DNA from: a virus
Direction: 5' to 3' (one strand)
Length of the DNA stretch: 64,000 nt
IMG/VR virus record: IMGVR_UViG_2917587430_000001
Coordinates: 25,228-89,227 of that record
A program made the position numbers and the translations under genes. Positions 1 through 64,000 of the stretch are shown here, one piece after another. How positions within the stretch are numbered: the first letter of the stretch is position 1; each line of letters starts with the position of its first letter. The notes beneath the pieces are model-generated. The model had not been told where the DNA came from, did not search any database, and was given only the letters and a program-made list of their open reading frames with translations.

Positions 1-525
1 GTAACGGGTTCTCAGTTAATTGAGAATACTGCCGCTGGTGGCCCGCTGAGCCTCATCAAACTAGATGAGGTCATTGATCAGGTTGACGGAGCAACGCACC
101 TGGCAATGAGCAAGTCTATGCGCCGATTGCTGACGGCTGCGGCTCGTGACCCACAGGTGAGTGGACACATCAATTACGAGCAAAATCAGTTTGGTCAAAA
201 AGTCATGTACTACCAGGGTTTGCGAATCCTAATTCTAGACTATGACAACACCGGCGCGGACATCATGCCTTGGAACGAGGCTAGCGGTGACAGCAGCGCT
301 CTAGATTGCAGCTCAATCTATTGCCTCAGCTTTGGCGAAATGATGGTTTCTGGCATTCAGGGCAAGGTCAACGGGCGCTACGGCATTCAAGTGAAGGACA
401 TGGGCGAACTGCAAGAGAAGCCCGCTTTCAGAACTCGCGTGGAGTGGGATAACGCGATCACCGTTAAGCACGGACGCTCTGTTGCCCGTTTGCGCGGTAT
501 CAAGAACGCTCCTGTTGTGGCGTAA
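1..525 (+). CDS. Major capsid protein, C-terminal part (ORF open from window edge)
   Basis: Frame open from base 1 (VTGSQLIENTAAGGPLSLIKLDEVIDQVD...). C-terminus GELQEKPAFRTRVEWDNAITVKHGRSVARLRGIKNA resembles a widespread phage major capsid family. Confidence 0.75.
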   Translation, partial: VTGSQLIENTAAGGPLSLIKLDEVIDQVDGATHLAMSKSMRRLLTAAARDPQVSGHINYEQNQFGQKVMYYQGLRILILDYDNTGADIMPWNEASGDSSALDCSSIYCLSFGEMMVSGIQGKVNGRYGIQVKDMGELQEKPAFRTRVEWDNAITVKHGRSVARLRGIKNAPVVA

Positions 526-611
526 GAGGTTTTGCCTCGTCCCACCTCGACTGACCTCTTCACACCTCTTTTGACCTCTTGAAAACTCGTTTAACGAGGA
601 GAACCTAACTC

Positions 612-1019
612 ATGTCCCGTTCAACTATTGCGAACCGTCGCTCGGCTCAGTTTGATAAGGAGCTGGAGCTGCGGGATTACTCCAAAGTCGCTCTGGCTGC
701 GTCTGCACCGGAGGCGGCGATCGCCTTCCCTGCTACGAAGCAAATGACTTATCGCTGCATTGTCAATGTAGGCAGCCACACAGGTTATGTCGCTGGCACT
801 GCTCAGTGGAATATTGCCGTTGAAGCGTCTGCCGATAACGTCAGCTTTAAACCTGTTGGCTCTGTCGCCACAACTGGGGCGATCGCCGGTCTTGAGATTG
901 CTTTATCTGGCTCGTCTGTTGAGAGTGTGGTTCCGAACGCTGCTTACATTCGCGTTACCGCCACCAAAGTAGGCGCACCTGGAAACCTAACTTATGGCGC
1001 ATTTTTAGCGCTGTCCTGA
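612..1019 (+). CDS. Putative capsid accessory/decoration protein (beta-rich)
   Basis: Directly follows the capsid gene; RBS GAGGAG upstream; Ala/Val/Gly-rich beta-strand pattern. Confidence 0.5.
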   Translation: MSRSTIANRRSAQFDKELELRDYSKVALAASAPEAAIAFPATKQMTYRCIVNVGSHTGYVAGTAQWNIAVEASADNVSFKPVGSVATTGAIAGLEIALSGSSVESVVPNAAYIRVTATKVGAPGNLTYGAFLALS

Positions 1020-1020
1020 C

Positions 1021-1314
1021 ATGAAACAGGCAGATCCATTTCGCATTTATCGCGGCGGCGAATCTCGCATGGTTCATGGGGTGGACTTCCCGGCTTGGGA
1101 AGCCCAGGGTTGGAGCCGTGAGCCTCAAGCAAGTGCAGAGGAATCTATCAATGCCCAGTCTGATGATGTGGCTCAAAATGCTGGCAAGGAAGTTGTTGAG
1201 ACAACTGCTGAAACAGCTAATCCGGTGGGGACTGAAGCAAGCGCTGAGGAAGACACTGAGGCACCTCAAACGCAACGTCGCACCCGCCGCACCTCCCCAA
1301 CCTCTAACCCCTAA
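1021..1314 (+). CDS. Hypothetical acidic phage protein
   Basis: Operon position, 1 bp after the previous stop. Confidence 0.55.
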   Translation: MKQADPFRIYRGGESRMVHGVDFPAWEAQGWSREPQASAEESINAQSDDVAQNAGKEVVETTAETANPVGTEASAEEDTEAPQTQRRTRRTSPTSNP

Positions 1315-1323
1315 CCTCCAAAA

Positions 1324-1959
1324 ATGATCCCTGCCAACCTCAACCTATTCATTCCGCAGGGCGCAGATTGCAGCCTGACTATCACTGTGCTTCAAGGAGA
1401 GCCAATGAAAGCTGCGACAGATGTCGCAGCAGATTCACTCTCAATTCCCCTTGTGAAACCTATAACGGCTGCTCTGCCCCTCGGAACTCGGTTGATGTTT
1501 GGGGAGGCGATCGCCGAGCTTTCTGCACCTGCACCAATCGGCACTAAAGCATTGCCTATTACTGGGCTGCTATTACCGATTTCCAGGAATGCGATCGGAC
1601 AAATCGTAGCTGATCTAACTGGCTGCTCTGCCCGTTCGCAAATCAAGCGGAAACCTGGTACTCCGGCGATCGCCATCTTTACTCCCTGGTTCGACCCAGA
1701 CCCGCTCACGGGGCTATTCAGCCTGTCTCTGACCAATCAACAAACCAGCGCCCTACCTGCCAACTTGCCTCCCGGCACATCGTTGACGGAAGAGGAGTTG
1801 CAGGAGCGCAGACCACAGCCCACAGACTATTTTTGGGACGTGGAATTGGTTTACCCCAATGCCAAAGTTGAACGCCCTATGAATGGGTTGGTGCTGGTTA
1901 GCGCTGAGGTGACAACGCCTCTGATACCCCCCGAACCGGAAGAGGCAATAGCTCCATGA
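1324..1959 (+). CDS. Putative virion structural protein (beta-sandwich-like)
   Basis: Motifs LFIPQGAD...ARSQIK...LSLTNQQT...YFWDVEL are typical of phage structural beta-sandwich proteins; operon context. Confidence 0.5.
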   Translation: MIPANLNLFIPQGADCSLTITVLQGEPMKAATDVAADSLSIPLVKPITAALPLGTRLMFGEAIAELSAPAPIGTKALPITGLLLPISRNAIGQIVADLTGCSARSQIKRKPGTPAIAIFTPWFDPDPLTGLFSLSLTNQQTSALPANLPPGTSLTEEELQERRPQPTDYFWDVELVYPNAKVERPMNGLVLVSAEVTTPLIPPEPEEAIAP

Positions 1960-2402
1960 CTTACTCAATTCGCCAAGCCACGACTGTAGTGGTGAAGCCT
2001 GTCACCGTGAATGCGGTGGTGAGTCAGCCGAGCCAAGTAACTGCGGTGAGGGTGAATGCAGGCTTGCCCGGTCGTTCTGGTTCGGGGGGTGGAAGCATCA
2101 AGATCCCATTTTCTTGGGGTGACGCTTCGCCAAAAGCGGTTTATGAGGTGGAAGGGAACGGCACCGTCTTCAGAGCTTCAATTGTGATTCAGACTCCATT
2201 TGACGGAGTTGGAGCATCGCTGAGATTGGGAGATGGCGAAGTGGGCGATCGCCTAATTCGAGCCGATCAAAACCTTCCGTCTCAAGCTGGAGAGTACGCC
2301 ACTAGCCCAGGCATCACTTATATGACATCAACCTTCATCCTGCTAGAAATCACGCCAGGAGAAGGCAATCAAGGTTCAGGATTTGTTCTTCTGGAGATTT
2401 AA
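1956..2402 (+). CDS. Hypothetical virion-associated protein
   Basis: ATGA overlap with the upstream gene; structural operon. Confidence 0.55.
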   Translation: MTYSIRQATTVVVKPVTVNAVVSQPSQVTAVRVNAGLPGRSGSGGGSIKIPFSWGDASPKAVYEVEGNGTVFRASIVIQTPFDGVGASLRLGDGEVGDRLIRADQNLPSQAGEYATSPGITYMTSTFILLEITPGEGNQGSGFVLLEI

Positions 2403-2404
2403 CA

Positions 2405-3106
2405 ATGGGAATTTGGCAAGACTTTGTAGGAACAACAGAAGCCTTATTCAGAGTTGGTCTGACAGGTTTCTCGCTCAAAAACAACGGTGGCAACGTCGTT
2501 GTCCGCAACTCAGGCGACACAGCCGATGCAGAACTGACAGCTTCTCAGGTCAAAGTGAGTGGCGACAGCATTGTAATCAACAGTGACGCAGCTAATGCTG
2601 GCAACGATCGGAGCCTCACCTTGCAACGGGCAACTTCAGGTATGACGGGAGCCTTAACAGTCATCCTTCCAGCACTGACAGGAGCTGACGGACAGGTGTT
2701 GGCTAAGAAGGCCGGCTCGCCTGCTGGAGTGCTTGAGCTTGAACTCATCTCAGCAGCTAACACGGCTTTGAACACTGCCAATGACACGACAGCTTTGGCG
2801 TTTGGTTCTGCTGCAACCGTGCCTATGTTCACGTTGCCAGCGAACGCAATTATTCAAAGCGTCGAAACGGTTGTAGACGTGACGTTCAACGGCACCCCTT
2901 CAATCAGCGTTGGCATCAGCGGCAACGCTAGCAAGTATGTTGCTTCGACTCAAGTTGATCTCAAGGCAGCTGCAAGAACATCGTTTGTGGTTCACCCCGC
3001 CATTGCTCCAAGCGCTAACCCTGAGAACCTTGAGATTGCCTACTCAGCCGGGGGAGCAACCGCTGGAGCGGCACGGGTGATTGTCGCTTACACAATCCCA
3101 GCCTAG
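2405..3106 (+). CDS. Putative virion/fibre protein
   Basis: Ala/Thr/Gly/Ser-rich; N-terminus resembles that of the next ORF. Confidence 0.55.
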   Translation: MGIWQDFVGTTEALFRVGLTGFSLKNNGGNVVVRNSGDTADAELTASQVKVSGDSIVINSDAANAGNDRSLTLQRATSGMTGALTVILPALTGADGQVLAKKAGSPAGVLELELISAANTALNTANDTTALAFGSAATVPMFTLPANAIIQSVETVVDVTFNGTPSISVGISGNASKYVASTQVDLKAAARTSFVVHPAIAPSANPENLEIAYSAGGATAGAARVIVAYTIPA

Positions 3107-3120
3107 TGAGCGTGTAACTC

Positions 3121-4284
3121 ATGTTCTTTACCGACCTGATAGGGATCTTTGCCAATAGCCTACAGCTAGGCTTTGGTGGGGCAAGAGTTAAGAGCAACGG
3201 TGGCGCGATCGAGGCTCGGAATGCTGCTGACTCTGCCCTAGCTCCAGTTGTCGCTGACTCCTACAGGTATCTGCCGATCGTTCAACCTGCGACTCCCGCC
3301 AGTGGCATCGTTGAGTTTGCTGAACTGTCTAACGGCTTGCTGCGACTCAAAACCATTGACTCTACTGGCTTCATCACCGTTGACGGTCGGGACGTTACAT
3401 TAATTGTTCGCAACACAACCGCTGCAACTATCAACAAGGGTCAACCTGTCTATAGAACGGGTGCAAGCGGGGGAGTCCCAACGGTTGGGCTAGCACAAGC
3501 AAATGCCTTGACGACCGCTCCAGCATTAGGACTGGCGGCTGAGACGATCGCTGCCAATGGGTTTGGGCGGATCATGATTCTGGGATTGCTGGAAGGGGTC
3601 AACACTTTGGGCATGACCGAGGGAGGCACCGCTTACCTCAGTTCAACAACAGCGGGAGCCTTGACCACGACCAAGCCGAGTTTTCCAACCCTGCAACAAC
3701 GCTTAGGCTCGGTGGTAACAGTCAGTAATGGCATGGGTCGAGTCCAGGTCAGAATCCAAGGACTCGACAATGAGGAAGAGGGTTCGATCAACCCGTCCTG
3801 GCATATTGGCAATAACACCGCAGGTGTCAAATCTCTGCAATATCACAACGGCTTCACGCAGTCGCTCAACGCAAACCCGACTGCGAACCGGACAAATACC
3901 CTGCCCAACAAGGACGGAACACTCGCAACGTTGTCGGACGCGATCGCCCCTATCACCTCCAGCGATTTTTTGACCTGGCACGAGGGGCACGTTACAGCGG
4001 TTGCGCCCACAACATATCGAACTATTTTCTCGCTGACGGGAGCCGTCGATCTAGTTGGAGGTGCAATCTACAGTGCTGCACCTGGCTTCCGTCTGACAAT
4101 CGACGGAAGCCAGGTAATCAACCGTACTGTCATTTCCGCTGGAAGAGTTGGGACATCGGGCATGGGGGAACCTTTTGGAGTCATAGCTATCCCTCCTGCA
4201 AGAGCAGCATTCACAATGATTTTGGAACTTTATAACACCTCTGGGGCGATCCGCGACTTCGGTTGGAAGGTAGTGACACGATGA
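3121..4284 (+). CDS. Putative tail-fibre/virion appendage protein
   Basis: Central segment PVYRTG...ALGLAAETIAANGFGRIMILG...AYLSSTTAGALTTTKP is typical of phage fibre/cement-like domains. Confidence 0.55.
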   Translation: MFFTDLIGIFANSLQLGFGGARVKSNGGAIEARNAADSALAPVVADSYRYLPIVQPATPASGIVEFAELSNGLLRLKTIDSTGFITVDGRDVTLIVRNTTAATINKGQPVYRTGASGGVPTVGLAQANALTTAPALGLAAETIAANGFGRIMILGLLEGVNTLGMTEGGTAYLSSTTAGALTTTKPSFPTLQQRLGSVVTVSNGMGRVQVRIQGLDNEEEGSINPSWHIGNNTAGVKSLQYHNGFTQSLNANPTANRTNTLPNKDGTLATLSDAIAPITSSDFLTWHEGHVTAVAPTTYRTIFSLTGAVDLVGGAIYSAAPGFRLTIDGSQVINRTVISAGRVGTSGMGEPFGVIAIPPARAAFTMILELYNTSGAIRDFGWKVVTR

Positions 4285-4745
4285 GTTATCACATTGTTCG
4301 AGTCCTGAATGGGCAAGTGATTGGCACCCTTTCTCCTGTCAGCGACCCTGAAGCCTACCAGTGGGATGAAAGTGAGGTAGTTGAAGTTTTTGACAATCAG
4401 GAAGCGTTTGATGTTCGGCTAGAGCAACTACGGCAAGCCGCAGAGCCAAAGCCTGAAGACTTGCCGAGGTGGGATGACTTCCAAAATCTCATGTTGATGA
4501 ACAGCAACTATCTAAGGATTGTTGGAGCCAGCTCAGCTACGCTTGTCTACAACTCCACACTGATTTGGATTTTAGGGGAGATCGGGAAGCATCCCGAACG
4601 ACTCCCACACTTGATAAACGTGTGGAACGCGATCGCTTACATCGCACGGCCGACCCCTGAAGAAATCGAATCGCTCAACAAGGTTTGTGTGGCGACAAAC
4701 ATGCGGTTCTGGTTGAACGAGCGCGGCTTTATGGTTGCCGTTTAG
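4281..4745 (+). CDS. Hypothetical protein, last gene of the virion operon
   Basis: ATG at 4281 overlaps the upstream stop (ATGA). Confidence 0.55.
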   Translation: MSYHIVRVLNGQVIGTLSPVSDPEAYQWDESEVVEVFDNQEAFDVRLEQLRQAAEPKPEDLPRWDDFQNLMLMNSNYLRIVGASSATLVYNSTLIWILGEIGKHPERLPHLINVWNAIAYIARPTPEEIESLNKVCVATNMRFWLNERGFMVAV

Positions 4746-6864
4746 CCTGCAACTGACGTTCAATTTTGTCGATCTTCCGCTCTAGGGCGTTTACCTTACG
4801 GCGACGTTCTAGCCGCTCCTGCCACTCCTGATATTGAGGGTCAGCTTCAGTGCCCAAATGCAAGCGCTTAACGGGTTTGCCATCCTTCTCAAAGATGGCT
4901 TTCTCAGCCCTGATGCGCTTGTAGATAAATGGTTTTTTCTCACCTGAAGCCAGTTTTTTGTAGGTGGTGTAGTTTTCCATCCAACAGCCCGTGGGAGCGA
5001 TCGCCCCTTCCCGCCGAACCTTATCCAACTCGGCTAGCAGATCCCGGCGCTGGTTCTCAAGTTTGGGATCAGAATTTTTTACTTTTGAATACCCCTCTTC
5101 TAGTGACTTTCTAAACTTGTCATTTTCAACCTTTAAGGCAAATAGAGATTCAGTTGTAGCCCTTGCGTGGAGCCGGAGCGAGCTTCGAGGATAGGCAAAG
5201 TGTAGCCCATCATAAACAATCTCAACTTCAAAAGTTGGGAGTATGCGCGAGACGATGACAACCTTTTCATACAGGTCATCATCTGCCACAACTTGAACCC
5301 AGTCCCCAGGCTCTAATGTGACTGTTAAAGACTCATCTTGAAATGGCTTGATGGGTTGAATGTAGGGATCTGGTTCGGGGGGTATCGTTTCTTCCTCAAA
5401 GGGTTCTCTGAGAGAAAGATAGCGAGCAAGGCTACAGCGAGGGGCTGGTTCGTGAATTAGTTTAATGCGGTCTGGGTGAACGCAATCCCAAGCTTTTACT
5501 CCATTTGAGATCTCTCGGTCAAAGTGGATGTGTTCAATTGGGATGCCCTCACGGTCATAACGGTTGCGCTCTCGCACAACGCCTTGAACAGTAATCCAAC
5601 AACTGAGCCCTTCAGCATCAAAACCTATAATCTCTGCCTCAATTGAGTCACCCGCTTTCAGTTCGGGGGGTATGGGTGCCACATATAGGGAATCACTCTG
5701 CTGGTCATCACCAGCCGCCGAGCTTGCAGCCGGTAGAGGTACTTTCTCGCCATCCCCTGCGAGATTTGGAGTTTCTCGGCGATCGCCTTCGTCGTCAGTC
5801 CTGGGTTGCTCTGAACCAATTTGAGAATGTTTGCGCCCGGAGGTGTTGTCTCTACGGGTTGTCGCTTGTGTCGTGGAACTCCCATTAGCCTGTATGCATG
5901 TGTGCTTGTCTACAACCTTAAGTAGCGCAGTAGCACCCCAATTGCCCTCAGCCACATCGCCGTCAAATGTGACTAGCACAGGAGTTTTGCGGTCTTTTCT
6001 GAAGCCTGTAACTCTGCCGTATCGGCTGCCAGGTCGGTGCGCCGGGGTGATGCGATCGCCTACTGCCAACTCCTCAACAGATACGGGAACGAACTGCAAA
6101 TCGGATTCAGGCTGGGGCTTTCGCTGGCTCAGCCAAAGCACTTTTCCCAGCCTTGCCTGCTGGTAGGTGCCCAGTTTTTCAAGCTCGATTCTGATCGTCT
6201 CTGAGATAGCGATCGCCTGCTCCTGCAACTGCTGAAGCCGTTGCCACGCCGCGTCGTCGGGGCAACAGAACTTTCCTTGCTGGCTGGTAGGCTGCTCATA
6301 GGTGCCCTGCTGAAGCCGCATCATCACAGCAGAGTGTTTGACGATGGGGTAGCGCTCGACCCTAGAGACACCCCACCAGCCCAGATAGTTCGGGACACCC
6401 CACGAGGGTGAATCCGGGTCTTCAGCCAGAATTACCGTCGGCGTGAGTGGGTTAGGAGCCTTCTTCAGTCCGCCCGCTTCTTTCAGCCGGGTTGAGTAGG
6501 CTCCGAGGCTGCGGAGATGTTTGGCGATCGCCTCCAGTGCTGCCTGAAACTCACCGTGCAACCGCACCGCCGTTGCCCATGACTGCTCCTCGGGCAGGCA
6601 GTAGACGAAACTGTGATCAGCGTTGAATTCTGGCTTGTTGTATGTGACTCGCTTGGGGTACATATCAACAGACACCCCCCGAACCAAGCGCACTGATTGC
6701 GGCGTGGCATAGCCGACAGGAAGACGTTCTATCACTGGAGCTTGGTAGGGGTCGAGGCGATCGCCAATCACCAGGCAGTGAGAGACAACTGGCTTAACCT
6801 TTCCTGGCTTGATGGGTAGGGCAAGCTGGTCGCCTTCGTAAGGAATTACTCTGCACGTCACCAT
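4729..6864 (-). CDS. Large mosaic hypothetical protein with KOW/SH3-like modules and a basic C-terminal domain
   Basis: Long ORF; likely start 6864 after GGAGGAG; KOW-like segments LAVGDRI... and LEPGDWVQV... Confidence 0.65.
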   Translation of the reverse strand: MVTCRVIPYEGDQLALPIKPGKVKPVVSHCLVIGDRLDPYQAPVIERLPVGYATPQSVRLVRGVSVDMYPKRVTYNKPEFNADHSFVYCLPEEQSWATAVRLHGEFQAALEAIAKHLRSLGAYSTRLKEAGGLKKAPNPLTPTVILAEDPDSPSWGVPNYLGWWGVSRVERYPIVKHSAVMMRLQQGTYEQPTSQQGKFCCPDDAAWQRLQQLQEQAIAISETIRIELEKLGTYQQARLGKVLWLSQRKPQPESDLQFVPVSVEELAVGDRITPAHRPGSRYGRVTGFRKDRKTPVLVTFDGDVAEGNWGATALLKVVDKHTCIQANGSSTTQATTRRDNTSGRKHSQIGSEQPRTDDEGDRRETPNLAGDGEKVPLPAASSAAGDDQQSDSLYVAPIPPELKAGDSIEAEIIGFDAEGLSCWITVQGVVRERNRYDREGIPIEHIHFDREISNGVKAWDCVHPDRIKLIHEPAPRCSLARYLSLREPFEEETIPPEPDPYIQPIKPFQDESLTVTLEPGDWVQVVADDDLYEKVVIVSRILPTFEVEIVYDGLHFAYPRSSLRLHARATTESLFALKVENDKFRKSLEEGYSKVKNSDPKLENQRRDLLAELDKVRREGAIAPTGCWMENYTTYKKLASGEKKPFIYKRIRAEKAIFEKDGKPVKRLHLGTEADPQYQEWQERLERRRKVNALERKIDKIERQLQAKRQP
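5658..5885 (-). CDS. Winged-HTH protein nested in an alternative frame
   Basis: ILKLVQSNPGLTTKAIAEKLQISQGMARKYLYRLQARRLV fits the wHTH pattern. Confidence 0.45.
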   Translation of the reverse strand: MGVPRHKRQPVETTPPGANILKLVQSNPGLTTKAIAEKLQISQGMARKYLYRLQARRLVMTSRVIPYMWHPYPPN

Positions 6865-6868
6865 AAAA

Positions 6869-7513
6869 TCACTCCTCCTTTGCCCGTCGCATGGTGAGGC
6901 TGATGCGTCCGGGAGACTGCATTTCAAGATCTGCGGGGCAGGTGTTTGGCAAGATTTCAGTGATGCCGTGATATGCCAACCGTGAATGACCACTCATCAC
7001 TAACAAGTCACCAGACCGCAGCTCAATGTCTTTGTAGGGCGGGTCACGGTGGGCCACATTGCCCAAGCGAAACATGCCACTGTCGCCCAGGCTGACGGTG
7101 ACAATCGGGCTACCTGCGTCGATTAGCGGCTGATCTTCGCTCTTGTCTTGATGTAGCCCCAAACTAGAGCCGAGAGGAAACATATTGACAATGCCCGTGT
7201 CAGGCGTGAACGGCAGGTATCGTTGCAGATTGGTGTCGATTAGCGCCTGCACCGCCATGAGGATAAACTCGCCAGGAACAGGCACTCGCGCTTCGTAGTA
7301 CTCGTAGGGTCGCCATTGAAGCCCGATGCAGGCGATCGGGTGCTTCATGGGCGTTCCGTTGAGCATCTTGGGTGTGTACCACCCTTTTCTGGTGCAGTGC
7401 CTCAGCAGAGTCAGCACGGCGTTTTGCTGGTCGATTGGCAGCCAATCTGGGACGTGCCACACGCCGGGAGCTATCTGCTCCTGTGAGCGGGGAATCAGGT
7501 CAAGCTGATTCAT
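6869..7513 (-). CDS. alkB: AlkB-family 2OG-Fe(II) dioxygenase
   Basis: HxD (LGLHQD), distal H (YHGI), terminal R (RISLTMR), PIVTVSLG and LRSGDLLVMSG motifs. Confidence 0.9.
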   Translation of the reverse strand: MNQLDLIPRSQEQIAPGVWHVPDWLPIDQQNAVLTLLRHCTRKGWYTPKMLNGTPMKHPIACIGLQWRPYEYYEARVPVPGEFILMAVQALIDTNLQRYLPFTPDTGIVNMFPLGSSLGLHQDKSEDQPLIDAGSPIVTVSLGDSGMFRLGNVAHRDPPYKDIELRSGDLLVMSGHSRLAYHGITEILPNTCPADLEMQSPGRISLTMRRAKEE

Positions 7514-8153
7514 GGCGATCGCCCCCTTCAAACAATTCTTCTAATTGCCGTCGCTGACGAAAACCTTGAAATTCAGCAATCATCGGATAGGCTTCTTCTA
7601 CACTGATGCCGATTCGCTCCATCAGAAACCAGCGGAAATAGGCATCGCTCTCGGCCGCTTCAGCGGTTTCAATCAACCCAATGGCGTGATTGAGTGCCTG
7701 TACTGTTTCCCACTGGCACTTTTCGCCATACCAAAACACGTTGATTAAAGCCTTGCGGGTTTTCAGTCCAAAAATGACTTCAATCCCTTCGATTAGGGGC
7801 GATCGCCCTTCTTTAAGAAACTCGCGCAAGTGAGCAGATGTCACGAGCGCTTCATTTTCTGCCTGCGCTAAGTGCTGCGAATAGCTAATACCAAAGCCTT
7901 TTGGCGGTTGCTGCTGAGCCGAAGATCTGTACATTTGAACAAATCCTTTGACAATTGCAGCTTCTCCTTCGGCATAACCGATAGCCTGAAATATTGCTTG
8001 CGCTCTAGCTCTAGCCTCAGTCAAAGAGAGCAGCCCATTTTGCTGATTAAGCTGCCAGTAGATTGCCGGTTGGTAATTGTCAGCCCTAAACCAAGCATTG
8101 GTGAATATGATATTCGGCTCAATGTCCGGCATCAGTGGAAGTGAGTCAGTCAT
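7500..8153 (-). CDS. Hypothetical phage protein
   Basis: Overlapping early-operon gene. Confidence 0.6.
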   Translation of the reverse strand: MTDSLPLMPDIEPNIIFTNAWFRADNYQPAIYWQLNQQNGLLSLTEARARAQAIFQAIGYAEGEAAIVKGFVQMYRSSAQQQPPKGFGISYSQHLAQAENEALVTSAHLREFLKEGRSPLIEGIEVIFGLKTRKALINVFWYGEKCQWETVQALNHAIGLIETAEAAESDAYFRWFLMERIGISVEEAYPMIAEFQGFRQRRQLEELFEGGDRHESA

Positions 8154-8422
8154 TGGCGATCGCCCCCTCTCACCAAAATCTCAGGGATTTCTGCCCAGCC
8201 AAGTATTTCAAAATCTCCGTCTAACTCAGTAAAGCAATCGCCACACCAGTTCCAACCCACAAGTTGCCACTTGTCGTCACCTGTATTCGCAAGATTGTTG
8301 AATCCAATCGTTGTGAAAATTTCTTCATCTTCCAGGCGATGCTCGCAGTCCTCGGTAACTTTGACTCGCAGGAGCAGGAGACTGCCATCTTTAGGGGCAT
8401 TGTGCGGATATTCCTTAACCAT
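8150..8422 (-). CDS. Hypothetical phage protein
   Basis: Overlapping operon; W-rich motif WQLVGWNW...LGWAEIP. Confidence 0.55.
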   Translation of the reverse strand: MVKEYPHNAPKDGSLLLLRVKVTEDCEHRLEDEEIFTTIGFNNLANTGDDKWQLVGWNWCGDCFTELDGDFEILGWAEIPEILVRGGDRQ

Positions 8423-8693
8423 TACGATCGCCTCCCTCTACATCTTTAGGGCGTATTTTGCTGGCTACTTCTAACGCATCTTGAAGAGATCGGGGCTGAG
8501 CTTCAAGAACCGCTGCAAGCTGCCTTCCTGCCATAGCTGCAAAACCTGCTTGCTCATCCGTTTGCCCATAAGTGACAATGTTGAGATTGTGTCCTTGCTC
8601 ATCTGGTTTGGGGAACCGAGCTATCAAAACCAATTCACCTGCCCCGTACTCTTCAGCAATTCTTTTTAGTGCTTCAACAGGTATTTTCTTCAC
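8415..8693 (-). CDS. Hypothetical phage protein
   Basis: Overlapping operon gene. Confidence 0.55.
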   Translation of the reverse strand: MKKIPVEALKRIAEEYGAGELVLIARFPKPDEQGHNLNIVTYGQTDEQAGFAAMAGRQLAAVLEAQPRSLQDALEVASKIRPKDVEGGDRNG

Positions 8694-8983
8694 TGGCGAT
8701 CGCCTCCACCTTTACTCACTCGCTGTCTTTGCCAACTTAAGAACAAGTCCATGACTTCCTGAGCTTCCTCGGCTGAACAATGTACGGCTGCAACAATGCC
8801 ATCGCAGCCAGGGCGAATCTCTAAATGACCTTGCCTGACCTCACCCGGCTTAAGCCCTAACCCGTTACCAGGCGGAAACATGGGGATGAGCAGCGGCATT
8901 CCAGCTTCACTTGCTGCCTTGTGCAACACCTCAGCGGAGGTTGCTATAGGGTTGTTGCCCTGTTTTCCAAAACCTTTACTCAT
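8690..8983 (-). CDS. Hypothetical phage protein
   Basis: Likely start 8983, overlapping the upstream stop. Confidence 0.5.
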   Translation of the reverse strand: MSKGFGKQGNNPIATSAEVLHKAASEAGMPLLIPMFPPGNGLGLKPGEVRQGHLEIRPGCDGIVAAVHCSAEEAQEVMDLFLSWQRQRVSKGGGDRQ

Positions 8984-9260
8984 TAGCGATCGCCTCATTA
9001 ATACTTGTCTGCTCCGCTTCCAATGCCTGGGTGTAGGCATCTAGAAGGGCAAGTGCCGCTTCAACATCCGAGCTCATGAAAGGCTCTACATCATCTGCCC
9101 GATACAACATTGCAGTCCACACAGGAGAACCATCTGCACTGTGGCGACTCAACTCCAGAATCAAAACCCAGTCAGGTCTAGCAGCGATCGCCTCCTGAAG
9201 ACACCACTGGAGATGCTCATACTTTTCCAGTTCTGCCCATTCGTTAAAAATCTCCAGCAT
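8976..9260 (-). CDS. Hypothetical phage protein
   Basis: Likely start 9260 after GGAGG. Confidence 0.5.
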   Translation of the reverse strand: MLEIFNEWAELEKYEHLQWCLQEAIAARPDWVLILELSRHSADGSPVWTAMLYRADDVEPFMSSDVEAALALLDAYTQALEAEQTSINEAIANE

Positions 9261-10404
9261 CAGACACCTCCAGAGACACACGAATTAGCTGCCCTGACTC
9301 ATAGCGCACTTCCCAATGTGGGTTTTGGTCTACTAGCCACTTCACCTGGTTAGGGTCAGCCGGGTAAGTCGGGCCGCCCTTGAGCCGACGCTCCAGTGCA
9401 GCAAACAAGTCCTCTAACCGATTCTCGTCATAAAGTCTGTTGAGGTTTTGACTTGCCTGCTGCCACTCCTCAAGCTGGCGGTCACGGAGTGCTGCATCAG
9501 GAGTTTTTCCAGGTTTAACTTTGGATGGGGACTTCTTTAGTCCTGATTCAATTTCATACTCTTCATAAAACCTAGAACCATCGTTTTGAATCTTGGTAAG
9601 AGCGTAGTCTTCTATCGAATCAATTTTTTTTCTTTGGGATTTGACTCTGCGGGTGCTGTAGTCCTCTGTACGTTTGAGCATGTAGTTCCAGAACTCTGGA
9701 AGATCTTTTTGTAGAGACTCAATGGTGGCCGCACTCCATTGATAAGAGGTGGTATCAACAGAACGGGAAATACTCTTTGTTCCTTCTGGCTCGGAATTTG
9801 AAGTTTTTTTAACACCTTTCTCTCTCTCAGTTTTTAAACCGATCTGATTTAAAGATCTAGAAAGATCTATAGGAGAGCCGGAGTCCTTGCTGCTACTGAC
9901 TTCTAGAGGTTGAGGTGTCAAATTTAGCTGACAAAGTGTCAAATCCTCTGTAGAAGAGTCGGCTTTTTTTGACACCGTGTCAGAAGAGTTTGACACTTGA
10001 TCATCATCAGGGGTGTCAAATTTTTTTGACACCTGTCGGGATTTTTTGACACTTAAGTTTCGTCCTCTCCATTTCTCAATCCTGAAACTCCAAAGTCCAG
10101 CAGACTCAATTTCTGCTTGGGCTGTGTTGATGCTTTGCCTGGTAACACCAAGCCTTAGAGCAAGCTCTCCTTGGTTTGGCATATCAATGTAGCGATCGCC
10201 AAATGGATATAGTGCATTCAGGTAATTGAGCAACCGGTATGAGGTTTTAGATAGGTTCGCGTCCGTTGCCTTAATCAATGCCTCACAAAGATTTTGGCAA
10301 TACAATTCAGCTTCAATTACTGCCTGTTCTTGCGCCTTGAAATCCTCTAAAACGGTTTCTTCCCACGCCTGTTTATCTGCCTCGGAGCTAAACTTTCTAG
10401 GCAT
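9244..10404 (-). CDS. Putative replication initiator (lambda O/replisome-organiser type, N-terminal wHTH)
   Basis: wHTH (LSKTSYRLLNYL...PNQGELALRLGVTRQSINTAQAEIESAGL), low-complexity linker carrying internal repeats, position downstream of the switch. Confidence 0.7.
   Translation of the reverse strand: MPRKFSSEADKQAWEETVLEDFKAQEQAVIEAELYCQNLCEALIKATDANLSKTSYRLLNYLNALYPFGDRYIDMPNQGELALRLGVTRQSINTAQAEIESAGLWSFRIEKWRGRNLSVKKSRQVSKKFDTPDDDQVSNSSDTVSKKADSSTEDLTLCQLNLTPQPLEVSSSKDSGSPIDLSRSLNQIGLKTEREKGVKKTSNSEPEGTKSISRSVDTTSYQWSAATIESLQKDLPEFWNYMLKRTEDYSTRRVKSQRKKIDSIEDYALTKIQNDGSRFYEEYEIESGLKKSPSKVKPGKTPDAALRDRQLEEWQQASQNLNRLYDENRLEDLFAALERRLKGGPTYPADPNQVKWLVDQNPHWEVRYESGQLIRVSLEVSDAGDF
9915..10052. 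repeat. Iteron-like TGACAC/GTGTCA cluster, candidate replication origin
   Basis: Eight exact copies (9915, 9936, 9970, 9977, 9991, 10013, 10027, 10047) plus one near-copy, flanked by A/T tracts, inside the rep gene. Confidence 0.7.
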
Positions 10405-10553
10405 CGCTGCTCACCTCCTCAAAGGTGACAGCAACATCTAGAACATCTTGTTCCGACAGGACTAGTTGATTGGTCAGCTTTAATTCATGTGTCATAATTG
10501 AAGCAAGTATTCGATAAACAACAAAACCCCGAACTGTTGACGCAGTTGCGGGG

Positions 10554-10817
10554 TTATTTTTTTGCCAAAGCCTTAGATTCAAGGACTTCCGCAATCAATT
10601 CCTTGAGTAAGGAATCTTTGTATTGTTGCCATTCACCTCTGGGGTTTAACCATTCGGCTTTGACAATTTGTGCGATCGCATATCCCGCACTCTGCAAGTC
10701 TTCCAAAGCATCTTCCAGGTATCTGTAATTGCCTCTAAGCTGCTGTGGATTGCTCCACAAAGCAGACCTTAAAAGCAACCGAAATTCAGTTGGTTGGATG
10801 TCTGGAAGCGTGTGCAT
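10554..10817 (-). CDS. Hypothetical protein
   Basis: ORF in the leftward operon. Confidence 0.5.
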   Translation of the reverse strand: MHTLPDIQPTEFRLLLRSALWSNPQQLRGNYRYLEDALEDLQSAGYAIAQIVKAEWLNPRGEWQQYKDSLLKELIAEVLESKALAKK

Positions 10818-10867
10818 AGTGCGGAAATGATGAGGTGAATAAAGTGAGCTTTATATCCACTTGCGAT

Positions 10868-10891
10868 CTCAACGAGATCCCCGCAAGGGGT
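10868..10891 (+). repeat. 24-nt SDR5-like element inserted in a HIP1 site
   Basis: GCGAT[CTCAACGAGATCCCCGCAAGGGGT]CGC; removing the insert restores GCGATCGC. Confidence 0.7.
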
Positions 10892-11081
10892 CGCTCGTTA
10901 ACCCAACCAAGTTTTGAAACTCGGCGCGTTGAGCTTCGGGAATTTCAGATAAGATTGCGACTGCCCGACCTTGAAGCCTGCGGCAGTAGGAAGGCATCGC
11001 AGGATTCAGGGCCGCAAGCTTGCAATAGAAGCGGTAGCTATCCGCGTGGGCAGATAGCCAAGAGTTGGGTTTGACAGGCAT
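10869..11081 (-). CDS. Small hypothetical protein
   Basis: Starts 3 bp after the upstream stop; the product is not recognised. Confidence 0.35.
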   Translation of the reverse strand: MPVKPNSWLSAHADSYRFYCKLAALNPAMPSYCRRLQGRAVAILSEIPEAQRAEFQNLVGLTSDPLRGSR

Positions 11082-11084
11082 TCG

Positions 11085-11426
11085 TCATCTCCCCAGCGCT
11101 TTGTAGACGACTTCAAACGCTGGTGGGGAAGATTCTGTCTGGTAGTAAAGTTTTAGGGATTGAAGCCACTCTAAGTCGAGCTTGGCGATCGCCGCTAACT
11201 TGGGCAGCAATGCCATAATTACAGCGTGATTTTCAGGAACGGGAAGCCGCTCATTCTCAAGCTTTGAGAGCCACACAAAATCAACTTGAAGTTGAGCTGC
11301 AAACTCTCTCTGAGAAAGCCTTAATTTCCTACGGGCATTTTTAAAAGTTCGGTTGATTGTAACGGCGTTTTGTGCCGAACAATCCTGACGAGCACCATCG
11401 TCAGGTGATACAAATAGAGTATCCAT
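11085..11426 (-). CDS. XRE-family HTH regulator
   Basis: FKNARRKLRLSQREFAAQLQVDFVWLSKLENE. Confidence 0.8.
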   Translation of the reverse strand: MDTLFVSPDDGARQDCSAQNAVTINRTFKNARRKLRLSQREFAAQLQVDFVWLSKLENERLPVPENHAVIMALLPKLAAIAKLDLEWLQSLKLYYQTESSPPAFEVVYKALGR

Positions 11427-11544
11427 CGCAATTTTTTCCTTTTGCGTGTGGGTTTGCACAATGTGCCTGTCAGCTTGGGGAAGTAGGCGGCACAGCATTT
11501 TGAAGAGGGGCGACGCATTGGTAGTGCGATCGCCTCTCTGCTAT

Positions 11545-11805
11545 TCAGGCATTGTCAGGCTGGGCTTTAAATTGCTTGAACCGTTCCAGCATTGCTTGAA
11601 GCTGTTCGGGGTCAAGGTTTTTTTCTGCCTCTGCCTGCATGAAGATAGCCAAGTCAATCCAATCCTGCATTGTTAATGCTTCGCCATACAAAGTCGGCGA
11701 AAGAGCGGATTGTGCTTTAGCCAGAATGTGTGTTTTATTCGAGACGTAAGGGCGTTTGGAAGTAGACACTTCTTGCCCAATGTTAAGAACTAGAGTTTGA
11801 GGCAT
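11545..11805 (-). CDS. Hypothetical protein, first gene of the leftward early operon
   Basis: Divergent from 11924. Confidence 0.45.
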   Translation of the reverse strand: MPQTLVLNIGQEVSTSKRPYVSNKTHILAKAQSALSPTLYGEALTMQDWIDLAIFMQAEAEKNLDPEQLQAMLERFKQFKAQPDNA

Positions 11806-11824
11806 GGTATTTTTTGCCGTATGA

Positions 11825-11882
11825 GTGTCTTAGACACCTTAGACACCTTAACAAAAAATAGACTATTTGGACACTTTAGACA
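11825..11882. promoter_or_regulatory. Operator-like repeats in the divergent promoter region
   Basis: Palindrome GTGTCTTAGACAC (11825-11837) plus further (T)TAGACAC/GGACAC half-sites. Confidence 0.55.
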
Positions 11883-11923
11883 AGAGTTGGGTAATCTTAA
11901 GTAAGATTCGGGAAATCAACGAA

Positions 11924-12286
11924 ATGAAGATTGTTGCGGTAGATGTGTCTGAGGCGCAAATCACTTACACCCCGGAAGGGATTCAACGCTTGGCAAAGGC
12001 AATTAAAGCCACGCTGAAGCTGCGCGGCTGGTCAGAACGAGAACTTCATCGCCAGATGCAAGCCGCAGGTTCTACGATCGCCCTTGGCACAGTTAACCGC
12101 TATGCCAAAGGTCGTCCAATCAACCCTAAAAACGAGGTGCTAAGGGAAATTGCTCCGTTTATTTATCGGGTTGTCAGCATTGACGGAGATAGCGTTGAAG
12201 TTGATCCATCTCGAACTTATGCAGATGACTGGATTGCGTTTGCCAAGATCGGCTCAACTGAGTTTTCTAACTCGAATTCCCATTGA
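11924..12286 (+). CDS. HTH repressor-like protein (CI-like position)
   Basis: LKLRGWSERELHRQMQ...ALGTVNRYAKG XRE-like HTH; divergent from the early operon. Confidence 0.65.
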   Translation: MKIVAVDVSEAQITYTPEGIQRLAKAIKATLKLRGWSERELHRQMQAAGSTIALGTVNRYAKGRPINPKNEVLREIAPFIYRVVSIDGDSVEVDPSRTYADDWIAFAKIGSTEFSNSNSH

Positions 12287-12514
12287 GTCAATAGCCAGGT
12301 GCGTATCTGGCACTTCAACATCTTCAATTAGCGCTGCTAACTCCAAAAAATCTTGGTCTACGAAATCTTTTCCCGCTTCAACTGCTTCGTTTGCCGTTTG
12401 GTAGGTCGCCCAGTCTGTATAGGACTGGAAATCATCGGGGGAGAAGCAATGTGCTTCGTATCCTTGGCAAATGGGTACAGCGAAGATTAACCAGCCTCGA
12501 TACAGTATGAACAC
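12254..12514 (-). CDS. Hypothetical protein, paralogue of the C-terminal part of 30524..30952
   Basis: Shared YRGW...C.SP...DW..Y.....A..AG...D pattern. Confidence 0.5.
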   Translation of the reverse strand: MFILYRGWLIFAVPICQGYEAHCFSPDDFQSYTDWATYQTANEAVEAGKDFVDQDFLELAALIEDVEVPDTHLAIDSMGIRVRKLS

Positions 12515-12592
12515 GCAAACCTGATGGAGATACCAGCGATCTTTTCTAGTTGTAGCTTGCAGCTTTAAGGTTTGACTCCGTGTTTTTGCGGG

Positions 12593-12781
12593 TTATTGGG
12601 TACGCGATAACCAACCTTCAAGAAGTTCCTGTACGACTTCTGAGATTTCCCTATCCTCTTGAAAGCAACGGATTTTCATGTCTGTATATACTTTTTTGGT
12701 GATATAAGCCGAAATTTGAACGTAATTAGGGTCTGACTTTTTTCCTCTAGGTCTACCCGGTTTGCGTCTCGGCTTATTCAT
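12593..12781 (-). CDS. Ribbon-helix-helix (ParG/CopG-like) protein
   Basis: GRPRGKKSDPNYVQISAYI...EISEVVQELLEGW, typical of cyanobacterial plasmid RHH proteins. Confidence 0.7.
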   Translation of the reverse strand: MNKPRRKPGRPRGKKSDPNYVQISAYITKKVYTDMKIRCFQEDREISEVVQELLEGWLSRTQ

Positions 12782-12944
12782 TCGGTCTACACGTTGAACT
12801 CTTCAGCATTTCAGCGTGTCAGACTGTCAGCCCATTGGCTTATCGCGATTCTGAATTTCTAGACTTTCGCATACGCGAAAAATAAAAGCCCCACCAGTGG
12901 CGGGGCTTAAGCATCTACTGCTGTTAGTGTTCCCTCGGTCAAGT

Positions 12945-14024
12945 TTAGGAAGCGATCGCCTCCTGAACTTTGACTTCCTCCTTGCCCTGCATCTCTTTTG
13001 CGGTGGAGATGAACTCAGCCCGCATTTTGGGTGTGGGCTTTGTGGAGTAGGTGTTTAAGATTTTCTCAAGGCAGTGTTCGGCGTAGGACAGTTCTGAATC
13101 TTCACTGGGTGGCTCTAGCGGAAGTTCAGAAATCTGCTCGACCATTTCGATTCGCTTGCCATCATCCCAGCCCTGAGCTTCCAGGAACTTACCAATGGTG
13201 CGGTTGCGGGAGTTGGCTTTCTGGAAGTTTTTGAAGCGGGGCACGCCGCGTCTGCGTCCTCGTTTTGGCGAGGCAGTTTCAGTTTCTTCGGCTTGCAGTT
13301 CGGGGGGTGTCTCAACTTTGCCATTCGTAGCGATTGGCGCAGCGGTCTCTCCTAAGCCCATCAGCATCGCCTTCTGTTGGGCAATGATTTGCTGAGTCTG
13401 AGTTTGAACCCAATAATCAACCCAGGCGGCGATCGCCTCTTCTGTGGCTTTGTAGCTGCCTGTGTCGGGGTCGAAAGCAACGAGCTGCCCCAAGGATTGA
13501 ATTTGAGCTGCAATTTGTTCAAGCGGCTGGTGGCTGCGCTCTGCGTAGGGGGCTAGAGTTTTGAGAGTCGGGATGGTTAACGGTATTGCTGATTGAACTG
13601 TCTTAGACGTATTAGACGGAGCAGGGGCGATCGCCTGTTGGTCCTGAAGAGTTGCTGTTGCCATATTTACAAGTTCCAAACTTTTGATTTCTAGTTTAAG
13701 TGGATCTTGCAAAACTAGTTCAGGCAGGCGGGTAGCAGCGCTATAAATCAGGTCGTTTTCGCAGTAAAAGGCAATCGAGCTAGCGGCGCAAATATACCAG
13801 GCTTGCAGGCGCAAATCGACCAGGTTAGCTTCAATTACTGCCCTGAATTCAGCGGAGAAAATAACAATCAAACCCCGGTCTAACCCACTGAGAAATAGAG
13901 AGCAACCTCCCAAAACTTTAGGAAACTCAGCCTGATATCGGGCAACTCGAAAGGTGTCGAGTTCTCCCAGGTCGAGCTGGTCTAGCTCTGGAGTAAAGTT
14001 TGGTTCGGGGGGTGTGGGTTCCAT
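12945..14024 (-). CDS. Hypothetical protein (359 aa)
   Basis: Long ORF with backbone-like composition. Confidence 0.6.
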   Translation of the reverse strand: MEPTPPEPNFTPELDQLDLGELDTFRVARYQAEFPKVLGGCSLFLSGLDRGLIVIFSAEFRAVIEANLVDLRLQAWYICAASSIAFYCENDLIYSAATRLPELVLQDPLKLEIKSLELVNMATATLQDQQAIAPAPSNTSKTVQSAIPLTIPTLKTLAPYAERSHQPLEQIAAQIQSLGQLVAFDPDTGSYKATEEAIAAWVDYWVQTQTQQIIAQQKAMLMGLGETAAPIATNGKVETPPELQAEETETASPKRGRRRGVPRFKNFQKANSRNRTIGKFLEAQGWDDGKRIEMVEQISELPLEPPSEDSELSYAEHCLEKILNTYSTKPTPKMRAEFISTAKEMQGKEEVKVQEAIAS

Positions 14025-14068
14025 AGGTATGTGTGCGAACTGCGATCGCCCTATAGTTCCTACGGTAT

Positions 14069-14452
14069 CTACAAGCCTGTCCTGGAGCCGTTTCGCCCTC
14101 CTAGCACGGCATCTCCTGTCCCGGGTTTGCGATTCTGACCTCCCAGCACAGCATCTCCAGCTTGGGGGTGAGGATCAAACATAGACGGACGATTATTCTG
14201 TTCGATCGCCTCCTTAAGCTGCCTCAAAAGCTTTTCCCCATGAACCGCTCGAAAATAGTGCAGTCCACCTAGTTGGTTGCGGTAGCGATGCAGCATTTTC
14301 TCTAAAAAGGCTAACTGCTTCTCTGTCAGCGACTTTTCCGGTTCCTCAATGGCGATCGCTGCCATGTGACGGGCAAATCGCTTCTCATAGCTCCCAGGCA
14401 GGAAAACGCAGCCTGCGAGAGCCTTTGATACTTCAAGCTGTGCTGGTGTCAT
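14069..14452 (-). CDS. Hypothetical protein
   Basis: Operon gene; C-terminal GDAVLGG duplication. Confidence 0.55.
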   Translation of the reverse strand: MTPAQLEVSKALAGCVFLPGSYEKRFARHMAAIAIEEPEKSLTEKQLAFLEKMLHRYRNQLGGLHYFRAVHGEKLLRQLKEAIEQNNRPSMFDPHPQAGDAVLGGQNRKPGTGDAVLGGRNGSRTGL

Positions 14453-14732
14453 GGCGATCGCTCCTCCAGTGCGCCCAGTCCAAAGGGGTAAAACCTTTGA
14501 TATTCCAAACTAATGCAATACTGCATTGATGAAAACTGAGTTCGTAATCTAGCTGCTCTTCCACAGCGTAGGCAATGTTCTGTAGCCGTCTATCAAGCAA
14601 TTCGTTTGCGGTGTCCCAGATAAATGGGTCTTCCAAAGAAATGTTCTGACCCTCAAGAATTGTCTTTTGCTCATAGATTGCAGATGCCAAAGCTGCAATG
14701 GCGTTTTTATATTGTGGACTCCAATCAGTCAT
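14433..14732 (-). CDS. Hypothetical protein
   Basis: Operon gene. Confidence 0.5.
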   Translation of the reverse strand: MTDWSPQYKNAIAALASAIYEQKTILEGQNISLEDPFIWDTANELLDRRLQNIAYAVEEQLDYELSFHQCSIALVWNIKGFTPLDWAHWRSDRHDTSTA

Positions 14733-14776
14733 AGGCGATCGCCCAAAGTATTCGAACTGGAGACCTAAACACCAAT

Positions 14777-15748
14777 CTAATTCGCTTGCTGTCTACAATT
14801 CTCCCAATAGACTTGAGCAGCAAGGTTGCATTCTAAAATTTTTTGAGGATCTATCATGCAAGGTGGAGATACAGCTAGGTGGGAAACGTGGAGCTTCAAC
14901 ACAGGACTACTCAGCCCATCCATACCAACTTTTTCAAAAAAAATCTTCTTCCGAATACACCACTCATTTAATTTGACTATAGTTTCAAGGTCTTGCAGTC
15001 TAGTTGACCAGTAGTATGCAAGAGCATGAGGTCTTGGAAATCCATTTTGTTGATCCACAAATTTCATGGTTTCAATCATCGGAATTCCTGTGCCGGTATG
15101 TAGAAAGTCGTTTAGGAGTCGATGGACAAGAGCATACGCTTCTGGATCAAGGGTTGCTGCATGTCTTTCGAGAATATGTTCCGCTCTAGAACGAAACTCC
15201 TTGTCGTTCTGTTCCAACCATTTCCACCAGGTTCGAGGCGGAGCAACATTTGGTTGACTATCTAAGTCAAGACACATTCTTATTGCATCAATTGATTCCA
15301 GGGAAAATAACTGTTCTACCGTTAACGGTGGTGGTGTTTGCGGGACGTGACGGTTAGAAGGGTCGTTCCATAGAGCGATTAGCAACGGTGGAAGGGTTTG
15401 AGGAACAGATTCATAGAAAGCACTGTTCCAAAATCTAATGATTAATCCGACCAGTCTTGCCACATCTTCATAGGCGGCAACTTGAAGTGGCAGTGTCCTG
15501 CGTTGCTCTTGTCGCCGAATTAACTGATCCACAAAAACGATCGTTACGACAATACCCATTACCTCAGTGAATGCGTTTAACCCAAACTCTGACCATCCTG
15601 GGACACCTATCTTCCAAATCAGAAGACAGATAGTAGCTAGGACTATAAGCGGAACTGTCAGTTCACGGGTTTCTACAATTGGTGTCGCAAGAAGTTTTAG
15701 CCAGTCTTTAACGCTCAACAATGTGTGCCTCAAAAACCTTCTGAGCAT
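14777..15748 (-). CDS. AT-rich accessory membrane protein (two N-terminal TM segments)
   Basis: Hydrophobic segments LTVPLIVLATICLLIW and GIVVTIVFVD; compositionally foreign. Confidence 0.65.
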   Translation of the reverse strand: MLRRFLRHTLLSVKDWLKLLATPIVETRELTVPLIVLATICLLIWKIGVPGWSEFGLNAFTEVMGIVVTIVFVDQLIRRQEQRRTLPLQVAAYEDVARLVGLIIRFWNSAFYESVPQTLPPLLIALWNDPSNRHVPQTPPPLTVEQLFSLESIDAIRMCLDLDSQPNVAPPRTWWKWLEQNDKEFRSRAEHILERHAATLDPEAYALVHRLLNDFLHTGTGIPMIETMKFVDQQNGFPRPHALAYYWSTRLQDLETIVKLNEWCIRKKIFFEKVGMDGLSSPVLKLHVSHLAVSPPCMIDPQKILECNLAAQVYWENCRQQAN

Positions 15749-15891
15749 GTGTAGAGCCTTGCTTTATAGTAGATATTCCTTTGATTTTAGCTAAGTAGCA
15801 TTCAGCCTGTATTGATTCTGATGAAGGATGCAAAATGGCTAACTTATTCATGTTTTGCCATTATGTTCAACCTTCTCGTACCAGTCATTGA

Positions 15892-16917
15892 CTAAATCAA
15901 TCCAGCTAGCAGGTCAGTCATCTCCCCTTGAGCATTCTTGCGGTTGTCATCATACTTAAGCAGCGTGTCTAGGTTGGAATGTCGGCTCAACTTTTGCACC
16001 GATCTAACATTGCCATCGCTCTGGTCTAGGGCTGCTGTGATACCGCTGTGGCGGCACCGGTGCGGCGAGAAAATCTTCTTAATGCCTGCCTTCTCTGCAA
16101 ACTCATACCTGACCAAGTAATACAATCCATCGCCAGTTAACCGATGTCCAAAGTGGGCACGGTCAACGGCAATAAATAGCGGTGAGCGAGGTTCATAGGG
16201 GCTGCGTTCCTGACGTGCTTCTAGCCAGTCGGCGATCGCCTCAGAACCTAAACTGCTAATTGAAATCTTCTCTTTCTGAGTTCCCTTGCCCTTACCCAGA
16301 ATGGATAGACTGCGGGTGTCTGGGTCAAAGTCGCCCGTGTCAGCAGCGCAGATTTCATTGCGGCGCAGAACGTTGTCCCACAGCAGCCGAAGCAATGCAT
16401 AATCTCGCTTGCCTTTGAGGGTAGAGCGATCAGGAATTTCAAACAGACGCTTGAATGCATCAGACTCAATGCCTGTAGTATCTCGATAAGACGTGACCTT
16501 TTCAGATTGAACTTCTTCTAAGCTCCAACTGCATTTTCCAATCTTCTGAGCATACTTGACCAACGCTTTAACCGCTGAGATACGAGTATTCACAGTCGAT
16601 TCAGCTTTACCTTGCTCCATCAGATGGGCTTTGTACCCTAGAACAAGTTGAATGGCAGTGAATCGCTCAAGCTTCAGAAATTGCTCAATCAGTTGCGGTG
16701 AGGGTTCTTGGTTAGCAATGTGTTGAAAGAACATCGCCAGCCCCTTAGCGTAGGTGCGGCGAGTGTTAGGGCTGCGTTTATCCCTTAGCAATTCCTCCAT
16801 AATGTCTCGGTCAACAATCTGGATGAAGGGACTTGAAGCAGCAGTTTTAACTAAATTCGTTGCCACGTCAGGAGGCTCCATAAGTACTGGTAGTACTAAA
16901 GTTCCACCATGCCGCAA
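15892..16917 (-). CDS. Tyrosine recombinase (XerC-like, cyanobacterial plasmid/phage type)
   Basis: Catalytic R (LRRNE), K (LGKG), HxxR (HRCRH), H (SRH) and Y (LKYD). Confidence 0.92.
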   Translation of the reverse strand: MRHGGTLVLPVLMEPPDVATNLVKTAASSPFIQIVDRDIMEELLRDKRSPNTRRTYAKGLAMFFQHIANQEPSPQLIEQFLKLERFTAIQLVLGYKAHLMEQGKAESTVNTRISAVKALVKYAQKIGKCSWSLEEVQSEKVTSYRDTTGIESDAFKRLFEIPDRSTLKGKRDYALLRLLWDNVLRRNEICAADTGDFDPDTRSLSILGKGKGTQKEKISISSLGSEAIADWLEARQERSPYEPRSPLFIAVDRAHFGHRLTGDGLYYLVRYEFAEKAGIKKIFSPHRCRHSGITAALDQSDGNVRSVQKLSRHSNLDTLLKYDDNRKNAQGEMTDLLAGLI

Positions 16918-16932
16918 GTTGATGTTAAAGTC

Positions 16933-16964
16933 TAGCTACTGATAATAAAAGTTTCCGGTAGCTA
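16933..16964. other. Candidate recombination (lox/dif-like) site
   Basis: TAGCTACTGATAA-TAAAAG-TTTCCGGTAGCTA: 13-bp imperfect inverted arms, 6-bp spacer, just upstream of the recombinase. Confidence 0.5.
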
Positions 16965-17044
16965 AAATCAGCCATGTCTCAAGTTGTACTCTGCGACCTC
17001 TGCGGCAAGTCCTGTCAGAGGTGATGTGTTCTGTGATATCTGCC

Positions 17045-17316
17045 AAGCTTCCTGCTACGAGAAACATCGGAAGTTTCAATCCCAGTGGAAGACTTCGGAT
17101 GATTCAACAACTGAGACTGAGGTGTGCGATCGCTGTGTTAGGTCAAGGTTAAAGCCGCTAATCAAGCTTGAAACGGTGGCTGCTGTAAATGGCGATCGCC
17201 CAAAGCTGTTCAAAGGTTACTACAAGGCCTTTAGCCTGCCAAGCTCCTTAGAACTTTGCACTCAAACAGATAATTCTCAAATGCATACCTCTATGAACAG
17301 GTTGAGGCGGCACAAC
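17045..17316 (-). repeat. attI-platform repeat, copy A (5' part)
   Basis: Reverse complement aligns with 35248-35490 (GTTGTGCC.CCTCAACCTGTTCATAGAGGTATGCATTTGA...). Confidence 0.85.
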
Positions 17317-17395
17317 GGCGACATTCACCGGCTGCCAGCAACCTTTCAATCCTAGCCGATCGCTCTCCACAGTCCGGTGCAATGAAGGGTTAGGA
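17310..17395 (-). other. attC site
   Basis: TCCTAAC-CCTTCATTGCACCGGAC...GCAGCCGGTGAATGTCGCC-GTTGTGC. Confidence 0.85.
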
Positions 17396-17412
17396 TGCGG
17401 CAATTCACCAAA

Positions 17413-17850
17413 CTACATTTGGTCATACCCTGAAATGCCCTTCCTCTTACAAAACTGTACTGGATGCAGCAAGTATTCCCGTAACTCCGGATCTTCGTTG
17501 ATGTCTGTGAAACCCTTGATAATTTTGATGTGTGGAAGCGCAGCAACAACATCCTCAAAGACAGCGTTAGCCTCACGGTTGAAGGCAATGCATACCTGTT
17601 GCTGCCAAAGAGAAGGGAGCATTTGATACACGGGATTAAGATATGAGGAGTACCAGCTACCAAGATTTGTAATCTTCTGTATAAGCTCCTCAGATAAACC
17701 GAGTTTTTTTATGTCTTCAAGATTCAAGTAATGATTCCGTTCTTTATCAATCAACTCGCAAGAATAGTCATAGAGAGAGAACGTCAAGGTTTTATGTTCT
17801 TTCACGTAGCTTCTGGTTCTAAACAGAGGTATCAGAATTTTAACCTTCAA
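17413..17850 (-). CDS. Gene cassette: hypothetical protein
   Basis: Lies between two attC sites; TTG start. Confidence 0.65.
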   Translation of the reverse strand: MKVKILIPLFRTRSYVKEHKTLTFSLYDYSCELIDKERNHYLNLEDIKKLGLSEELIQKITNLGSWYSSYLNPVYQMLPSLWQQQVCIAFNREANAVFEDVVAALPHIKIIKGFTDINEDPELREYLLHPVQFCKRKGISGYDQM

Positions 17851-17877
17851 GACTATTCTTCTTACCAGGACACAGCA

Positions 17878-17964
17878 GCCTAACGATCGCGTTCAGCGGC
17901 TGCAAATAATATCGAACTCAGCACCAAAAGCTGTCCTCATTCCGTTGCAACGCACTGGTTAGGT
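17878..17964 (-). other. attC site
   Basis: ACCTAAC-CAGTGCGTTGCAACGG...GCCGCTGAACGCGATC-GTTAGGC; the upstream gene's stop lies in the inverse core. Confidence 0.9.
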
Positions 17965-18552
17965 TGCATTCCTCTGCCCCTGCTTGAGAACCCACAACAA
18001 CCCTGTTCCTTGAATCATGCCTGCTACTATTCCTCCTCTAATAGCAGCCCGCAGCCAATCAGAGCTCTCAGGAATTGTGGGATTATTAAAGAAGGCTGGT
18101 GATGCCAAAATTTGGATTAGCAGAAAGCTAGGAAGGCTGATACTGGCAGCAAGAGAGTCGATAACAATTAGCAACTGCGCTTGGCGATACCTCCTAAGTA
18201 CAAGGTATTGCCCACAGCCAAGCAAAGCACCACTGACAGCGTAGCCAATGCTGAGATTCAACTGTAAAGGTAGGGGTTCGGCAAACAGAAAAACACTGGA
18301 CAATACAAACCCCAACCAGAGACATAAAACGCCCCCAAGAGCTGTAACAGGAATCCACCAGACTGCTTGTCTTAATCTTTGACGAAGGACGAACCATTGC
18401 AAAATACCTAGCAGAAGCGATCCGGTAAAAATGCAGTGACGCAGATCAGAAAGGGGCAAGTTCAGGCTTGCATAGACGGGTAAGACAAAGCCCAACAAGG
18501 TTGTAATTACCCACAGAACTAAAAAGTACCAATAAGGGCGTTGCCTAACCAT
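17959..18552 (-). CDS. Gene cassette: multi-TM membrane protein
   Basis: Repeated G..QW/Y.VLR helices; TAA lies inside attC R''. Confidence 0.75.
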   Translation of the reverse strand: MVRQRPYWYFLVLWVITTLLGFVLPVYASLNLPLSDLRHCIFTGSLLLGILQWFVLRQRLRQAVWWIPVTALGGVLCLWLGFVLSSVFLFAEPLPLQLNLSIGYAVSGALLGCGQYLVLRRYRQAQLLIVIDSLAASISLPSFLLIQILASPAFFNNPTIPESSDWLRAAIRGGIVAGMIQGTGLLWVLKQGQRNAT

Positions 18553-18597
18553 ATATCGCGCCTAGTTAAAAGCAATTGCTGAACAACAACTTCTGCG

Positions 18598-18683
18598 ACC
18601 TAACGGCAGAGTTGAACGGCGGCAACCAACTTCTGCATCATAAACGATCGCCCCTGCTCCGCCGTTCCAACGCAGTGTTCGAC
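18598..18683 (-). other. attC site
   Basis: GTCGAAC-ACTGCGTTGGAACGGCGG...GCCGCCGTTCAACTCTGCC-GTTAGGT. Confidence 0.9.
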
Positions 18684-18786
18684 CATATTCAACAGGTTTG
18701 AGTTGATTTTACTTGCTTTCACTGATTGGTGTTCTTACAGAATTGGGTAGAGTTTTAAGCATAATTCAGTAGCAGGATTAACATCA

Positions 18787-19389
18787 ATGCCTCGTGTCAA
18801 ATGGTTGCTTCTAGGGCTATCTGGTCTCCTGTTAATTGGGTGTTGGCAGATGACTAACACCAATTATGGAAGATTGGAAGCTTTACTTGCTGCCCATCAG
18901 TGGCAGGAAGCTGACCAGCAGACGACTGATATCATCTTGAGAGAGTCTAATTGGGGAATCTCCACCTGGAAGATGTGGGGAGTCGCCCTACTATCAGGCA
19001 AGCTCACGGGTTGGTATGAACCCATCAAACAGTATCCCTGTCATGACCTCGAAATACTTGACAATCTCTGGTTAAAGCACAGTGATGGGCGATTTGGGCT
19101 GAGTGTTCAGCAGCAGATCTTTAAACGTATTGCTACACAATCTAACGATGAGTTTAGAACCTATGATGCCTTTATGGATGAGGTGGCTTGGGATCAACCT
19201 GATCGTTCAAGCAGCACCCCCATCGGGCATTTTCCATCAGAGGATTGGGTTCAAGCTACAACTTACGGTAAAGGAGAACCTTGGATGCTCAGTGCAGTGT
19301 ATATGTACGATCGCATCGAAGAATGCCAGATATCTCAGCCATCTTCGATGAGTCAAACAGATAATGCTAGTAAACCGCCCCAGAGATAA
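18787..19389 (+). CDS. Gene cassette (inverted): GUN4-domain lipoprotein
   Basis: LAAHQWQEADQQT...PCHDLEILDNLWLKHSDGRFGLSVQQQIF...W...PIGHFP; lipobox-like LLIGC. Confidence 0.85.
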   Translation: MPRVKWLLLGLSGLLLIGCWQMTNTNYGRLEALLAAHQWQEADQQTTDIILRESNWGISTWKMWGVALLSGKLTGWYEPIKQYPCHDLEILDNLWLKHSDGRFGLSVQQQIFKRIATQSNDEFRTYDAFMDEVAWDQPDRSSSTPIGHFPSEDWVQATTYGKGEPWMLSAVYMYDRIEECQISQPSSMSQTDNASKPPQR

Positions 19390-19396
19390 CCTTGCG

Positions 19397-19735
19397 GTCG
19401 AACTATTAATTAGACGGAACGATTCTGCCGATCCACCCAGCTTCGGAGAATAGGCAGAATAATTCTGTATATCACTCCAAAACAGGTGGATCGACAGAAT
19501 GATTCTACATAATAGACTGATTTGGGTGGATCTGCAGAATCGTTCCAAATGGAATCAATTCAGTGGAATACAGACCACGAACGTAGGCAAACCTGAAAAC
19601 CTAAGTCTGGGTAAGGGGAGGTCTGGCAGGGTTAAAGCAACTGAACCGTCATTTGCCTGCAAGAAGCACTTGAAGCTTCAGTCTCAGTGGAAAACTTTAG
19701 ATGACTCGACAACTGAAATCAAGGTACGCGCTCGC
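19397..19735 (-). repeat. attI-platform repeat, copy B, with attI-like site at 19397-19415
   Basis: Near-identical to 33225-33552; ends GTCTAAT-TAATA-GTTCGAC. Confidence 0.85.
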
Positions 19736-19739
19736 CCCC

Positions 19740-20234
19740 TCAACCAAATCCTTTTTTCTTATTCTTGCCCCTACCCTTCTTCTTAAAATCAATCGTCTCA
19801 AACGGAGCTGCTCCTAAACTCGGCTTCTGCCAGCCGTCCAGATCCCAAATCTTATAGAACGGAGTATGCTCAATGTCCAGACGTTGGCTGATGGCTTGAG
19901 TTAAAGCTTCCAGGTTCTGAAACATTAAACCTGCGATGTCACGTAGAGAATAAGCCAGATGAATGCTAGCCTCTGACCGCTCCGGCTCTGCTGACTTGGC
20001 ACGGAACCTAAACCCTTGCTCCTCAATTGAGATCATTGACCACTTAGGGAAGTTCAGTTTGAACTCTGCATGAGTGGATGAAGCCAGCCCATAAAAAGCA
20101 GCGATGCCATACTTCTTACAAATCGCATCAATCTCGGCGGCAGCTTCTTTGAGTTTGGGATCTGACTGAGGAAGATTCTCCAATGGGTCACTCATCATCA
20201 CTCCTCGAGTCTTTAACTTGGCGAACTGCATCAT
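19740..20234 (-). CDS. Hypothetical protein
   Basis: ORF; the start may be ~20198. Confidence 0.55.
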   Translation of the reverse strand: MMQFAKLKTRGVMMSDPLENLPQSDPKLKEAAAEIDAICKKYGIAAFYGLASSTHAEFKLNFPKWSMISIEEQGFRFRAKSAEPERSEASIHLAYSLRDIAGLMFQNLEALTQAISQRLDIEHTPFYKIWDLDGWQKPSLGAAPFETIDFKKKGRGKNKKKGFG

Positions 20235-20505
20235 TAAAAATTTCAGTTCCAGTTCGGGGGAAACTCATTTCTTGAAGTGGAAACCAGCCTGACCACTTTG
20301 CCTCTAAACTGGCAAGCTGTGACGGGATTGCATCAGGATGCTCGGCGAGAAACAGAATGTGCTTAGTTGCAGCCTGCCACGCGACCTGAATAGCCGGTGG
20401 TAAGTCCTCCCAGTTGGGCATCGTCTCCCCCCGATAGTTTTTGTTTCCAACGCTGTGCCCATAGGCGCGATAGGCACTAGCTGCAATGATTGAATCTTGG
20501 CTCAT
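20188..20505 (-). CDS. Hypothetical protein
   Basis: AYRAYG...MPNWEDLPPAIQVAWQAA motif seen in small phage proteins. Confidence 0.55.
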   Translation of the reverse strand: MSQDSIIAASAYRAYGHSVGNKNYRGETMPNWEDLPPAIQVAWQAATKHILFLAEHPDAIPSQLASLEAKWSGWFPLQEMSFPRTGTEIFNDAVRQVKDSRSDDE

Positions 20506-20548
20506 AGTGAGTGCGGGAATTTTATGGTGCTACTTCTTTCTAGCGCAC

Positions 20549-21163
20549 ATGAGCATTTTATTTCCCATTCATGAGACGTTTCAGCAGACTCTTCAGGGGG
20601 AAGGGTTTTGGGCTGGAACACCAGTTGATTTCATTCGGCTATCTGGCTGCCCTGTGTCATGCCACTTTTGCGATACAGGTTATGCCGATGGCGGCAAAGA
20701 TACCCCCCGAACCATGCGATCGCTCGACGAATTAATCGCTGAGCTAAAATCCCCGTTTGTGGTGATTTCTGGTGGTGAACCCTTCATCCATTCCAACCTG
20801 CCGGAGCTGGTCAAAGCCCTCGAGTTCAACGGTAAACGAGTGGCGATCGAAACCTCTGGAGCATTCTGGCAAGAGCTGCCCGAGTCAGTTTGGGTTACGG
20901 TTTCACCCAAGGAACACATCAGCCCTAAATATCCAGTTGATGAGCGCTGGTGGCGACGTGCCAACGAAATTAAGTTAGTCATTTCCAGTGGTCAGGAAGT
21001 GTGGTTCTACCGTCCCAAATTGGCTAAAACCACTTGCTCTATCTTCCTCCAGCCGGAGTGGGGCGATCGCGAGAAAACCTTGCCGCTGGTAATGGATTTG
21101 CTCCAGCGCTACACCAACTGTCGCCTCAGCCTACAACTTCACAAGTTTCTCGGAATTCAATAA
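20549..21163 (+). CDS. queE: 7-carboxy-7-deazaguanine synthase (radical SAM)
   Basis: ETFQQTLQGEG...FIRLSGCPVSCHFCDT (CxxxCxxC), ISGGEP, IETSG, TVSPK, LQPEW, SLQLHK. Confidence 0.93.
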   Translation: MSILFPIHETFQQTLQGEGFWAGTPVDFIRLSGCPVSCHFCDTGYADGGKDTPRTMRSLDELIAELKSPFVVISGGEPFIHSNLPELVKALEFNGKRVAIETSGAFWQELPESVWVTVSPKEHISPKYPVDERWWRRANEIKLVISSGQEVWFYRPKLAKTTCSIFLQPEWGDREKTLPLVMDLLQRYTNCRLSLQLHKFLGIQ

Positions 21164-21615
21164 TGAACCCCCAATTTCACTACCCAAAGCATCTACAGGG
21201 CACTGCTGCACCTTATCTGGAGGCGATCGCCTCAACCCAAGGCAGAGTACCAACCACGTTCCAATACCAGATCAGCACAGCCATTCGCCGCAAACACTGC
21301 AATCCGCCGATCTGGACTGACACTCACTTTCATAACTTCCAAATCACACTTCATCTCCAGGCAGTTCGGGGGGTGAGTGCGATGTATGGCATCGACATGA
21401 TTGAAGTTGAAATGCTGCTGAAGGCATGGGCAGAAGCATTGCCTGAAGTGGTCAATGAACACCCGCTCTGCATTGGCGGAACGACTGAGGATCTGTGCCT
21501 CTATTTTGCTCGAATCGAGCTAGACCCTCACATTCAACTGCTGCGCGTAGACGTGGCAGAAACCCCAGAACGTATTACCAGCCTTCCAATACTGCAAACG
21601 ACCTCTCTTAACTGA
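21163..21615 (+). CDS. Divergent QueD-like (T-fold) protein
   Basis: HCNP...HFHNFQIT, GIDM, TTEDL and VAETP parallel the QueD motifs HGHNY/IDF/PTxEN/ETP; translationally coupled to queE. Confidence 0.65.
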   Translation: MNPQFHYPKHLQGTAAPYLEAIASTQGRVPTTFQYQISTAIRRKHCNPPIWTDTHFHNFQITLHLQAVRGVSAMYGIDMIEVEMLLKAWAEALPEVVNEHPLCIGGTTEDLCLYFARIELDPHIQLLRVDVAETPERITSLPILQTTSLN

Positions 21616-21766
21616 GGGAACGTTACCGCAGATTTAGCATCTACTGCGAGGTTCGACAAGTGATTGAATTCAAAACCCTAACGGCAGGGGTGATTTTGGG
21701 CGCTATCTTTGCGATCGCCCATCTGCCAACTCCCGTTCCCTTCACAGTGGCAGGGAGGCTCTAGTA

Positions 21767-22645
21767 GTGGCTAAGAAGTTTTTGCCTACAGTGGTCTGGG
21801 TGCCAATCGACCAGATCACACCCTATATCCACAACAACAAACAGCACCCACAGAGCCAGATTGATAAGCTGGCGAGCTGCATCATTGAGTATGGTTTTGA
21901 TGTGCCCATCGTCGTGGATGAGGATAACGTCATTCTCAAAGGGCACGGGCGACGGATGGCAGCGCTGAAGCTGGGGCTAACTGAAGTTCCGGTGATTAAG
22001 CGAACTGACCTTACGCCAGCGCAAAAGAAAGCCTGCCGCATTGCTGACAATAAGGTTGCAGAATCCCCTTGGGATTTTGAGGCGTTGAAGTTGGAGATGG
22101 CAGCGCTGGATGAAATGAACTTTGATCTGCAGATGACAGGCTTCAGTCTGGAGGAATGCAGCAGTCTGTTTGACTTGGGAGTGATAGACTTCCAGGGCAA
22201 ACAAATCTTTGGTGAGGATGGGCCACCAACACCCCCCGAACCAGACACATCGCATGAGCTAGATGAGGGGCGATCGCCACAGTTCAGCAGGCAAGACGCT
22301 CACGACGACGATGATCAGTCAGAGCTGGAGCGATCGGACGGCTCATTGCTGGAACTGGTAGAGATTGTGATCGCAGAGCCACGCCACCAGGTTCAACGAG
22401 GTCAGGTCTGGCAGCTTGGCAACCATGTCCTGGTAGTCGCCGATGTCCTCACTGGCTGGCAGTCCTGGAAAGATTACCTCTCCGGCGATGCCATCTTTGC
22501 CCCATATCCTGGTCCGTTCGTGCCACTAACCGTCAAGGGTGAGGAACGACGGCTGGTGATGGTGCAGCCAGACGAGTACATTGCTGGGCACATCCTTGAC
22601 CAATATGAGAACGTCAAGGGGGCTGGTAGTGTCCAGCGGGGTTAA
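21767..22645 (+). CDS. ParB/Srx N-terminal domain protein
   Basis: ITPYIHNNKQH...IDKLASCIIEYGFDVPIVVDEDNVILKGHGRRMAALKLG...RIADNK. Confidence 0.85.
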   Translation: MAKKFLPTVVWVPIDQITPYIHNNKQHPQSQIDKLASCIIEYGFDVPIVVDEDNVILKGHGRRMAALKLGLTEVPVIKRTDLTPAQKKACRIADNKVAESPWDFEALKLEMAALDEMNFDLQMTGFSLEECSSLFDLGVIDFQGKQIFGEDGPPTPPEPDTSHELDEGRSPQFSRQDAHDDDDQSELERSDGSLLELVEIVIAEPRHQVQRGQVWQLGNHVLVVADVLTGWQSWKDYLSGDAIFAPYPGPFVPLTVKGEERRLVMVQPDEYIAGHILDQYENVKGAGSVQRG

Positions 22646-23567
22646 GCGCACCGGTGGGGGAACCTTTGACCCTGCTGAGGAGAATGTTTATTTTCTGGCA
22701 TCTGGAGTAGGACGGCTGGCGATCGCCGAGCCGGTCTATGACCACTTGCTGATTGCTGTGAACGAGCTGGAGGGTGAAGGAGCTCTCCAGCAGATTGAGC
22801 AGTGGTGTGACAGCGGCAAAAAGCTGTTCATCGACTCCGGCATCTTTCACCTGACCCAAGAGCACGCCAAGGCACACCGCTGCTCAATGGATCAGGCACT
22901 TGCCATGCCACCCGACGAGATTGACGGCTTCAAAGAACTGTTGGAGCGCTACGTCGAAATCTACAGGCGACTGGGAGATAAGTGCTGGGGCTTTATTGAG
23001 CTAGACCAGGGCGGACGGGAGAACAAGATTAAGACCAGGGCAATGCTGGAGGAGATGGGCTGCAAACCCATTCCGGTCTATCACCCATTCAACGATGGTT
23101 GGGACTACTTTGACTACCTTGCTGAGCGCTATGACCGCATCTGTTTCGGCAACGTGGTGCAGGCTGATCGGGAGACTCGGAAACGGTTTGTCGCCACTGC
23201 CTGGGAACGACACCGCAAGTATCCTCACCTCTGGATTCATCTGCTGGGGCTGACCCCAAACGAATGGCTCAACGCGATGCCAATCAACTCCGGCGACTCC
23301 TCAAGCTGGCTCTCCTGCGTTCGCTGGTCAAGTGGCTATCGGGAGCGCTGCGCGGGCAAAGCTCTCGGAGACATGCCCCGAAACTTCATGTATGCCTACG
23401 GTGCGGATAAGGACAGTCCCAGAGGCAATAACAAGGCTGTAGCGGCAGCCGCCTATGGGTCATTCATGCAGCAACGTAACTGGCGATCGCATCTCAACAG
23501 CTTAAAGAAACTGGGTTGTCAGATTTACCCCAACCCAGTCTCAGAGCAGCCCCCTACTACTGATTAG
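22581..23567 (+). CDS. DpdA/TGT-like guanine transglycosylase (true start probably a little downstream)
   Basis: FIDSG, IPVYH, HLLG and DSSSW motifs of phage TGT-like TIM barrels; adjacent to que genes. Confidence 0.7.
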   Translation: MLGTSLTNMRTSRGLVVSSGVKRTGGGTFDPAEENVYFLASGVGRLAIAEPVYDHLLIAVNELEGEGALQQIEQWCDSGKKLFIDSGIFHLTQEHAKAHRCSMDQALAMPPDEIDGFKELLERYVEIYRRLGDKCWGFIELDQGGRENKIKTRAMLEEMGCKPIPVYHPFNDGWDYFDYLAERYDRICFGNVVQADRETRKRFVATAWERHRKYPHLWIHLLGLTPNEWLNAMPINSGDSSSWLSCVRWSSGYRERCAGKALGDMPRNFMYAYGADKDSPRGNNKAVAAAAYGSFMQQRNWRSHLNSLKKLGCQIYPNPVSEQPPTTD

Positions 23568-23609
23568 TATGGCTCGACATCAATGCTGAAAGTTGTGCAA
23601 AGGCAGTTA

Positions 23610-24086
23610 TTATTCGTACTCTTGCTCACTGTATCTGAACTCAAATATGCGTTTAGCAATTAATTGCATTTTGAGATCAGCTCCCAGATAGTCTCCGCCT
23701 CGGACATCTTGAGAGTTTGCCGTTCCCTGAACATCACTTATCCAGTCCAGCCCCCGTCGATGATTGAATGAATACCAGCTAGAAATTTGTAAGTCCACTG
23801 CATTTTGAAACTGAGCAGATAAAACATTCAGCTCTTGAACATTAGATGCATCAGTTTCTACTTCAACGGACAAAGTTATACGTTGAGTAACTAAGATTCG
23901 CTCGGGGACAGATTGTCCACTAATCTTGCTAACCATCTCCCCCAACTTAAAGTTGATCTTCAGCGCTTTGCCAGTCAACTGAAATCGACTTTGATAACGT
24001 TCGTGTTGCAACGCCCTTTCAAGTCGTGGAATTAATCCAGCATCACCATCAAGCAAAAGTTTACGGACTGTTAGTTGCTCAGCCAT
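23610..24086 (-). CDS. Hypothetical protein, possibly tail-completion-like
   Basis: Length and beta-strand pattern only. Confidence 0.4.
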   Translation of the reverse strand: MAEQLTVRKLLLDGDAGLIPRLERALQHERYQSRFQLTGKALKINFKLGEMVSKISGQSVPERILVTQRITLSVEVETDASNVQELNVLSAQFQNAVDLQISSWYSFNHRRGLDWISDVQGTANSQDVRGGDYLGADLKMQLIAKRIFEFRYSEQEYE

Positions 24087-24388
24087 TGCCTTGCTCTTTC
24101 AAAACATCTTTCTGCTGTCCGCATTGTATCTACAAGACGATCGTCTAGAGAGGTTTGGTCTTTGCCACCTCGTTAAACGAGACTTGCCCTCGCGAACCGA
24201 CAAAACTCACACAAAAAAACGTGCGATCGCCTGTCGGTTTTAGTTAACAAATTAGGGGTAAAACGACCCATTAGGCAAAACGCTTACCTGTTTACAAATC
24301 AGGGCGAATTCGACAAATCGTTTACCTAGCACATGCATGTCAACACCCTGCCGCAAAGGGAACACTCGCTCAAACATCTGAACTCATC

Positions 24389-24754
24389 ATGATTGCAACT
24401 ACTACTGTTCCAACCGTCTCAATGACCACAGCGATCGCCCGCTTCCAGGTTCCCGGTTTCCATTGCTGGGCTGGGGCAAGTGGCGATCGCCAATACTTGG
24501 CTGACCGTCACCGTCACCTGTTTCATATCGAAGCTCGAATTGAATTATTTGGAGATGATCGGGAAGTCGAGTTTCACGACTTCTTGGACTTCTGCCGCGC
24601 TAACTTCCCAGGTGGAGAGATGGGAGGTCAGAGCTGTGAGCAGATGGCTGAGGATTTAATTGAGAAGATTGGCGATCGCTACCCAGGAAGATGGATTCAA
24701 GTGTCTGTTTTTGAAGATGGGGAAGTTGGGGCTGAAGTTAGCCAGTTGCCGTAG
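24389..24754 (+). CDS. Second, phage-type QueD-like T-fold protein
   Basis: GFHCW...YLADRHRHLFHIEARI...DREVEFH...SCEQMA...VSVFEDGEVGA. Confidence 0.7.
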   Translation: MIATTTVPTVSMTTAIARFQVPGFHCWAGASGDRQYLADRHRHLFHIEARIELFGDDREVEFHDFLDFCRANFPGGEMGGQSCEQMAEDLIEKIGDRYPGRWIQVSVFEDGEVGAEVSQLP

Positions 24755-24989
24755 GCAACCAGGTTTCATCAAAGAACTGACTTTGAGAAATCGGCTCTAA
24801 GCTCTTTCCCCAAACTCCAGCAGAAAACTTGCACTCACTAAGATCAGCATTCCGCAATTGCTGTATCACTTGCGATCGCTCACCTTGGAAGTCTGGCATC
24901 TGTTCACCAACGGCATTGAACACTGCCACCATGCCGTTGGTGAACAAAATTACTTCTTTGGGCGCGTTATCTGCGATCGGGTTGGTCAT
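24738..24989 (-). CDS. Hypothetical protein
   Basis: VILFTNGMVAVFNAVGEQMPDFQG motif. Confidence 0.55.
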   Translation of the reverse strand: MTNPIADNAPKEVILFTNGMVAVFNAVGEQMPDFQGERSQVIQQLRNADLSECKFSAGVWGKSLEPISQSQFFDETWLPTATG

Positions 24990-25237
24990 TCTACCTCTTC
25001 AGCACGCTTAATTGCTCGCAAGCTTTTCAAGCCTTCGATTGCACCTGTTAAACCTTCAACTGTGTTTCTAATCACCTCTCCACCTTGAGCGCCTTGCGCT
25101 TCAGATTGCAAAACACTGATTAATTGCTTTTGCTGCTCAATTAGTTGAGAGATTGAGATTTCAGGAGTTGCCATCGAATTACCAAGGTAGACTAAGGACA
25201 ATTTAACTTGGAAAACTTGGATTAGGGGCGATCGCAT
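24986..25237 (-). CDS. Hypothetical coiled-coil protein
   Basis: Operon gene; start uncertain. Confidence 0.4.
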   Translation of the reverse strand: MRSPLIQVFQVKLSLVYLGNSMATPEISISQLIEQQKQLISVLQSEAQGAQGGEVIRNTVEGLTGAIEGLKSLRAIKRAEEVE

Positions 25238-25309
25238 CTAATCAACAGTAGCAAAACTGATTTAACGTTACTTCTAGATAGTTAAAACAAGTCAAATTTC
25301 AAGAGGGCG

Positions 25310-25669
25310 ATGTTTATGAGTTTATCTAATGCATTACCTACAGAAGCTCGACCCAGAGTATACGTTTGGACAATATTGATTTGCATTAACGAAACCATAG
25401 GTTACGGCGCTTTCTCTACTGTCATGCCATACCCTCCAACTAAAGGAAATACTATTGAGTTTCGTGACACTCCAGAAGGAAACTTTTCGGGGACTATTTT
25501 CGATGTTGAGGAAGTAGTCAAATTTCAATCCTGTGAGACAGAACAACTAGACCCTAGTTTTGAGATTAGAAAAGCAATTGAAGTTTTACCCTCAGCAATT
25601 CAATTTCGAGTCTTCGTTGAGGTGAAATTCTCAAGTGAATTAACCAAGCAGGGAATTCCTAAGCTTTAG
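25310..25669 (+). CDS. AT-rich accessory hypothetical protein
   Basis: Opposite strand to its neighbours; HIP1 at 25228 and 25738. Confidence 0.5.
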   Translation: MFMSLSNALPTEARPRVYVWTILICINETIGYGAFSTVMPYPPTKGNTIEFRDTPEGNFSGTIFDVEEVVKFQSCETEQLDPSFEIRKAIEVLPSAIQFRVFVEVKFSSELTKQGIPKL

Positions 25670-25744
25670 AAACCCTCTAGCTTTTAACTCTTTCTCAACT
25701 GCTTCTCTGATTAAAGCTTGAGCCTCAATTGAAGAGAGCGATCG

Positions 25745-26053
25745 CTAAACTTCATCTGCATCTGGCTCTTGCGGCTGCAACTTGCCTAGAGCAATAAGAT
25801 GCGCCTCTACCGCTTCTCTAATTAGTCGGTGGCGTTCCTCCGAGTTCATTGCATCCAAGACTGCGTAAACATCTTCTGGATAGCGAGTGCTGACAACTTT
25901 TTTGCTCAGCAATCGTCCCAGGCGATCGCGCCTAGTATTTAACCGCTCTTTCCCAGGGGCACCAGCACCGGGGCGAACGCCGCCATGTCCATCTTTTTTG
26001 GTTCGTTTGACCATTCGACTGCCGAGTCTACGGCTAGGCACATACAGTTTCAT
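25745..26053 (-). CDS. Small DNA-binding (RHH-like) protein
   Basis: HGGVRPGAGAPG AT-hook-like motif, followed by VSTRYPEDVYAVL...LIREAV. Confidence 0.5.
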   Translation of the reverse strand: MKLYVPSRRLGSRMVKRTKKDGHGGVRPGAGAPGKERLNTRRDRLGRLLSKKVVSTRYPEDVYAVLDAMNSEERHRLIREAVEAHLIALGKLQPQEPDADEV

Positions 26054-26111
26054 CTACTGCCTCATGGTATCAAGTGTAGTGTCAACACTAAACAAAATTG
26101 GCAAAATGCTT

Positions 26112-26372
26112 TCATGCACGACTGTTCCACCAATCTATTAGAGATTTTGGATCATCCATGCTGTTTGCAACATTGCATGAACAACAGAAGATTGAATAGA
26201 GATGATATGGCTGGCTAACTTCCACTCCCTTGAGATGAATAGAGGTTTTGATGTCGTCACTTCCACAGAACGGGCAGAGCTTCAGTGTCTCGGATTCAAG
26301 AAGTTCATACAAAACATCGTCCTGCTGGGATATCGATTCAAAAGGAATTTCTCTGCTCATAATCACTCCCAT
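26112..26372 (-). CDS. Lar-family restriction alleviation protein
   Basis: LKLCPFCGS...IFCCSCN...LIDWWNSRA. Confidence 0.8.
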   Translation of the reverse strand: MGVIMSREIPFESISQQDDVLYELLESETLKLCPFCGSDDIKTSIHLKGVEVSQPYHLYSIFCCSCNVANSMDDPKSLIDWWNSRA

Positions 26373-26737
26373 TCGATAAGAACTCCCTCGAAGGGAAGTG
26401 TATAGCTAGGACTCATGCTGTCGGCTCCGTAGAAGAACTTTTGGAACTCTTCCAAACTTGCAAATCCATCGGCGATCGCCAGCTCCGTCTGTTGCTCCAC
26501 AGTCAAGGGCTGACCGCCTAACTCAACAGAGCCTCTATCAATTTTGATTGGAGTTACGCAGGTGCAGATTGGATCAGGTGCCCACAATTTGCGGCAGTGG
26601 CGCGTTCTCATGCCCGTGTAAAGCTGTAGCGCTTCTCCTGGTCTGGGGTTGCGCTTGCGGTTGGGTCTGATGGTTTGACGTTTAAAGCGAGTTTCGATCG
26701 GGTCAACGAATCGAGCTTTGAAGTTATAGGCGACCAT
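26363..26737 (-). CDS. ASCH/PUA-like phage protein
   Basis: NFKARFVDPI...KRQTIR...PGEALQLYTGMR...LAIADGF. Confidence 0.7.
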   Translation of the reverse strand: MVAYNFKARFVDPIETRFKRQTIRPNRKRNPRPGEALQLYTGMRTRHCRKLWAPDPICTCVTPIKIDRGSVELGGQPLTVEQQTELAIADGFASLEEFQKFFYGADSMSPSYTLPFEGVLIEWE

Positions 26738-26816
26738 TTTTTAAGCCTCAAAGGAAGCGATCGCCACTCCTCATTGAAGTGGCGATCGCTGTATCAGAAG
26801 TTAGTTAGCAAACATC

Positions 26817-27074
26817 TCACTCACCACATGAACATGGGTTAGGGCTGTCCACGTAACCAAAAGCGAAATGTTGTCCCGGCGAGTAGTGTTGAATTTGCCC
26901 TTTGTCATCGCAAGGTAATTCTTTTAGCTTTGCAACGTAGCCAGCAAGGTAATACCGATTATTGAATCGGGGGAGCTGGGCAAATGCTGCATCGTTCGAC
27001 CCATCTAGATAGAGTTTCAGGGCGATCGCATTCGGCTTCTTGCACGGTTGCGCTGATTGATTGGTCTGTATCAT
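26817..27074 (-). CDS. Hypothetical protein
   Basis: ORF in operon. Confidence 0.45.
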   Translation of the reverse strand: MIQTNQSAQPCKKPNAIALKLYLDGSNDAAFAQLPRFNNRYYLAGYVAKLKELPCDDKGQIQHYSPGQHFAFGYVDSPNPCSCGE

Positions 27075-27149
27075 GATGATGAAAGCTCCATCGCTAGGTG
27101 GTATACCCCTGCTCTTCCGCCAAGAATCAGCAGGGGTTAAACATTTGAA

Positions 27150-27698
27150 TTAATGAACGTAAACGCCAACAAGCTGCTGCATGAACTGCTGTTGGCGTTT
27201 TGCCTTGCTGCCCATCCAGAGGCTATTGAGCTGGGTTTCAGCCTGAGTCTTCTTGCCTTCCCAGTTGAAATATTCAGTGACCGAGTTGAGCAGTCCCCAG
27301 GCTGTGTTGTAGGCACTGTTGAGTGAAGCGCCTTTCGCTTCACCCTGGAAAAGTCTCAGGCAGGTCTGGATAAGCGCAGGCTGGTTCTGCACTGGTTTAG
27401 TCGGATCACCAAAGGCGCTAATTAGGTGCAAGGTTGCCTCTTCGACGGTGATAATCGTCTCTGCCAGTTGCTCTGACTGAGTTTCAAACTCACGGAAGTT
27501 GCTTTTGGCAGACTCCAATACCTCGGTGACGCGATCGCTATTCCACTCGTTAACGTGGGAGATCACTTTGCCATTCAAGCGAACCGGGACGGTCAGACCA
27601 TTGCCGCAGATGTTTCGCAGGGTCATCAGGTCAACGCGATGACCTTTGCCTTGCTCATGGAATCCAGTCAGCAGAATTTTGCCGTAGACCTCTGCCAG
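27150..27698 (-). pseudogene. 5'-truncated DUF932/DUF945-like phage protein
   Basis: Open frame LAEVYGKILLTGFH...LRNICGNGL...TAWGLLNSVTEY...LWMG; the N-terminal half is missing, directly downstream of tnpB. Confidence 0.65.
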
Positions 27699-27723
27699 CT
27701 AGCTACCTTCCCAAAAGATTGGA

Positions 27724-29589
27724 TCACTCCGACTCCCAAAGTTCAAGCTGTATATGGTCTTCTGGCAGCCTCTTCAAGGATCTCCTTTTGGGACGGTCTA
27801 CCCCGGTTTTTGCTAACTGTGAGCTGACTACAGGTGTCACCAGTTCACTTGGGTCAGAGGTTGCAAGCACCCCCATACCTCCCCTTGCCTGCGTCTTCCC
27901 ACTCGTAGCGGGGTTTCGGTCAGTTCTAGGGGCAACAGAGTCAGCAACAACGGCTGATTCCTGCAAGTCCGAAGACTTGTACCCTTTGGCTGAATCCTCA
28001 GCAGGTTCACAGACGGCAGAACCGTCAGGCGTAGGCATACGCAAGCCTTGTCGAATTGCCGGGGCAAGTCGCAAGGTTCTGTTTTGGGCGGGCTTAATTG
28101 CGCCACACGCCCCGTAGAGGACAGAGCTAAGGAAGTTGCAACCTCCTACTCCATCCCGATCGCCCAACCACCCACAGCCACCTTTACGAGGATTGCAGTA
28201 GTAGACGCGGTTGCGTGGCTTGTGCCTGCGACCGCAGTTTGGGCAAACTTGTGACGACCGTGCTTCGCTGGCTGTCTCTGTTCCTTCGCCGCCAGCTAAC
28301 AGCAACTTCTCGTCTAAATATTTTACTTGGGTTGGCATTTCCCAAAGGTTGTTTCGACCAACTTGCTTGATCCGACGCTTGCCCTTCTTCCTGGTCTTTG
28401 GCAGTGTCTTCAAGTCACCTACATAAACCTTGCCAACTTTATTTTCAACGCACCAATTAACGGCTGCACGGGTGACGCAATGGTTAGCGTAGGTCAATCT
28501 GACCCGGTAATAATCAGCCGCTTTATGCTGAGAGCGAAGCAACCGCATTTCTCTGCGGCTCCGCTTCTTTAGTCCTAAGTCCTTACGCCGTTGCCGAATA
28601 ATCCGAAACGCATATTTGATATCAGATCCCCGGCGCTTCAACCCCTGACGCTGCCGTTCGTTGTCCCGCTCCTGCAATTCTCGATAGGTTGCTTTTTCGT
28701 CAGGCGATAGGTATTGACGGATTTGACCCTTTAAAACCCGCGATCGCTTGCGGTTGATGCCTCGATAACGCCCATCGCGTTCGCGCTTGAGGGCACAGAT
28801 ATTCTTGCCGCTGATAGTCGCTGTAGTGCCATCCTTCAGAGCCAACACCATTGCTCGTTTCTGCCCAAAGTCAACGGCTGCAACTTCAATTAGTTCAGGG
28901 TTTGGTTCAACTGGTAATTTACGGGTGATGTGCAGGCAGAACCGACCACTGCGAGAGCGAGTAATCTTTACATCACCATCAATCGAAATGTTTAGAAGCT
29001 CTGGTACGCGCAGCTTCAACACGTAGGGCTTTGCGCCTAGAATCAGGCGATCGCCCGAGCGTTTCACCAATTGATTTGTAAAAAACAGAGTGTGCAGACC
29101 TTTGTACCGCCTGGGAAGTTGAGCGTTTGTATCCCCGTTCTTTCGGTGGGTGAAATAGCTAGCAATATTCGCTTCAAAGTCCTGAGTTAATACCACTTTT
29201 GACTGAGCCGGAATTCCATAGTCAGGTTTGGCATTCTTCTCGGTAGCAACGACTAACCGCTCCTTCCCTTTATCCTTTCCCTGTTTAGCGGGTTTGTTGA
29301 CTAACTGCCGAGGGTAAATACTTGATTGCTGAGTGATTAGAGTAATAATCAACTCATCTGCCCAACCTTTACGCCGAATATCAACGTAAGGATCAACCTC
29401 CCAGGCAGGCTGATCCGGATACTCTTCTCTAGCTTGTTTATAGGCACTTTGCTTGTAAGCCAAATGATCGATCAGCAGGTTGTAGATCATCGCACTCGAT
29501 CGCATCATCCCGTACAGCAGTTGCCGCTGCTGTGGTTTAGGATGAAACTCGATTTTTAACGTGCGGGTTTGATAGTGCTGGCTGGTCAT
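27724..29589 (-). CDS. tnpB: TnpB-family RNA-guided nuclease (621 aa)
   Basis: AAVDFG (RuvC-I), YVGDL, SEARSSQVCPNCG...C...CGW zinc finger, DRD (RuvC-III). Confidence 0.85.
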   Translation of the reverse strand: MTSQHYQTRTLKIEFHPKPQQRQLLYGMMRSSAMIYNLLIDHLAYKQSAYKQAREEYPDQPAWEVDPYVDIRRKGWADELIITLITQQSSIYPRQLVNKPAKQGKDKGKERLVVATEKNAKPDYGIPAQSKVVLTQDFEANIASYFTHRKNGDTNAQLPRRYKGLHTLFFTNQLVKRSGDRLILGAKPYVLKLRVPELLNISIDGDVKITRSRSGRFCLHITRKLPVEPNPELIEVAAVDFGQKRAMVLALKDGTTATISGKNICALKRERDGRYRGINRKRSRVLKGQIRQYLSPDEKATYRELQERDNERQRQGLKRRGSDIKYAFRIIRQRRKDLGLKKRSRREMRLLRSQHKAADYYRVRLTYANHCVTRAAVNWCVENKVGKVYVGDLKTLPKTRKKGKRRIKQVGRNNLWEMPTQVKYLDEKLLLAGGEGTETASEARSSQVCPNCGRRHKPRNRVYYCNPRKGGCGWLGDRDGVGGCNFLSSVLYGACGAIKPAQNRTLRLAPAIRQGLRMPTPDGSAVCEPAEDSAKGYKSSDLQESAVVADSVAPRTDRNPATSGKTQARGGMGVLATSDPSELVTPVVSSQLAKTGVDRPKRRSLKRLPEDHIQLELWESE

Positions 29590-29628
29590 ATCTGCAAAAG
29601 TGCATGGAGTGCTGAATGTTAGTTGCTG

Positions 29629-29814
29629 CTACTTGGTAGCGAGTCGCCGTTGTGCTTGCAGTTCTCGAATGAAGTCAGGAAATCGCTGGGCTAGCACGAC
29701 GTTCTCAATCAAGAAGCGGCGATCGTCATTTACTGCTAGCCCTATTTCCGCAACTAAGTTGGTCAAATCTTCGATGCTCATTGCTTCGAGCTGTTCAATC
29801 GTGTAGATGGTCAT
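29629..29814 (-). CDS. Small helical (HeH/Rho-N-like) protein, paralogue of 40724..40909
   Basis: YT..QLEAM...L..LV...DRRFLIENV..QRFPD is shared between the two. Confidence 0.65.
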   Translation of the reverse strand: MTIYTIEQLEAMSIEDLTNLVAEIGLAVNDDRRFLIENVVLAQRFPDFIRELQAQRRLATK

Positions 29815-29894
29815 TTCAGAAACCTAGTTAAGTTGAAATACTTCTAAATCAGGAAGAGGCAATCGCTTACGGGTGTCTTTTCAAGACCGCCCTC

Positions 29895-30479
29895 TCAACT
29901 CCCCTTCTCCTTTACATGCCTGGAAACCAGTGCTCTCTTCACGCCTGGGTCATAGAGATACAGCCCTAATCCAAATCGACAGCAGGCACGACGAAACGCT
30001 TGAGACTCGCTGTTGGTATTGCTGCTACCAAACTGCGTTCCCTCTAGCGCCTCATCACCTGTGCTAGCGCGAGAGATTGGTCCCTCTTCACAAAGCAGCG
30101 TAATTTCATAGCCCAACACATAGCGGCTGCCCTGCGGCATGTGAATTAACTGCCCAGTCCATCCAGGGCTGATGTAATCCAAAATTAGGTTGCAATCATA
30201 CCAATGCAGGTATGGAATGTAATTCAACTTTCCTGACTTTTTATCCTTCTTCTCAAGCCAGTTAATAAACGCCCAAGGAAGCGGCTTTGACAAGTCAGCT
30301 AGAACGTCAATGAACGGGCGACGAAACCCTAAAGTTTGCCCCTGAGTAATCAACCGTCGCAGATCAGAGCGAGTTTCAGGGATGACAGGTAAAACTTTGG
30401 ACGTGGTTTGAGATGTGGTTTGCATGGCGGTTGAGATAAGGCGATCGCCCCTTGGTTGGATAGATGGGCGATCGCTCAT
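29895..30479 (-). CDS. Rad52/Rad22-family single-strand annealing protein
   Basis: YLHW...ILDYISPGW...SRASTG...NSESQAFRRACCRFGLGLYLYD. Confidence 0.85.
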   Translation of the reverse strand: MSDRPSIQPRGDRLISTAMQTTSQTTSKVLPVIPETRSDLRRLITQGQTLGFRRPFIDVLADLSKPLPWAFINWLEKKDKKSGKLNYIPYLHWYDCNLILDYISPGWTGQLIHMPQGSRYVLGYEITLLCEEGPISRASTGDEALEGTQFGSSNTNSESQAFRRACCRFGLGLYLYDPGVKRALVSRHVKEKGS

Positions 30480-30523
30480 TTATCAGGTCTGTAGTAAGCG
30501 GTGCTGATAGGCAAGTTGCATCG

Positions 30524-30952
30524 TTACACCGCTGTTAAGTTGAAATACTCGTGAACATCAATCAAACCTGCCTCCAAGAAGTCCGCCAAAACGTCACTTA
30601 AAAGCATCCGAGTAGCGTCTAAGTCAATGTATTGCCGTCCTGCAATCAGAGCCGATTGGTAGTCCTGATAGAACCTCCAATCACCGCAGCGATCGCCTTC
30701 TGGAGAACGACAGAGGGGTCTAAATCCTTCTTGCTCTTGCTCCACTTCAACTTGCCAACCTCGATAAAAATCGACTGGAAGATTGCAAGCTGAAATAGGA
30801 GACTGAGCGAACTCCCAGAACTTGAGAATGCAGAGGTCAGAAGGCAGGTCGTGACCTAGCGTTGCCTGGTCATATAGCGGACAGTAGCCGACGTTTGAAG
30901 TGCGGCTTGACTCTTGCCAGAATGGGCATTGTGAACAATTTTGAGGCTCCAT
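30524..30952 (-). CDS. Hypothetical protein with N-terminal Cys motif
   Basis: CSQCPFW...GYC; C-terminus paralogous to 12254..12514. Confidence 0.55.
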   Translation of the reverse strand: MEPQNCSQCPFWQESSRTSNVGYCPLYDQATLGHDLPSDLCILKFWEFAQSPISACNLPVDFYRGWQVEVEQEQEGFRPLCRSPEGDRCGDWRFYQDYQSALIAGRQYIDLDATRMLLSDVLADFLEAGLIDVHEYFNLTAV

Positions 30953-30976
30953 AACTCTCCATCTAAATAAGTTGAA

Positions 30977-31000
30977 CCCCTACCCGAAAGCAGGTAGGGG
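30977..31000. terminator. Stem-loop, putative terminator
   Basis: CCCCTACC-CGAAAGCA-GGTAGGGG. Confidence 0.45.
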
Positions 31001-31252
31001 AAGAACGGTTTAGTCGATAGAGAGCCGAAGGGTTTTGCCGTCTTTGCAGCTTAAAACCGCAACAGAAGGACGCTTGCCGACACCAGGAATGATTTGGACA
31101 AGAGACTTTTGAGCGGATTCAGAAGTTTGTGCAATCATTAGAGAAATCCTTAACGAAGGTTGGATTTGAGAGAGGGGGGTCGTTTCTTTGGACGGAGGCG
31201 ATCGCCCTCTCTCTTTGTTTATTATTGCATATCGTATGTACGATTGCACCAA

Positions 31253-31311
31253 TATTGCATACGAAAAACTGATTAGCTAGATATCAGTTAATCAGTTTTT
31301 CGTATGCAATA
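31253..31311. repeat. Perfect 23-bp inverted repeat in a divergent intergenic region
   Basis: TATTGCATACGAAAAACTGATTA-13 nt-TAATCAGTTTTTCGTATGCAATA. Confidence 0.85.
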
Positions 31312-31378
31312 GTATGTACGTTTTCCCCAAAATTGTGTCACATTGAGTTTGTATTGTTCAATGGGTAAGGAAACCTGT

Positions 31379-31624
31379 ATGACAGAGATCATTGTGGGAA
31401 GAGCCAAAAAGCCAGCTAAGCGGCAGAATTACAAGATTTCGTATGAGTTACTGGCTGGGTTGAAGGGCGTGGCGATTTTGGAGGATCGTAGCGATACTGC
31501 TCAATTAGAAAGATGGATTAGAGAAGGAGTAGATCGTTGGCGATTAGAAAACCCTTCTAAAACAGAAAAGCTTGACGAGTTGATATCTAGCTTCTTAGCT
31601 AACGAGGGTGCTGAGGAGGGCTGA
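31379..31624 (+). CDS. RHH-like regulator
   Basis: KRQNYKISYELLAGLKGVAILEDRSDTAQLERWIREG. Confidence 0.6.
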   Translation: MTEIIVGRAKKPAKRQNYKISYELLAGLKGVAILEDRSDTAQLERWIREGVDRWRLENPSKTEKLDELISSFLANEGAEEG

Positions 31625-31712
31625 CAGCCTGCAACATCCGTTGCATCACTAGTACGTTGATGGGCGATCGCTCCCACCTCCCACTCAATCACTAACTCTA
31701 AGAGGCAGTCCT

Positions 31713-32024
31713 ATGAAATTGCTGCAAAAGAGCAGATCTTCACTCTGCTCCAAATCGTTATGTCTAAACTCTGATTTGCCGCCTCAAGTTCCACCTCCCA
31801 AATTCCGCTTCTGGCAGAAGGTTCGAGCTAAAGACCGCTGTGGGCACATAACGGGGATGGAATACATCGACACCCATGTTGCTCTAATAGATTTGTTAGA
31901 CACGCACGGCTGGTTCTACACCGTGAACTCTCTCTACGGTTGCACTACTGCCGAGATGCTTAAAGCTAAGCACGAGCCAACTCTGAGTATTGCTGAGTCC
32001 GAACTTGAAGCAGTGGAGGACTAG
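31713..32024 (+). CDS. Small SH3/KOW-like barrel protein
   Basis: PKFRFWQKV...GHITGMEY; tandem paralogue of the next gene. Confidence 0.55.
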   Translation: MKLLQKSRSSLCSKSLCLNSDLPPQVPPPKFRFWQKVRAKDRCGHITGMEYIDTHVALIDLLDTHGWFYTVNSLYGCTTAEMLKAKHEPTLSIAESELEAVED

Positions 32025-32029
32025 CAGAG

Positions 32030-32314
32030 ATGACTCAGTATCGAACACTGCTCACAACTGAATTTCCATCCAACATTCCACTACCCAAATTCCGATTATT
32101 TCAACGAGTTCGGTTTGAAGACCGCCCTAACTGCAAGCTAGTCGGTGAAATCGTTGGCATGGAGTACGTCACGTCCGACGCTCGCAAGATTGAAGATTTT
32201 GAACAGGAAGGCTGGACGTATCGAATCAAGACAGATGAAGCCGCAAACCCTAACCCCGCAGGCGCGCACATTTTTGCCTGGGAAGAAGACGTTGAGCTAC
32301 TGAAAGAGCAATAA
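32030..32314 (+). CDS. Small SH3/KOW-like barrel protein
   Basis: PKFRLFQRV...GEIVGMEY...GWTY. Confidence 0.6.
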   Translation: MTQYRTLLTTEFPSNIPLPKFRLFQRVRFEDRPNCKLVGEIVGMEYVTSDARKIEDFEQEGWTYRIKTDEAANPNPAGAHIFAWEEDVELLKEQ

Positions 32315-32319
32315 ATACT

Positions 32320-32706
32320 ATGATCAAGCGAATTAGTTCAGTTGCATTGATAGCGACTTTGACGTTCTCTGCCATGCCAGCAAAGGCGAATCCGGCACTA
32401 GTAGCGGCTCCGGCTATTTGTGCCACTGGAATCGGCTGCATTTTAATAGGAACCGCCATTATTGGTGGAGTAGCCTATTACGTCTGGCAAAATAGTCAAA
32501 CAGGTGAACAGTACCACATGCCTATTGAAGATCCTGAAGAGACTGCTCAGGAGTGGGATGAACCAATTATTGCAAGAGATCCAGAAGAAGCAAATCGGGA
32601 GTGTCAGGCTAGAGCAAGACAATACGGAGTGGAGCTTTCCAGGGTTCAGCCACCAAGACAGGTCAGGCGGGGACAGAACCAACAATATCGCTGTTGGTTT
32701 ATATAA
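32320..32706 (+). CDS. Secreted/membrane protein with signal peptide
   Basis: MIKR+hydrophobic+AKA signal; Gly/Ile-rich helix with two Cys. Confidence 0.6.
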   Translation: MIKRISSVALIATLTFSAMPAKANPALVAAPAICATGIGCILIGTAIIGGVAYYVWQNSQTGEQYHMPIEDPEETAQEWDEPIIARDPEEANRECQARARQYGVELSRVQPPRQVRRGQNQQYRCWFI

Positions 32707-32731
32707 TCAATCCAAAGGAGATAAACCTAAG

Positions 32732-33064
32732 ATGATCAACCTCGAAAGCATTCAAACCTCGAAACTCCCAATTGGAGCAAAGGCTGGACAAATTGTATTA
32801 CTGGTCGATTTGACTCAGACACCTAATCCCATAGAAACCCTGGATCTACTCAAATCTACAGGGTATGAACCTCAATTAAGATTTTGTGTCTTTGCAACTG
32901 GATTGCACATTGTTGCGGTCTTAAAGAACGAACAGTTCGATCCCAGTCAACCTATTGATGACGAGTATTTAATGGACGAATGGATTGAACTGGTTGAGAA
33001 AATCAACCCTGACGCTGTAAGGCTATGGAGAGGACATCCCAAACCACAGCCCTCACTCGTATAG
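32732..33064 (+). CDS. Hypothetical protein
   Basis: ATG 32732 with GGAG upstream. Confidence 0.55.
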   Translation: MINLESIQTSKLPIGAKAGQIVLLVDLTQTPNPIETLDLLKSTGYEPQLRFCVFATGLHIVAVLKNEQFDPSQPIDDEYLMDEWIELVEKINPDAVRLWRGHPKPQPSLV

Positions 33065-33102
33065 AAAAGCGTAGTTGATTAAACTCCTATTCTCCTCATA
33101 AT

Positions 33103-33141
33103 GCCTCCTAGAAACTCTAACTCAAAAACTAGGAGGCGTTT
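33103..33141 (+). terminator. Putative intrinsic terminator
   Basis: GCCTCCTAG...CTAGGAGGC followed by GTTT. Confidence 0.45.
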
Positions 33142-33155
33142 GTGCTCCTTTGCTG

Positions 33156-33552
33156 GCGATTGCCCTTTACAGCAGCCACCGTTTCAAACTCGATTAGCAA
33201 CTTCAACCTTGATTCAACACAGCGATCGCACACCTTGATTTCAGTTGTCGAGTCATCTAAAGCTTTCCACTGAAACTTCAAGTGCTTTTTGCAGACAAAT
33301 GATGGTTCAGTTGCTAACCCTGCCAGACCTCCCCTTACCCAGACTTAGGTTTTCAGGTTTGCCTACTTTCGTGGTCTGCATTCCACTGAGTTGATTCTAT
33401 TTGGAACGATTCTACAGATCCACCCAAATTAGTCTATTATGCAGAATAATTCTGTCGATCCACCTGTTTTGGAGTGATATACAGAATCATTCTGCCTATT
33501 CTCCGAAACTGGGTAGATAGGTAGAATCGTTCCGTCTAATCAATAGTTAGCT
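33156..33552 (+). repeat. attI-platform repeat, copy C, with attI-like site at 33534-33552
   Basis: Ends GTCTAAT-CAATA-GTTAGCT; begins at degenerate HIP1 GCGATTGC. Confidence 0.85.
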
Positions 33553-33635
33553 GTCTAGTTTCCTACATGAATCAGACAAAGAACTGTGAGGGTGTAGCAA
33601 CAGTTAGTACGTGAATTTTGAGGAAGGCTACTGAG

Positions 33636-34469
33636 ATGTCCAAATGGTATGAAAAGCTGGTACAGGAAACCTATCAAGCCCTTCTCGATCAAGAATCACA
33701 CATCAAGAACATAGTTGTGCAGCACGATGTCAAGTTGACTGGCAAAAGTGGTGCTTCTCACCAGATTGATGTCTATTGGGAATTCAGGATAGCCGATACC
33801 ATCTATCGGACATGTATTGAGTGCAGGAATTATACATCAAACATCAAAAAAAGTAGAGTTGTAGAATTCAAAGGTATTTTAGACGATATAGGTAACGCGA
33901 ACGGAATTATTGTAACTAGGGTCGGTTTTCAAGAAGGGGCTTTAACCTATGCCGAACATCACGGGGTTCGACTACTTCTTATTAATCCCGTGCTGCAAAG
34001 AATAGACGTGAACGTGCATATGGTTATTCCCCAGATAAGTAACATAGGATTTTTGTTCGATTCTTCTCACGCAAAGTTCGTTTTAGAAGCAGCAGGAGTT
34101 GATACCACAAGTATCTTATTGGAGTTAAACGCTTTAGCTAAAGACATTTATCTGTATGATGCCAATGGAAATAAAACACGTAATTTGTCGACAGTGTTAT
34201 CACAGCCTATAGGTAAAGTTGGTCAAATTGTTGTCGATCTTGATAATGAATATCTGGAAACATCGCATGGATTGATAAAACTCAATTCAATTAGTTTTGA
34301 GCGACAGGAAGAGATGGTCGAGAATAAAATTACAATTGGTGGTGGTGAAGATGTTGCTAAGACATTAATCCAAGATGTTCTCGAAAATACATCCAAGTAT
34401 CTTTTCAAGGATGGTGCTGTAGGCAGCGAATCTCGAAGAGACAAATTGTTGCCGCAACAGAACAGATAA
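33636..34469 (+). CDS. Gene cassette: Mrr-cat-like PD-(D/E)xK restriction endonuclease
   Basis: YEKLV...HQIDV...IECRNY...VVEF...GIIVTRVGFQEGA. Confidence 0.85.
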   Translation: MSKWYEKLVQETYQALLDQESHIKNIVVQHDVKLTGKSGASHQIDVYWEFRIADTIYRTCIECRNYTSNIKKSRVVEFKGILDDIGNANGIIVTRVGFQEGALTYAEHHGVRLLLINPVLQRIDVNVHMVIPQISNIGFLFDSSHAKFVLEAAGVDTTSILLELNALAKDIYLYDANGNKTRNLSTVLSQPIGKVGQIVVDLDNEYLETSHGLIKLNSISFERQEEMVENKITIGGGEDVAKTLIQDVLENTSKYLFKDGAVGSESRRDKLLPQQNR

Positions 34470-35254
34470 TCGGGTCGCCGGAGGGTTTTCCCCTCCAGCT
34501 CCCACAGCACCCCGCATGCGGCTCCGCACGGGGCGCTTCCTCAAAGAGGTTTAGACGGTTTGGTTCCGAAGAACCAATGTCCAGGGCTGGTTACGCAATT
34601 AAGCGCCGACTATTTAGCTCCCCCATCCGGGTTCATCGCCACGTCGAGCTTTACGACTCCTCCCCGCTCTCTGAAGTTCGGCCCTTCACCGTGTCTCATC
34701 CATTACGATGAGCGTTTGGCTACTATGGCTTCTGCTGACTTCTGCTCAATTACACAGGGCGTTTCCATACCTGTGCGCTGTCTGCTTTTCCTTAGGGTTC
34801 TGTGGCTACCTAACCGTTTCCAGTTAGACCTCAATCAGACTCCCGTAGAAGCTTAGACCGCCATTTGAGCAGATCTCCCCGGATAAGAACGTGAACTGTC
34901 CCTGCACAACCGCGTCATTTACTGCGTTCCCTGAACCAGGGGGCTTCGTTGTGTTGTGCCAACTTGCCCTAGGACTATCTCAGCCTTCTATGACGTTTCT
35001 GTTCGTCGGCTCACAGGTTTGCCTCCAGCTTCCTTCAGACATTCCCTCGCGAGTTTGCCCTTGCTCTTGGCTAGTGGTTGTCGTTACTCGGCTCCAATAC
35101 TTTCGAGCATTTGAACGCTGGTTCCACCACAGAGGACTTTCACCTCATAAGTTCACGCCCATGCCGGGCGTACACAACCCGATTGGAGCGGGCTACCGAG
35201 AGATATTGGTGGTGATGAAAAGGTTTTAATAGCCGCTCAATCGGAACGTTGTGC
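34464..35254 (+). other. attC site interrupted by the intron
   Basis: Splicing out restores AGATAAC-AACCCGATTGGAGCGGGCTA...TAGCCGCTCAATCGGAAC-GTTGTGC. Confidence 0.85.
34469..35173 (-). mobile_element. ORF-less group IIC-attC intron (705 nt)
   Basis: 5' GTACGCCCGGCATGGGCGTG...GAGGTGAAAGTCCTC; domain V/VI GAAGCGCCCCGTGCGGAGCCGCATGCGGGGTGCTG...GACCCGAT; target TTGT/TA; no RT ORF. Confidence 0.85.
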
Positions 35255-35714
35255 CACCTCAACCTGTTCATAGAGGTATGCATTTGAAAATTATCTGTTT
35301 GAGTGCAAAGTTCTAAGGATCTTGGCAGGCTAAAGACGTGGTAGTAACCTTTGAACAGCTTTGGGCGATCGCCCTTTACGTTTCAAACTCAATTAGCAAC
35401 TTCAACCTTGATTCAACATAGCGATCGCACACCTTAATTTCAGTTGTCGAGTCATCCAAAGTTTTTCACTAAGACTGAAGCTTCAAGCGCTTCTTGCAGG
35501 TTCAGGTGCTTTAACCCTGCCAGACTTTCCCTTGCTCTTACCCAGTCCTAGGTTGTCAGGTTTGCCTACGTTCATGGTCTGCATTCCACTTAGTTGATTT
35601 CATTTGGAAGGATTCTGCCGATCCAGCTAGATCGTTTATTATTCAGAATCATTCTGTCGATCCACCTGTTTTGGAGTGATATACAGAATCGTTCCGTCTA
35701 ATCAATAGTTAGAC
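35248..35714 (+). repeat. attI-platform repeat, copy D (complete), with attI-like site at 35696-35714
   Basis: Runs from attC core GTTGTGC to GTCTAAT-CAATA-GTTAGAC. Confidence 0.85.
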
Positions 35715-36101
35715 CACTAGATTTCGGTTGAAGCGGTTCTTTAGAGATATCTGTGGGTGTATCTGACTTTTCTCTGACCTTTTGCTGACTTTGCACGGCT
35801 GCCAAAGTCAATTTGTGAAGGTTAGGGTAGATTCAATTTCAAGTGTTGTGCCAAATCATTCTGCCTGTCACCCTCTATGGGATCTTAGACGGAATAGTTC
35901 TATCTACATAATAGATAGAAGCCCATTACTAGAGGTGAAATTGCTAAGTAGCTTTAGGCTGATTTACTTCAAATCTTCCGGTTTCCAATCCATGAACAGA
36001 GGAAGTTCGGTTAAGTGTATCAGGTTACGTGCACAAAGCAAGGATCAATCGACATTCAAAGCAAGTTTTCCTACAGTCGTTCAACCAGCATAGAGAGCAT
36101 T

Positions 36102-36686
36102 ATGAGAACTTCTCCACTACGCCTTCTTCAAGACCCTACAGTTGTTGTGTTAGCTGCTGGACACGGGGGCAGCGATCCAGGTGCTGTTAACTTGCCTCAT
36201 AAAGAGCGTGATCAAGCAATTACTATCACTGATCAAACTGCTGATCTACTTCGAGGGCAAGGTGTGGAAGTTGAGATCGCACCGCATGATGAAGATACTG
36301 AGAGATCAATTCAATGGGTCAATAGAAACTTTAGTTTTGGCGATGCTTGGGTTTTGGAATTGCATCGTGACTCGGCAAGTGGACTAGATCTAGACGATGC
36401 CTCGCGGCGCTGCGGAATTTATTATGGTACATCTGAAAGTAGCAAGGATATAGGCAATTTTGTCCGTAGTTCCTTCATCCTAAATGGTACTCATCCCAAT
36501 TCTTGGGCACGCCCTGATACAGCATCAAACTTTGGAAGACTAGGTTGGATTCGTCAAACGCGACCGGTTGCTCACCTGCTAGAGTTGGGCTTTATGCAGG
36601 GTAAAAATGACGATGCTCATCTTAGCTGGTTAGCAAAAGTCGCGGCTACAACCATCATGGAAGCTTTTACCGGGCGTTCTTTTTAG
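36102..36686 (+). CDS. N-acetylmuramoyl-L-alanine amidase (Amidase_3)
   Basis: LAAGHGGSDPGAV...ERD...LELHRDS...LLELGF. Confidence 0.85.
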   Translation: MRTSPLRLLQDPTVVVLAAGHGGSDPGAVNLPHKERDQAITITDQTADLLRGQGVEVEIAPHDEDTERSIQWVNRNFSFGDAWVLELHRDSASGLDLDDASRRCGIYYGTSESSKDIGNFVRSSFILNGTHPNSWARPDTASNFGRLGWIRQTRPVAHLLELGFMQGKNDDAHLSWLAKVAATTIMEAFTGRSF

Positions 36687-36777
36687 TAACTGTTGATTAG
36701 AACAGTTAAGCTGCTTCAACCTAGAGAAGCCAACACTTGAAATCTACCTGATGTGAAGGGTTAAAGAGGAGAAATTT

Positions 36778-37539
36778 TTGTCTATTTGGAAAGTTAATAC
36801 TGATTCACTCAACCTGCGGAGCAGCCCTGAAAAGACGAATGACAACATCATTCGAGCACTTCCACTTGCTCAAGAGGTTAAAGTTCTTACTGGAACACCC
36901 GCAGACCGATGGTGGAGAGTTGAAACTGTAGTAGAAGGAGCATCACTCACGGGATTTGTGAGTTCAGCTTTTCTACGCCAACCTTTAAGTGCAGCAAAAG
37001 AAGCGTTGATCAGCGCAGCCGTAACAGAGTGGTTGCGATTTAAGTTAGGCAGTGGGTTAGAAACTAAAGACCCTTACTATAAATACATTGGAGAATATTG
37101 GAGAGCACTCGATTTGCCTCATGATGGGCGAGATACAGAAATATATTGGTCGGCAGCATTTATATCCTTTGTTGCTCGTAAAGCAGGATACGAAAACTTC
37201 AAATTCTCGATCGCTCATCATTCCTATATCCGCGACTCTATAGAAAAGCGTATTTCTGGCGATACGAATTCTTCATTCTGGGGCTTTAGGCTAAACGAAC
37301 ATAAGCCCCAACTGGGTGACTTGGTGTGTCTATGGAGAGGTACACCTGTAATATTTGATGATCTCCCATCCGAATTTTCAAGTCACTGTGACATTATTGT
37401 TGATGTTCGTGACACAGAAGTTCGAGCCTTAGGTGGCAATGTTGGAGATTCGGTTTCAATGAACACCTTTCAACTCGATTTAGATGGCTTCCTAAAACCC
37501 ACTGGGAGAGTGTTTGCAATATTACGCAATAACGAATAG
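36778..37539 (+). CDS. SH3b + DUF2272 (CHAP/NlpC-like) protein
   Basis: LNLRSSP SH3; WSAAFISFV...H..YI...PQLGDLVC...SHCDIIV...GGNVGDSV. Confidence 0.8.
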   Translation: MSIWKVNTDSLNLRSSPEKTNDNIIRALPLAQEVKVLTGTPADRWWRVETVVEGASLTGFVSSAFLRQPLSAAKEALISAAVTEWLRFKLGSGLETKDPYYKYIGEYWRALDLPHDGRDTEIYWSAAFISFVARKAGYENFKFSIAHHSYIRDSIEKRISGDTNSSFWGFRLNEHKPQLGDLVCLWRGTPVIFDDLPSEFSSHCDIIVDVRDTEVRALGGNVGDSVSMNTFQLDLDGFLKPTGRVFAILRNNE

Positions 37540-37641
37540 GAGTTTTTCGCTAAATCTGGTTTAGGCTTACACTGATTCTTTCTCAATGCTTGTTAGGACT
37601 TGAACCGAGTTTTACAGTGGCTTTCTTTAGGAGATGAAGTG

Positions 37642-38541
37642 ATGAACCGATTTAGAGTAATAGCCGATGGATTAAATTTACGTTCAGCCCCTACAACTGG
37701 GGGTAACGTGATAGCAGTTCTCCCCAAAAATCAAATCGTTACTAAGCTTGTAGTAGCTAGCAACGATAATTGGTGGAAAGTAGCAACGACCTTGAATGGA
37801 GGAAGTTTAGAAGGTTTTGTCGCTCATCGTTTTCTTACTTCAGATACAGCGTTTTCTGTAGAAAGCTTTGATTTACCCAATCCTGCTGATGGCGATCGCG
37901 GTTCGCCACTGACTCTTTGGGCGACATTCTACAACGTGCATACAGCACAGGGTTCCTCGGGTGGAAATCCTTTGCTTGATTTAGCGGGTAGCAGTTTGGG
38001 ACCTACACTTTCGGATAGGGATTGGTGTAACGCAGCTGTAGAAGGCACTGTAAGAATCCTGGATGCCAGTAGTAATGTGGTAGGAACTTATAACTTTGCT
38101 GGAAGAGGTTCTACAGAGCAGGTTAACTGTTCCCGATTCTTTCCCGGACTGTCTTCCAGCATAATTACAGGTACCAATAGGGCGCGATTTAAAGTTTCTA
38201 AAGGTGCGTATGGAGAGGGAACCAGAGGATTTACACTAGTTCCCTACCGTACAGTAGCGGTTGATGACACTTTCATCCCGATTGGCTCTGCTGTTTTTAT
38301 TCCAGAAGCAAGGGGGAAAACTGTGCTGCTGCCATCAGGTAGAAGTGTTACTCATGATGGCTACTTCTTTGCTGCAGATGTTGGAGGAGCAATTAAGGAC
38401 AATCATATTGATGTCTTCTTAGGAGTGTCTACAGCAAATCCTTTCGCATTCATCCAAAGTAGAAGAGATCGTACTTTTTCTGCATTCCTAATTAGGAATA
38501 GCCAAACGGTTGGAACTTTAGAAGCATTACATAGAGTTTAG
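37642..38541 (+). CDS. SH3b + 3D-domain (MltA-like) protein
   Basis: LNLRSAP SH3; VAVDDTFIPIGS...AADVGGAIKDNHIDVF (three Asp). Confidence 0.85.
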   Translation: MNRFRVIADGLNLRSAPTTGGNVIAVLPKNQIVTKLVVASNDNWWKVATTLNGGSLEGFVAHRFLTSDTAFSVESFDLPNPADGDRGSPLTLWATFYNVHTAQGSSGGNPLLDLAGSSLGPTLSDRDWCNAAVEGTVRILDASSNVVGTYNFAGRGSTEQVNCSRFFPGLSSSIITGTNRARFKVSKGAYGEGTRGFTLVPYRTVAVDDTFIPIGSAVFIPEARGKTVLLPSGRSVTHDGYFFAADVGGAIKDNHIDVFLGVSTANPFAFIQSRRDRTFSAFLIRNSQTVGTLEALHRV

Positions 38542-38582
38542 ATAGATTTGGATTGTCACTAGCAAAGCTGTTGCGCCAAGCG

Positions 38583-38667
38583 CTCTAAATTCCAATGCAC
38601 CGGAACAAAGTCAAATGATCAGTGAGTTGCAGAAGTTGTCTGTGTCCGGTGATTGGAACCGTTAGCT
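38583..38667 (+). other. attC site
   Basis: CTCTAAA-TTCCAATGCACCGGAAC...GTCCGGTGATTGGAACC-GTTAGCT. Confidence 0.8.
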
Positions 38668-38720
38668 AGCTTGAGTAAATGAGAAAATTCTATGAAAGAT
38701 TATAGTCAACATTATTCAAG

Positions 38721-39818
38721 CTAAAAGATTGAACCCTGCCAAACTTCCTCAGGGTCGTTCTTTCCCTTGCGTCTGCGCTTCTTGATGGGTTCAAATCGCC
38801 ACTGGTTCTCTGCGTCGTGTTCTGTCCCTGCCAGATATTCAGCCGCAGCGGGATTCTGATCGGCGGTCGCAGTCATGGAGTCCGAGGTAGCTTCACTGTC
38901 GCCATGAAGCAGTTCAGAATCTAGGAACGGCAGTGGCTTGACCAGCCAGGGAGCGTAGAGATAGCCGTTAACTAGGGCAGCTTTAATTACCGTGTCGTTG
39001 ATGTCCTGCCCATACAGCCTCAGTGAGTAGTTGGAGGCAGTCAGCAGCAAGCGACCGGTACCCAAGCATGGATCGCATACCGTCTCCAGTCGCGAATCGT
39101 GGCGACCCCTTGCGGGTATCTCTGCGAGATCGCCAGAGATGACATCATGCATCAACACCTGGGTCATCAGGATGCAGACGGGCATGGGAGTTGGGTAAAA
39201 CCCTGAGCGCTTGCCGAAATGGTTGATTGCCAGGATGTCTCCCAAATAGTCGTGAGGGTAGGCAGTCAGCAGATTCAGATTGAACATCTGATAGAGCCTC
39301 ATGCTGGCTCCGCTACATCCGCTCGGTTCATCGGGCAGGTCATAGCCTGGGTGACCAAACCCAAACAGTAGCCAGTCGAGGAAATAGTTCATGTATGTCC
39401 AGCTCGACCAACCTTGCCAACCCCCCGAACCGCAATTAGTAACGAGGTCTAAGCAGCGCTCCAAATGCTTGTGCCCTTGCTGGTCAAATAAATGGCGACT
39501 GTGTTCATCTGTTGCCCATTCGATTTTGGGAATCGGGCGATCGCCTAGTTTCTGAGTCTCCATCAACTCAACCCAGTAGACCCAGCGCTGCCACGTCAGT
39601 TCATCGGCTCGAAGTAGGTAGGGAAGGAGCCAGCCCCGTTCCAAGTTGCGCTGTAAGTTGGGGTCAAGCTTGTATTTCTGCCGCGCTTTAAGCTGCTCCC
39701 TAAGTTCTGCGCGAAACCATGACAATCTATCCCGTGACTCTTCCTGAGCCGGGATGCTATCGCTGTTCATTATTGAAGTTGCCTTAAATCTTGTTGCTTG
39801 ATAGGTGGCGATCGCCAT
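38721..39818 (-). CDS. N-6 DNA methylase-like protein (SAM-binding part only)
   Basis: GFYPTP...VCDPCLGTGRLL...LYGQDIN; no NPPY/F motif visible. Confidence 0.7.
   Translation of the reverse strand: MAIATYQATRFKATSIMNSDSIPAQEESRDRLSWFRAELREQLKARQKYKLDPNLQRNLERGWLLPYLLRADELTWQRWVYWVELMETQKLGDRPIPKIEWATDEHSRHLFDQQGHKHLERCLDLVTNCGSGGWQGWSSWTYMNYFLDWLLFGFGHPGYDLPDEPSGCSGASMRLYQMFNLNLLTAYPHDYLGDILAINHFGKRSGFYPTPMPVCILMTQVLMHDVISGDLAEIPARGRHDSRLETVCDPCLGTGRLLLTASNYSLRLYGQDINDTVIKAALVNGYLYAPWLVKPLPFLDSELLHGDSEATSDSMTATADQNPAAAEYLAGTEHDAENQWRFEPIKKRRRKGKNDPEEVWQGSIF
39105..39128 (-). repeat. 24-nt SDR5-like element inserted in a HIP1 site (in frame within the CDS)
   Basis: GCGAT[CTCGCAGAGATACCCGCAAGGGGT]CGC. 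Confidence 0.7.
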
Positions 39819-39921
39819 CCAGAGCGCAGCGCTTCACTCTGGTGGGTTCATGTGGCTAGGCACAACGTCTCGCTTGCGATCAAAGGCTTTACACCACCCT
39901 TGATGGCGATCGCCAAACTTG

Positions 39922-40677
39922 TTAAGCGGACATCCGAGCTTCAGCAGTCTCTACGGTGTCTGCCTTCTTGAAGCTAAATGCCAGGTTGTAGAGTTCAGTC
40001 CAGTTCAGTTCTCCAGCATCGTAGGCAGTCCGGATTTTGCTGGAAGCCTCATACAACTCATACGCCTTAGCAATCACTTTGGTGTAGTGAGCCGACTTGC
40101 CCACAGTTTCCCCGGCTGCTTTGGTGTCACCGTTGCAGCGGACTACTGCCTCATAAACTTCTCTGGCTTGAGCCAACTTCTCTGCCGGGTCAGTAATCCG
40201 AGGTGTTCCGGTTCGGGGGGTGCCACCTCTGCGAGTTTTGGCAGGTTGGGCAATGGCGATCGCGGTCAGCAATTGCTTGAAGGCTCCAAAATTCTCTAGC
40301 AGGTAAGTTGCTTCGGCACAGCTCCCTACATTGGCATTCTCATCCAGGTAGAGGATCAAGCGTTGTTCATAGGTCAAGTCAGACTTTTGCTCCTCAGCCT
40401 CCAGCTCCGGTTCGGGGGGTGCTACCTCTTCAACTTCGACTTCAACAGCAGCTTCAGAATCATCATCTGTAGCAATTGCCATTTGCTCAAAGTCTTCTTC
40501 ATCGTCAGATTCAACCTGATCTTCAACCTGCCCTTGAGCAAACAGAATCCAGTCAATTAACTGTGCTTTCGTGTCGCTTGGCTCAAACTCAATCTCCAGT
40601 CCAGCAGCAATGTTCTGGAGTTTGGGTTTGGTCATTTCACGGGTGGTCAGTTGGTCGCGAGTGTAGGTGGTAGTCAT
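39922..40677 (-). CDS. Hypothetical protein with N-terminal HeH/Rho-N-like domain, acidic linker and C-terminal HTH-like region
   Basis: YTRDQL...KPKLQNIA...DTKAQLIDWIL. Confidence 0.6.
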   Translation of the reverse strand: MTTTYTRDQLTTREMTKPKLQNIAAGLEIEFEPSDTKAQLIDWILFAQGQVEDQVESDDEEDFEQMAIATDDDSEAAVEVEVEEVAPPEPELEAEEQKSDLTYEQRLILYLDENANVGSCAEATYLLENFGAFKQLLTAIAIAQPAKTRRGGTPRTGTPRITDPAEKLAQAREVYEAVVRCNGDTKAAGETVGKSAHYTKVIAKAYELYEASSKIRTAYDAGELNWTELYNLAFSFKKADTVETAEARMSA

Positions 40678-40723
40678 TGTTTTGCCTTGATTAATGTCTA
40701 GTGAGTTAACGGTCAAGCGGTCA

Positions 40724-40909
40724 TCAGTTAGCACGTTGGCGGTCAGCTTTTAGCTGTTGAATGTAATCCGGGAAGCGTTGACCCAACAACACGTTCTCAA
40801 TCAGGAAGCGGCGATCGCCTTTGGTCGATAAACACAGCTCAGAAACGAGCTTGGTCAGTTCTTCGGTGGTCATCGCTTCAAGTTGTTGAACGGTGTAGTT
40901 GGTAATCAT
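40724..40909 (-). CDS. Small helical protein, paralogue of 29629..29814
   Basis: High visible identity to 29629..29814. Confidence 0.65.
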   Translation of the reverse strand: MITNYTVQQLEAMTTEELTKLVSELCLSTKGDRRFLIENVLLGQRFPDYIQQLKADRQRAN

Positions 40910-41757
40910 CTCAGTGCCTCGTTTGCTTGTGATGCCCCTATCCTCACCAGCTTTTTTGGTAGTGTCAGCAGCAATCCAAGTGTTTTACGATTCGAGTTAC
41001 TGACAGGTTTTAAGTCACTCCATCAGCTAGGCGAATCAGAGTTTTCAGGCATCAAAAAGAGCGCTCGACAGCAGAAGTCAGGCGCTCAATATGAGGAGTA
41101 TTGAAAACCAAATTAACTGACATTCAAGAATGCCAAAGCCAATTCTCCAAGTTGGACAGGCCTTCTGATTCAGTGCCTTGGCATATCTGTTCTTAGTGAT
41201 CCGCCAGTTGTGTACTTCACTTTCCTCCAACTTCCAACTTTCTGTCGGATCGCTTTCACACCTTTCGTATCAAGGTTCTTAGGGGTTGAGAGAGCAGGGC
41301 GATCGCAATTTAAGTCGGATGAAGCCGACTTAAATTGGAAAGATGTCGGTCTTGTCGGAGAAATTCAGTTTTTTATCGCCTTTACGGGGTGCAGTTAAAC
41401 GAGACTTGTCGCCTCACTAAATGTGTAGAGAGATCAGAGGCCCTAAGTTAAACTTTGCCGTCTTTAGGGGCACTTGAAAGGGATCGGATACGGCTTGAGG
41501 ATCATCGTGGGAAAGGAAGTAGTTGAGGAATTCCCTCACATTTAACAATGATGTGGGCGATCGCCCATACTCTTCACCCCAGATATCCGCGTGTGGATTC
41601 CCCTCACTGTCATGCCAGATGCCCTGGCTCTTAAAGTACTGAATGCCAGCGTAGGGAATGCCCAGCATCAGGACAGCGGCGATCGCCCAGTTGCGCGCTG
41701 TTAAGGTTGGAAGACTGAAGTATAGATAGTGTTTGGGAACCCTATAGTATACAGGCA

Positions 41758-41842
41758 CCCCAACTCTACGTTGGAGCCGACGAACACCGTTGGCCCGACG
41801 ACGCGAATAAGCGGCATTCGCGGCTCAACTCCGCTGTTATGC
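41758..41842 (+). other. attC site
   Basis: CCCCAAC-TCTACGTTGGAGCCGAC...GCGGCTCAACTCCGCT-GTTATGC. Confidence 0.85.
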
Positions 41843-42124
41843 CGCTTATTCCTTGCTGGGGCACAGCTGAAAGATTTTCTGGAGGCGTTGAGGATTGGGG
41901 GACTATAGGGTTAGTGGTGCAAGAGCTAAAGATGGTTGTTCAGGGGCATCGGCCATTGAGTATTAGTGTTATCTATAATACAGTTTGAGCGATGAGTATT
42001 GAGGGGTTGATGCATTAGCCTGTGGTGCCCCTGTACTACACAGTTGTCGTTTCATAGCACAATGTTGCAAAATGAGAGAAATTCGGTTTGCCGAGTGATT
42101 TTTTACACCCTCACCCTTGCGCTT

Positions 42125-43135
42125 ATGTCAGAAGATTCCCAGCGTAACTCTGCTTTCAATGCTGCTGTGAGTTCAAAAGTTCATCACGCTCAACTAAACG
42201 ATACTGGCAAGTACACACCAGAAAAGTTAGGGCATCTGTACAGAGGTGGTATACGTACTGGTGCAGGGCGAACCGAAGCGCAAGCTCAACAAATGTTAGA
42301 CAAAATCCCACCTTCTCAGAGGGCTGGAGTTGATGGTCAATCCGCTGCTGCTAAAGTCAAAGAATATTTAGCTGATAAGGATGCTAGTCATATAAAACCA
42401 CATAGTAAAGGTGGTTCAAGTCATCCAGATAATATCAAATGGGAAGGTAAAACTGCTAATCGTGCTCGTGGCGATCAACACATGACCAGCCAAGAGCAAA
42501 GACAACTAAATGTTAAGGCACAAGCTGATAACATACGTGGAGCATTGAAAGCTGGTGTAGAGGCTGCGTCCAAAGGAGCAGTAATTGGTGCAGTAACAAC
42601 GGCTCCTTTCTCTATGCTTAGAAATGCATTGCGAGTTGTACGAGGTGAAATGTCAGCTCAAGATGCTGCTCTAGAAACTGTAAAAGAAACTGCTGTTGGT
42701 GGGGGAGTTGGAGCTACAACAGCATTTACGGTTACGGCGGTAGCATCTGCTTGTCCTCCTATTGCTGTTGCATTAACAGCTATGTCACCAGTTTTACTTG
42801 CTGCTGGTGGTGTTGGAATGGTATGTGAGTTTTTCAAGATTCTTGGTGACCATAAGCAGCAGGTGAAAGAGTATTATTCATCATTGACTCAGAGAGAACT
42901 GCAATATCTCCAGGATGTTGAGAGTGAACTTCTGTACGAACACTCTAAGAATTCAGAGTTTCTGAATAAGTCCGCAGAATTAAACGCTGAGATTACACAC
43001 AGACCTATCGAGTCTGGTGTAGAAGGTGCATTAAAGCGATATCTTGAGTCTGCTGCAATTGCTAAAGCTTTGGGAGCTACACCAATCGGTAATAAGCAGT
43101 TGCCTGTTTCAAAAAAAACTTTGCCCTCAGCTTAA
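42125..43135 (+). CDS. Gene cassette: HNH-like nuclease domain plus Gly/Ala-rich membrane hairpin
   Basis: DASHIKPHSKGGSSHPDNIKWEGKTANRARG; hydrophobic GAVIGAV...AGGVGMV. Confidence 0.6.
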   Translation: MSEDSQRNSAFNAAVSSKVHHAQLNDTGKYTPEKLGHLYRGGIRTGAGRTEAQAQQMLDKIPPSQRAGVDGQSAAAKVKEYLADKDASHIKPHSKGGSSHPDNIKWEGKTANRARGDQHMTSQEQRQLNVKAQADNIRGALKAGVEAASKGAVIGAVTTAPFSMLRNALRVVRGEMSAQDAALETVKETAVGGGVGATTAFTVTAVASACPPIAVALTAMSPVLLAAGGVGMVCEFFKILGDHKQQVKEYYSSLTQRELQYLQDVESELLYEHSKNSEFLNKSAELNAEITHRPIESGVEGALKRYLESAAIAKALGATPIGNKQLPVSKKTLPSA

Positions 43136-43159
43136 TAATTTTAGGATTGGTAAATACTT

Positions 43160-43651
43160 ATGTTTTTTCTGCTTCCTTTAGTTGGTGCGGCAGTTGGTGC
43201 AGCAGTTGGTGCTCTTGTTACTCATGCTAGCGGCGAGAAAGATAGACAGGCGGCAGAGCATCATAGAAAAGTTGCTAATGACTTGACCAACAAATTCTCA
43301 AATTTAGAGAAAAGATACAGCGAATATGCCGATAAGAGTAAGAGTCAAATTGATGACTTGACCAGGCAACACGCTTTAGATGAAGCAGAGAAAGATCTTC
43401 TGCGTTTAGCCATCAGGTTGCAGCAGAGCTTGTATATGCTTATGTGGGATATAGATAATAAGCCTACATATGATGCTTTGATAGATTTTGAACAAGCTGT
43501 TGAGGCAACTAACAGAGTTTTATCCGAGTTAAGCGAGGAGAAAATTCAAATCCCAAGTAAGTACTTTTCTCGCAACCTGACACGGGTTAAGAGGCGTGAA
43601 AAGCTCGCTGAAACGAGGCAGAAGAAAATAGAAAGTAGCAGCGCGGCATAG
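43160..43651 (+). CDS. Gene cassette: membrane-anchored coiled-coil partner protein
   Basis: MFFLLPLVGAAVGAAVGALV; the stop lies in attC R''. Confidence 0.7.
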   Translation: MFFLLPLVGAAVGAAVGALVTHASGEKDRQAAEHHRKVANDLTNKFSNLEKRYSEYADKSKSQIDDLTRQHALDEAEKDLLRLAIRLQQSLYMLMWDIDNKPTYDALIDFEQAVEATNRVLSELSEEKIQIPSKYFSRNLTRVKRREKLAETRQKKIESSSAA

Positions 43652-43732
43652 CAATTCGGGTGCAGCGGATTGACCGAAGCCGCTTGGGTTAGATGCAAAG
43701 ACCTCGGCAACCGCTGACCCGACTCGTTAGGT
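43646..43732 (+). other. attC site
   Basis: GCATAGC-AATTCGGGTGCAGCGGATTG...CAACCGCTGACCCGACTC-GTTAGGT. Confidence 0.85.
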
Positions 43733-43790
43733 GGAATTTGAGACATCAATTAGAACATTAAATACCTCTAAAGTTGAGGCTAGTACAAAA

Positions 43791-45635
43791 ATGTTAAAAG
43801 ACAAAGCGGTGATCATTATCGCAGTATCAAAATATGCTGGTACTTATGACAATCTTCCAGGGGCAATAACAAGTGCTAGGAGACTGCGTGAATGGGCTGA
43901 ACAGTCTGACGAAGACTGTAAATATAAAGTTCTTTATCTAGCTGATGACGTCTTTGAGAAGATTGACGTTCAACTCGTGCGCGAACAAGTTAGCCAATTT
44001 GTTAACAGTAACTTCATAGATCGACTCATCGTCTATTTCGCTGGACATGGCATTGTTCGCTCAGCTGGTGACCAGTTTTGGCTTCTTACCAATGCGGCGC
44101 AGGATCTACGAGAAGGAATTGATGTAGAAGCCTTTAGGCGGGGTTTACTAAAATGCAATATTGGTAATGCTGATTTTGCAGGTCAATTGTGCATTATTGG
44201 TGATGCCTGTCGAAATACTGGGCGAGATGCTATCGAATTTTACGGTGATCCAATTCTGACTTCGACAGCAAAGAGGAATAGTCGTATTCAGCTTGATAAG
44301 TTTCTGTCCACAGGGCTTGGCAATTACTCATTCCAAATCAATCAAATTGGTAGTCAAAGTGCGTACTGTCTGTTTTCGGAGGTGATGCTGAGTGCCTTGC
44401 GAGGCGAAGTTAAGGAAGCAATTGACACGGAAGACCATCGATTCAAACCAGTTATCACAAATCATAAACTAGCTGAATATTTAGAGAAAGAGGTCAGAAG
44501 TCGTGCTGCTGCAATTGGAGAGGAGATGGAGCCTGATCTGCTTACTGGAATCCATCCTCCCCATAACTTCTACAAAAGATTAAAGGAACCGATTTCTGAT
44601 GTAATAGCTAGTTCGCAAGATTCGCAACTGGCGGCAGCAATCCAAATGGCAATACATGATCCCCATCCAGAAAGCAGTAATGAGAAACTTACAGCAGCTC
44701 AAGAAGGTCGTAAACAAACTCTTTTGGGATTGAAAGACCGTATTAAATTGAACTATTCCCGACTATCAATCAGAGTTAGACGTCGTTTCGATCCTAATAA
44801 TCCTAATTTTTTAACTGTTAGTGATTTTCGCCCAAACTTTATAGCTGTACCTCGTAGTGCAACGGTTGAAGTGGCACATCGGGAAGAAACACTCTATGAG
44901 ATACTAGCGTTTAACTGTTACGATTCGCCTATTTTAATCCACCAAGATGGACAATGGATAATTATTCCTAATTACCTCAATGTTGTTGCTGTCATATCTC
45001 GCAATTTACCTGGCGACATCTTATTCTTTAAGACTGGACATTTTACTAAACGAGATGAAGTGTGGGATACATATTTAAGTGATTTTTCAAATCTTGCTGG
45101 CAGTGTTCCATTACGCGCCGCAGAGGCTAAAAAATTTGCAGATAGGGTTAGAGTGGGAAAAGAGGAATATCCTCATCAAGCAGTGACAGCAGGATATCTT
45201 TATGAATTTTCCAACGACTACGATAATATTGCTAGAACTGCACATTATATGGCTAGAAACACAGATTCGGTGCCATTCGATCTAGCACTACTATGTGCAG
45301 ACAAAATATGGTGGAGTAAAGAAAATGGCAGGTTGGTCGCATTTGCAGATCTGCCAGCCGTTGAACCCTCACAACCGAGTGAGCAAAAGGATAATCGCCC
45401 CTATTATGCTAGACGTGAATTTGCGGCACACAAGAATGTCCAACTTTGGGGAATTACACCAATCTTTCGTCAGGGTTGGAGTTTTATGCAGACTGAACTA
45501 TACCTTGATATTCCAGACAAGATCAGGTTAATTAGCGAAAATATGATTGGGAGATCGGCAGCAAGCTTAACAGATGAGGGACTTAGAATGTTTCTTAAAG
45601 CCTTTGACTATCGAGTTATTGAGATTGACACCTAA
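43791..45635 (+). CDS. Gene cassette: caspase-family (C14) peptidase with uncharacterised C-terminal domain
   Basis: VIIIAVSKY...LPGA...VYFAGHG...IIGDACR (His-Cys dyad). Confidence 0.85.
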   Translation: MLKDKAVIIIAVSKYAGTYDNLPGAITSARRLREWAEQSDEDCKYKVLYLADDVFEKIDVQLVREQVSQFVNSNFIDRLIVYFAGHGIVRSAGDQFWLLTNAAQDLREGIDVEAFRRGLLKCNIGNADFAGQLCIIGDACRNTGRDAIEFYGDPILTSTAKRNSRIQLDKFLSTGLGNYSFQINQIGSQSAYCLFSEVMLSALRGEVKEAIDTEDHRFKPVITNHKLAEYLEKEVRSRAAAIGEEMEPDLLTGIHPPHNFYKRLKEPISDVIASSQDSQLAAAIQMAIHDPHPESSNEKLTAAQEGRKQTLLGLKDRIKLNYSRLSIRVRRRFDPNNPNFLTVSDFRPNFIAVPRSATVEVAHREETLYEILAFNCYDSPILIHQDGQWIIIPNYLNVVAVISRNLPGDILFFKTGHFTKRDEVWDTYLSDFSNLAGSVPLRAAEAKKFADRVRVGKEEYPHQAVTAGYLYEFSNDYDNIARTAHYMARNTDSVPFDLALLCADKIWWSKENGRLVAFADLPAVEPSQPSEQKDNRPYYARREFAAHKNVQLWGITPIFRQGWSFMQTELYLDIPDKIRLISENMIGRSAASLTDEGLRMFLKAFDYRVIEIDT

Positions 45636-45691
45636 CAACTAATACATCAACGAAACATTCTACCTTTCAATACTATTTGGAGCATTTGTTA

Positions 45692-46597
45692 ATGACAACA
45701 GTTCTTTTAATTCACGGCATTAATAATCAGGGTAATTCAAAGGATAACATTGAAAAAACGTGGAGTTATGCCCTTAGAAGCAGTGCTGCTACCGCAGGAC
45801 TAACGATACCTGATGATGTGAAATTTATTGCAGCGTTCTATGGCGACGTACTCTTTAACGAAACAGAATCCTGGAACAAGAACAAACCTACTTCAAGTCC
45901 TATGAGTGTCGAATCTCCGGACGAAGATTATGCGGATGATGAAGTTGCGGCTTTATATCTTGAATTCCAGCAAAAATATGGTATCGGCGATGAGCAAGTT
46001 TCTCGGGAACTTGAGGCTGAAGATAATCTTCAAGCTCAAAAGCGCATGGCTAAAGGAATTCATAAGAGGTGGTTAAAGGCGATAGCGAAAGCTTTGGAAA
46101 CGGTACTTCCTTCAAAGGGTAAACGAGTAGCAGCAGCTTTTATAAGTCAAGCTGCCGCATATCTTCATAAGCCCGGTTTAAAGGAAAAAGTTGACGATCT
46201 CGTTATGACCCAAGTGATAGACGGACTACCAAAAGATGAAAAGGTTGTTATTATTAGTCATTCCCTTGGCACTATTGTAGCTTATGACTTAATGCGCCGT
46301 CTTAGGCATCAAGTAAAGGTTGGGTTGCTGCTAACTGCCGGTTCACCTCTTGGGATTGAGATAGTCAAACGTAGGCTGGGTACACCGCTTATCTGCCTTC
46401 CAAATGTAGATAAATGGGTAAATATATCAGATGATGAAGACTTTGTTGCCTTCCAAACAAAGCTAACTAGTACGACTTTTGGATGTGATAAGATTGTAAA
46501 TATTGATCAGTTAGATAATGGCGATGAAGATGCACACGATATTCTGAAATATCTTGCACATGATATTGTCGCAAAAGAAATTGTGTTGAATCTCTAA
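45692..46597 (+). CDS. Alpha/beta-hydrolase (lipase-like)
   Basis: LIHGI...ISHSLG nucleophile elbow, LTAGSPL, W.N..D.EDFV, terminal AH...YL. Confidence 0.85.
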   Translation: MTTVLLIHGINNQGNSKDNIEKTWSYALRSSAATAGLTIPDDVKFIAAFYGDVLFNETESWNKNKPTSSPMSVESPDEDYADDEVAALYLEFQQKYGIGDEQVSRELEAEDNLQAQKRMAKGIHKRWLKAIAKALETVLPSKGKRVAAAFISQAAAYLHKPGLKEKVDDLVMTQVIDGLPKDEKVVIISHSLGTIVAYDLMRRLRHQVKVGLLLTAGSPLGIEIVKRRLGTPLICLPNVDKWVNISDDEDFVAFQTKLTSTTFGCDKIVNIDQLDNGDEDAHDILKYLAHDIVAKEIVLNL

Positions 46598-46657
46598 CTG
46601 GACAAACAAATTAGTCGATTGTGAACATTTAGTTTGACATTTCCACTACACTATTCC

Positions 46658-46743
46658 ACCTAACCCTTACATGCACCGGACGGACTGGACACCTCTGGCT
46701 TCGTTTAAGTGACATCTGACGCCGTTGATGTCCGCCGTTAGCA
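46658..46743 (+). other. attC site
   Basis: ACCTAAC-CCTTACATGCACCGGACG...GACGCCGTTGATGTCCGCC-GTTAGCA. Confidence 0.85.
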
Positions 46744-47205
46744 GTTAACATCATTGCCGAAAATGACCCTTCTCGGCATTGTTTGATTCAATGCCCATAT
46801 CAAAAGCCTCTTTCAGACATAGATTTAGGCTTTACTACTTACAGTACTCAATGGTCATTTTCGGCAGAGTTAAGCTGTTCAGACGTGGAAGGGGCAATCG
46901 CTCTATCTTCTACTGATACCTACCCATAAAAACGGGTAGCTTCCCGACTATCTCAAAGCCAAAGGAGGCGGGATGATACATCCATATCAAAGCCGCCGAC
47001 CACGCTTTACAAGGTCGGCATATAGAAAAACAAAGCCCTGACCGGTAAGGTTAGGGCTTATTGTTTTGGTCAACGTCTTAAATAGCGTGACTAGGGCAGC
47101 AGGGCGATCGCCCAACTCCTTCTCAATAAAGCCGATTGGGTCATTGGTGTCCCGTGTCACCATTGCCGCAACTCCAGCTCACCCCTAGCCCGAATTTGAT
47201 CCCCT

Positions 47206-47724
47206 TCAAGCGACAGCAAGGACATTGCGTGGGTTCTCTCCAGCGGCTAATCTCTCAAGCTGCTCATCTGAGAGATTTGAATAATCAATTTTGACGTTGA
47301 GCTTGGTTTCCTCCTTCTCACCTAGAGCAGTTTTTCCAATCTTTTGAAGTCGCTCTAGCGCCTTGGCTAACTCATCCAACTGTTTGGGAGATGGTAGATC
47401 ATTGCCTTTTGCCACTCCTTCAGTTGCTTCTTTAAGTTGCATGAAAACAAGATTCAAGCCGCCTTTCGCAAGTTCATAGCACTGGGCATCCCATGCAGCT
47501 AAGTCGCCCGCTAAAGCAGTCGATTTGTGTTCCTGGCGTTTATCTGAAACAGTTTGAACAAAACGCTCAGCCTCAACTTTCCAATGCTCTTTAGCTGCTT
47601 TTTCCCGCAGATATGAGGGCGAACAGGTATACTTCGCAGCCAATTGCTCTAAGGTTGGACGAGACTTCTCATCCGGAGCCTGGACGTATTCATCTTTGAT
47701 GACCTGCCAGTTGTGCTTCGCCAC
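47206..47724 (-). CDS. Terminase small subunit-like protein
   Basis: HNWQVIKDEYV...TLEQLAAKY...LREKAAKEHW HTH; C-terminal DYSNLSDEQLERLA. Confidence 0.65.
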   Translation of the reverse strand: MAKHNWQVIKDEYVQAPDEKSRPTLEQLAAKYTCSPSYLREKAAKEHWKVEAERFVQTVSDKRQEHKSTALAGDLAAWDAQCYELAKGGLNLVFMQLKEATEGVAKGNDLPSPKQLDELAKALERLQKIGKTALGEKEETKLNVKIDYSNLSDEQLERLAAGENPRNVLAVA

Positions 47725-48238
47725 TTTCCCTCAGCTTCCTGCAATTTCCGACTTTCTGTCGGATCGTTCCCACGCCTTGTGGGGTGGGGTTTTCACGGAC
47801 ATGGAAAAGGGTAGGGCGATCGCATTCAAGTCGGTTAAAGGCAACTGTTCTGGTAAAAATGCTGATCTTGCCAAAGATCTTTAACTTTCTGAAGTTATAA
47901 AGGGAACACCAGATCTTCATCGACCAGTGCAACAGATGGCAAAAATCTTTTCAAGGCGAACTGAGGAACAGGAAAAATTTCGTCAGGATCTATGCTTGGT
48001 TATTCAATCTGAAGAAGAGCGCAGGATTCAAGAGCAGTCTGCTGAACGTCTTGTCATGCCTATGACTTTAAGTACGTGGGAAGACGACTGGAAGAGTTGA
48101 TTTCAAGCTGCTTACCGGCAGTATAACGATTCACTCGGGTTGGATCTAAGGGTTTAACATTGCGGAAGCTAACATATCAGCTTCATTCAGAAGGAGCTGG
48201 GCGAGTAGCTGACGGAAGAACAGCGGGCGATCGCGGCG

Positions 48239-48329
48239 GTATAACATATTTCCTGTTGCGCCCGACCATTGAAAAGTTATCGGTAGATTATTCGAGGTTG
48301 TCTACAGTGGGTTAAGCGGAACGTTAGAC
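48239..48329 (+). other. attC site (degenerate)
   Basis: GTATAAC...TTGCGCCCGACCATTG...CAGTGGGTTAAGCGGAAC-GTTAGAC. Confidence 0.6.
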
Positions 48330-48433
48330 CACAAGATCTCGGTTGGAATGGTGCTGTAACCGCTCTAAGTATCAATAGGGAAACCGCTCTAAGTGCTAGC
48401 TTTGAATGGATGATTGCAATAAGGAAAAATTAG

Positions 48434-48931
48434 GTGTCAAAAGGCATCCCTGCAAAGCTTAAAAAGGTTTCAGTTAAACTCCCATTTGGTATTGGTGGAG
48501 CAGAATGGGAAGCCGACTCGACAGAACGCAAAGCGGCTTGGGCGATTTATGTTGAGTTAGTTACTCGCATCGCTGTTCAAGACCTTGATAAAGACCAAGG
48601 ACTTTTGCGAGAGTTGCTAAACTCGCTACATAGTTTGTTTGGTATTACACGTCAAATCCTGCGGGAAGCTGGTCCAGATGTTGGTGCATCATACGAATCA
48701 GTTGGGGGTACAGCAATTACTGTCCTTAACAGAGGACTACGCCCTTTTTTGTCTACATGGCATCCTGCACTTCAGGCATGGGAGGCGCAACGCCCTGTAA
48801 ATCTTAGTCCAAAAGAGCATGAGAAGAATTGGATTCATGAACCTAAATTACGTAGTGAATTAAAATCCCTTAATCTAGATTTAGAGCAATATGCTAATGC
48901 GTTAGCAGAGATAGCTGGAGTTAAGTGTTGA
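48434..48931 (+). CDS. Gene cassette: conserved-looking helical hypothetical protein
   Basis: ERKAAWAIYVELVTRIA...LNRGLRPFLSTWHP; co-cassette with SIR2-TIR. Confidence 0.7.
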   Translation: MSKGIPAKLKKVSVKLPFGIGGAEWEADSTERKAAWAIYVELVTRIAVQDLDKDQGLLRELLNSLHSLFGITRQILREAGPDVGASYESVGGTAITVLNRGLRPFLSTWHPALQAWEAQRPVNLSPKEHEKNWIHEPKLRSELKSLNLDLEQYANALAEIAGVKC

Positions 48932-49018
48932 TAGGCTAGTAGGCGCTTGACAACCTCTCAGAATAGTTAAAGATGGTATTAATCACATTATTAGAATTAG
49001 TAATTTATCTTTAGCAGA

Positions 49019-50266
49019 ATGAATGAGCTAATCATACAAAGACTAAAAAGAAAGTCACGCGGAAATCAAGTGGCAATCGCAGTCAGCAGTTCGCTGTCAG
49101 AAGAAAAATTTTCTATTCCAAGTCTAGCGAAAAAAATAATTAGCCACTGCAATTTAGAATTTGAAGTTCAGGAATTGACACAATATTTCAAAGTATGGAA
49201 CGCCCTGATTGAAGAAGCTGAGAAAAAAGTAAGTAGAGATTATTTGGTTAAATTGGTGAGAGATTTCGTATCCACCGCAGAGCCTCTTCCGGTGCATTAT
49301 AAAATTGCATCACTACCTATTTCAAACTTTATAGATGCTACTTTCGATCGATCACTGTATAAAGCTCTTATTCAATTGAATAAAAATCCAATCATTCATG
49401 ATTGGAATCATCAATCTATTGGGGCATGGAAGCAAAGTAATCCAAATCAACCCAGTATATTCTTCTTGTTCTGCAATTTAAGTCCACCTCATCCTTGGCA
49501 TGGAGTCTATGAACCCATCAGTAGAGCTGGCAGTAGGGGTGATCAAATTCAGATAATGAATATTGCAGAGATGCTCAATGATAAAGACTTGATTCTCGCA
49601 GGATTTACCTCTCACGAGGCAGAATTTACCCTACACTTATCTTCATTAATCAGTTCTTGCAATAAAGTAGTTAATTGTCTTGATTATATTGATGATTCTA
49701 CTTACTGGTGTCAAAGAGGGGTTTGCATCCTTAATAAGGAAGCTGAGCAAGTAATCGATTACTTACTTCCCTATGAGATGGGTGAGTACACGTTTTGGGA
49801 TATGCCTATACCGAGGAGAGAAATAATGGATGTAGTGCGAGACAAGCAGTATGACTGCTTTATCAGTCATTTCAGTGGCGATAAACCTTTTGCAAAGAGA
49901 TTATCTCAAGATCTTGAGATGCGTGGTCTTTATGTCTGGGTTGACGAGAACGAAATTGATATTGGGGATTCTCTTTCAGATAAAATTCAAGATGGTTTAG
50001 GAAGCTCATATTCGTTTGCAATTATCCTATCCAATGAATCCATTTCTAGACCTTGGGTCAAGGAAGAATTAAGAGCAGCATATGCTTTAAGATTAGCGGG
50101 AGAATCTAAGATACTGCCAATTTTGTACAAGGAATGTGATATTCCTATACTTCTGAAAGACTACAGATATGCAGATTTTAGAAGTGAAGGTCGGTATCAT
50201 GAGGAGATTCCTACTTTGGAACGCTCTATTAGAAATGCTATGCGCCAAGCGAGGGGCAAGAAATAG
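49019..50266 (+). CDS. Gene cassette: SIR2-like + TIR domain protein
   Basis: LPISNFIDATFDRSLYKAL (SIR2-like); YDCFISH..DK..A.RL..DL..RGL.VW.D...WVKEEL (TIR with catalytic Glu). Confidence 0.8.
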   Translation: MNELIIQRLKRKSRGNQVAIAVSSSLSEEKFSIPSLAKKIISHCNLEFEVQELTQYFKVWNALIEEAEKKVSRDYLVKLVRDFVSTAEPLPVHYKIASLPISNFIDATFDRSLYKALIQLNKNPIIHDWNHQSIGAWKQSNPNQPSIFFLFCNLSPPHPWHGVYEPISRAGSRGDQIQIMNIAEMLNDKDLILAGFTSHEAEFTLHLSSLISSCNKVVNCLDYIDDSTYWCQRGVCILNKEAEQVIDYLLPYEMGEYTFWDMPIPRREIMDVVRDKQYDCFISHFSGDKPFAKRLSQDLEMRGLYVWVDENEIDIGDSLSDKIQDGLGSSYSFAIILSNESISRPWVKEELRAAYALRLAGESKILPILYKECDIPILLKDYRYADFRSEGRYHEEIPTLERSIRNAMRQARGKK

Positions 50267-50300
50267 TTGACGCAGTTCTATAGTTTCATAAGCTCAGGCG

Positions 50301-50386
50301 TTCTAACAATTTAAATGCAGGCGGACGTTGAAAGCCACTCTGCTTAGTTCGAGGTTACTTGCCGTCACTGATTCAAACCGTTAGCC
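50301..50386 (+). other. attC site
   Basis: TTCTAAC-AATTTAAATGCAGGCGGACG...CCGTCACTGATTCAAACC-GTTAGCC. Confidence 0.8.
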
Positions 50387-50599
50387 TGTTTTGTTCCGCA
50401 TTGAAGGCAGTATTTATTAGCTAGCAAACGTAAACCGCGTCGAAGCCAGCAGGCGGGCGATCGCTACTTCCTAGTTTGGATTCTTTGATTCGTTTAATTG
50501 TCTAACCGTTGCTTTCAGGGAGAGTTTGCCGATTATAGCTTCGCGCCATTCTTTAATATTGCTTTGAATGAAGAGCAGGAAACACAGATCAAATGTCTT

Positions 50600-50682
50600 C
50601 TAGAACAGCAGAAGCCATCTGCGATGATAACCTTCATCCTCCCACGGCAAGCTTCCATCTGTCCGCTGCATTAAAGTTAGAC
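50600..50682 (-). other. attC site (right arm degenerate)
   Basis: Clear left arm GTCTAAC-TTTAATGCAGCGGAC; probable core GTTCTAG. Confidence 0.5.
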
Positions 50683-50755
50683 TGCCCAACGTGGCATCAG
50701 GCTTCATTAGGTAAAATTGGATGGGGAATCCTAAATGCTCCCTAAGATGAACACT

Positions 50756-50893
50756 CTACAAGCTATTCAGTTTTGTGATTGGCTGGGACTCGTTTGCGAA
50801 GAGCAAGTAACAAATGGCTAGTGTTACACCTAGTACAGCTAATGTTCTACGGATTTTTAGAACGAGGTTGATTTCATCTATGATTTTTTTCAT
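50756..50893 (-). CDS. 45-aa single-TM peptide in a gene cassette
   Basis: Strong RBS AAGGAGGT; MKKIIDEINLVLKIRRTLAVLGVTLAICYLLFANESQPITKLNSL. Confidence 0.55.
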   Translation of the reverse strand: MKKIIDEINLVLKIRRTLAVLGVTLAICYLLFANESQPITKLNSL

Positions 50894-51243
50894 AGTTTTT
50901 TACCTCCTTCGCCCCCATCTGCAGGAGGCAAGCTCTTCGATCTTTTCCGTAGCTTGATCACCACGTACACGATCGGGGTAGCCATTTGCGCCATACCGTT
51001 AGCCTTCGCAACGAAGTCCCTCCCCTCGGAGAGGCTTTTGGCAATCAGAAGCAAGAACTTGGTTCATGATTGCCTTGATTTACAAAATATCACAATCAAA
51101 GAATTGGTCTGAGGTAGGACATCAAGGATCTATTGGTGTGATAACCGAACATTCTCAAAGTCCTCTTCTCATGCTGTTTATGCCAATAAGTCTTGTACCT
51201 TCAGTAGTCAGCCTTTAAGCTACTACCCCAGAGATACCCAGCA

Positions 51244-51328
51244 ATCTAACGTTCGCAATCACCGGACACAGATCACTTTTACTAAAAACAGCATACTTCA
51301 AAGTTTCGATGCATTGTGATTGTTGGGT
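51244..51328 (-). other. attC site
   Basis: ACCCAAC-AATCACAATGCATCGAAAC...GTCCGGTGATTGCGAAC-GTTAGAT. Confidence 0.8.
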
Positions 51329-51345
51329 GGCGGAACACTGTTGTC

Positions 51346-52197
51346 CTATCCGTTCGCCTCTTTTTCAGCGTCTATTTCAAGACGTATGCCCTTGCCAGGG
51401 ATAAATATCAATTTACCGATTGTCTTCCGAGGCGCTCTCCGCTCAAGCTCAGATTTCATCTCGATTTCCAGTTCGCTGACGTGTTCCAACATATGAACGA
51501 GATCTGTTCCAATCTCATACGCGTCGCGATGAAGCTCGGCCCGCGATTCAATAGCCGTCCGGATTTGCAGATCTGGCATACCGGAATGCGCAGCCTTACT
51601 GTTTCGGCGTCTCCCCGCAATTCGCAAGTGATCCTTCAGACAGTGTTCGTATTTGAGGCAATGCCCGTATCTGTGAGCAAGCGAACCCAAAATCGATATC
51701 TTGTGCGCTGGCTTTTTCTCCCGTCGGCACTCTTTACAATCTGTAGCAAGCAACGCACCAAGGCTTGCTTTGAAGTAGTAGTGTTTCGGAATATTTGTAC
51801 AAAAGGCTAGTTGCTTGATGAGCGCTTCACATAACCTCGTGACATAAAGAACTAGCTCATTGTAGATCCGTATCCGTTGAATCTCGGCATCGAGAGCATT
51901 CATGGGCTCTTGGCTCGTTGAGATGGAATGCGAGTCATTAATTACATGACTCATGACTCCGGCGAGAGCCGACGCTTCATAGGTGTGCAGGTTCGTGAAC
52001 GCACCTTCAGCGGTGCGATTTGAGAAAACTTCAAAGGTGCCTTCTTGCTTTAGCCACTTCCGAAATTCAGTTGCAATTGGATAGAAGTTAATGCCGATAA
52101 CGTCGGCGCTGTTCCAAATATAAGCTTCCTTGCGAAACTCCCATTCAAAATGAAATGCCATATCCAGCTGGTCATGATCTGCGTGCTCAATGCCCAA
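51346..52197 (-). CDS. Gene cassette: HEPN-like hypothetical protein with CxxC
   Basis: TTG start after TAAGGAGG; RRNSKAAH and DCKEC. Confidence 0.55.
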   Translation of the reverse strand: MGIEHADHDQLDMAFHFEWEFRKEAYIWNSADVIGINFYPIATEFRKWLKQEGTFEVFSNRTAEGAFTNLHTYEASALAGVMSHVINDSHSISTSQEPMNALDAEIQRIRIYNELVLYVTRLCEALIKQLAFCTNIPKHYYFKASLGALLATDCKECRREKKPAHKISILGSLAHRYGHCLKYEHCLKDHLRIAGRRRNSKAAHSGMPDLQIRTAIESRAELHRDAYEIGTDLVHMLEHVSELEIEMKSELERRAPRKTIGKLIFIPGKGIRLEIDAEKEANG

Positions 52198-52230
52198 GAT
52201 ATCGATCCTCCTTAACAGCGCGTCTTTCCA

Positions 52231-52315
52231 CCCGAAGGTTTGCTTGAGCGGTTGCAAACGACCTTCACCATAAACCAAGCTTTTTCGGCAATCCGCTCCA
52301 GGGGAATTGTTAGCC
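52231..52315 (-). other. attC site (core mutated to CTT)
   Basis: GGCTAAC-AATTCCCCTGGAGCGGATTGC...GCAACCGCTCAAGCAAAC-CTTCGGG. Confidence 0.75.
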
Positions 52316-52380
52316 TGCTGGCAGAGTGAGTTTAGCCAATTCTCAAAACATTTAAAGATTTTACTTTTGCTAGGTTAGAA

Positions 52381-53895
52381 CTAAGAAAATGCTGGCTTTC
52401 CATCACCTTCAGGACCACCTAATGGACAATCAATATCTCTAATTGGATAACCGTAAGTAGAGTAATCGATATAATGATCATTGGCTTCAGTTATTTTTAA
52501 CAATAACCTGTTGAATAAAGAATATAAAGCACCTGAAGTCATCGACAGCCTATGACAGTCCAGAGGCTTATAGCGATGACCATGAGCAGATTTATTACGC
52601 TCTTTTAGTGCTTGTAATTCAACTCGTCCAACTTGAAGAGAGAGAAGATCAAAGAATTTTTCATACTGCATATTAGAGCTTTTTTTGTTTAAATCCTCTA
52701 GTTTTCTCTTTAAAATGTCCAAGTTCTTACTTTCAATAGATTCTTTGTCTAGAGAAGATGTAACTTCATCGAAAGTATCCATTAGTGGCTTTCTAATTTT
52801 TGTCTTCCAAACACTTTTAGGAATTAGTAAAGGCGATAACTCGTTCTCGTTAGCACAGTAGGAATCCCGCAGAGACTCTATCGCAGCACCAAAATGAACA
52901 GCTTGTACATCCAGGGGAGAGGTTAAACCTAGCCATATGAGAAAAAGTGGATATTCAATATTAATAGTTTCCATTTTAGTAGCGACGGAACTTATCATTC
53001 TAGATATTCTTTTCTCATCTAGGTACCATTCTTCTGTAGAGATTCCAAGTGAAACAGGTGGTTTACATGGGTATTTGTAAGCTCTTTCACCTAGTATATA
53101 AATTTCCCTAACAACACACCCAATGCGACCACCATCTTTACTTAGAGATGTTGAACCAACCGAAACTAACTGCCTACCAAGGGTAAAGGATAAGGCAGCT
53201 AAAATAGTTTGTTTTGTATCTTCTGAGGGCAATCTATTTTCGTTTAGGTCTTCAAACTCTACAAAACCTGGTTTATATTTTTGTGGAGCAATATCATCCA
53301 TGGTATGTCCAACTGTAAGTGACCATTTTTGATCACTCATAGTACATTCACATTTGAAATGATCTAGAGAACTATCGAAATTTTTATTAAGATCAAGTTC
53401 AAGTACACCTCCACCACTGCGCTCTCTCTTGAAGGAAGCTGAATGTTCTCTAGTTGTACACCTACTGAAAATGTATCTGTCAGCAGAAAAGTTAACAATC
53501 CACTCAACTTGGGCGACAGCTGGTAACTCACTTTGAAAAATTTCAGCTTCATTAACTTTCGCATGAATGAACAAGGGATCTGTCTCTTCTACTTGTAAAC
53601 TCTTACTCTTATTACTTGTAGAAGTTATTAGTACTCCTCTCAATCGAACTAAAACACCAGTCATAGTTTGTCCGATGGTTTCTTCTGCATAGGAGGGAGC
53701 TTCACCCGGTCGTAAATTTATGTGTTCTTCAAGCGAAAACGAACCCATGCCTTTACCAACCGCTGTCAACCGCAAATCTGCATCTCTTGAAAGGTCTATT
53801 TCAGTAATTTTTTCAGGAAAAGCTCCCCGCTGGATAACCCTGAAGCTTAAGGGAGTAGTTACAGTTTGCCATTCCAGCCAGTCTAAGTTTTCCAT
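52381..53895 (-). CDS. Gene cassette: ApeA-like C-terminal HEPN protein
   Basis: FGAAIESLR...RNKSAHG (RxxxxH) after a beta-rich N-terminus. Confidence 0.65.
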   Translation of the reverse strand: MENLDWLEWQTVTTPLSFRVIQRGAFPEKITEIDLSRDADLRLTAVGKGMGSFSLEEHINLRPGEAPSYAEETIGQTMTGVLVRLRGVLITSTSNKSKSLQVEETDPLFIHAKVNEAEIFQSELPAVAQVEWIVNFSADRYIFSRCTTREHSASFKRERSGGGVLELDLNKNFDSSLDHFKCECTMSDQKWSLTVGHTMDDIAPQKYKPGFVEFEDLNENRLPSEDTKQTILAALSFTLGRQLVSVGSTSLSKDGGRIGCVVREIYILGERAYKYPCKPPVSLGISTEEWYLDEKRISRMISSVATKMETINIEYPLFLIWLGLTSPLDVQAVHFGAAIESLRDSYCANENELSPLLIPKSVWKTKIRKPLMDTFDEVTSSLDKESIESKNLDILKRKLEDLNKKSSNMQYEKFFDLLSLQVGRVELQALKERNKSAHGHRYKPLDCHRLSMTSGALYSLFNRLLLKITEANDHYIDYSTYGYPIRDIDCPLGGPEGDGKPAFS

Positions 53896-53963
53896 TGTAT
53901 TGAAGTTGAACTACACTACTCACCAATAATAATTGGGAGTACTTTTACAAAGGGGTGAAAGCA

Positions 53964-54036
53964 GTCTAACGACTAAGATAAGTGACAATAGATATACTAA
54001 GATTTCTCAATTATTCGTTCCATCAGCTTGTTAGCT
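53964..54036 (-). other. attC site (degenerate)
   Basis: AGCTAAC-AAGCTGATGGAACG...CACTTATCTTAGTC-GTTAGAC. Confidence 0.6.
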
Positions 54037-54053
54037 GGCTGGGCAACACCAAA

Positions 54054-54974
54054 TCACTGATCATCAATCAAATCGCTACACAATTCACAAAACAAATCGA
54101 CATCATCTACTGAATTTATCCAACTAGGATATCTAGAATCATCAATCTCTTTTTCCCACTCGTGCAGAAAAGAAATGTATGGTTGTTCGCATTTAATACA
54201 ATAGTTAATTGCGTATTCTGCCAAACAGTTAAAGCAATGAGCAACCCTAAGATATTTTGCAGTTGGGTCAGGAACAGCAACTGCTTCTTCGTCACAAATT
54301 CCACACGTAAAGTATTGATAATCAATCCATTTTTCTTTTGGGTCTGAAATTGGTATTCCTTCTTTCTCCATGTGTTGGATATAGAACAAATAAGACATAG
54401 ACAGAGTTCGATAAGTACTTTGACTTTCAAGAGCATCAATCTCTCCTCCATCTTCAAAAAGCTCTTCTTTACGGGCTTCGTCAAGTTTATCTAGTTCAGT
54501 TTTAAGGCTCAAGCCTAATTCCTCAGCCACAAACGTATCTAGAAAAATAAAAGCAGTACCTAAAAATTCTTTAACTTCATTTGATTTGAGAGCAGCTTCT
54601 CTATGTTCAATGCAGTTTCTAGCTTTTCGCAAAGCATTTAGTGCCCCACCCAGCTTGTATTTTCCTGATTCTTGACGCTCCGCATACTGAAATAGTGGCA
54701 GCTTGACTTCTCTGACTAAAAGATCGATCGCTTCATCAGAGCCTACTGTACTACCACTTTTTCGGTTTCGATAGATCAATGACTCATCATGTTTAGCCAA
54801 CCTCGCTTTTAGAAAAAGTTCAACAGCGTGAAAAACATGCAGAATCACATATTTCCAATCCGTATTTCTTCTACCGTGAAGATGGTGCTCTACACCATGT
54901 ACAAGAGAATCCATTGCGTTCTCTTCAAGCTTTACGATTAATCTCTGCTGGCTTGAGGTCGTTTCGTTGGTCAT
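54054..54974 (-). CDS. Gene cassette: HEPN-like N-terminus plus zinc ribbons
   Basis: YVILHVFHAVELFLKARL...RNCIEH; C-terminal CxxC pairs. Confidence 0.65.
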   Translation of the reverse strand: MTNETTSSQQRLIVKLEENAMDSLVHGVEHHLHGRRNTDWKYVILHVFHAVELFLKARLAKHDESLIYRNRKSGSTVGSDEAIDLLVREVKLPLFQYAERQESGKYKLGGALNALRKARNCIEHREAALKSNEVKEFLGTAFIFLDTFVAEELGLSLKTELDKLDEARKEELFEDGGEIDALESQSTYRTLSMSYLFYIQHMEKEGIPISDPKEKWIDYQYFTCGICDEEAVAVPDPTAKYLRVAHCFNCLAEYAINYCIKCEQPYISFLHEWEKEIDDSRYPSWINSVDDVDLFCELCSDLIDDQ

Positions 54975-55085
54975 TTCTACTGTGTTACTGATTGATACGA
55001 CAAACTCGCGAGATAATACCTAGTTTTTCAATAACTAATGCAGAATAACTCTCCCAGTTCCGGTATTACCCAGCATTTATCCTTG

Positions 55086-55275
55086 ATGGCACAACATCCT
55101 TCCCCTTGCCTATTAGGTCAGGTACAGCAATCTATCCAACTCAAGCATTTCAGCTTAAAGACTGAGAAATCCTATATTGACTACATCCGCGATTTCATCC
55201 TGTTTCATTACAGCGGCACCTTGAAGGAATGAGGACAGATGGAACTCAAGCCTACTTGGAACTAGCTAGAAGGTT
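55086..55275 (+). pseudogene. intI: Integron integrase 5' remnant, frameshifted and truncated
   Basis: LLGQVQQSIQLKHFSLKTEKSYIDYIRDFILFH, then in a shifted frame RHLEGMRTDGTQAYLELA, matching the IntI N-terminal SAM-like domain. Confidence 0.8.
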
Positions 55276-55495
55276 TGAATACTTTCGAGGTTTAACATCG
55301 AGTTCATCTCATTAGGCAGTTGCTTCAACATACCAGCAGACGCAAATTGCATCAAATCCAGCAGGAGAGCGATCGCCCGTCAAAACGCTGCCTCAAAGAC
55401 CTCTAGTCTTTTGCATTCACTAACTTGAGGAAAGCCGCAGAATTCCCGTAATCCTTGGCGTGGGAACTCTCGGACGGAGTTTCTGAGCGTCTTCT

Positions 55496-58400
55496 GTGGC
55501 AACTACTGTTGGCGAATTAGTGCTGGAGTTGGGCTTAGACCCAACTATTTATAACGAAGGTCTGGAGAACGCGCACAAAGACGCGATCGCCATTGGTCAG
55601 GAGATAGAGGCAAGCTTACGGACATCTCTACCAGTCCTTACGCCCAAAGTTGATGACTCAGCTCTAACGAAACTGAATAAGCATTATGACCTTAAAGAAC
55701 GCCATGCCAAGCAGGTCAACCGCTACCTTTCTCAGAACCCGCTCAAAGTCAAAGTTGATTTCTCTCAACTGAACCAGCTTGAGCGCAAATTAGACAGGCT
55801 TGAGCGACGCAGAACCATTGCCTCAATTAGCACTCAAGCTAGCGGCAGTTCGGGGGGTGACTCTAACTCTCAACTTGCTGAGATGATCGGCAAGGCAGTT
55901 GCACGAAATCTTAGACCGGGTTTGGCAGGACGCGCAGCGGGGTTAGTGGGGAATGTTCTAGCAACTCCCGGCAGGGTAGCTGGCAGAACACTGGCTGGGG
56001 TTGCTGAAGGGTTGATGTTCGGCGTAACGCAGGAGGTCAGCCGCAACTTAGGCAAAGGGTTATCAAAAGCAATTGAGAATAGCCTTTCTAGTTCTGTAGG
56101 CAGTTCAGAGCTATTAGGGGAGAAGGTTGGAGGGGCGATCGCTCAATCAATGGGGCGATCGATGTCCAGCAAGTTTAAGGATTTACCTGAGAACTTAAAC
56201 AACCTGGTAGATGGATTAGAAGTTGACTCTAAGCTAAGGCGTAAGTTCAAGCAAGCGATTACTGAAATAGAAGATTTTCAGAAGCAGGCTGGAGAACTGC
56301 TAACCGAAACTTTGGGCGGACAACCAGCAATTCAACAAGAAGCGTTATATCAGCGTGGAACTCAATCTCGCGATCGCCGGCGCAAAACTCCTATAACTCA
56401 AGACCAGGCAGCAGAAGAGTGGCGCGAGTCGTTACGGACTAGGGATCGGGTACAGGCTTTAGCAGCCACCAGGACAACTAAAAACAGTCAACAACTCCAA
56501 CGCTTGAGGGGTGAATACGGCGGCACTCAGCGACAGTTTGCAGAACTGGAGAACCAGATTCAACAAGCTCAACAGTCTGGTGCTCCAGCCGAAGAAATCG
56601 AAGGGCTGACAACTCAGCTCAGGCGAACTGGAGCTAAGCTGCAAGGCTTGGCTCAAGCAATGCAGAACGTTATTAAGTACCAAGAAACTGTTGATAAGGC
56701 TGTAGTTGAAGCACAACAACGTGTCAGGGCAGGCTATCAACGAGTACAGACTCTAGCTCCAAAACCTCAGCCTAGAACTTATGTAGATTTAGTTCGTCAA
56801 GTCACCGGCAAAGATTTAGCACCAGACAAAATTCCTCAATTGAGGATTGCAGACGCTTCACTCAAAAAATCTGGAGCGCTCAGCCAATACGACCCCGCTC
56901 GAAATGCAATCGAAGTAACTCGTAAAACTTACGAAGCGATTGAGAATAACACCCTCACTCCTCAGCAAGTTGAGATGCTGAAGGAGGAGCTAGAACATGC
57001 TGTAGATTTCGACTTTGGCTCCTTCCGTGGGCTACAAGCTGCCAAACAGAGCCGAGTAGTGGGTAAACCTGTTGTTCCTACTGCTGAGGAGTTTGCTGCG
57101 ATCGCCCCTGGACTAGCTCCCTATGCTCCAGAGCGGAGGGCACTAGAGCTAAATGCCAAAGTCAAAGCCCGTAGAGGCATGACTGCCTATGAACAAGAGT
57201 CTAAGCAAGGACTGTTGCTCAATAATGTCCCAACTCTGGCTTCTAATAAGGAGGCGATCGCTAACCAAAGAACGCAGTTGCAGGCAAAATTGCAACAGAT
57301 TGGAAAAATTAGCGCTCTAACCGGAAACGACCTATCAAAAGCACTTGAGTCTTACAACGGTTTCTTCGATTCACTTCAGCAGAAAATAGAACGAACTGTT
57401 GAAGAAATGCTGTCAGATATTGATGGCTTAGATCAGTCTAAGGTCAACTCTATCGTCCAGAAGATAAAAGGCTATTGGGGAACCGTAGAGGGATTGAATC
57501 AGAAGGTCAATCAACTACTTCAGAAACAAATTGATGATGTTTCTGTTACCTCTAACTATGACGTTTGGACGGGCAAATTAGAGCGTTCTAAAAATTCAGG
57601 CTTATCCAATCAACCTCTAGGAACGGTTGATGATAAGTTTCTAGATCCAAATTTCGATCCGTTTGCGATAGATCGTCCCCCTGTTGCAATTCCCCTTCAG
57701 TTATCCATGCCAGAGGCAGAGCTTGTACCCGTACAGATTCAGCCTAAGCAGTCTCAAGCCATATCTAACACAGGTAAAGGCTTTACAAAACCAGCACAGA
57801 AGACAATTGATGCAACTAATCAAACCATTGCAAAAGTCACTCAAGCTGCTGCTCAAACTACTCAAAGTGCGATCGCTGAAGCCCAGAAGTTAGAAAATGC
57901 TTTCTCTGGCTTGTACAAGGGGTTGCAGGACGCAATCAAGAAGGGGGATGACCAGCTTGTAAAGGCTTACGGCAACGAGCTTAAAGATATGGCAGAGACT
58001 AGCCGCTCTGCCATCAACGCTTTAGTTGAACAAGCTAAACAGTCTGGTGAGGCGTTTGGATCAGAAGCCTTAGCCAAATTGGGAGGAGTGAAAGGTAGGC
58101 TAACTCAGCGCTTCAACTTAGCTCAACGAGGTACGGCAAAATACGAGCGGAAGAGGGCTGCTGAAGGAGAAGACTTAACGGCTCAATCCTTAGACCCAGA
58201 AGCCGCTAGGGGAGTTAACAAAACCCTTCAAACTCTAAAGCGCTCAATCCACAGATCAATTGATACGCTAAATTCTCTAACTGCCAGTCTCGCCAATGTT
58301 GAGCCACAAGAGAGCTTTGGAAAAACCCTTCAGAAAGCAGCGGTTTCGGAGCGTGGCAAAGACCTTTTAGTCAATACTGGCGGATTCATCGCATCTAACC

Positions 58401-61400
58401 TTGCCAGCCAGCAGGGACTGTTGCCAGAACTGGGAGGCGATTTGATTGGAGCACTTGTTACTCGACAAGTCGTTGAAGCTGGCATTGCTGGCAAGGATGC
58501 TTACAGCAAGCTTCAGAACGACGAAACCTTTAAAGCAGCAGATGCTCTGAAGAAGTTTTCGATGATCCTTACCGAGGTCACCGCAAAGCTGCAAAGTTCT
58601 GAATTTGGTGAGGAGCAGAACGGGGCGTTATTTGGTGACATTGCAGGGTTTACTGTCGGCAATTTGATTAAGGAGTTGCCTAAAACCATTGCTCCAGGTC
58701 TACCAGGAATGGATCTGCTAGGTCAGATACCCGGTAGAGGAGCACTGGCAGCTTCTCAGGCAGTTCCAATGCTCTCGAAGATGAGGGCGCAGATTACTCA
58801 GCAATTACAGTCCGGTCAATACAGTGGCGAAGAGTTGAAAGCTCAACGCCTAGACCTCAGCTACAAAGGGCTGAAACCCAATAAGCAGATGAATGATGCC
58901 GAGAGAGTCTTTCTTGAGCACATCATTGAGCTGTTGGACGATGCGATTGTCAAAGCAAGACAATTTGACCTTGCTTTTGGCATGTTAGACGCGCCTTCAA
59001 TGAGGCAGTTTGAAGAGAGCCTTGAGGGAGTAAACGAAGCGCTGGACTCAGACGGCACAAAGATTGTTGCTCAGGTTCAGAAAACTATTGCTGATTACGA
59101 AAGAACTGTTCAAGAGTTAGAGAAAAGCTACGCTGAGCGATTCCAAACCTCACAGGATGACCTTGATGAAACATTCCGCTATCGCGAAGCTTATGCCGAG
59201 TTACTTGGAGATGGACAAGACCCACAGGAGTTAGACCTGGCGATCGTTCCTCCCAGACCACCTGAGGGTGACGGTTTCTTTGGAGCACTGAGAGGAGATC
59301 TTGACGATATTGTTCAACGGCTCGGCGGCTTAAAGAACGCCGCAGGAGTGGCGTTCAAGGCAATCGTTGGGTTTGCGGCAGCTAGCATTGTTCTCCCATT
59401 TTTGACCGAGCTTGCGACCTCTGCTCTGGACGTAGCAACGGAGATGGAAGGGCTAGAGCGTCGGTTTAAGTTTGCCTATGGGTCGATGGCGGAGGGGCGT
59501 GCTGTCATAGCAGAGGTTAGAACCGATGCAAATGCGCTCGGAGCTGACCTGAGACAGGCATTGGAGGGGCGTGCTCAGTTGGCGATCGCTGCGAAGGGTA
59601 CGGCGGCACAAGGCGAAATCGCAGACCAAACAGCCAGAGCAATCACGCAGGCGGGTACTGTGTATGGACTGAACCCAGAGCGACAGCAAAATGCAAATCT
59701 GGCAGTCGCCCAGATGTTTCAAAAATCGGTGATCAGCGCAGAAGAACTGCGTGGGCAGCTCTCGGAGACGGGGCTAGGTAACCCTATTCAGACAATGGCG
59801 GACGCAGTGGGTGTTGACGTTGCTGAGTTGAACAAAATGATGGAAAGACGGGAATTGGTAATCGAAGAGGTATTTCCTAAATTTTCGGCACAACTTAACG
59901 CTGAAACTTCTGTTGCTATTCCTGACCTAGCATCGTCTTCTCAAGCTTCGATCAACCGCTTCAATAACTCAATGTTGAACGTGCAGGAGAGCATTGGTAA
60001 GCCTCTGCTACCTGTTCGCAATACAGGATTAGATGTTCTTGCAAGCAGTATGGATTTAGCGTCCAACTCAGCCGGAACATTGGTGAAGACATTTGGGGCG
60101 ATCGCACTGACCCCAGTTGTCAAAATGTTGTTTGATGTTGCTAAGTCAGCGATCGCCTCAGCTCAAGGAATGACACTGGCTGGAGTTGGAGTTAAAACGC
60201 TTGACTTCAGCATGAAATCGCTTGCTAGCACTGCAAAGTTTGTGAAAGGGGCTTTAGGAGCAGTTGCGCTTCCTGCTGCCATTTTCTTGGCGATCGATGT
60301 CGTTAGCTCTTTTGGCAAAGCCTTCAAGGACGCAGGTGGAGAGGTGCGAGAATTTGCAGAGCAAGGCGTAACCAGTTTGCAAAAATATGACGAAGCTCTA
60401 GCCAATCTACAAAATCGTTCTGGTAGAGGTTTAACACCCCCCGAACTACCACAGCCGACTGGAGTTCAAACCGAGTTTGGCGACACAGGTGAAACACTAA
60501 TGAGTGGACCGCTCGGTGCCTTTGAGCGATTTATTCAGAATGACTCGATTGGCAAGGCGATCGGAACATACATGCCTCTTAGAACGTATGGGCAAGTTCA
60601 GGCGGAGCAACAATCTATTGCCCAAAGCGACTTTTTGCTTAATACCAGCGATACTCGCGGACGACTTTTAGGGGAACTTCAGAGGTATGACCTAAACCCT
60701 GACGGAGAAGGGTTAATTGCTCAAGTTCGAGGCATTGATCAGCAGTTAGAGGAAACCCAGGGACAACGACGGGCACTGTTGCCGGGAGATATAGAAGGAC
60801 GTAGAGCGCTCGACAAGCAAATAGACGAGTTGTTGCAACAGCGTGAAGAACCTGGTCGGCTGTTGGCACAGTTGAAACAGCTAAATTTGAGCAAAATTGA
60901 GCAGCTTCAGCAGCAGATTCAGGCAGCTTCAGCAGCAGGTGACACCGAGTCTTTAAGCAGGCTTCAAAGCGAGTTAGACGCTACTACTGCGGCAGTAGAC
61001 AAGCTCAACGGCTTGATTGGCAAAACTCCTGATGTGCTGGGACGGTTGGCGCGTGGGTTTGCTGAAATTCAGGCTGAGCTGGAACAACTGAACATGGAGC
61101 TGGATCGCAGCGCTGCCTCTAATCGGAAAGCGATCGCCTCTGCCCAAATCTCGGGTGCAACGCCGGGAGAGCTTGAGTTTGCCCGGAGTTTGGCAGATCA
61201 AACCAATATGCGCGGAAGGATAGGCGCGAACCAGTCTGCAATCGATCGGATTCGCAGCACGGTAACAGGTAGTCAGGAAACAATGGATGCTTTGAGTTCT
61301 GTAGGAATCAACTCCATTGACCAGATTAATCCTGCTGACCTGACTGGAAGAATCCAAAACATGGAGGACTCCACTCAAAAGAGTCTGATTGAGCAGGCGA

Positions 61401-63433
61401 TCGCCCAGAAACAGCAGATTGATAGCCTCACTACCCAGAACTTCGATTTGGATGCCCAAGTTCAAGAGAGCCAAGCCGCTGCTGTTGAAAAGCTGAGAAG
61501 CTTGGCAAATCAGGTTTTTGACTTCTTCAGAGGCATTGAGCAAGCCGCACGGGATACTCAATTACAAGCCCAACAGACCGCTCTGCAAATCCAAACTGAG
61601 GCGGCTCAGAGCAGATTGAAAGGGGCACTGATCGGTTTCCAAGACTCGTTCCTCAATGATTTTGTCAACTCGCTGGTTGGCATGATTGAGGCACTGAATA
61701 AGCCGCTCAATGATGCGATCGCCGCTCAGCAGCAAATTCTTTCAGCTCAAAATCAATACTTCCAGCAGATTCAACAGTCGTTCCAACTGGGTCAGCAATT
61801 ACCTAGCAATCAACAAGTGGCAGCGATGGCAGGTGAACAAACTGCCCCGTCTGACCCATTCACCCCACTGCCAGCGGGTCTGCCTATTGCACCAACTAGT
61901 GGGCAGGGACAAGGACGAGGGGTGATTGCCCCCGGTTCACGGCAGTTAGCAGCAGCTGTGCCAGCCATCCCAGTTGGGTCTACTCAGATGACGGCTCCTC
62001 AAATTCAGGGGCAGCTTGGGGCACTGGCGCAACTCGACCCAGTATCGGCGCAAGCATTCAGCCAACAAGGGTTAGACGCTGCGGCAGCGCAGGCAGCGCA
62101 GAACTACCAGGCGCAGGTAGACATGATTAATCAGCAGCTTGCAGCCTCACAGCAGTTTGCTCAGCTTGAGGCAACGATGCAGGCAGACTCAGCCAATCGT
62201 TCCCTGTGGGAGGCAACGCGACGGATTGACGACACGTCGAGGGGCTATACCCGCAGTCTGCAAGACCTATTTGCACGGGGAGAGGTAGAGACACCGCTCA
62301 CCCAAATTCAGGGGACTTTCCGAGGCATGACGCGAGAGTTTGAGGACTCTATGCGCGGCATGGAGGACTTCCGGCGTGGTTTGCAACAGACTGTAGACCA
62401 AGCTGAGATGTTGCAACAGGTCATTCGTGACGGTGTGGCTCAAGGCATCATGCCGCGTGAAATGCTGCAAATGTTGCCGCAGTTGCAACAAATGTCAGAT
62501 GCAGCTAGAGATGACCTGAACGAGCTAGCTGGCACGATGACTGATTATGAGCAAGCCTTTGAACAGGCAGTGCGACGGCAACAGGATGAGTTCAAACGAC
62601 AAGAGGGTGAGCGGCGTTTTCAGGCACGGCAACGGCTTGGAGGATACGACGTACAGATGTATGGCGAACGAGCGCAGCAGGCACGGCTAGGAGGCAACGA
62701 GGGTGTTGCTCGCAGTTTGGAGTATCGGGCTAGATATCTGGAGACGCAAAACCAGTATGAGGGACAGTTCCGGGAACTTCAGGAGTTGCAGCGCACCGGA
62801 CAGATTACCGCTAACGAATTTGAACGGATGGCAGGGGCGTTGCAAGGACTGAACCAGATTTCACTAAGGAACCTGCGAACGGAGGTAGAGAAGACGAACA
62901 ATGAGATTGCAGCTAGTGCTCTATTTGGGGGACAGGGGCAGGATATGAACCGAGGCGATCGCCGTCGAGTGCTGCGGGATGCCCAGGAAGATTTCAGGTT
63001 GGCAGCTAGCACTGGAGAGTTAAACCAGAGTCAACAAAGAGAGTTTCGCGAAGCATTCAGTGCAGTTAACAGCAGCGGGAATGCCTCAGATCAACAGTTG
63101 GTCAGACTGTCCAATCGCTTTCAGGACAATGCTTTCTTCAACGAATTGATGCAGATGACAGGGCGTGGAGATATAACGGCGATCGCCGGCATTTCGGAGC
63201 AAACTGCCTCTACTCGAATGACTGAGACAGCAGATCAAGGTTCGTCAATGATCGAGGCATATCGAGCTGCAAACAGTGGTGTTGAGCAGCGGTTAGACAC
63301 ACTCAACACCAATATTATTCAATTGGCAAACTCGCCGCGATCGCTGACCGTGCAAACTCCAGACCCCATTAGGGATATGGGTCAAATTCTTTCCGAGCAA
63401 AGTAGACAGAAAATGGAGTCGATAGGACTGTGA
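55496..63433 (+). CDS. Tape measure protein (2645 aa)
   Basis: MATTVGELVLELGLD N-terminus; tape-measure motif QMFQKSVISAEELRGQLSE; extended Ala/Gln-rich helices. Confidence 0.88.
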   Translation: MATTVGELVLELGLDPTIYNEGLENAHKDAIAIGQEIEASLRTSLPVLTPKVDDSALTKLNKHYDLKERHAKQVNRYLSQNPLKVKVDFSQLNQLERKLDRLERRRTIASISTQASGSSGGDSNSQLAEMIGKAVARNLRPGLAGRAAGLVGNVLATPGRVAGRTLAGVAEGLMFGVTQEVSRNLGKGLSKAIENSLSSSVGSSELLGEKVGGAIAQSMGRSMSSKFKDLPENLNNLVDGLEVDSKLRRKFKQAITEIEDFQKQAGELLTETLGGQPAIQQEALYQRGTQSRDRRRKTPITQDQAAEEWRESLRTRDRVQALAATRTTKNSQQLQRLRGEYGGTQRQFAELENQIQQAQQSGAPAEEIEGLTTQLRRTGAKLQGLAQAMQNVIKYQETVDKAVVEAQQRVRAGYQRVQTLAPKPQPRTYVDLVRQVTGKDLAPDKIPQLRIADASLKKSGALSQYDPARNAIEVTRKTYEAIENNTLTPQQVEMLKEELEHAVDFDFGSFRGLQAAKQSRVVGKPVVPTAEEFAAIAPGLAPYAPERRALELNAKVKARRGMTAYEQESKQGLLLNNVPTLASNKEAIANQRTQLQAKLQQIGKISALTGNDLSKALESYNGFFDSLQQKIERTVEEMLSDIDGLDQSKVNSIVQKIKGYWGTVEGLNQKVNQLLQKQIDDVSVTSNYDVWTGKLERSKNSGLSNQPLGTVDDKFLDPNFDPFAIDRPPVAIPLQLSMPEAELVPVQIQPKQSQAISNTGKGFTKPAQKTIDATNQTIAKVTQAAAQTTQSAIAEAQKLENAFSGLYKGLQDAIKKGDDQLVKAYGNELKDMAETSRSAINALVEQAKQSGEAFGSEALAKLGGVKGRLTQRFNLAQRGTAKYERKRAAEGEDLTAQSLDPEAARGVNKTLQTLKRSIHRSIDTLNSLTASLANVEPQESFGKTLQKAAVSERGKDLLVNTGGFIASNLASQQGLLPELGGDLIGALVTRQVVEAGIAGKDAYSKLQNDETFKAADALKKFSMILTEVTAKLQSSEFGEEQNGALFGDIAGFTVGNLIKELPKTIAPGLPGMDLLGQIPGRGALAASQAVPMLSKMRAQITQQLQSGQYSGEELKAQRLDLSYKGLKPNKQMNDAERVFLEHIIELLDDAIVKARQFDLAFGMLDAPSMRQFEESLEGVNEALDSDGTKIVAQVQKTIADYERTVQELEKSYAERFQTSQDDLDETFRYREAYAELLGDGQDPQELDLAIVPPRPPEGDGFFGALRGDLDDIVQRLGGLKNAAGVAFKAIVGFAAASIVLPFLTELATSALDVATEMEGLERRFKFAYGSMAEGRAVIAEVRTDANALGADLRQALEGRAQLAIAAKGTAAQGEIADQTARAITQAGTVYGLNPERQQNANLAVAQMFQKSVISAEELRGQLSETGLGNPIQTMADAVGVDVAELNKMMERRELVIEEVFPKFSAQLNAETSVAIPDLASSSQASINRFNNSMLNVQESIGKPLLPVRNTGLDVLASSMDLASNSAGTLVKTFGAIALTPVVKMLFDVAKSAIASAQGMTLAGVGVKTLDFSMKSLASTAKFVKGALGAVALPAAIFLAIDVVSSFGKAFKDAGGEVREFAEQGVTSLQKYDEALANLQNRSGRGLTPPELPQPTGVQTEFGDTGETLMSGPLGAFERFIQNDSIGKAIGTYMPLRTYGQVQAEQQSIAQSDFLLNTSDTRGRLLGELQRYDLNPDGEGLIAQVRGIDQQLEETQGQRRALLPGDIEGRRALDKQIDELLQQREEPGRLLAQLKQLNLSKIEQLQQQIQAASAAGDTESLSRLQSELDATTAAVDKLNGLIGKTPDVLGRLARGFAEIQAELEQLNMELDRSAASNRKAIASAQISGATPGELEFARSLADQTNMRGRIGANQSAIDRIRSTVTGSQETMDALSSVGINSIDQINPADLTGRIQNMEDSTQKSLIEQAIAQKQQIDSLTTQNFDLDAQVQESQAAAVEKLRSLANQVFDFFRGIEQAARDTQLQAQQTALQIQTEAAQSRLKGALIGFQDSFLNDFVNSLVGMIEALNKPLNDAIAAQQQILSAQNQYFQQIQQSFQLGQQLPSNQQVAAMAGEQTAPSDPFTPLPAGLPIAPTSGQGQGRGVIAPGSRQLAAAVPAIPVGSTQMTAPQIQGQLGALAQLDPVSAQAFSQQGLDAAAAQAAQNYQAQVDMINQQLAASQQFAQLEATMQADSANRSLWEATRRIDDTSRGYTRSLQDLFARGEVETPLTQIQGTFRGMTREFEDSMRGMEDFRRGLQQTVDQAEMLQQVIRDGVAQGIMPREMLQMLPQLQQMSDAARDDLNELAGTMTDYEQAFEQAVRRQQDEFKRQEGERRFQARQRLGGYDVQMYGERAQQARLGGNEGVARSLEYRARYLETQNQYEGQFRELQELQRTGQITANEFERMAGALQGLNQISLRNLRTEVEKTNNEIAASALFGGQGQDMNRGDRRRVLRDAQEDFRLAASTGELNQSQQREFREAFSAVNSSGNASDQQLVRLSNRFQDNAFFNELMQMTGRGDITAIAGISEQTASTRMTETADQGSSMIEAYRAANSGVEQRLDTLNTNIIQLANSPRSLTVQTPDPIRDMGQILSEQSRQKMESIGL

Positions 63434-63539
63434 GATATGGACGAGCAGCATCTTCTCATCATTGCCTAACTGGAATTGATAGCTGCAATTTAGAGAAAGA
63501 CATTTAGGCTTAATTATTGGATTGGGTCACCGTTCTTGA

Positions 63540-63622
63540 GCAGAACTTTTCATGTAAGCGGCATGAGTTTTTGAGATATTACCAGCAGTTTTGCGTCCGT
63601 CCGCTGCAAGCGCTGGTTAGAC
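63540..63622 (-). other. attC site
   Basis: GTCTAAC-CAGCGCTTGCAGCGGACG...CATGCCGCTTACATGAAAA-GTTCTGC. Confidence 0.8.
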
Positions 63623-63633
63623 CACGACCTACA

Positions 63634-64000
63634 TCACAAGTGCTTTTGGATATAAGTCGCTGTTGAGTTCTCATGAGGAAATGCCTCTTCTGGAATTTCT
63701 AGATCAAGCGCTCGACACAGCGGCTCCCAGCCGTTACTAGCCTCCCATTCAAGTAGCCTTTGCCCTAAGCCAGAGTTCCGGACAAGCTCATTGTGCCGAT
63801 CAAAAGCTTCGATACAGACTGAGCGATTAGCCAGGTCTAGGGTAAATTTATTCTCAAACAATTCATTGATCATAGAGCGCCACGCACCTTCCGATTTCCT
63901 GATTCTTGGAAAGATCGTTGAACTTGCACTCTGCCACCATAAATCAGCGTCTCTATGGGAAAGAATAATAAGAGAGTTAGGGTAGATAGTACTCAACTCA
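63634..64000 (-). CDS. Gene cassette: P-loop sulfotransferase-family protein, C-terminal part
   Basis: YPNSLIILSHRDADLWWQS...HNELVR...RLLEW...GWEPLCRAL..IPEEAFPHEN; ORF runs off the window. Confidence 0.8.
   Translation of the reverse strand, partial: ELSTIYPNSLIILSHRDADLWWQSASSTIFPRIRKSEGAWRSMINELFENKFTLDLANRSVCIEAFDRHNELVRNSGLGQRLLEWEASNGWEPLCRALDLEIPEEAFPHENSTATYIQKHL

Follow-up and report, generated by a model that had tools for sequence, protein, structure and literature searches.

Genes and fold of the effector

The locus lies in a window of 64,000 nucleotides, positions 25,228 to 89,227 of the IMG/VR virus record IMGVR_UViG_2917587430_000001; all coordinates are those of the window, and the record as a whole spans 113.6 kb. 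Three elements, read from the minus strand, follow one another here.

29590..29628, minus strand: 39-nt intergenic spacer from a 61-aa gene to the effector start codon (ORF coordinates; the upstream gene ends at 29629)
27724..29589, minus strand: effector open reading frame, 621 aa, with a TnpB/Cas12f fold (ORF list, profile matches, AF2 and Foldseek)
27150..27698, minus strand: 3' fragment of a DUF932 gene, open for 182 codons (DUF932 profile and homolog alignment)

A sequence-only reading of this DNA had described a large TnpB of 621 aa, with an Arg-rich insertion, beginning 39 bp after the upstream gene, and the frame at 27724-29589(-), an Arg/Lys-rich loop at residues 397-409, and the gap itself were all recovered. 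In the AF2 model (mean pLDDT 76), residues 1-511 are folded and residues 512-621 are disordered, with pLDDT below 50 for both the Arg/Lys-rich loop and the tail. Foldseek matched the model to AsCas12f (E 2e-14), ISFba1 TnpB, Cas12m2, Fanzor2 and LaTranC, at 12-16% identity to the solved structures. Among profile models, the effector scored 29 bits against the Pfam Cas12f1-like TNB domain (cut-off 26.3), 62 bits against the PADLOC Cas12f model, and 48 bits against NCBIfam guided_TnpB, which is under that model's cut-off of 100. The PADLOC Cas12u4 model did not match the effector, which places it outside the Cas12n family as so defined. A PDB search with the single effector sequence gave no match and only a profile search did, the best being RdCas12n (9j09; 31 bits), confined to the zinc finger and RuvC-III. 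Fold and alignments together support the proposed identity: a TnpB-fold nuclease with a zinc finger and a RuvC D-E-D triad in rearranged form, in which the RuvC-II Glu is relocated.

A rearranged RuvC active site

The residues on which this assignment depends are encoded as follows.

28870..28872, minus strand: codon of D240, the RuvC-I Asp, in AAVDFG (the same residue in 20 family members and in all 30 of the nearest TnpBs examined)
28417..28419, minus strand: codon of G391, in VYVGDL, at the canonical RuvC-II Glu position (invariant in the family)
28264..28266, minus strand: codon of E442, the relocated RuvC-II Glu, in SEARSSQ (invariant)
28174..28245, minus strand: zinc finger CxxC...CxxxxxxC (C449, C452, C465 and C472; invariant Cys, Pfam TNB domain)
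28153..28155, minus strand: codon of D479, the RuvC-III Asp, in GDRDGVG (invariant in the family)

In a profile alignment, G391 falls opposite the catalytic Glu of the AsCas12f motif IQMEDL, and a Gly likewise occupies the canonical RuvC-II position in the nearest TnpBs. E442 lies just past a beta strand (residues 436-441) that precedes the zinc finger, and neither the family nor the 30 nearest TnpBs examined, which are about 400 aa long and read sE.yTSqtCP here, show any other residue at this position. As the nearest TnpBs carry HRDxVGAxNI, only the second Asp of the DRD motif (D477/D479) is conserved; D479 does not vary across the family or those 30 TnpBs, whereas E417 and D477 do. E417 was also considered as the relocated Glu and was rejected because the nearest TnpBs do not conserve it.

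The pattern of a Gly at the canonical RuvC-II position and a conserved Glu downstream, before the zinc finger, is that described as RuvC-II rearrangement (RIIr), in which the canonical Glu is lost and a downstream Glu compensates (PMC10691335). Judged from these alignments, the catalytic site of the effector is this known Glu-to-Gly rearrangement, with D240, E442 and D479 as the predicted triad. The four positions are those named by the sequence-only reading, whose statement that a relocated Glu occurs in some TnpB/Fanzor clades agrees with the published description.

Relatives carry CRISPR arrays

We found 25 full-length homologs of the effector, and the family comprises about 15 cluster representatives among 1.84 billion proteins. 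All members with an identifiable source are cyanobacterial, and most of their loci resemble prophage or phage DNA; several adjoin small HTH genes. Directly after the effector gene, 11 relatives have a CRISPR array of 2-14 repeats (L005, L009, L010, L012, L013, L015, L016, L017, L018, L022 and L023). These arrays start at the effector stop codon, which the first repeat overlaps, and are built of repeats of 36-37 nt and unique spacers of 33-43 nt. Because relatives carry arrays, the family is Cas12-like, and by gene content it is a group of putative cyanobacterial phage and prophage nucleases that are normally accompanied by a mini-CRISPR array.

A scaffold RNA within the end of the reading frame

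The DNA that encodes the disordered tail also specifies a predicted RNA, of which three parts are referred to below.

27692..28113, minus strand: scaffold RNA gene, tracrRNA/omegaRNA-like, about 420 nt (RNAalifold covariation)
27983..28112, minus strand: module A, four covarying hairpins that form the scaffold's 5' portion (compensatory changes)
27775..27829, minus strand: anti-repeat region in the tail of the reading frame (RNAduplex with the locus's own repeat)

The scaffold covers effector codons 493-621 together with the stop and the 32 nt that follow it. When 10 loci were folded together with RNAalifold, 54 of the 82 predicted pairs showed compensatory changes, and 93% of cells were paired, where permutations gave 75% and shifted partners 33-45%; the window copy pairs in every helix. 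An omegaRNA overlapping the 3' end of the gene had been predicted, and a structured scaffold is indeed found over that end, with a sharp boundary at 27692. No Rfam family matched the scaffold or its counterparts at the other loci, and a promoter and terminator scan of 27100-29900 returned nothing on the minus strand. One 158-nt metatranscriptome contig, which comes from a relative and is not proof of transcription, aligns with 27911-28068.

The anti-repeat pairs with the repeat of its own locus at -26 to -38 kcal/mol (RNAduplex). It lies 30-63 nt upstream of the first repeat in seven of the 10 folded loci, and 8, 243 and 696 nt from it in L012, L018 and L009, respectively. Its sequence changes between loci in step with that of the repeat, as in Cas12n, and covarying pairs connect 27819-27812 with 27703-27696.

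Differences in the tail are spread over the three codon positions without periodicity (33/32/35%), and 75 changes are synonymous against 374 that are non-synonymous; in the effector body, 55% of the differences fall at codon position 3. By this pattern of substitution, the disordered tail is a segment that evolves as RNA and not as protein. The low-complexity tail of about 100 aa noted earlier is thus present as disordered residues 512-621, but it is the DNA of a structured RNA of about 420 nt, and such tails deserve annotation as RNA genes.

Two further copies of module A stand alone elsewhere in the record. In both, compensatory changes preserve the hairpins, and the AAGGAA end directly precedes an ATG; in one case this ATG opens a DNA methyltransferase reading frame.

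A single repeat joined to a DUF932 fragment

At its 3' end, the scaffold consists of a repeat, after which the guide would begin.

27692..27727, minus strand: single CRISPR-type repeat, 36 nt, on the stop codon, with a CTGGCAG end (homologous to the first repeat of the relatives' arrays)
27657..27691, minus strand: guide (spacer) position, 35 nt, corresponding to DUF932 codons ~147-158 (homology to three intact DUF932 genes)

No second repeat was found beside the effector in the window locus, and the whole record holds only three solo copies of the repeat. The DUF932 fragment has its first ATG at 27626. The ORF downstream of the effector covers positions 85-226 of the DUF932 profile (227 in length); with the frame taken from 27698, the match runs over profile positions 66-225 and aligns with residues 147-325 of an intact homolog of 326 aa, so that about 146 N-terminal codons are missing. 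This is a truncated member of the family (PF06067 / TIGR03299, ~325 aa in full), in which the 3' 56% is kept at 75-77% identity to intact proteins. The earlier description of a DUF932 gene without its N-terminal half is borne out by both profile and homolog alignment.

The search for uninterrupted alleles proposed at that stage yielded three intact DUF932 genes, and homology to them starts at the repeat's final base (27692); the guide position therefore holds DUF932 codons 147-158. A guide taken from DUF932 sequence near 27700 had been predicted, and the guide position (27657-27691) does extend into the DUF932 remnant, as coding sequence. Position 27692 is also the exact base at which related soil-metagenome contigs (about 94% identity) diverge, and the in-record paralog, the intact DUF932 alleles and the metagenome relatives share one sharp boundary between scaffold and guide. 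Four sequencing runs yielded only partial contigs, ~90-96% identical, none reaching the DUF932 side of the 27692 join. The closest intact DUF932 alleles have 71-74% DNA identity, and a degenerate search for DUF932 returned just two intact alleles, at 71-72%.

Paralogous segments, 78-91% identical, make up a mosaic in the surrounding record. Elsewhere the record contains an anti-repeat with its repeat but no effector, as well as scattered pieces of scaffold. With the other two solo repeats, the window anti-repeat pairs at -23.5 and -26.3 kcal/mol, values within the range that unrelated repeats give (-15 to -27), which leaves trans use of those units by the window scaffold unsupported either way. 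The neighbors of DUF932 in another locus, L028, have homologs that stand side by side at 38.7-40.4 kb, with no DUF932 between them.

Searches for targets

An exact search with 24 nt of the guide found no match in viral and metagenome contigs. The relatives' spacers did not match any of the fetched loci or the record, nor did those of three arrays match GenBank phages. Three cyanobacterial genomes (G002, G003 and G004) carry one effector gene each; the relatives' spacers had no match in 8 relatives of G003, and in 200 relatives of G002 they gave one self-match only, with one mismatch and the 5' flank AAAAAATC. It is the only protospacer found in the effector family.

A collapsed array as the favored explanation

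On balance, we favor the interpretation that this reading frame encodes a miniature type V RNA-guided DNA nuclease (Cas12-like, of 'TranC/Cas12n grade') whose array has collapsed to a single omegaRNA-like guide. The effector would descend from the clade of TnpBs whose RuvC-II shows the Glu-to-Gly rearrangement. Its guide-RNA scaffold would be encoded in the last ~130 codons and translated as the disordered tail, ending in the order anti-repeat, linker of ~50 nt, and first repeat on the stop codon. In this record, the ancestral array would have been reduced to one repeat, with the 3' 56% of DUF932 in the spacer position, and the locus would form a naturally occurring omegaRNA-like unit with one guide, which spells out DUF932 codons 147-158. 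With no second repeat, normal processing of a pre-crRNA between repeats is impossible, and single-guide maturation is assumed. The ribonucleoprotein would cut DUF932 alleles that carry a PAM in rival mobile elements, and the locus itself may be spared because the end of the repeat stands where a PAM would be.

The fusion of repeat and DUF932 probably arose by recombination between a DUF932-derived spacer, itself hypothetical, and a DUF932 gene. The change from array to single guide appears recent and specific to this record. Carried further, the argument becomes more tentative: an intact phage-borne Cas12-like system that has reverted to a hard-wired guide captured from DUF932 might serve as an allele-specific weapon or homing-like element against DUF932-carrying rivals, with scaffold pieces re-used as structured 5' leaders (one before the DNA methyltransferase gene) that the same protein perhaps binds. 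This fuller scenario is, in our judgment, rather doubtful.

Alternative explanations

The alternative that survives best, which we regard as unlikely but slightly less so than the scenario just described, is that the locus is a decaying or accidental remnant. Either an unrelated deletion would have removed the array or the join would be an assembly artifact; the single repeat would make no useful guide, and the adjacency to DUF932 would be functionless. Only one repeat is present; the effector-less copy and the scattered scaffold pieces show a system breaking up within this genome, and the genes adjoining without DUF932 at 38.7-40.4 kb may be counted on the same side. The many internal paralogous blocks mean that the record could be partly chimeric, and since it is a mosaic, the join could be an assembly path through identity between spacer and protospacer. 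However, the effector frame is intact with every catalytic and zinc-binding residue kept, all scaffold helices pair, and the DUF932 fragment retains its 182 open codons and its similarity to intact proteins. Further, the breakpoint falls exactly on the boundary between repeat and spacer, a coincidence estimated at roughly 1 in 36-70 for the end of a random deletion.

Much less probable is the original proposal, that a mobile TnpA-less TnpB of the IS200/IS605 type inserted into DUF932, took its omegaRNA guide from the right flank, and homes into intact alleles. The sharp boundary, the flanking gene sequence in the guide position and the ordinary size of the nearest relatives with the same rearranged site (~400 aa) are all consistent with it. 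Intact DUF932 alleles also read ...TGAT immediately 5' of the junction, recalling the TAM of ISDra2, which is TTGAT. Its claim that the insertion beheaded DUF932 is nevertheless not supported by the left side of the locus, where the missing N-terminal half is replaced by the conserved 61-aa gene; this gene has a paralog elsewhere in the record (89%) joined to the same RNA 3' module. The 39-nt gap leaves no room for a transposon left end, and in relatives the effector begins inside the upstream gene or almost directly after it. No TnpA had been noted nearby, and a search of the whole record for Y1 TnpA (PF01797) found none; neither transposon ends nor hairpins were seen, and the effector gene shows no sign of mobility, with one full copy in the record and one in each of the three cyanobacterial genomes. 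Finally, 11 relatives have CRISPR arrays, not flank-derived guides.

Least probable of all, and in our view very improbable, is a regulator that, like TldR or Cas12m, would find DNA or RNA by its guide and leave it uncut, with the scaffold copies of the 5' leaders among the sites bound: the two stand-alone copies of module A and the HTH genes beside several relatives would suit it, but the triad and zinc finger that known nuclease-dead relatives lose (PMC10691335) are invariant across the family, and the relatives' multi-spacer arrays of unique spacers are typical of interference.

Comparison with known systems

Under the favored interpretation of a collapsed array, the effector family invites comparison with Cas12n (V-U4/V-N) and TranC. 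In all of these, a RuvC effector of TnpB to intermediate size has an array directly downstream and no adaptation genes, and RdCas12n and LaTranC are among the structural matches reported above. The tracrRNA again lies over a disordered C-terminal part of the reading frame, as in Cas12n (PMC12216341; bioRxiv 10.64898/2026.03.27.714800). Unlike Cas12n and TranC, the family has the rearranged RuvC-II, its first repeat sits on the stop codon, and its members of known source are cyanobacterial; the window array is a single repeat, significant sequence membership is lacking, and the scaffold of ~420 nt compares with a tracrRNA of ~170 nt and a crRNA of 40 nt in RdCas12n (PMC12216341).

RIIr TnpB clades, for example RIIr-5 (Altae-Tran et al. 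2023, PMC10691335), share the Gly in place of the canonical Glu and the Glu downstream, and the nearest database relatives of ~400 aa share the motifs vxIGDxxG, sE.yTSqtCP and HRDxVGAxNI. The family differs from the RIIr clades in length, its proteins being larger by ~200 aa; it has expansions in the N-terminal/REC part, a long helical insert (residues 262-382) and the Arg/Lys loop, and it is single-copy and CRISPR-associated. It is set beside RIIr by motif. It may represent a rare, additional lineage among the independent transitions from TnpB to Cas12, originating in the RuvC-II-rearranged clade. With the tracrRNA still inside the reading frame and the first repeat still on the stop codon, it would capture a very early stage in the splitting of the RNA.

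With the IS200/IS605 TnpB-omegaRNA systems (ISDra2 and ISFba1), the locus shares the fold, the scaffold over the 3' end of the gene and, in the window, a guide that is whatever DNA follows the sharp scaffold end; it differs in lacking a Y1 TnpA and transposon ends, in its single copy, and in the arrays of its relatives. The window copy has a parallel in the sigma-TnpB lineage, in which an omegaRNA arose again as a Cas12f array contracted (PMC10691335): there too, an array was minimized to a remnant repeat fused to a tracr-derived scaffold, with a single fixed guide. Sigma-TnpB is nuclease-dead and regulatory, whereas the window effector keeps its catalytic residues, which also separates it from TldR-like regulators. 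The window copy would represent the opposite step to the one seen in the family, a return from array to a single guide fixed by its neighbor with the active site kept. If functional, it would be a nuclease that occurs in nature with one guide, directed against a widespread gene of mobile elements. Its folded core of ~510 aa, together with a defined scaffold, is a candidate for a compact editor whose catalytic arrangement is unusual.

The effector and its active site

Against Pfam, the effector scores 29 bits for the Cas12f1-like TNB domain, above the cut-off of 26.3; it matches NCBIfam guided_TnpB weakly (48 bits; cut-off 100), and its top PADLOC model is a Cas12f model (62 bits).

27724-29589, minus strand: effector ORF, 621 aa (ORF call)

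Structure prediction had been proposed as a check in the sequence-only reading. With the family alignment as input, AlphaFold2 gave a model (mean pLDDT 76) that has residues 1-511 folded, with a loop (397-409) and the tail (512-621) disordered. Foldseek assigned it a TnpB/Cas12f fold, through matches at 12-16% identity that include AsCas12f (E 2e-14), ISFba1 TnpB, Cas12m2, Fanzor2, ISDra2 TnpB and LaTranC. The family itself is small: among 1.84 billion representatives, searched exhaustively with a profile, only about 15 full-length clusters emerged, followed by a sharp drop and then by hundreds of ordinary ~400-aa TnpBs.

Residues D240, G391 (VYVGDL), E442 (SEARSSQ), D477 and D479 and the four zinc-finger cysteines are all invariant in a 20-member alignment. 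In a profile search of PDB sequences, VYVGDL aligned to the IQMEDL strand of AsCas12f, which therefore places Gly391 at the canonical RuvC-II Glu position. The nearest ~400-aa TnpBs, when aligned with the family, share a Gly at this position, an invariant Glu in "sE.yTSqtCP" and a RuvC-III motif reading "HRDxVGAxNI" (30/30 in each case). On this basis the active site is predicted to be D240/E442/D479; the residues and the rearranged RuvC proposed in the sequence-only reading are thus borne out. E417, rejected as the relocated Glu, and D477 are invariant within the family but not conserved in the 30 TnpBs. The arrangement agrees with that of the RIIr clades, in which the RuvC-II Glu is changed to Gly and a Glu downstream compensates (PMC10691335).

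CRISPR arrays and genomic setting of the family

When the 3' regions of homologous loci were aligned, the final ~36 nt around the stop codon proved to form repeat 1 of an array. Arrays are present in 11 loci (L005, L009, L010, L012, L013, L015, L016, L017, L018, L022 and L023), with 2-14 repeats of 36-37 nt that end in TGGCAG, TGCAAG or TGAAAG, and with unique spacers of 33-43 nt. Two more homologue contigs stop directly after the ORF; contig assemblies often break at CRISPR arrays. The homologue loci are mostly prophage-like. Several lie directly 3' of small HTH genes, and one adjoins genes for a Mu-type portal and tail. The start of the effector homologues overlaps or almost touches the upstream gene; in the window, 39 nt separate the end of a 61-aa gene from the start codon, the gap originally noted. 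The effector gene is present once in the window's record and once in each of three cyanobacterial genomes. Neither a Y1 transposase nor Cas1 was found in the whole 113.6-kb record, which extends the earlier remark that no TnpA lies nearby. None of this (prophage-like setting, abutting starts, single copy) fits a transposing IS element, and the initial picture of a transposon-type TnpB inserted into a DUF932 gene gives way to a Cas12-like CRISPR effector family.

Only one protospacer was found for the family, a self-match with one mismatch in a cyanobacterial genome (5' flank AAAAAATC). This protospacer (G002:C259:18811-18844; L031:1501-1534) corresponds to spacer 10 of the array in the Floridaenema genome and sits on a different contig of that assembly, inside a 174-aa ORF; it is either a self-target or a resident mobile element.

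The effector tail as a predicted RNA gene

An RNA overlapping the 3' end of the gene had been expected from the sequence, and RNAalifold, run on ten loci over the final ~430 nt of the ORF and repeat 1, predicted one with 82 pairs, of which 54 show compensatory two-sided changes.

28113 to 27692, minus strand: predicted scaffold RNA (RNAalifold, ten loci)

Pairing statistics of the predicted scaffold; the values are somewhat inflated, the structure having been taken from the same alignment, and the margin over controls is large
Statistic; alignment as found; column-preserving permutations; 3' partners displaced by 1-3 columns
Paired cells; 93%; mean 75%, maximum 77%; 33-45%
Pairs with compensatory changes; 54; mean 27, maximum 38; 13-25

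The strongest predicted duplex with each locus's own repeat has an energy of -26 to -38 kcal/mol. The best-pairing segment, which lies 30-63 nt upstream of repeat 1 in seven of the ten folded loci, varies from locus to locus together with the repeat sequence, and it is a tracrRNA-type anti-repeat. Rfam held no family matching the scaffold.

In the body of the effector, 55% of substitutions fall at codon position 3 and synonymous changes outnumber non-synonymous ones. Tail substitutions are spread 33/32/35% over the three positions (75 synonymous vs 374 non-synonymous); given this lack of codon-position bias and excess of non-synonymous changes, the tail is under constraint as RNA, not as protein. 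The reading frame is open up to the first repeat in all homologues. The ~100-aa low-complexity tail described earlier is disordered in the model and appears to be maintained as an RNA gene. Cas12n, whose disordered C-terminus overlaps its tracrRNA (PMC12216341), shares this layout with the family; TranC nucleases have been described as TnpB-to-Cas12 intermediates (bioRxiv 10.64898/2026.03.27.714800).

DUF932 sequence in the guide position

The record holds three repeat copies, all solitary; no further repeat comes after the one of the effector locus (27727-27692). No DUF932 sequence occurs in the record other than the downstream ORF, which corresponds to the C-terminal part of such a protein; when its frame is opened at 27698, it aligns with residues 147-325 of a 326-aa homologue (75% identity). 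Uninterrupted alleles, which the sequence-only reading had suggested seeking, were found as three intact genes (on one IMG/VR contig, one metagenome contig and the closest homologue's contig). DNA homology with all three starts at the final base of the repeat, 27692, and DUF932 codons 147-158 therefore sit exactly where relatives have spacer 1, at the position predicted earlier for a DUF932-derived guide. Since soil-metagenome contigs of relatives match at ~94% identity as far as 27692 and then differ, the fusion appears specific to this record, and 27692 is a genuine scaffold-guide or repeat-spacer boundary. The intact alleles carry GGTGAT directly 5' of the junction. The viral and metagenome contigs searched contained no exact target for the guide.

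At the locus, both effector gene and scaffold are intact, one repeat is present, and DUF932 sequence fills the guide position. The locus would yield one omegaRNA-resembling guide RNA that could steer the nuclease to cut PAM-bearing DUF932 alleles of other elements; the locus would itself be spared if the repeat end stands in place of the PAM. A DUF932-derived spacer recombining with a DUF932 gene would give the exact breakpoint at 27692. An assembler path through spacer-protospacer identity would give the same picture and may be the cause; blocks at 78-91% identity make the record a mosaic. Recombination and artefact alike imply a first spacer that matched DUF932. A random deletion would end exactly at the repeat-spacer boundary with an estimated chance of roughly 1 in 36-70. 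Judged on these comparisons, the locus is best read as a RuvC-II-rearranged, phage-associated system of Cas12n/TranC grade in a collapsed single-guide state.

Flanking genes and scaffold fragments elsewhere in the record

The DUF932 gene does lack its N-terminal half, as first reported, but that half was not found upstream of the effector. Upstream lies a three-gene block (31229-29627) with an 89% paralogue at record position 109097-110694. No effector body accompanies the paralogue, which directly adjoins a 78% copy of anti-repeat, linker and repeat; the crossover between the two lies in a short similarity stretch around TAGCA, and the effector-less unit retains a 14-bp anti-repeat:repeat stem. 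In the closest intact locus (contig L028), DUF932 lies between two genes whose window homologues lie next to each other at 38.7-40.4 kb without an intervening DUF932. These homologues (38724-40374, minus strand) encode a 245-aa protein and a 346-aa N6_Mtase-like protein, separated by a ~150-nt HIP1-containing spacer. Co-directional genes around the effector include a Lar-type restriction-alleviation gene (26112-26372, minus strand; Pfam E 3e-8) and one for a 194-aa protein (29895-30479, minus strand) with a weak Mgm101/Rad52-like match (E 1e-3).

Parts of the scaffold and repeat recur in other parts of the record (L002-L004), module A being the 5' part of the scaffold.

L004:1508-1660 (record 2788-2940), plus strand: stand-alone module A copy, outside the window
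L002:1484-1638 (record 106928-107082), minus strand: stand-alone module A copy, outside the window
L003:1510-1640 (record 110686-110816): solitary repeat with its own anti-repeat and linker, without effector gene
L004:1369-1404 (record 2649-2684), opposite strand to the module A copy and 103 nt away: bare solitary repeat

The module A copies correspond to the first 130 nt of the scaffold (88-91% identity), begin at the same base as its first helix, keep their hairpins via compensatory changes and finish in AAGGAA, then ATG. This ATG starts a DNA methyltransferase ORF in L004, a junction also present in a soil-metagenome relative, and is followed by only an 11-codon remnant in L002. Abutting the L002 copy, record 106839-106952 is a 90% copy of window 55038-55151. 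The unique sequence after the L003 and L004 solitary repeats had no match elsewhere in the record.

Many internal paralogous blocks (78-91% identity) occur in the record, among them 6.5-14.5 kb with 80.7-88.7 kb (direct) and 52.9-57.6 kb with 106.9-110.8 kb (inverted); either related elements form a mosaic here or the record is chimeric in part. L003:1910-3001 (record about 111086-112177) encodes a 363-aa RRXRR protein (Pfam E 1e-37) of IsrB-like appearance, with no HNH match. Its ORF starts 269 nt past the L003 repeat, about the room needed for an upstream omegaRNA, and a second OMEGA-type element may abut the repeat end. Within the window, 34469-35056 (minus strand) holds three Rfam group II intron matches (D1-D4 and domain V/VI models) above gathering scores.

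Follow-up and report, generated by a model that had tools for sequence, protein, structure and literature searches.

Group II introns of class IIC insert next to a DNA hairpin that lies immediately upstream of their target, and they recognize it with an IBS1-EBS1 pairing of 3-4 bp and with IBS3, in the absence of an IBS2-EBS2 pairing (PMC7923331). In the IIC-attC introns the hairpin is that of an integron cassette, and the signature of these elements is an insertion at TTGT/T (IBS1/IBS3) in the R'' box of the attC bottom strand, antisense to the cassette (PMC7923331, PMC3001079). The closest described systems to the one studied here are S.ma.I2 and Kl.pn.I3, two IIC-attC introns of class 1 integrons; Kl.pn.I3 has been described as a group II intron that occupies the attC of blaIMP-4 (PMC5725488). 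Introns without an ORF have been reviewed as rare in bacteria, and a cyanobacterial case in which the IEP acts in trans has been cited among them (PMC4424553). The element that we analyzed lacks an IEP and lies in a window of 64,000 nt (the whole stretch of DNA under study, positions 25,228 to 89,227 of record IMGVR_UViG_2917587430_000001), which is part of a phage-like IMG/VR virus record of 113.6 kb. To our knowledge, all IIC-attC introns known so far are retroelements that encode an IEP, mostly in clinical integrons, with the reservation that an ORF-less form may have been described earlier (e.g., the copy on a Photobacterium profundum plasmid). What is notable here is how large and widespread the ORF-less family is, and that one of its members lies on a phage-like replicon. 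Otherwise, the element is an IIC-attC intron minus its IEP, and the basic picture of integrons and group II introns is unchanged.

A complete ORF-less group II intron in a cassette attC site

The element covers positions 34469..35173 on the minus strand (705 nt, 5' GUACG ... ACCCGAU 3'). Three Rfam group II models match this strand inside the element (cmscan), each above its own gathering cut-off: RF02001 (D1-D4-3) at 34888-35056 with 128.8 bits (E 3e-26), RF01998 (D1-D4-1) at 34681-34777 with 50.7 bits, and RF00029 (D5/D6) at 34469-34538 with 45.9 bits for a gathering score of 40. Read on the minus strand, the intron runs from GUACGCCC at 35173 to ACCCGAU at 34469, and these two ends are common to all 48 complete family members that we collected (48/48). 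Its 5' GUACG is one change away from the group II consensus GUGYG and is present in 16 of the 17 aligned copies as well as in Kl.pn.I3, while the terminal AU fits the consensus AY at the 3' end. All open reading frames on the intron strand are shorter than 70 aa. A sequence-only reading of this DNA had described a 705-nt element with an intact 5' end, domain motifs, and no RT ORF, and had proposed Rfam models as a check. The matches and the ORF search confirm it as a complete ORF-less group II intron.

We computed a consensus fold with RNAalifold from 17 ORF-less copies of Cyanobacteria and Gammaproteobacteria. The fold has 117 pairs, 62 of which show compensatory changes, including pairs in D5, D6, the D1 helices, and the stem of the D4 stub. 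The window copy keeps 110 of the 117 pairs, a count within the range of recently multiplied copies, and six consensus pairs are non-canonical in it. Failure to fold into domains I-VI, which the earlier reading had named as evidence that would count against it, is thus not what we observe. Domain I spans approximately 34884..35173 (-), as delimited from the Rfam alignment and the covarying consensus pairs, and includes the RF02001 core. In an unpaired region of this model, an 8-nt hairpin loop carries the motif ACAAC (34953..34957, minus strand), which is our candidate EBS1: it is complementary to the 5' exon end GUUGU (IBS1 TTGT), and of the 16 ORF-less copies that extend over the region, 15 have its ACAA core and one has lost it by a deletion. 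The two partners show no covariation, because IBS1 is nearly constant. The domain II/III region corresponds to the RF01998 match (34681..34777, minus strand), and the domain IV stub (34538..34674, minus strand) was delimited by alignment with other ORF-less copies and with a full-length intron of Nodosilinea, which is described below. Domain V (34504..34537, minus strand, RF00029 alignment) combines a short upper helix with a 2-nt bulge and reads CGC where the catalytic triad lies; its pairs covary (alignment columns 765-796). A CGC triad is usual among IIC ribozymes, for instance in the Oceanobacillus intron. Domain VI (34472..34503, minus strand), placed with the RF00029 alignment and the consensus fold, has a bulged A at 34475, 7 nt from the 3' end.

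The intron lies antisense to a gene on the plus strand that encodes a 277-aa restriction endonuclease of the Mrr_cat type (33636..34469; Pfam PF04471, E 1.3e-8), whose cassette starts at G|TTAGCTG, around position 33547. The left part of the attC R'' box (AGATA|AC) is at 34464..34468 (+) and overlaps the TAA stop of the gene; the same box reads AGCTAAC, uninterrupted, in homologous cassettes. The rest of the attC is found past the intron at 35174..35254 (+) and includes the AC of R'', an imperfect inverted repeat (CCGATTGGAGCGGGCTA ... TAGCCGCTCAATCGG), and the R' box GTTGTGC at 35248-35254. When the intron is excised in silico, the plus strand reads AGATAAC (R'', with the TAA inside), the imperfect inverted repeat, and GTTGTGC (R'). 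The bottom strand of this attC folds at -13.4 kcal/mol (z -2.2) into a hairpin with a 34-nt loop, two extrahelical C on the 3' arm, and no T-run; canonical attC sites likewise have their extrahelical bases on this arm. The architecture is comparable to that of the sites at 38583 and 43646. Besides, 14 other sites of the window have the architecture YTAAC...GTTAG, which is also that of cyanobacterial integrons.

Homologues of the Mrr protein were found in metagenome contigs at 93%, 90%, and 84% identity. Two of them (L184 at 93% and L187 at 84%) have the same cassette start after GTTAGCTG and an empty attC, in other contexts. The intron-less cassettes read ...AGCTAA|CAACCC, which is the sequence of the window exons once joined. 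Hence, the boundaries of the intron are fixed to the base. The same intron is present at the same position of a near-identical attC type in a cyanobacterial genome (L218 in G467). We scanned viral contigs for relatives of Mrr and found no confirmed locus in them, nor a related phage with an empty site. The insertion had been read from the sequence as lying on the attC bottom strand at TTGT/TA, with the TAA of the nuclease gene formed whether or not the intron is there. Both points stand: the attC is genuine, the bottom-strand junction is GGGTTGT|TATCTG, and the cassette of the window and its intron-less homologues each provide the stop codon. The intron leaves the nuclease protein unaltered, and it places the gene and five of the seven R'' bases on one side and the remainder of the attC on the other.

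Kinship with IIC-attC introns and copies in cyanobacteria

We searched PLSDB with the intron by blastn and obtained matches in 400 plasmid records. In enterobacterial resistance plasmids, nucleotides 1-519 of the query align at around 67% identity and nucleotides 635-705 (D5-D6) at 84.5%, and the annotated ltrA of Kl.pn.I3-type introns starts at the first base that does not align with the window intron. These resistance plasmids have blaIMP-4 on the opposite strand, just past the 3' end of the intron, which is the arrangement of Kl.pn.I3. The copies that we examined share the 5' sequence GTACGCCC...GGTGAAAGTCC and the 3' end ACCCGAT, and each follows a hairpin at (T)TGT|T. Likewise, the hairpin of the window ends directly before GTTGT|, and the ACAA loop of the ribozyme is complementary to TTGT, as the class IIC target requires. 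Against a collection of phage genomes from GenBank, we obtained only three matches, all of them partial and short (10-13% of the query).

Formally, membership of the IIC-attC lineage is defined by the phylogeny of the IEP, which is not applicable to an element that has none. By proxy, the homology of its ribozyme and the IEP of a relative support the assignment of the window intron to the IIC-attC type: its ribozyme groups with those of Kl.pn.I3-type introns both by blastn and in the ribozyme tree. The target position that the sequence-only reading had ascribed to it is also that of the lineage, since the junction is the published TTGT/T consensus (PMC7923331). The 705-nt size had led us to consider a IIB/chloroplast-like class, which we rejected because the target is a hairpin, IBS1 is short, and the intron is homologous to Kl.pn.I3. 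Compared with Kl.pn.I3 and S.ma.I2, the window intron is thus alike in its ribozyme and in both of its ends, as well as in its antisense insertion at TTGT|T of an attC bottom strand, where the gene is parted from its attC (PMC3001079, PMC5725488, PMC7923331). It differs by having a D4 stub of ~110 nt in the place of a 1.3-kb IEP ORF, and by belonging to a cyanobacterial lineage, lying on a phage-like replicon, and not conserving P1out.

Family matches were identified in 33 of 90 genomes of Leptolyngbyales, and 11 of the 90 have a full-length ORF-less match. In a phylum-wide sample, 7 of 401 genomes had a family match. The genome of Kovacikia minuta (G437) carries nine ORF-less copies of 698 nt, with ~100% identity among themselves and 83% to the window copy; genome G467 has eight ORF-less copies and Leptolyngbya PCC 6406 has three. 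The copies of Kovacikia and G467 occupy 17 distinct insertion sites, each in the bottom strand of a different attC and with GT|TRRRY at the cut. One copy of PCC 6406 (L144) follows a palindrome that is not an attC. We found IntI in all four intron-bearing cyanobacterial genomes tested for it (437-472 bits, cut-off 265), and in G467 it lies within 0.7-4 kb of intron copies. A lone recent deletion had been proposed as the observation that would speak against mobility in trans. Instead, ORF-less copies with the same stub occur repeatedly within Kovacikia and G467 and across the 11 genomes.

We also searched for the window copy itself in metagenomes. A contig from a biofilm metagenome is identical to positions 34978-35177 of the window, i.e., over 200 nt, and runs past TTGT into a different flank. 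None of the sequencing runs had more than 0.15 of the sampled words, and the contigs cover the intron only, not the Mrr-intron or intron-platform junctions. A metatranscriptome contig is identical to 35011-35177; it is not usable as proof of transcription.

Loss of the ORF and proposed mobilization in trans

The genome of Nodosilinea sp. LEGE 07088 has a full-length intron of 1963 nt (G001:C168, locus L162) together with an ORF-less copy. The former has an uninterrupted frame of 465 aa, whose product is 53% identical to the IEP of Kl.pn.I3 (E 2.5e-148), and it is inserted in an attC-like hairpin at ATTGT|. It is 77% identical to the window intron over nucleotides 1-556 and shares its D5/D6, and the 5' region of its D4 is homologous to the window stub; unlike the window intron, it has kept the IEP frame. 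The D4 stub consists of a Shine-Dalgarno-like GGGGAGGAG, ~80 nt of homology to the first IEP codons of the Nodosilinea intron (the start codon is lost), a small hairpin, and ~25 nt before D5. Its stem shows compensatory changes. We propose that this stub may be a docking site for the IEP.

The ORF-less copies of the window, Kovacikia, PCC 6406, and Nodosilinea have one D4 stub in common, which suggests a single origin of the cyanobacterial ORF-less copies, a point that the ribozyme tree does not resolve. A wider pattern scan with one genome per species found at least 120 loci, mostly in Gammaproteobacteria among the matches listed, and many of these listed matches are ORF-less forms of 600-755 nt in attC sites. 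In the ribozyme tree, ORF-less and full-length copies are interleaved, and at least six losses of the ORF are needed to account for it. Hence, ORF loss is recurrent in the lineage, and a single origin of all ORF-less forms is rejected. Every loss left a D4 basal stem.

The IEP genes cognate to the ORF-less copies in Kovacikia and G467 are 70-76% identical, and both look interrupted: one is split by ~8 kb and has a TGA, and the other lies in two frames. The helper of the recent bursts was therefore not found in these genomes. The identity between their IEP-bearing ribozymes and the ORF-less copies is only 82-83%, and the latter are thus a lineage of their own and not a recent deletion of the resident intron. 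In genomes G483, G486, and G473 we found no close and complete IEP, only distant RTs at no more than 36% identity and, in G473, a fragment of 72 aa at 62%.

Within the record of the window, there is a single copy of the intron, no RVT_1 match over the 113.6 kb, and no TIGR02249 match that would indicate an integron integrase; the sole tyrosine recombinase (15892-16917) is Xer-like and has 22.9 bits against IntI (cut-off 265). With one copy, no RT, and no IntI, the record gives no sign of current activity of the window copy. The sequence-only reading had regarded the intron as a non-autonomous derivative mobilized in trans, and had suggested searching for further copies and an RT-encoding parent. 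This view is borne out for the family, which is multi-copy and has IEP-bearing relatives, and may also apply to the copy of the window, which is alone in a record without RT. We observed that the ORF-less family multiplies in genomes with integrons and, at least sometimes, with a cognate IEP; that the window copy itself was mobilized in trans is what we infer from its relatives.

ORF-less introns served by a trans-acting IEP, such as the cyanobacterial case cited in PMC4424553, similarly have an intact ribozyme, multiple near-identical copies, and an IEP-bearing relative in the genome. Whereas such introns are described as rare in bacteria (PMC4424553), the family of the window intron is found in 33 of 90 genomes of one order. 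The window intron also differs in class and target: it is of IIC type and uses a DNA hairpin, the attC, whereas the cases demonstrated in cyanobacteria belong to the chloroplast-like IIB class and have specific sequences as homing sites. A further likeness is with MITE-like elements, which are also short, retain only the parts that act in cis, outnumber their autonomous partner, and persist where this partner is broken. In contrast with these DNA transposons, the window intron has a catalytic ribozyme of its own and is a retroelement that moves by way of RNA.

One may ask if ORF-less IIC-attC introns are long-lived, MITE-like parasites of integrons that retain no more than a ribozyme and a D4 stem for docking, outnumber and outlast their IEP partners, have arisen at least six times, and travel from one cyanobacterium to another on phage-borne cassette arrays. 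We advance this tentatively, as a reading whose chances fall somewhat short of even. If it is true, a IIC reverse transcriptase can efficiently mobilize ribozymes in trans into DNA hairpins. One order of cyanobacteria thus harbors the ORF-less IIC-attC form as a family of many copies, the ORF was lost in parallel in Gammaproteobacteria, and one of the copies rides on a phage-like element, which is a possible route for the spread of introns between hosts. The intron is also a minimal IIC ribozyme of natural origin, whose defined D4 stub makes it suitable for tests of trans-mobilization into DNA hairpins, and a possible marker of how cassette arrays become fixed.

Explanations for the copy in the window

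The explanation that we favor, and consider very probable as a whole, is that the window intron is an IEP-less member of the IIC-attC lineage that was reverse-spliced into the attC of the Mrr-nuclease cassette. The intron would have entered the bottom strand of this attC while it was single-stranded, the target being given by the folded attC hairpin, the short EBS1-IBS1 pairing (ACAA/TTGT), and IBS3 (T). The intron has kept a complete ribozyme (D1-D3, D5, and D6), whereas all that is left of D4 is its basal stem-loop, inside which full-length relatives have the ribosome-binding site and the first IEP codons. Such a stub could let a reverse transcriptase/maturase encoded elsewhere splice and mobilize the intron. 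The insertion would most likely have taken place in a cyanobacterial host of the Leptolyngbyales type with an IEP-encoding relative and a true integron, and the cassette, already bearing the intron, may then have been carried onto the phage-like element. In the phage-like record, the intron is now a single antisense passenger. Several observations weigh against this explanation: the record has one copy and neither RT nor IntI, the closest relative in the reference genomes is only 90% identical to the window copy, six consensus pairs are non-canonical, the IEP genes of Kovacikia and G467 look interrupted, and we found no sigma-70-like promoter for the intron strand.

The window copy might also be an inert fossil, i.e., an ORF-less copy that was once mobile, was carried along with a captured cassette, and no longer splices, moves, or has any effect. 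Its isolation in a record without RT and IntI, its six non-canonical consensus pairs, its divergence of 10-17% from the nearest genomic copies, and the lack of a promoter-like site on its strand are all in line with this. However, the hallmarks of the ribozyme are intact (5' GUACG, D5 helix and bulge, D6 bulged A, EBS1 loop), the number of intact pairs lies in the range of copies that multiplied recently, and the biofilm contig has 200 nt of identical sequence in another flank. We regard the fossil as unlikely, yet as deserving more weight than the other alternatives. Another view is that the element is a general IIC intron behind a terminator or other palindrome, with no specificity for the attC of an integron cassette. 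IIC introns commonly insert after terminator hairpins (PMC4424553), the PCC 6406 copy L144 would be an example of a non-attC target, and the record of the window has no IntI. Yet, the hairpin of the window has a 34-nt loop, R'' and R' boxes, and extrahelical bases on the 3' arm of the bottom strand, with no T-run, and the same Mrr cassette and attC type occur without the intron in other contexts. Moreover, the 17 sites of Kovacikia and G467 and most of the others examined are attC-like, some of them adjoining intI, and the ribozyme groups with Kl.pn.I3. Together, these observations leave this view with hardly any credibility.

A last possibility is that the ORF-less form has been kept because it is useful to the array or to the phage, either by freezing a defense cassette through the split R'' or by acting as a structured insulator that protects the next array head from read-through. 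The intron indeed splits R'' (AGATA|AC), which may impair recombination of the cassette by IntI, and it lies between the nuclease cassette and a repeated attI-like head. Furthermore, S.ma.I2 is reported to impede read-through transcription from Pc (PMC3001079). Nevertheless, the split R'' box is the only damage to the site: the bottom-strand hairpin and its 5-bp closing helix (ACAAC/GTTGT) survive the insertion, so the block to excision that had been proposed for the nuclease cassette is uncertain. As for transcription, a sigma-70 scan of positions 34300-35900 found no site inside the intron on either strand. Its only site (34301-34330, plus strand) is inside the nuclease gene and is no more than shuffled sequences give. 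The boxes of the published outward promoter P1out (TTGCCA-17-TTTAAT), compared by eye, are not conserved in the window copy. Hence, there is no evidence of an outward promoter. We find a useful role improbable, as the reading has no direct support and the introns inserted elsewhere are found in a wide range of unrelated cassettes, which is the pattern that a selfish element would produce.

Related introns on a plasmid and on viral contigs

Besides the 705-nt ORF-less intron of the window, we found a 704-nt ORF-less copy (loci L005/L010) in an attC-like site of the conjugative plasmid pPBPR1 of Photobacterium profundum (72790-73493). The same plasmid carries a second 3' fragment, 1.5 kb from this copy. 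In the ribozyme tree, the sister of the pPBPR1 copy is a full-length intron from a plasmid of Vibrio campbellii. Introns of the same family were also identified on two further IMG/VR viral contigs, i.e., IMGVR_UViG_3300050195_000311 (L137), which has a 526-nt mini intron form and a second D5/D6, and IMGVR_UViG_2839589109_000002 (L138). Hence, the record studied here may not be the only phage-like one to carry IIC-attC-type introns.

Apparent tandem copies and IEP genes

ORF-less introns of ca. 755 nt were found in Rhabdochromatium marinum (L089) and Allochromatium palmeri (L127), where the 5' end of a second copy directly follows the first. These are apparently head-to-tail tandem copies. In Kovacikia minuta (G437) and G467, the two genomes that hold 8-9 ORF-less copies, the only cognate IEP-bearing introns look broken. 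The N-terminal and C-terminal pieces of the Kovacikia IEP (C1:2201130-2211001) are separated by ca. 8 kb, and the latter contains a TGA codon. The IEP of G467 (C2:1673018-1674898) consists of two neighbouring pieces in different frames.

Recombinase and repeats in the window

The window has a recombinase gene (15892-16917, minus strand) adjoining a cassette array, an arrangement similar to that of an integron. However, this recombinase is not classed as IntI by NCBIfam: it is a Xer-like tyrosine recombinase that scores 104.9 bits against XerC, whereas the IntI model gives it only 22.9 bits. Its gene adjoins an inverted copy (17290-17316) of a ca. 29-nt sequence, GTTGTGCC.CCTCAACCTGTTCATAGA, also present after the Mrr attC (35248-35276).

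The Mrr cassette lies between two copies of a ca. 350-bp repeat (33180-33540 and 35379-35720) that are 85-92% identical. This repeat includes arrays of three to four AGAATnnTTCT-type palindromes, spaced by exactly 40 bp and with GTCTAATCAATAGTTAG as their terminus, at 33392-33541 and 35634-35703; a third such array, in inverted orientation, is located at 19405-19546. Elsewhere in the window, a gene on the minus strand (27724-29589), adjoined by a truncated DUF932 gene, encodes a 621-aa protein with matches to Cas12f1-like TNB and HTH_OrfB_IS605.

Follow-up and report, generated by a model that had tools for sequence, protein, structure and literature searches.

The window analysed here is a stretch of 64,000 nucleotides that corresponds to bases 25228-89227 of a 113.6-kb IMG/VR virus record, and it contains four diverged copies of an ORF-less repeat, referred to here as platforms A to D (Table 1). 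A sequence-only reading of this DNA had placed repeated elements of about 460 bp at these four locations; a repeat search combined with a self-BLAST of the whole record retrieved no other copies of such length, and the coordinates of the four have been refined. Alignment of the copies revealed that they are mosaics of three segments, S1 (35249-35379), common to A and D, S2 (35379-35500), common to A, C and D and found in part in B, and S3 (35500-35714), common to B, C and D. Nucleotide identity is 91-94% between B and C and 80-85% between D and either of these. The copies have no ORF in common and differ by indels (6, 10 and 40 nt), evidencing that the repeat is non-coding. A mini-ORF of 12 codons (MHL[K/R]IICLSAKF) with a GAGG Shine-Dalgarno sequence 5 nt upstream was noticed in S1 (35276-35320 in D; 17245-17290, minus strand, in A), and may be a leader peptide or a chance occurrence.

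Table 1. Location of the platforms, attI-type modules, attC sites, introns and recombinase genes (window positions unless marked "genome"; R1, covariance model of attC sites; R2, sequence model of the module)
Feature	Position	Strand	Remarks
Platform copy A	17055-17316	-	Consists of S1 + S2; attI module absent; flanked by attC a and the Xer-like recombinase gene
Platform copy B	19397-19735	-	5'-truncated at the stop of phage backbone ORF 19740-20234
Platform copy C	33148-33552	+	Most of S1 deleted; preceded by a short hairpin and GTTTGTGC
Platform copy D	35249-35714	+	Fullest copy: S1 + S2 + intron-like core + attI module
attI-type module of B	19394-19562	-	R2 116.7 bits; heads three minus-strand cassettes
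attI-type module of C	33387-33555	+	R2 119.1 bits; 4 boxes centred at 33408, 33448, 33488 and 33528 + simple site
attI-type module of D	35596-35717	+	R2 81.3 bits, E 4e-24; 3 boxes + GTCTAAT-CAATA-GTTAGAC
Degenerate fifth attI-type module, E	35813-35919	+	R2 42.3 bits, E 5.5e-12; GTT mutated to GAT
Partial inverted module pair	genome ~97.73-97.83 kb (L017 8730-8830)		Outside the window; R2 42 bits
attC a	17306-17398	-	R1 85.8 bits; R' (GTTGTGCC) is the start of copy A
attC d	35166-35258	+	R1 74.9 bits; R' (GTTGTGCC) is the start of copy D; bottom-strand group II intron at R'' end
attC sites downstream of B	18594-18686, 17874-17967, 17306-17398	-	R1
First intact attC downstream of D/E	38580-38671	+	R1; closes the peptidoglycan-hydrolase cassette
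Further attC sites	41755-41846, 43643-43736, 46655-46747, 50298-50390	+
Complete ORF-less group II intron, ~709 nt	34468-35176	-	In attC d; Rfam RF02001 128.8, RF01998 50.7, RF00029 45.9 bits
Intron domain 1 fragment of D, ~100 nt	35499-35590	-	Antisense to the cassettes
Intron domain 1 fragment of C	33304-33396	-
Intron domain 1 fragment of B	19553-19650	+
Xer-like tyrosine recombinase, 341 aa	15892-16917	-	XerC model 104.9 bits; PHROG integrase; adjoins copy A
IntI N-terminal relic, about 47 aa	55110-55253	+	TIGR02249 22.3 bits, model positions 2-47

The copies are arranged in two arms, with A and B (minus strand) and C and D (plus strand) flanking a 13.7-kb early region, and B and C form a 234-nt inverted repeat that is 94% alike. 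Prophage relatives identified through the backbone ORF at which copy B is truncated (L108-L111) contain neither the platform nor attC sites, indicating that the arrays described below are additions to that backbone. When the Xer-like recombinase was taken as the lead, no relatives were found. Other genes of this part of the record include, between platforms B and C, a cluster for DNA modification of 7-deazaguanine type (20486-23567, plus strand), which encodes radical-SAM QueE-like, PTPS/QueD-like and weakly ParB_N-like proteins, and, in the phage early region, a gene for a 621-aa TnpB/Cas12-like protein (27724-29589, minus strand) with a Cas12f1-like TNB domain and an OrfB_IS605 HTH, which adjoins a DUF932 gene and has no TnpA nearby. 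The record is rich in internal duplications, among them that of a 2645-aa ORF (window 55496-63433; genome 6471-14468) with 78-85% nucleotide identity.

attC sites, cassettes and integrase relics

A relaxed hairpin scan together with inspection of the intergenic regions uncovered a family of imperfect palindromes of ~90 nt with YCTAAC-like R'' and GTTAGRY-like R' sites. The alignment of six of these sites from the window showed invariant TG.A.CGG / CCG.T.A / CGTT cores in L''/L', an unpaired G in L'' and compensatory changes in 9 of the 14 stem pairs; in two sites the R' is GTTGTGC, departing from RRRY. The covariance model built from these six (R1) recognised 12 sites in the window and four elsewhere in the record, in oriented arrays: three on the minus strand at 17.3-18.7 kb, six on the plus strand at 35.2-50.4 kb and three on the minus strand at 51.2-54.0 kb. 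By every sequence criterion tested, the window sites are attC sites. A scan with the strict RYYYAAC...GTTRRRY pattern had returned a single site, and this lone hit and the Xer-like recombinase raised the suspicion that "attC" and "attI" were over-read terms, which was dropped after the relaxed scan and the covariance model.

Each of the three platforms that carry S3 is followed by attC sites in its own orientation: three on the minus strand after B, attC d after C, and five on the plus strand after D and module E, the latter (38580 to 50390) scoring from 75.7 to 32 bits with R1. Module C heads a cassette with an Mrr-like gene. The R1-attC-bounded cassettes at 43731-50266 encode a caspase-like protease with an alpha/beta hydrolase and a TIR-domain protein, and neighbouring cassettes an Mrr-like nuclease (33618-34469) and an N6-methylase-like protein (38721-39818, reverse orientation).

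No intact integron integrase (IntI) was detected in the 113.6-kb record, the best match to the TIGR02249 profile (cut-off 265) spanning ~45 aa with 31 bits. The Xer-like recombinase, the only full-length tyrosine recombinase, scores 22.9 bits with the same profile (cut-off 265) and, judged by these matches, is probably a phage integrase and not an integron integrase. What the record does contain are three relics of the IntI N-terminus of ~45 aa, evidenced by the TIGR02249 profile and by tblastn with cyanobacterial IntI proteins. One of them lies in the window (55110-55253), divergent from the minus-strand attC sites at 51240-54039, and R2 gave no match beside it. The other two are located at genome positions 15969-16091 and 92967-93110; all three are embedded in larger repeats with 84-88% identity, each being oriented divergently to minus-strand attC sites, and none is accompanied by a recognisable attI module. 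Thus, the attC arrays of the record adjoin IntI relics only, and a functional IntI with the IntI-specific domain, as a complete integron has, is missing from it. The earlier description of an "integrase-less" attI-like site heading cassette arrays holds for this record, in which only relics and the Xer-like recombinase are present. Since the record has no integron integrase, insertion and excision of cassettes would need IntI in trans from the host. An IntI may also lie just outside the record, which is perhaps an incomplete prophage region.

The R'' end of attC d is occupied on the bottom strand by a complete ORF-less group II intron, located immediately past the stop codon of the Mrr-like gene; copies that are near-identical to it or related are found in four unrelated metagenomes. 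Contigs from these four metagenomes diverge at 34467 and at 35176/35177, confirming both ends of the element, which thus appears to be a mobile intron that is, or until recently was, active. A shorter stretch of ~100 nt related to group II intron domain 1 is part of copies B, C and D. It is 73-79% identical to introns on plasmids of Fischerella, Acaryochloris, Kovacikia and Oscillatoria, at about 110-230 nt from their 5' ends, and is best read as debris of an earlier intron insertion. On plasmid pOSC7112.02 of Oscillatoria nigro-viridis PCC 7112 (L010), a group II intron with ltrA splits an iscB gene just downstream of the HEARO/omega RNA of that gene (RF02033, 146 bits).

The homology of the ~100-nt core to intron domain 1 (E down to 2e-12 against the plasmids) and its orientation, the same as that of the complete intron in attC d, are what an intron-derived origin of the repeat would predict, either as a decayed group II intron or as a non-coding RNA on the opposite strand; a MITE or transposon end would agree with the 131-nt box region being an imperfect palindrome with terminal inverted repeats of 10-13 nt. 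These origins are extremely improbable, since only ~100 of the ~460 nt are intron-like, which led to the rejection of the whole repeat as an intron remnant. The repeat has no GUGYG 5' end and no domain 5/6, Rfam gave no match to it on either strand at E <=1, hitting the neighbouring intron alone, and folding of both strands gave unconvincing z-scores of -1.5 and -2.1. By the criteria that identify the element at 34468-35176 as a group II intron, the repeat itself is not one. Moreover, the module described in the following section occurs beside intI in other genomes with no detected intron core, and the MITE or transposon reading is contradicted by the lack of a target-site duplication.

The 3' module and its cyanobacterial homologues

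The tail of S3 consists of 13-bp palindromes of the form CAGAATnATTCTG with an exact period of 40 nt, four in B and C and three in D, followed by GTCTAAT-(C/T)AATA-GTT. This common terminus and the divergence beyond it had been proposed from the sequence and were corroborated by the alignment, identity among B, C and D being 74-90% in the last 60 nt and 48-60% in the next 60; the break is imperfect for B and D, for which a weak similarity of about 57% persists ~45 nt past the GTT. Metagenome contigs that carry the module in other contexts diverge at 33549-33552. Copy A ends without the GTT terminus, as the sequence-only reading had implied, and was not matched by R2 with filters off.

In general terms, the module is composed of three or four boxes (C-R-GAA-nnn-TTC-Y-G) at 40-nt spacing and a simple site, (G/C)YCTAAT-(n)AATA-G↓TTA, in which the arrow marks the probable cassette joining point. 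The sequence model R2, built from 15 sequences, recovered the modules of B, C and D as well as a degenerate fifth one (E), which starts right after a second GTTGTGCC at 35845 and is preceded by a degenerate attC. The ~135 nt between the attI-type site of D and module E (35711-35845) form a "mini-cassette" with little beyond a degenerate attC, comprising an L''-like TTTGCACGG, a TGAAGGTTAG centre and an R' GTTGTGCC. In the pair at ~97.7 kb of the genome, two attI-type ends face each other in a ~23-bp inverted repeat with an 11-nt loop (GGATTCCCTCTAATAACAGTTGA ... TCAACTATTATTAGAGGGAATC) and one flanking box unit. The box region was also considered as a long variant attC; this was rejected, as the terminal GTT has no R'' AAC partner and R1 scores do not exceed 9 bits.

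Of the 401 cyanobacterial genomes sampled, 16 have homologues of the module, as does one metagenome contig. The same 401 genomes yielded no homologue of S1 or S2, an S2-like stretch being present in one soil metagenome. The repeat matched none of 50,697 phage records by blastn, exact-pattern scans for its conserved 22-24-mers in viral and genome collections gave nothing, and among public sequencing runs the locus is absent, with at most 10% of its words in any run. A scan with a two-box pattern returned 89 loci, none homologous by blastn, which were discarded as chance matches. In ten aligned loci, namely the metagenome contig (L112) and nine others, the homologues share ...CTA(A/T)T-(n)AATA-GTT(A) and then continue into unrelated sequence. 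The sequence-only reading had named a BLASTN search across cyanobacteria as the check on whether divergence always begins at this GTT, and conservation indeed stops after AATAGTT(A) in all ten. The bases that follow AATAGTT (AGAC, AGGC, AGCC, ATGC) resemble the remainder of an R' site, often of RRY type (GTTAGAC, GTTAGGC, GTTATGC).

The position of these homologues is informative. Genomes G159 and G295 together contain four full-length intI genes, which score 459-474 bits (cut-off 265), and at each of them the module stands between the divergent intI and the first attC, 0.2-1 kb farther on. R1 detected 8, 2, 1 and 2 attC sites of 40-85 bits beside the full-length intI genes of loci L143-L146, and in L145 four boxes with the 40-nt period and TAATAATAGTTAGC are found about 60 nt from the intI start. 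Application of R2 to the upstream regions of 20 further intI genes gave five matches at 36-44 bits and a weak one, in the expected place and orientation. Altogether, of 24 full-length intI loci, at least 10 have the module in the attI position. R2 gave no match at about half of the tested cyanobacterial intI loci, so that the module is either the attI of a subset or represented too narrowly by the model; the loci with no match probably have diverged attI sites or elude such a model. The module also occurs away from intI: copies heading attC arrays with no intI were found in four genomes (G086, G337, G159 and G295), R1-family attC sites follow in the same orientation at four module loci (L133, L135, L139 and L140), and in G086 a truncated module stands directly after an attC. 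An IntI remnant was absent within 7 kb at nine of ten intI-less module loci of other genomes, indicating that orphan attI heads recur in these cyanobacteria and are not peculiar to this record.

The attI identity of the module is strongly supported by synteny in many genomes. None of the window copies adjoins an intI, the position by which an attI is recognised, and the module family does so elsewhere. On this basis, the terminal ~120-170 nt of B, C and D likely represent the attI of a cyanobacterial integron family that heads attC-bounded arrays and requires IntI in trans. The claim that the ~460-bp platform as a whole is an attI is thereby narrowed to this 3' part; the upstream ~350 nt (S1, S2 and the domain 1-like fragment) are element-specific and do not belong to it. 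If so, the record would have at least three intact attI heads and a degenerate one, each heading attC-bounded cassettes with no adjacent IntI, and the integrase could come from a host with integrons of the same attI and attC families.

The box array could be read instead as a mere promoter or operator for a dimeric transcription factor that travels with genes and is no recombination site. The regular phasing of the palindromic 13-bp boxes would fit such a function, as palindromic boxes are equally suited to a dimeric transcription factor and to a recombinase, and so would the AT-rich, -10-like hexamers found upstream of every box. In the metagenome contig, which matches the module over its last ~107 nt and departs from it at the same GTT, the ATG of a LysE-type gene follows some 20 nt downstream, and no attC is detectable there. 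Even so, an operator with no recombination role is very unlikely: at 10 or more loci the module is placed between intI and the first attC, conservation ends at GTT plus R'-like bases in ten, and attC arrays follow downstream in the same orientation. Scans for the promoter that the sequence-only reading had allowed for in the platform, and for terminators, gave no excess over shuffled controls. Promoter and recombination roles are, in any case, compatible, attI regions normally holding Pint and Pc. In a module that acts as an attI, the boxes would most likely be accessory IntI-binding or architectural sites overlapping the promoter region. Canonical modules have a core-site-like GTGTT(A/G)TGCC 5' of a box, which may be a secondary IntI crossover.

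Boundaries and possible mobility of the platform

As proposed from the sequence, copies A and D start exactly at an attC core, the G↓TT of the attC sites at 17306-17398 (minus strand) and 35166-35258 (plus strand), respectively. Between A and D, identity rises from 58-60% in the 30-90 nt that precede this GTT to 97% in the 60 nt that follow, and the 70 nt beyond are 93% identical. TTGTGCC is assigned to the platform because GTTAG.. is the ending of the remaining attC sites. Copy D thus extends from the G↓TTGTGCC of attC d to AATAG↓TT. A 5' boundary of cassette type, at the G↓TT of an attC, is found in A and D, is doubtful in C, which is preceded by a hairpin and GTTTGTGC, and is absent from B. 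The platform has no attC of its own at the 3' end, R1 with filters off giving only matches of 4-9 bits at the platform ends. With 5' ends of A and D that coincide with attC crossover points (G↓TTGTGCC), the platform is bounded on both sides by IntI-type junctions.

From this junction anatomy it is plausible that the platform moves like a cassette and seeds new arrays, as the sequence-only reading had proposed. Excision by attC x attI recombination would yield a circular platform in which an attI is reconstituted (AATAG↓TTGTGCC); by integrating at any attC, such a circle could give an existing array a new head in its interior. The different attC sites upstream of A and D could derive from later attC x attC exchange and not from two platform insertions. 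It can tentatively be hypothesized, as a possibility rather than an expectation, that the platform is a new mobile integron part that has an attI in place of the attC, is excised by the host IntI through attC x attI recombination and is re-inserted at attC sites, where it would found integrase-independent array heads, and that its 40-nt-phased boxes represent an undescribed attI architecture of a cyanobacterial integron family.

A more conservative explanation is that the platforms are static relics of decayed integrons from which intI was deleted, multiplied by segmental duplication, inversion or homologous recombination, and that they never moved site-specifically. The symmetry of the two arms around the early region, with the B/C inverted repeat, and the many further internal duplications of the record are compatible with such a history; the IntI N-terminal relics, here and in L138, evidence integron decay, and it is accepted that CALIN elements (clusters of attC sites lacking an integron integrase) can arise through rearrangement and intI loss (PMC4889954). 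Duplication alone may perhaps account for the two-arm symmetry, but it does not explain junctions that are exact to the base at the crossover point: the left ends of A and D match G↓TT to the base in attC sites that are only ~59% alike, further attC-to-attI junctions occur at module E and in G086, and nine of the ten intI-less loci elsewhere have no intI remnant. An entirely static origin is therefore considered unlikely. If the reading of the platform as a mobile part were true, a phage or any other replicon could nucleate and grow arrays using the host integrase, and a mobilisable platform would offer a new way for integrons to propagate.

Relation to known integron components

The individual components, that is attI, attC, CALIN elements and integron parts in phages, are already known (PMC4889954; PMC9892861). 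A limited literature search found no description of an attI family of cyanobacterial integrons with a 40-nt-phased palindromic array, of several intI-less attI heads in one element, some of them after an attC, or of such arrays on a cyanobacterial phage-like element. A conserved attI family with a phased box array makes the sites of cyanobacterial integrons searchable, and the finding that intI-less arrays can keep attI heads, even in several copies, bears on the origin of CALIN elements and on cassette capture in trans.

Only a handful of integron classes have a known attI site. The attI1 site of class 1 integrons carries the IntI1-binding repeats DR1 and DR2. Like attI1 and attIA of Vibrio cholerae, the module family is located, in other cyanobacteria, between a divergent intI and the first cassette, has two inverted boxes around G↓TT and repeated accessory elements upstream, and is followed after TT by cassette bases of R' type. 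It differs in the accessory region, which comprises three or four boxes with a strict 40-nt period over ~130 nt as compared to ~65 bp for attI1, the module being known here from its sequence alone. Also unlike attI1 and attIA, three intact copies and degenerate ones occur in a single element, none beside intI and some within arrays after an attC.

As an integron gene cassette does, the platform has its 5' end at G↓TT after an attC, lies within an array and, like many chromosomal cassettes, has no ORF; it is unlike a cassette in lacking a 3' attC, its 3' site being of attI type. The complete ORF-less intron, which occupies the bottom strand of attC d at its R'' end, recalls the group IIC-attC introns, and the intron-like stretch of the platform is likewise in antisense orientation. 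Unlike those introns, the platform has no more than ~100 nt of domain 1, more similar to ORF-containing introns of cyanobacterial plasmids than to the resident intron.

The arrays are similar to CALIN elements (Cury et al. 2016, PMC4889954) in being attC-bounded with no nearby intI, and IntI pseudogene relics occur elsewhere in the record; they differ from them in that the intI-less arrays here keep a recognisable attI head, in tandem and inverted repeats. Integron components have also been described in bacteriophage genomes, in the form of attC clusters and cassettes for which exchange with host integrons through the host IntI was proposed (PMC9892861). The present element resembles those phages in combining attC clusters and cassettes with a phage-like genome. 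Cyanophages are apparently outside the coverage of that study and multiple intI-less attI heads are not described in the parts considered here, and the element is set apart from the phages described there by the presence of at least 16 attC sites in 113.6 kb. A phage-like element that carries defence-type cassettes (TIR, caspase-like, Mrr-like nuclease, methylase) together with a lysis-type hydrolase set points to a traffic of cassettes between cyanophages and the integrons of their hosts.

What the first reader, a model, noticed from the sequence alone, without database searches (positions are those of the whole stretch)
43791..46743. Caspase plus lipase-like hydrolase fused into one cassette
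Seen: the caspase stop lies in an orphan inverse core ACCTAAC (45630) with the rest of attC missing. The hydrolase follows, and a full attC with the same ACCTAAC closes the unit. Known: bacterial caspase-like proteases can activate adjacent death effectors. Inference: a protease-activated membrane-damaging anti-phage pair whose linkage was fixed by attC loss.
Basis: partly seen in the sequence, partly recalled or inferred. Interest (0 to 1): 0.65.

Follow-up and report, generated by a model that had tools for sequence, protein, structure and literature searches.

The report
Caspase-activated hydrolase pair in integron cassette
Two tightly linked genes, a caspase-like protease and a dormant lipase-like enzyme that it most likely switches on by cutting, travel as a single integron gene cassette on a phage-like cyanobacterial element; this kind of suicide or defence module was first shown experimentally in 2025, so it is a new variant, not a new kind.

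Summary
The genes are real: a 614-aa caspase-fold protease (His86/Cys140) and a 301-aa alpha/beta-hydrolase (Ser191, Asp247/250, His282).

**Cassette.** The attC at 46658-46743 is real. Homology to five other loci starts exactly at GTTAGGT (43726) and ends at CCG|TTA (46737). So 43727-46737 is one 3.0-kb integron cassette.

**"Orphan inverse core".** This is not supported.
- ACCTAAC at the caspase stop is only a Thr codon, TAA and a C.
- It is absent from homologues.
- The 56-nt spacer has no structure and carries the hydrolase ribosome-binding site.

**Linkage.** The pair is adjacent, protease first, in every locus checked, about 20 distinct ones. These include alphaproteobacterial loci with no sign of a cassette. 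Linkage therefore does not come from attC loss here.

**Closest known.** This is the LcCaspase/LcHydrolase zymogen module (Evans et al. 2025, PMC12642450), which is cut at R73|G and R117|G. In this clade the homologous columns are conserved as PM71|S and RM119|A. They lie in the lowest-confidence loops and predict 7.8/5.5/20.1-kDa fragments.

**Not shown.** A membrane target and phage defence are unproven.

This scan has reported the same kind of module before on other DNA. Verdict: new variant of a known kind.

The parts
43646..43732 (+). attC of the upstream cassette. Its R' core GTTAGGT (43726-43732) holds the G|TT junction where the caspase cassette begins.
   Evidence: It folds as 6 bp, a bulge, 6 bp, a bulge, then 3 bp: -18.3 kcal/mol, z -2.87, 0 of 200 shuffles as good. 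Homology of six loci starts exactly here.
43727..46737 (+). The whole integron-type gene cassette, 3,011 bp: leader, caspase gene, spacer, hydrolase gene, 3' UTR and attC.
   Evidence: Both boundaries fall at G|TT in the window and in L002, L022 and L025. The upstream boundary is also shared by L001 and L004. The flanks differ in every locus.
43727..43790 (+). Conserved 5' leader of the cassette.
   Evidence: It is 96.9% identical to L022, more than the caspase CDS at 86.2%.
43791..45635 (+). Caspase-like protease gene (P0001, 614 aa). Caspase domain is about aa 1-265. His86 is at 44046-44048 and Cys140 at 44208-44210. The flexible linker (aa 266-335) carries RM286|A at 44646-44648. The C-terminal domain (aa 336-614) has unknown function.
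   Evidence: The C-terminal domain lies at the C-terminal end of ~600-700-aa proteins; four of six sampled distant ones gave a Peptidase_C14 match, two below Pfam's cut-off.
45630..45636 (+). ACCTAAC overlapping the caspase stop codon. This is a chance 7-mer, not an attC relic.
45636..45691 (+). Intergenic spacer with the ribosome-binding site GGAG at 45679-45682.
   Evidence: Its 3' half is conserved in L001-L004. It has no secondary structure.
45692..46597 (+). Alpha/beta-hydrolase gene (P0002, 301 aa), a predicted zymogen. The oxyanion His8-Gly9, Ser191 (46262-46264), Asp247/Asp250 and His282 are intact. Predicted cleavage sites are Met71|Ser72 (45902-45907) and Met119|Ala120 (46046-46051).
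46658..46743 (+). attC of this cassette. R'' is ACCTAAC (46658-46664), followed by an unpaired spacer, an L box with a one-base bulge, and R' GTTAGCA (46737-46743). The crossover lies after G46737.
   Evidence: R'' is the perfect complement of G46737 joined to TTAGGT at 43727-43732, as in the circular form of the cassette. The copies in L022 and L025 fold as 4 bp, a bulge, 6 bp, a bulge, then 3 bp. There are two compensatory pairs, and 85% of cells pair against about 27% when slid by 1-2 columns. The window's own copy has one mismatch in the L box and does not fold better than shuffles.

Best explanation
A two-gene protease-effector module is carried as one integron gene cassette.

Gene 1 makes a caspase-fold cysteine protease with a family-specific C-terminal domain, probably the regulatory or sensing part. 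Gene 2 makes an alpha/beta-hydrolase that is held inactive by an internal segment of about 48 residues.

On a trigger, presumably phage infection or another stress, the protease cuts the hydrolase at two exposed loops. In this clade the cuts most likely fall after Met71 and Met119. Removing the plug lets the 7.8-kDa N-terminal and 20.1-kDa C-terminal pieces form an active esterase- or lipase-like enzyme that kills or arrests the cell.

Shown here:
- the fold and intact catalytic residues of both proteins;
- strict gene linkage across phyla;
- homology of the hydrolase to a clade with R|G sites at the published positions;
- conservation of the two motifs in the lowest-confidence loops;
- the cassette boundaries and the attC.

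Inferred: the cleavage itself, Met as P1, the trigger, the substrate and any defence phenotype.

The pair was captured as a ready-made unit by an integron. It now sits in an integrase-less cassette array on a phage-like cyanobacterial element, so any movement would need an IntI supplied in trans.
For: **Linkage**
- The hydrolase lies directly downstream of the caspase gene in L001-L009 and L011-L013.
- The same holds in L022-L034 and in the distant members L039 and L040.
- Distant cyanobacterial relatives of the hydrolase sit next to a Peptidase_C14 gene (L047, L048) or are fused to a subtilase (L049).

**Catalysis**
- His86 and Cys140 are invariant in 54 sequences.
- His8, Gly9, Ser191, Asp247, Asp250 and His282 are invariant in 63 sequences.

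**Folds**
- Caspase domain: MALT1 at Z 23.1.
- Hydrolase: pLDDT 88.5. The best match is the Nir2 DDHD domain at Z 15.5, followed by thioesterases and lipases.

**Known mechanism of the family**
- PMC12642450 reports cleavage at R73|G and R117|G, fragments of 8.1, 4.7 and 19.8 kDa, and toxicity of the N plus C fragments.

**Homology to that clade**
- P0325 has R74|G and R117|G. P0314 has R71|G and R112|G. P0312 has Met in the same columns.

**Predicted sites in the window's protein**
- Met71 is shared by 70 of 122 sequences, with Ser, Gly or Ala next.
- Met119 is shared by 52 of 122, with Ala or Gly next in 104 of 122.
- The predicted fragments are 7.8, 5.5 and 20.1 kDa.
- The sites fall in the lowest-pLDDT blocks, residues 61-80 and 111-120.
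- An R/Q-M|A motif also sits in the disordered linker of the protease, with Met in 32 of 54 and Ala in 33 of 54 sequences.

**Cassette**.
Against: - No experiment exists on this clade.
- The literal R|G motif of the characterised family is absent.
- The Asp two residues before the catalytic Cys (Asp138) is conserved in both the Met-type and the Arg-type proteases. In metacaspases and paracaspases, from general knowledge, this residue goes with basic P1 residues. Met as P1 is therefore unconfirmed, and a one-residue alignment shift cannot be fully excluded.
- I could not compare directly with the LcHydrolase sequence, which was not available.
- PADLOC has no model for the hydrolase and only a weak 'caspase' hit, E 6.5e-4.
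- Several loci lie in housekeeping neighbourhoods, not defence islands.
- The window's attC copy has a mismatch in its L box and folds no better than shuffles. No intact IntI is in the 113.6-kb record. Present-day mobility is therefore uncertain.
Confidence: 0.68

Rival explanations
1. Two originally separate single-gene cassettes, caspase and hydrolase, were welded together when the attC between them was lost. ACCTAAC at the caspase stop is the leftover inverse core.
For: ACCTAAC does overlap the stop codon. Several other cassettes in this window end their gene inside the inverse core, for example at 17958 on the minus strand.
Against: - The 7-mer is not conserved in the homologous cassettes.
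- The spacer is unstructured and carries the ribosome-binding site.
- The count of ACCTAAC outside attC sites equals the chance expectation.
- The pair is adjacent in the same order in every one of about 20 distinct loci. This holds down to about 25-30% identity and in alphaproteobacteria. Cury et al. found neither integrons nor attC clusters in the 243 alphaproteobacterial genomes they surveyed (PMC4889954).
- Neither gene was seen alone.
Confidence: 0.04
2. The protease is the killing effector, by broad proteolysis as in type IV Thoeris or effector-less caspases. The hydrolase is then a regulator, sensor or signal-degrading enzyme and not the protease's substrate.
For: - Effector-less caspase-like proteases can defend on their own (PMC12642450; type IV Thoeris).
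- The hydrolase is the more conserved partner: 93% against 79% amino-acid identity to L022, and 48% against 32% to L008.
Against: - The homologous Lysobacter hydrolase is the substrate, and its fragments are toxic.
- The two motifs are conserved at the homologous loops.
- The same hydrolase family pairs with different protease classes: C14, C14-VMAP and a fused S8 subtilase. That fits a shared effector better than a dedicated regulator.
Confidence: 0.13
3. The pair is not an antiviral system. It would be an addiction or stabilisation module, or a stress-triggered cell-death module, that helps keep the cassette array or the phage-like element in the population.
For: - Many loci lie in ordinary chromosomal contexts.
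- Only 4 of 401 sampled cyanobacterial genomes hold a full-length relative, a patchy distribution typical of selfish or accessory genes.
- Evans et al. themselves raise stress responses beyond phage defence.
Against: - The window's array is rich in defence-type cassettes: Mrr nuclease, methylase and TIR.
- Other loci neighbour a trypsin-nSTAND1 gene, CHAT-MoxR genes and HerA-like genes.
- There is no obvious labile antitoxin.
Confidence: 0.12

Closest known systems
LcCaspase/LcHydrolase protease-effector module of Lysobacter capsici AZ78 (Evans et al., bioRxiv 2025; PMC12642450)
   Same: - A caspase-like cysteine protease gene is paired with an alpha/beta-hydrolase of about 300 aa.
- The hydrolase has two conserved sites near residues 73 and 117 that bracket a small middle fragment.
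- Fragment sizes nearly coincide: 7.8, 5.5 and 20.1 kDa here against 8.1, 4.7 and 19.8 kDa.
- The fold is lipase- or esterase-like and the substrate is unknown.
- Relatives of the window's hydrolase carry the published R|G motif.
   Different: - The predicted P1 residue is Met (or Gln, Leu) followed by Ser, Ala or Gly, not Arg followed by Gly.
- The protease carries a different, unnamed C-terminal domain instead of WD40 or STAND sensors.
- This copy is packaged as an integron cassette on a phage-like cyanobacterial element.
- There is no direct comparison with the Lc sequences and no experiment.
Integron gene cassettes and clusters of attC sites lacking an integrase (CALIN; Cury et al. 2016, PMC4889954); defence cassettes of integrons (bioRxiv 10.1101/2024.07.02.601719; PMC12614218)
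   Same: - The cassette is bounded by G|TT.
- The 3' attC has complementary R boxes, an unpaired spacer and a bulged L box.
- The same cassette is found behind different neighbours, including attI-like ends.
- Neighbouring cassettes look defence-related.
   Different: - It holds two genes in 3.0 kb.
- No intact IntI is in the record, only fragments of about 50 aa.
- The host is a cyanobacterial phage-like element.
- The window's attC copy is slightly degenerate.
Type IV Thoeris (TIR protein plus caspase-like effector; Rousset et al. 2025, as cited)
   Same: A caspase-like protease acts in a death or defence setting. A TIR gene lies 2.4 kb downstream in the window (49019-50266).
   Different: The TIR gene is in another cassette, two attC sites away. 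It is not found next to the pair in any other locus examined. The conserved partner here is the hydrolase.

Membership tests
Caspase + alpha/beta-hydrolase zymogen module (LcCaspase/LcHydrolase type) | A caspase-fold protease with an intact His/Cys dyad is encoded next to the hydrolase. | tested here: met
   Peptidase_C14. MALT1 at Z 23.1. His86 and Cys140 are invariant. The genes are adjacent in all loci examined.
Caspase + alpha/beta-hydrolase zymogen module (LcCaspase/LcHydrolase type) | An alpha/beta-hydrolase of about 300 aa with an intact catalytic triad. | tested here: met
   Model pLDDT 88.5. Z 12-15.5 to alpha/beta-hydrolases. Ser191, Asp247/250, His282 and His8-Gly9 are invariant.
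Caspase + alpha/beta-hydrolase zymogen module (LcCaspase/LcHydrolase type) | The hydrolase is homologous to the characterised family. | tested here: inconclusive
   A profile of the window's family finds a clade with R|G at about 71-74 and 112-117, at E about 1e-55 to 1e-59 (P0312, P0314, P0325, P0329). This fits the paper's description. The LcHydrolase sequence itself was not available for comparison.
Caspase + alpha/beta-hydrolase zymogen module (LcCaspase/LcHydrolase type) | Two conserved Arg|Gly cleavage motifs near residues 73 and 117. | tested here: not met
   The homologous columns hold Met71-Ser72 and Met119-Ala120, and no Arg-Gly. The positions and the small P1' residue are kept; the P1 residue differs.
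Caspase + alpha/beta-hydrolase zymogen module (LcCaspase/LcHydrolase type) | The protease cleaves the hydrolase, and the cleaved fragments are toxic. | not testable with these tools
   This needs biochemistry and expression assays.
Integron gene cassette | The unit is bounded by G|TT crossover points, and the same unit occurs with different neighbours. | tested here: met
   Homology starts at GTTAGGT in the window and in L001, L002, L004, L022 and L025. It ends at CCG|TTA in the window and in L002, L022 and L025. The flanks are unrelated.
Integron gene cassette | A 3' attC with complementary R''/R', an unpaired central spacer, and an L box and stem with extrahelical bases. | tested here: met
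   R'' ACCTAAC complements G plus TTAGGT of the cassette's own start. L022 and L025 fold as 4 bp, a bulge, 6 bp, a bulge, then 3 bp. There are two compensatory pairs, and 85% of cells pair against about 27% when slid by 1-2 columns. The window's copy carries one mismatch.
Integron gene cassette | An integron integrase (IntI) within reach. | tested here: not met
   TIGR02249 finds nothing over its cut-off in the 113.6-kb record. Three matches are fragments of about 50 aa matching the start of IntI, one of them at window 55113-55250; a fourth weak match (model positions 250-297) lies in the 341-aa phage-type integrase ORF at window 15892-16917. The array is therefore CALIN-like.
Type IV Thoeris | A TIR-domain gene is conserved in the same operon as the caspase-like effector. 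| tested here: not met
   The TIR gene at 49019-50266 is in a separate cassette. It is absent beside the pair in the other loci.

The most novel reading that the evidence does not exclude
The P1 residue of the licensing sites has diversified between clades of one protease-hydrolase family. It is Arg in the characterised clade, Met/Gln/Leu in this clade, and Trp/Phe before Gly in an actinobacterial clade. The caspase-fold protease here would then cut after methionine. It may also process or auto-inhibit itself through the RM|A motif in its own linker. Such switches in specificity would insulate co-resident modules from cross-activation, or help them escape phage-encoded decoys.
Probability: 0.3. 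Interest if true: 0.6.

Novelty: new variant of a known kind. Interest (0 to 1): 0.42.

Why it matters
- **A test case for specificity.** The 2025 protease-licensed hydrolase mechanism extends to a sizeable sister clade: 204 cluster representatives at 50% identity share the protease's C-terminal domain. The clade's cleavage motifs differ, which gives a direct way to ask how specificity of clan CD proteases evolves.
- **Capture of multi-gene modules.** A complete two-gene death or defence module can be captured and moved as one integron cassette, next to other defence-like cassettes, on a phage-like cyanobacterial element. This bears on how integrons and phages trade immune genes.
- **Limits.** This is not a new principle. 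The scan has reported modules of the same kind several times on other DNA.

Tried and rejected
**Searching for attC sites**
- An energy-based scan of all AAC...GTT pairs did not pick out attC sites. GC-rich coding regions scored best.

**Complex prediction**

**Defence and family libraries**
- PADLOC has nothing for the hydrolase and only a weak 'caspase' hit for the protease.
- NCBIfam gives only a sub-threshold caspase_w_EACC1 hit, 31 bits against a cut-off of 140.

**C-terminal domain of the protease (aa 336-614)**
- It has no Pfam match in any of 54 members and no PDB sequence match.
- The only leads are unnamed Atlas clusters and a weak structural lead to Peptidase_C14 + Y4kD_C proteins, TM 0.52.
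Its fold remains untested.

**S1 pocket comparison**
- Comparing the Met-type and Arg-type proteases was inconclusive. GHG and D-A-C-R are the same in both.

**Other**
- The LcHydrolase sequence could not be obtained, as no supplement is held.
- The viral-contig scan found only two distant relatives, at 28-32% identity. The pair is not typical phage cargo.
- A link to the neighbouring TIR gene (type IV Thoeris) was considered. I rejected it because that neighbourhood is not conserved.
Full report
**What is there**

The window is cyanobacterial-type DNA, with HIP1 (GCGATCGC) throughout. It comes from a 113.6-kb record that IMG/VR classes as viral. Two co-directional ORFs fill the flagged region.

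- ORF 43791-45635 gives P0001 (614 aa).
  - It has a weak but above-threshold Peptidase_C14 match, 23.5 bits.
  - Its model has pLDDT 83.7. Residues 1-265 superpose on MALT1 at Z 23.1 (rmsd 2.8 over 219 residues), and on caspases and metacaspases.
  - His86 (in FAGHG) and Cys140 (in GDACR) are invariant in 54 homologues.
- ORF 45692-46597 gives P0002 (301 aa).
  - Its model has pLDDT 88.5 and is an alpha/beta-hydrolase.
  - The best solved match is the Nir2 DDHD domain (Z 15.5, 210 residues aligned), followed by thioesterases, carboxylesterases and lipases.
  - His8-Gly9, Ser191 (in HSLG), Asp247, Asp250 and His282 are invariant in 63 homologues.

**The cassette claim**

- *Boundaries.* I aligned the flanks of the window with related loci from genomes and metagenomes.
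  - Similarity begins at exactly GTTAGGT (window 43726) in the window and in L001, L002, L004, L022 and L025.
  - It ends at CCG|TTA (window 46737) in the window and in L002, L022 and L025.
  - Beyond these points every locus has different sequence.
- *Circular form.* Joining G46737 to TTAGGT (43727-43732), as in a circular cassette, gives the exact complement of the inverse core ACCTAAC at 46658.
- *Structure.* The copies in L022 and L025 fold with 11 unpaired bases (R'' plus spacer), then 4 bp, a one-base bulge, 6 bp, a one-base bulge and 3 bp.
  - The attC sites at 43646 (z -2.87) and 38583 (z -4.22) have the same layout.
  - Across five copies, 85% of cells pair against about 27% when the partner is slid by 1-2 columns. 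Two pairs changed on both sides: ACAT/ATGT in the window against GCGT/ACGC.
  - With five sequences this statistic alone is weak. The boundaries are the stronger evidence.
- *State of the window's copy.* It has one L-box mismatch and does not fold better than shuffles.
- *Position in other arrays.* In L002 and L025 the cassette follows a sequence resembling the ends of the window's repeated attI-like platform: GTCTAAT..A|GTTAG.
- *Integrase.* No integron integrase passes its cut-off in the record. Three matches are fragments of about 50 aa matching the start of IntI, and a fourth weak match lies in the phage-type integrase ORF at window 15892-16917.

I conclude that 43727-46737 is a 3,011-bp two-gene cassette in an integrase-less array.

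**The "orphan inverse core"**

This part of the finding does not hold.

- ACCTAAC at 45630 is the Thr614 codon ACC, the stop TAA and a C.
- The word occurs nine times in the window against 4.45 expected. Four copies are R boxes of attC sites, and the remaining five are what chance gives.
- Homologous cassettes do not keep it. L004 reads ACCTAAT and the others end differently.
- The 56-nt spacer folds to 0 kcal/mol, and all 200 shuffles do at least as well.
- The conserved 3' half of the spacer holds GGAG, 9 nt before the hydrolase ATG.

**Linkage is older than the cassette**

- The hydrolase gene follows the caspase gene directly, with a 0-100 nt gap and often a 4-nt overlap, in every locus examined.
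  - In L001-L009 and L011-L013: Microcystis, Dapis, Methylobacter, Rhizobiaceae, Paracoccaceae, Mesorhizobium, Sphingomonas and others.
  - In L022-L028.
  - In Sinorhizobium, Asticcacaulis, Salinisphaera and a marine contig.
  - In two very distant members, L039 and L040.
- Many of these are ordinary chromosomal neighbourhoods.
- Cury et al. found neither integrons nor attC clusters in the 243 alphaproteobacterial genomes they surveyed (PMC4889954).
- Neither gene was seen alone.
- The C-terminal domain of the protease (aa 336-614) has 204 cluster representatives. It lies at the C-terminal end of ~600-700-aa proteins; four of six sampled distant ones gave a Peptidase_C14 match, two below Pfam's cut-off.
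- In an even sample of 401 cyanobacterial genomes, only four hold a full-length relative of the hydrolase. It is a rare accessory module.
- Three of those relatives tie the hydrolase family to proteases in other ways. Two have a Peptidase_C14 neighbour, one of which carries VMAP domains, and one is a hydrolase fused to a subtilase.

**How it most likely works**

Evans et al. (PMC12642450) showed the mechanism for a Lysobacter pair.

- The caspase-like protease cuts the neighbouring alpha/beta-hydrolase after Arg73 and Arg117 (R|G).
- This gives fragments of 8.1, 4.7 and 19.8 kDa.
- The N and C fragments together kill E. coli.
- The substrate is unknown.

A profile of the window's hydrolase family reaches a clade with exactly such motifs. 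P0325 has R74|G and R117|G, and P0314 has R71|G and R112|G. P0312 has Met in the same columns.

In the window's clade the homologous columns are conserved as follows.

| Site | Window motif | Conservation of P1 | Following residue |
|---|---|---|---|
| 1 | P-M71\|S | Met in 70 of 122 | Ser, Gly or Ala |
| 2 | R-M119\|A | Met in 52 of 122; Gln, Leu and others in the rest | Ala or Gly in 104 of 122 |

- The sites lie in the least confident parts of the model, residues 61-80 and 111-120.
- They predict fragments of 7.8, 5.5 and 20.1 kDa.
- The same R/Q-M|A motif sits in the disordered linker of the protease at Met286, with Met in 32 of 54 sequences. This hints at self-processing or a pseudosubstrate.
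- An actinobacterial clade has Trp or Phe before Gly at site 2.

All cleavage statements for this clade are inferences. Asp138, two residues before Cys140, is kept in both Met-type and Arg-type proteases. The P1 assignment therefore needs an experiment.

**Context**

Neighbouring cassettes look defence-related:
- an Mrr-type nuclease;
- an HNH-like membrane protein with a glycine-zipper protein;
- a TIR protein.

This fits reports that integron cassettes store anti-phage systems. The TIR gene is not conserved beside the pair elsewhere, so a Thoeris-type link is rejected.

**Verdict**

- The protease-activated-effector reading is supported by homology to a characterised family.
- The attC-loss story is not supported.
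- "Membrane-damaging" and "anti-phage" remain untested.
- The scan has reported the same kind of module on other DNA, but no look-alike of this sequence.

Noticed in passing
window 41758-43732: The upstream cassette (41843-43726) is also a two-gene unit. It holds an HNH-like protein with a membrane region (P0003; weak PADLOC PDC-M09B hit) and a YtxH/glycine-zipper protein (P0004). Its attC inverse core GCATAGC matches the complement of its own start, GTTATGC, at 6 of 7 positions.
   Followed up: partly
window 48434-50386: A cassette two attC sites downstream holds a 415-aa TIR-domain protein (TIR_2 at 1e-24; PADLOC PDC-S66 at 5e-25) behind a 165-aa ORF. It is not linked to the caspase pair in other loci.
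   Followed up: partly
G000:C1 15969-16091, 80340-80477 (window 55113-55250), 92967-93110: Three fragments of about 50 aa match only the N-terminal start of the integron integrase model (E 8.5e-9 to 4.7e-6). Two contain stop codons. No intact IntI is in the 113.6-kb record.
   Followed up: partly
L001 (Microcystis aeruginosa W13-11) about 9810-9850 and 12950-12990: In Microcystis the cassette has lost its attC: homology ends at a HIP1 site just after the hydrolase stop. The pair is flanked on both sides by a direct repeat, GGCTAATCTGGCTAACA.GCTTTTGGG..TGATATA.
   Followed up: no
L004 (contig labelled Acidovorax caeni MAG) 9941-12969: A contig binned as a betaproteobacterium carries the cyanobacterial-type cassette, leader included, at 76% (caspase) and 81% (hydrolase) amino-acid identity. 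Its attC is decayed: R'' is GCCAAAC and there is no GTT core. This is either recent transfer or a binning error.
   Followed up: no
L049 1480-3690; L048 2-3837; L047 1501-2892: Distant cyanobacterial relatives of the hydrolase pair with other proteases. One is fused to a Peptidase_S8 subtilase (736 aa). One lies between an Rce1-like gene and a Peptidase_C14-VMAP protein. One is followed by a Peptidase_C14 gene.
   Followed up: partly
window attC sites 38583, 43646, 46658 (+) and 17310, 17878 (read on the minus strand): In these cyanobacterial attC sites both one-base bulges lie on the arm next to the gene's stop codon, read on the coding strand, and the first is a G. As I recall it, the first extra base in that arm of classical attC sites is a C when read on this strand. 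I did not check this against the literature.
   Followed up: no
window 43791-46597 compared with L022, L025, L002, L005-L008: The hydrolase is consistently more conserved than the protease: 93 against 79%, 86 against 71%, 53 against 39% and 48 against 32% amino-acid identity. The 64-nt cassette leader is 96.9% identical to that of L022.
   Followed up: partly
L008 12858-17957: In a Paracoccaceae chromosome the pair is followed directly by a 1,699-aa protein with Trypsin_2 and nSTAND1 domains, a defence-type STAND NTPase.
   Followed up: no
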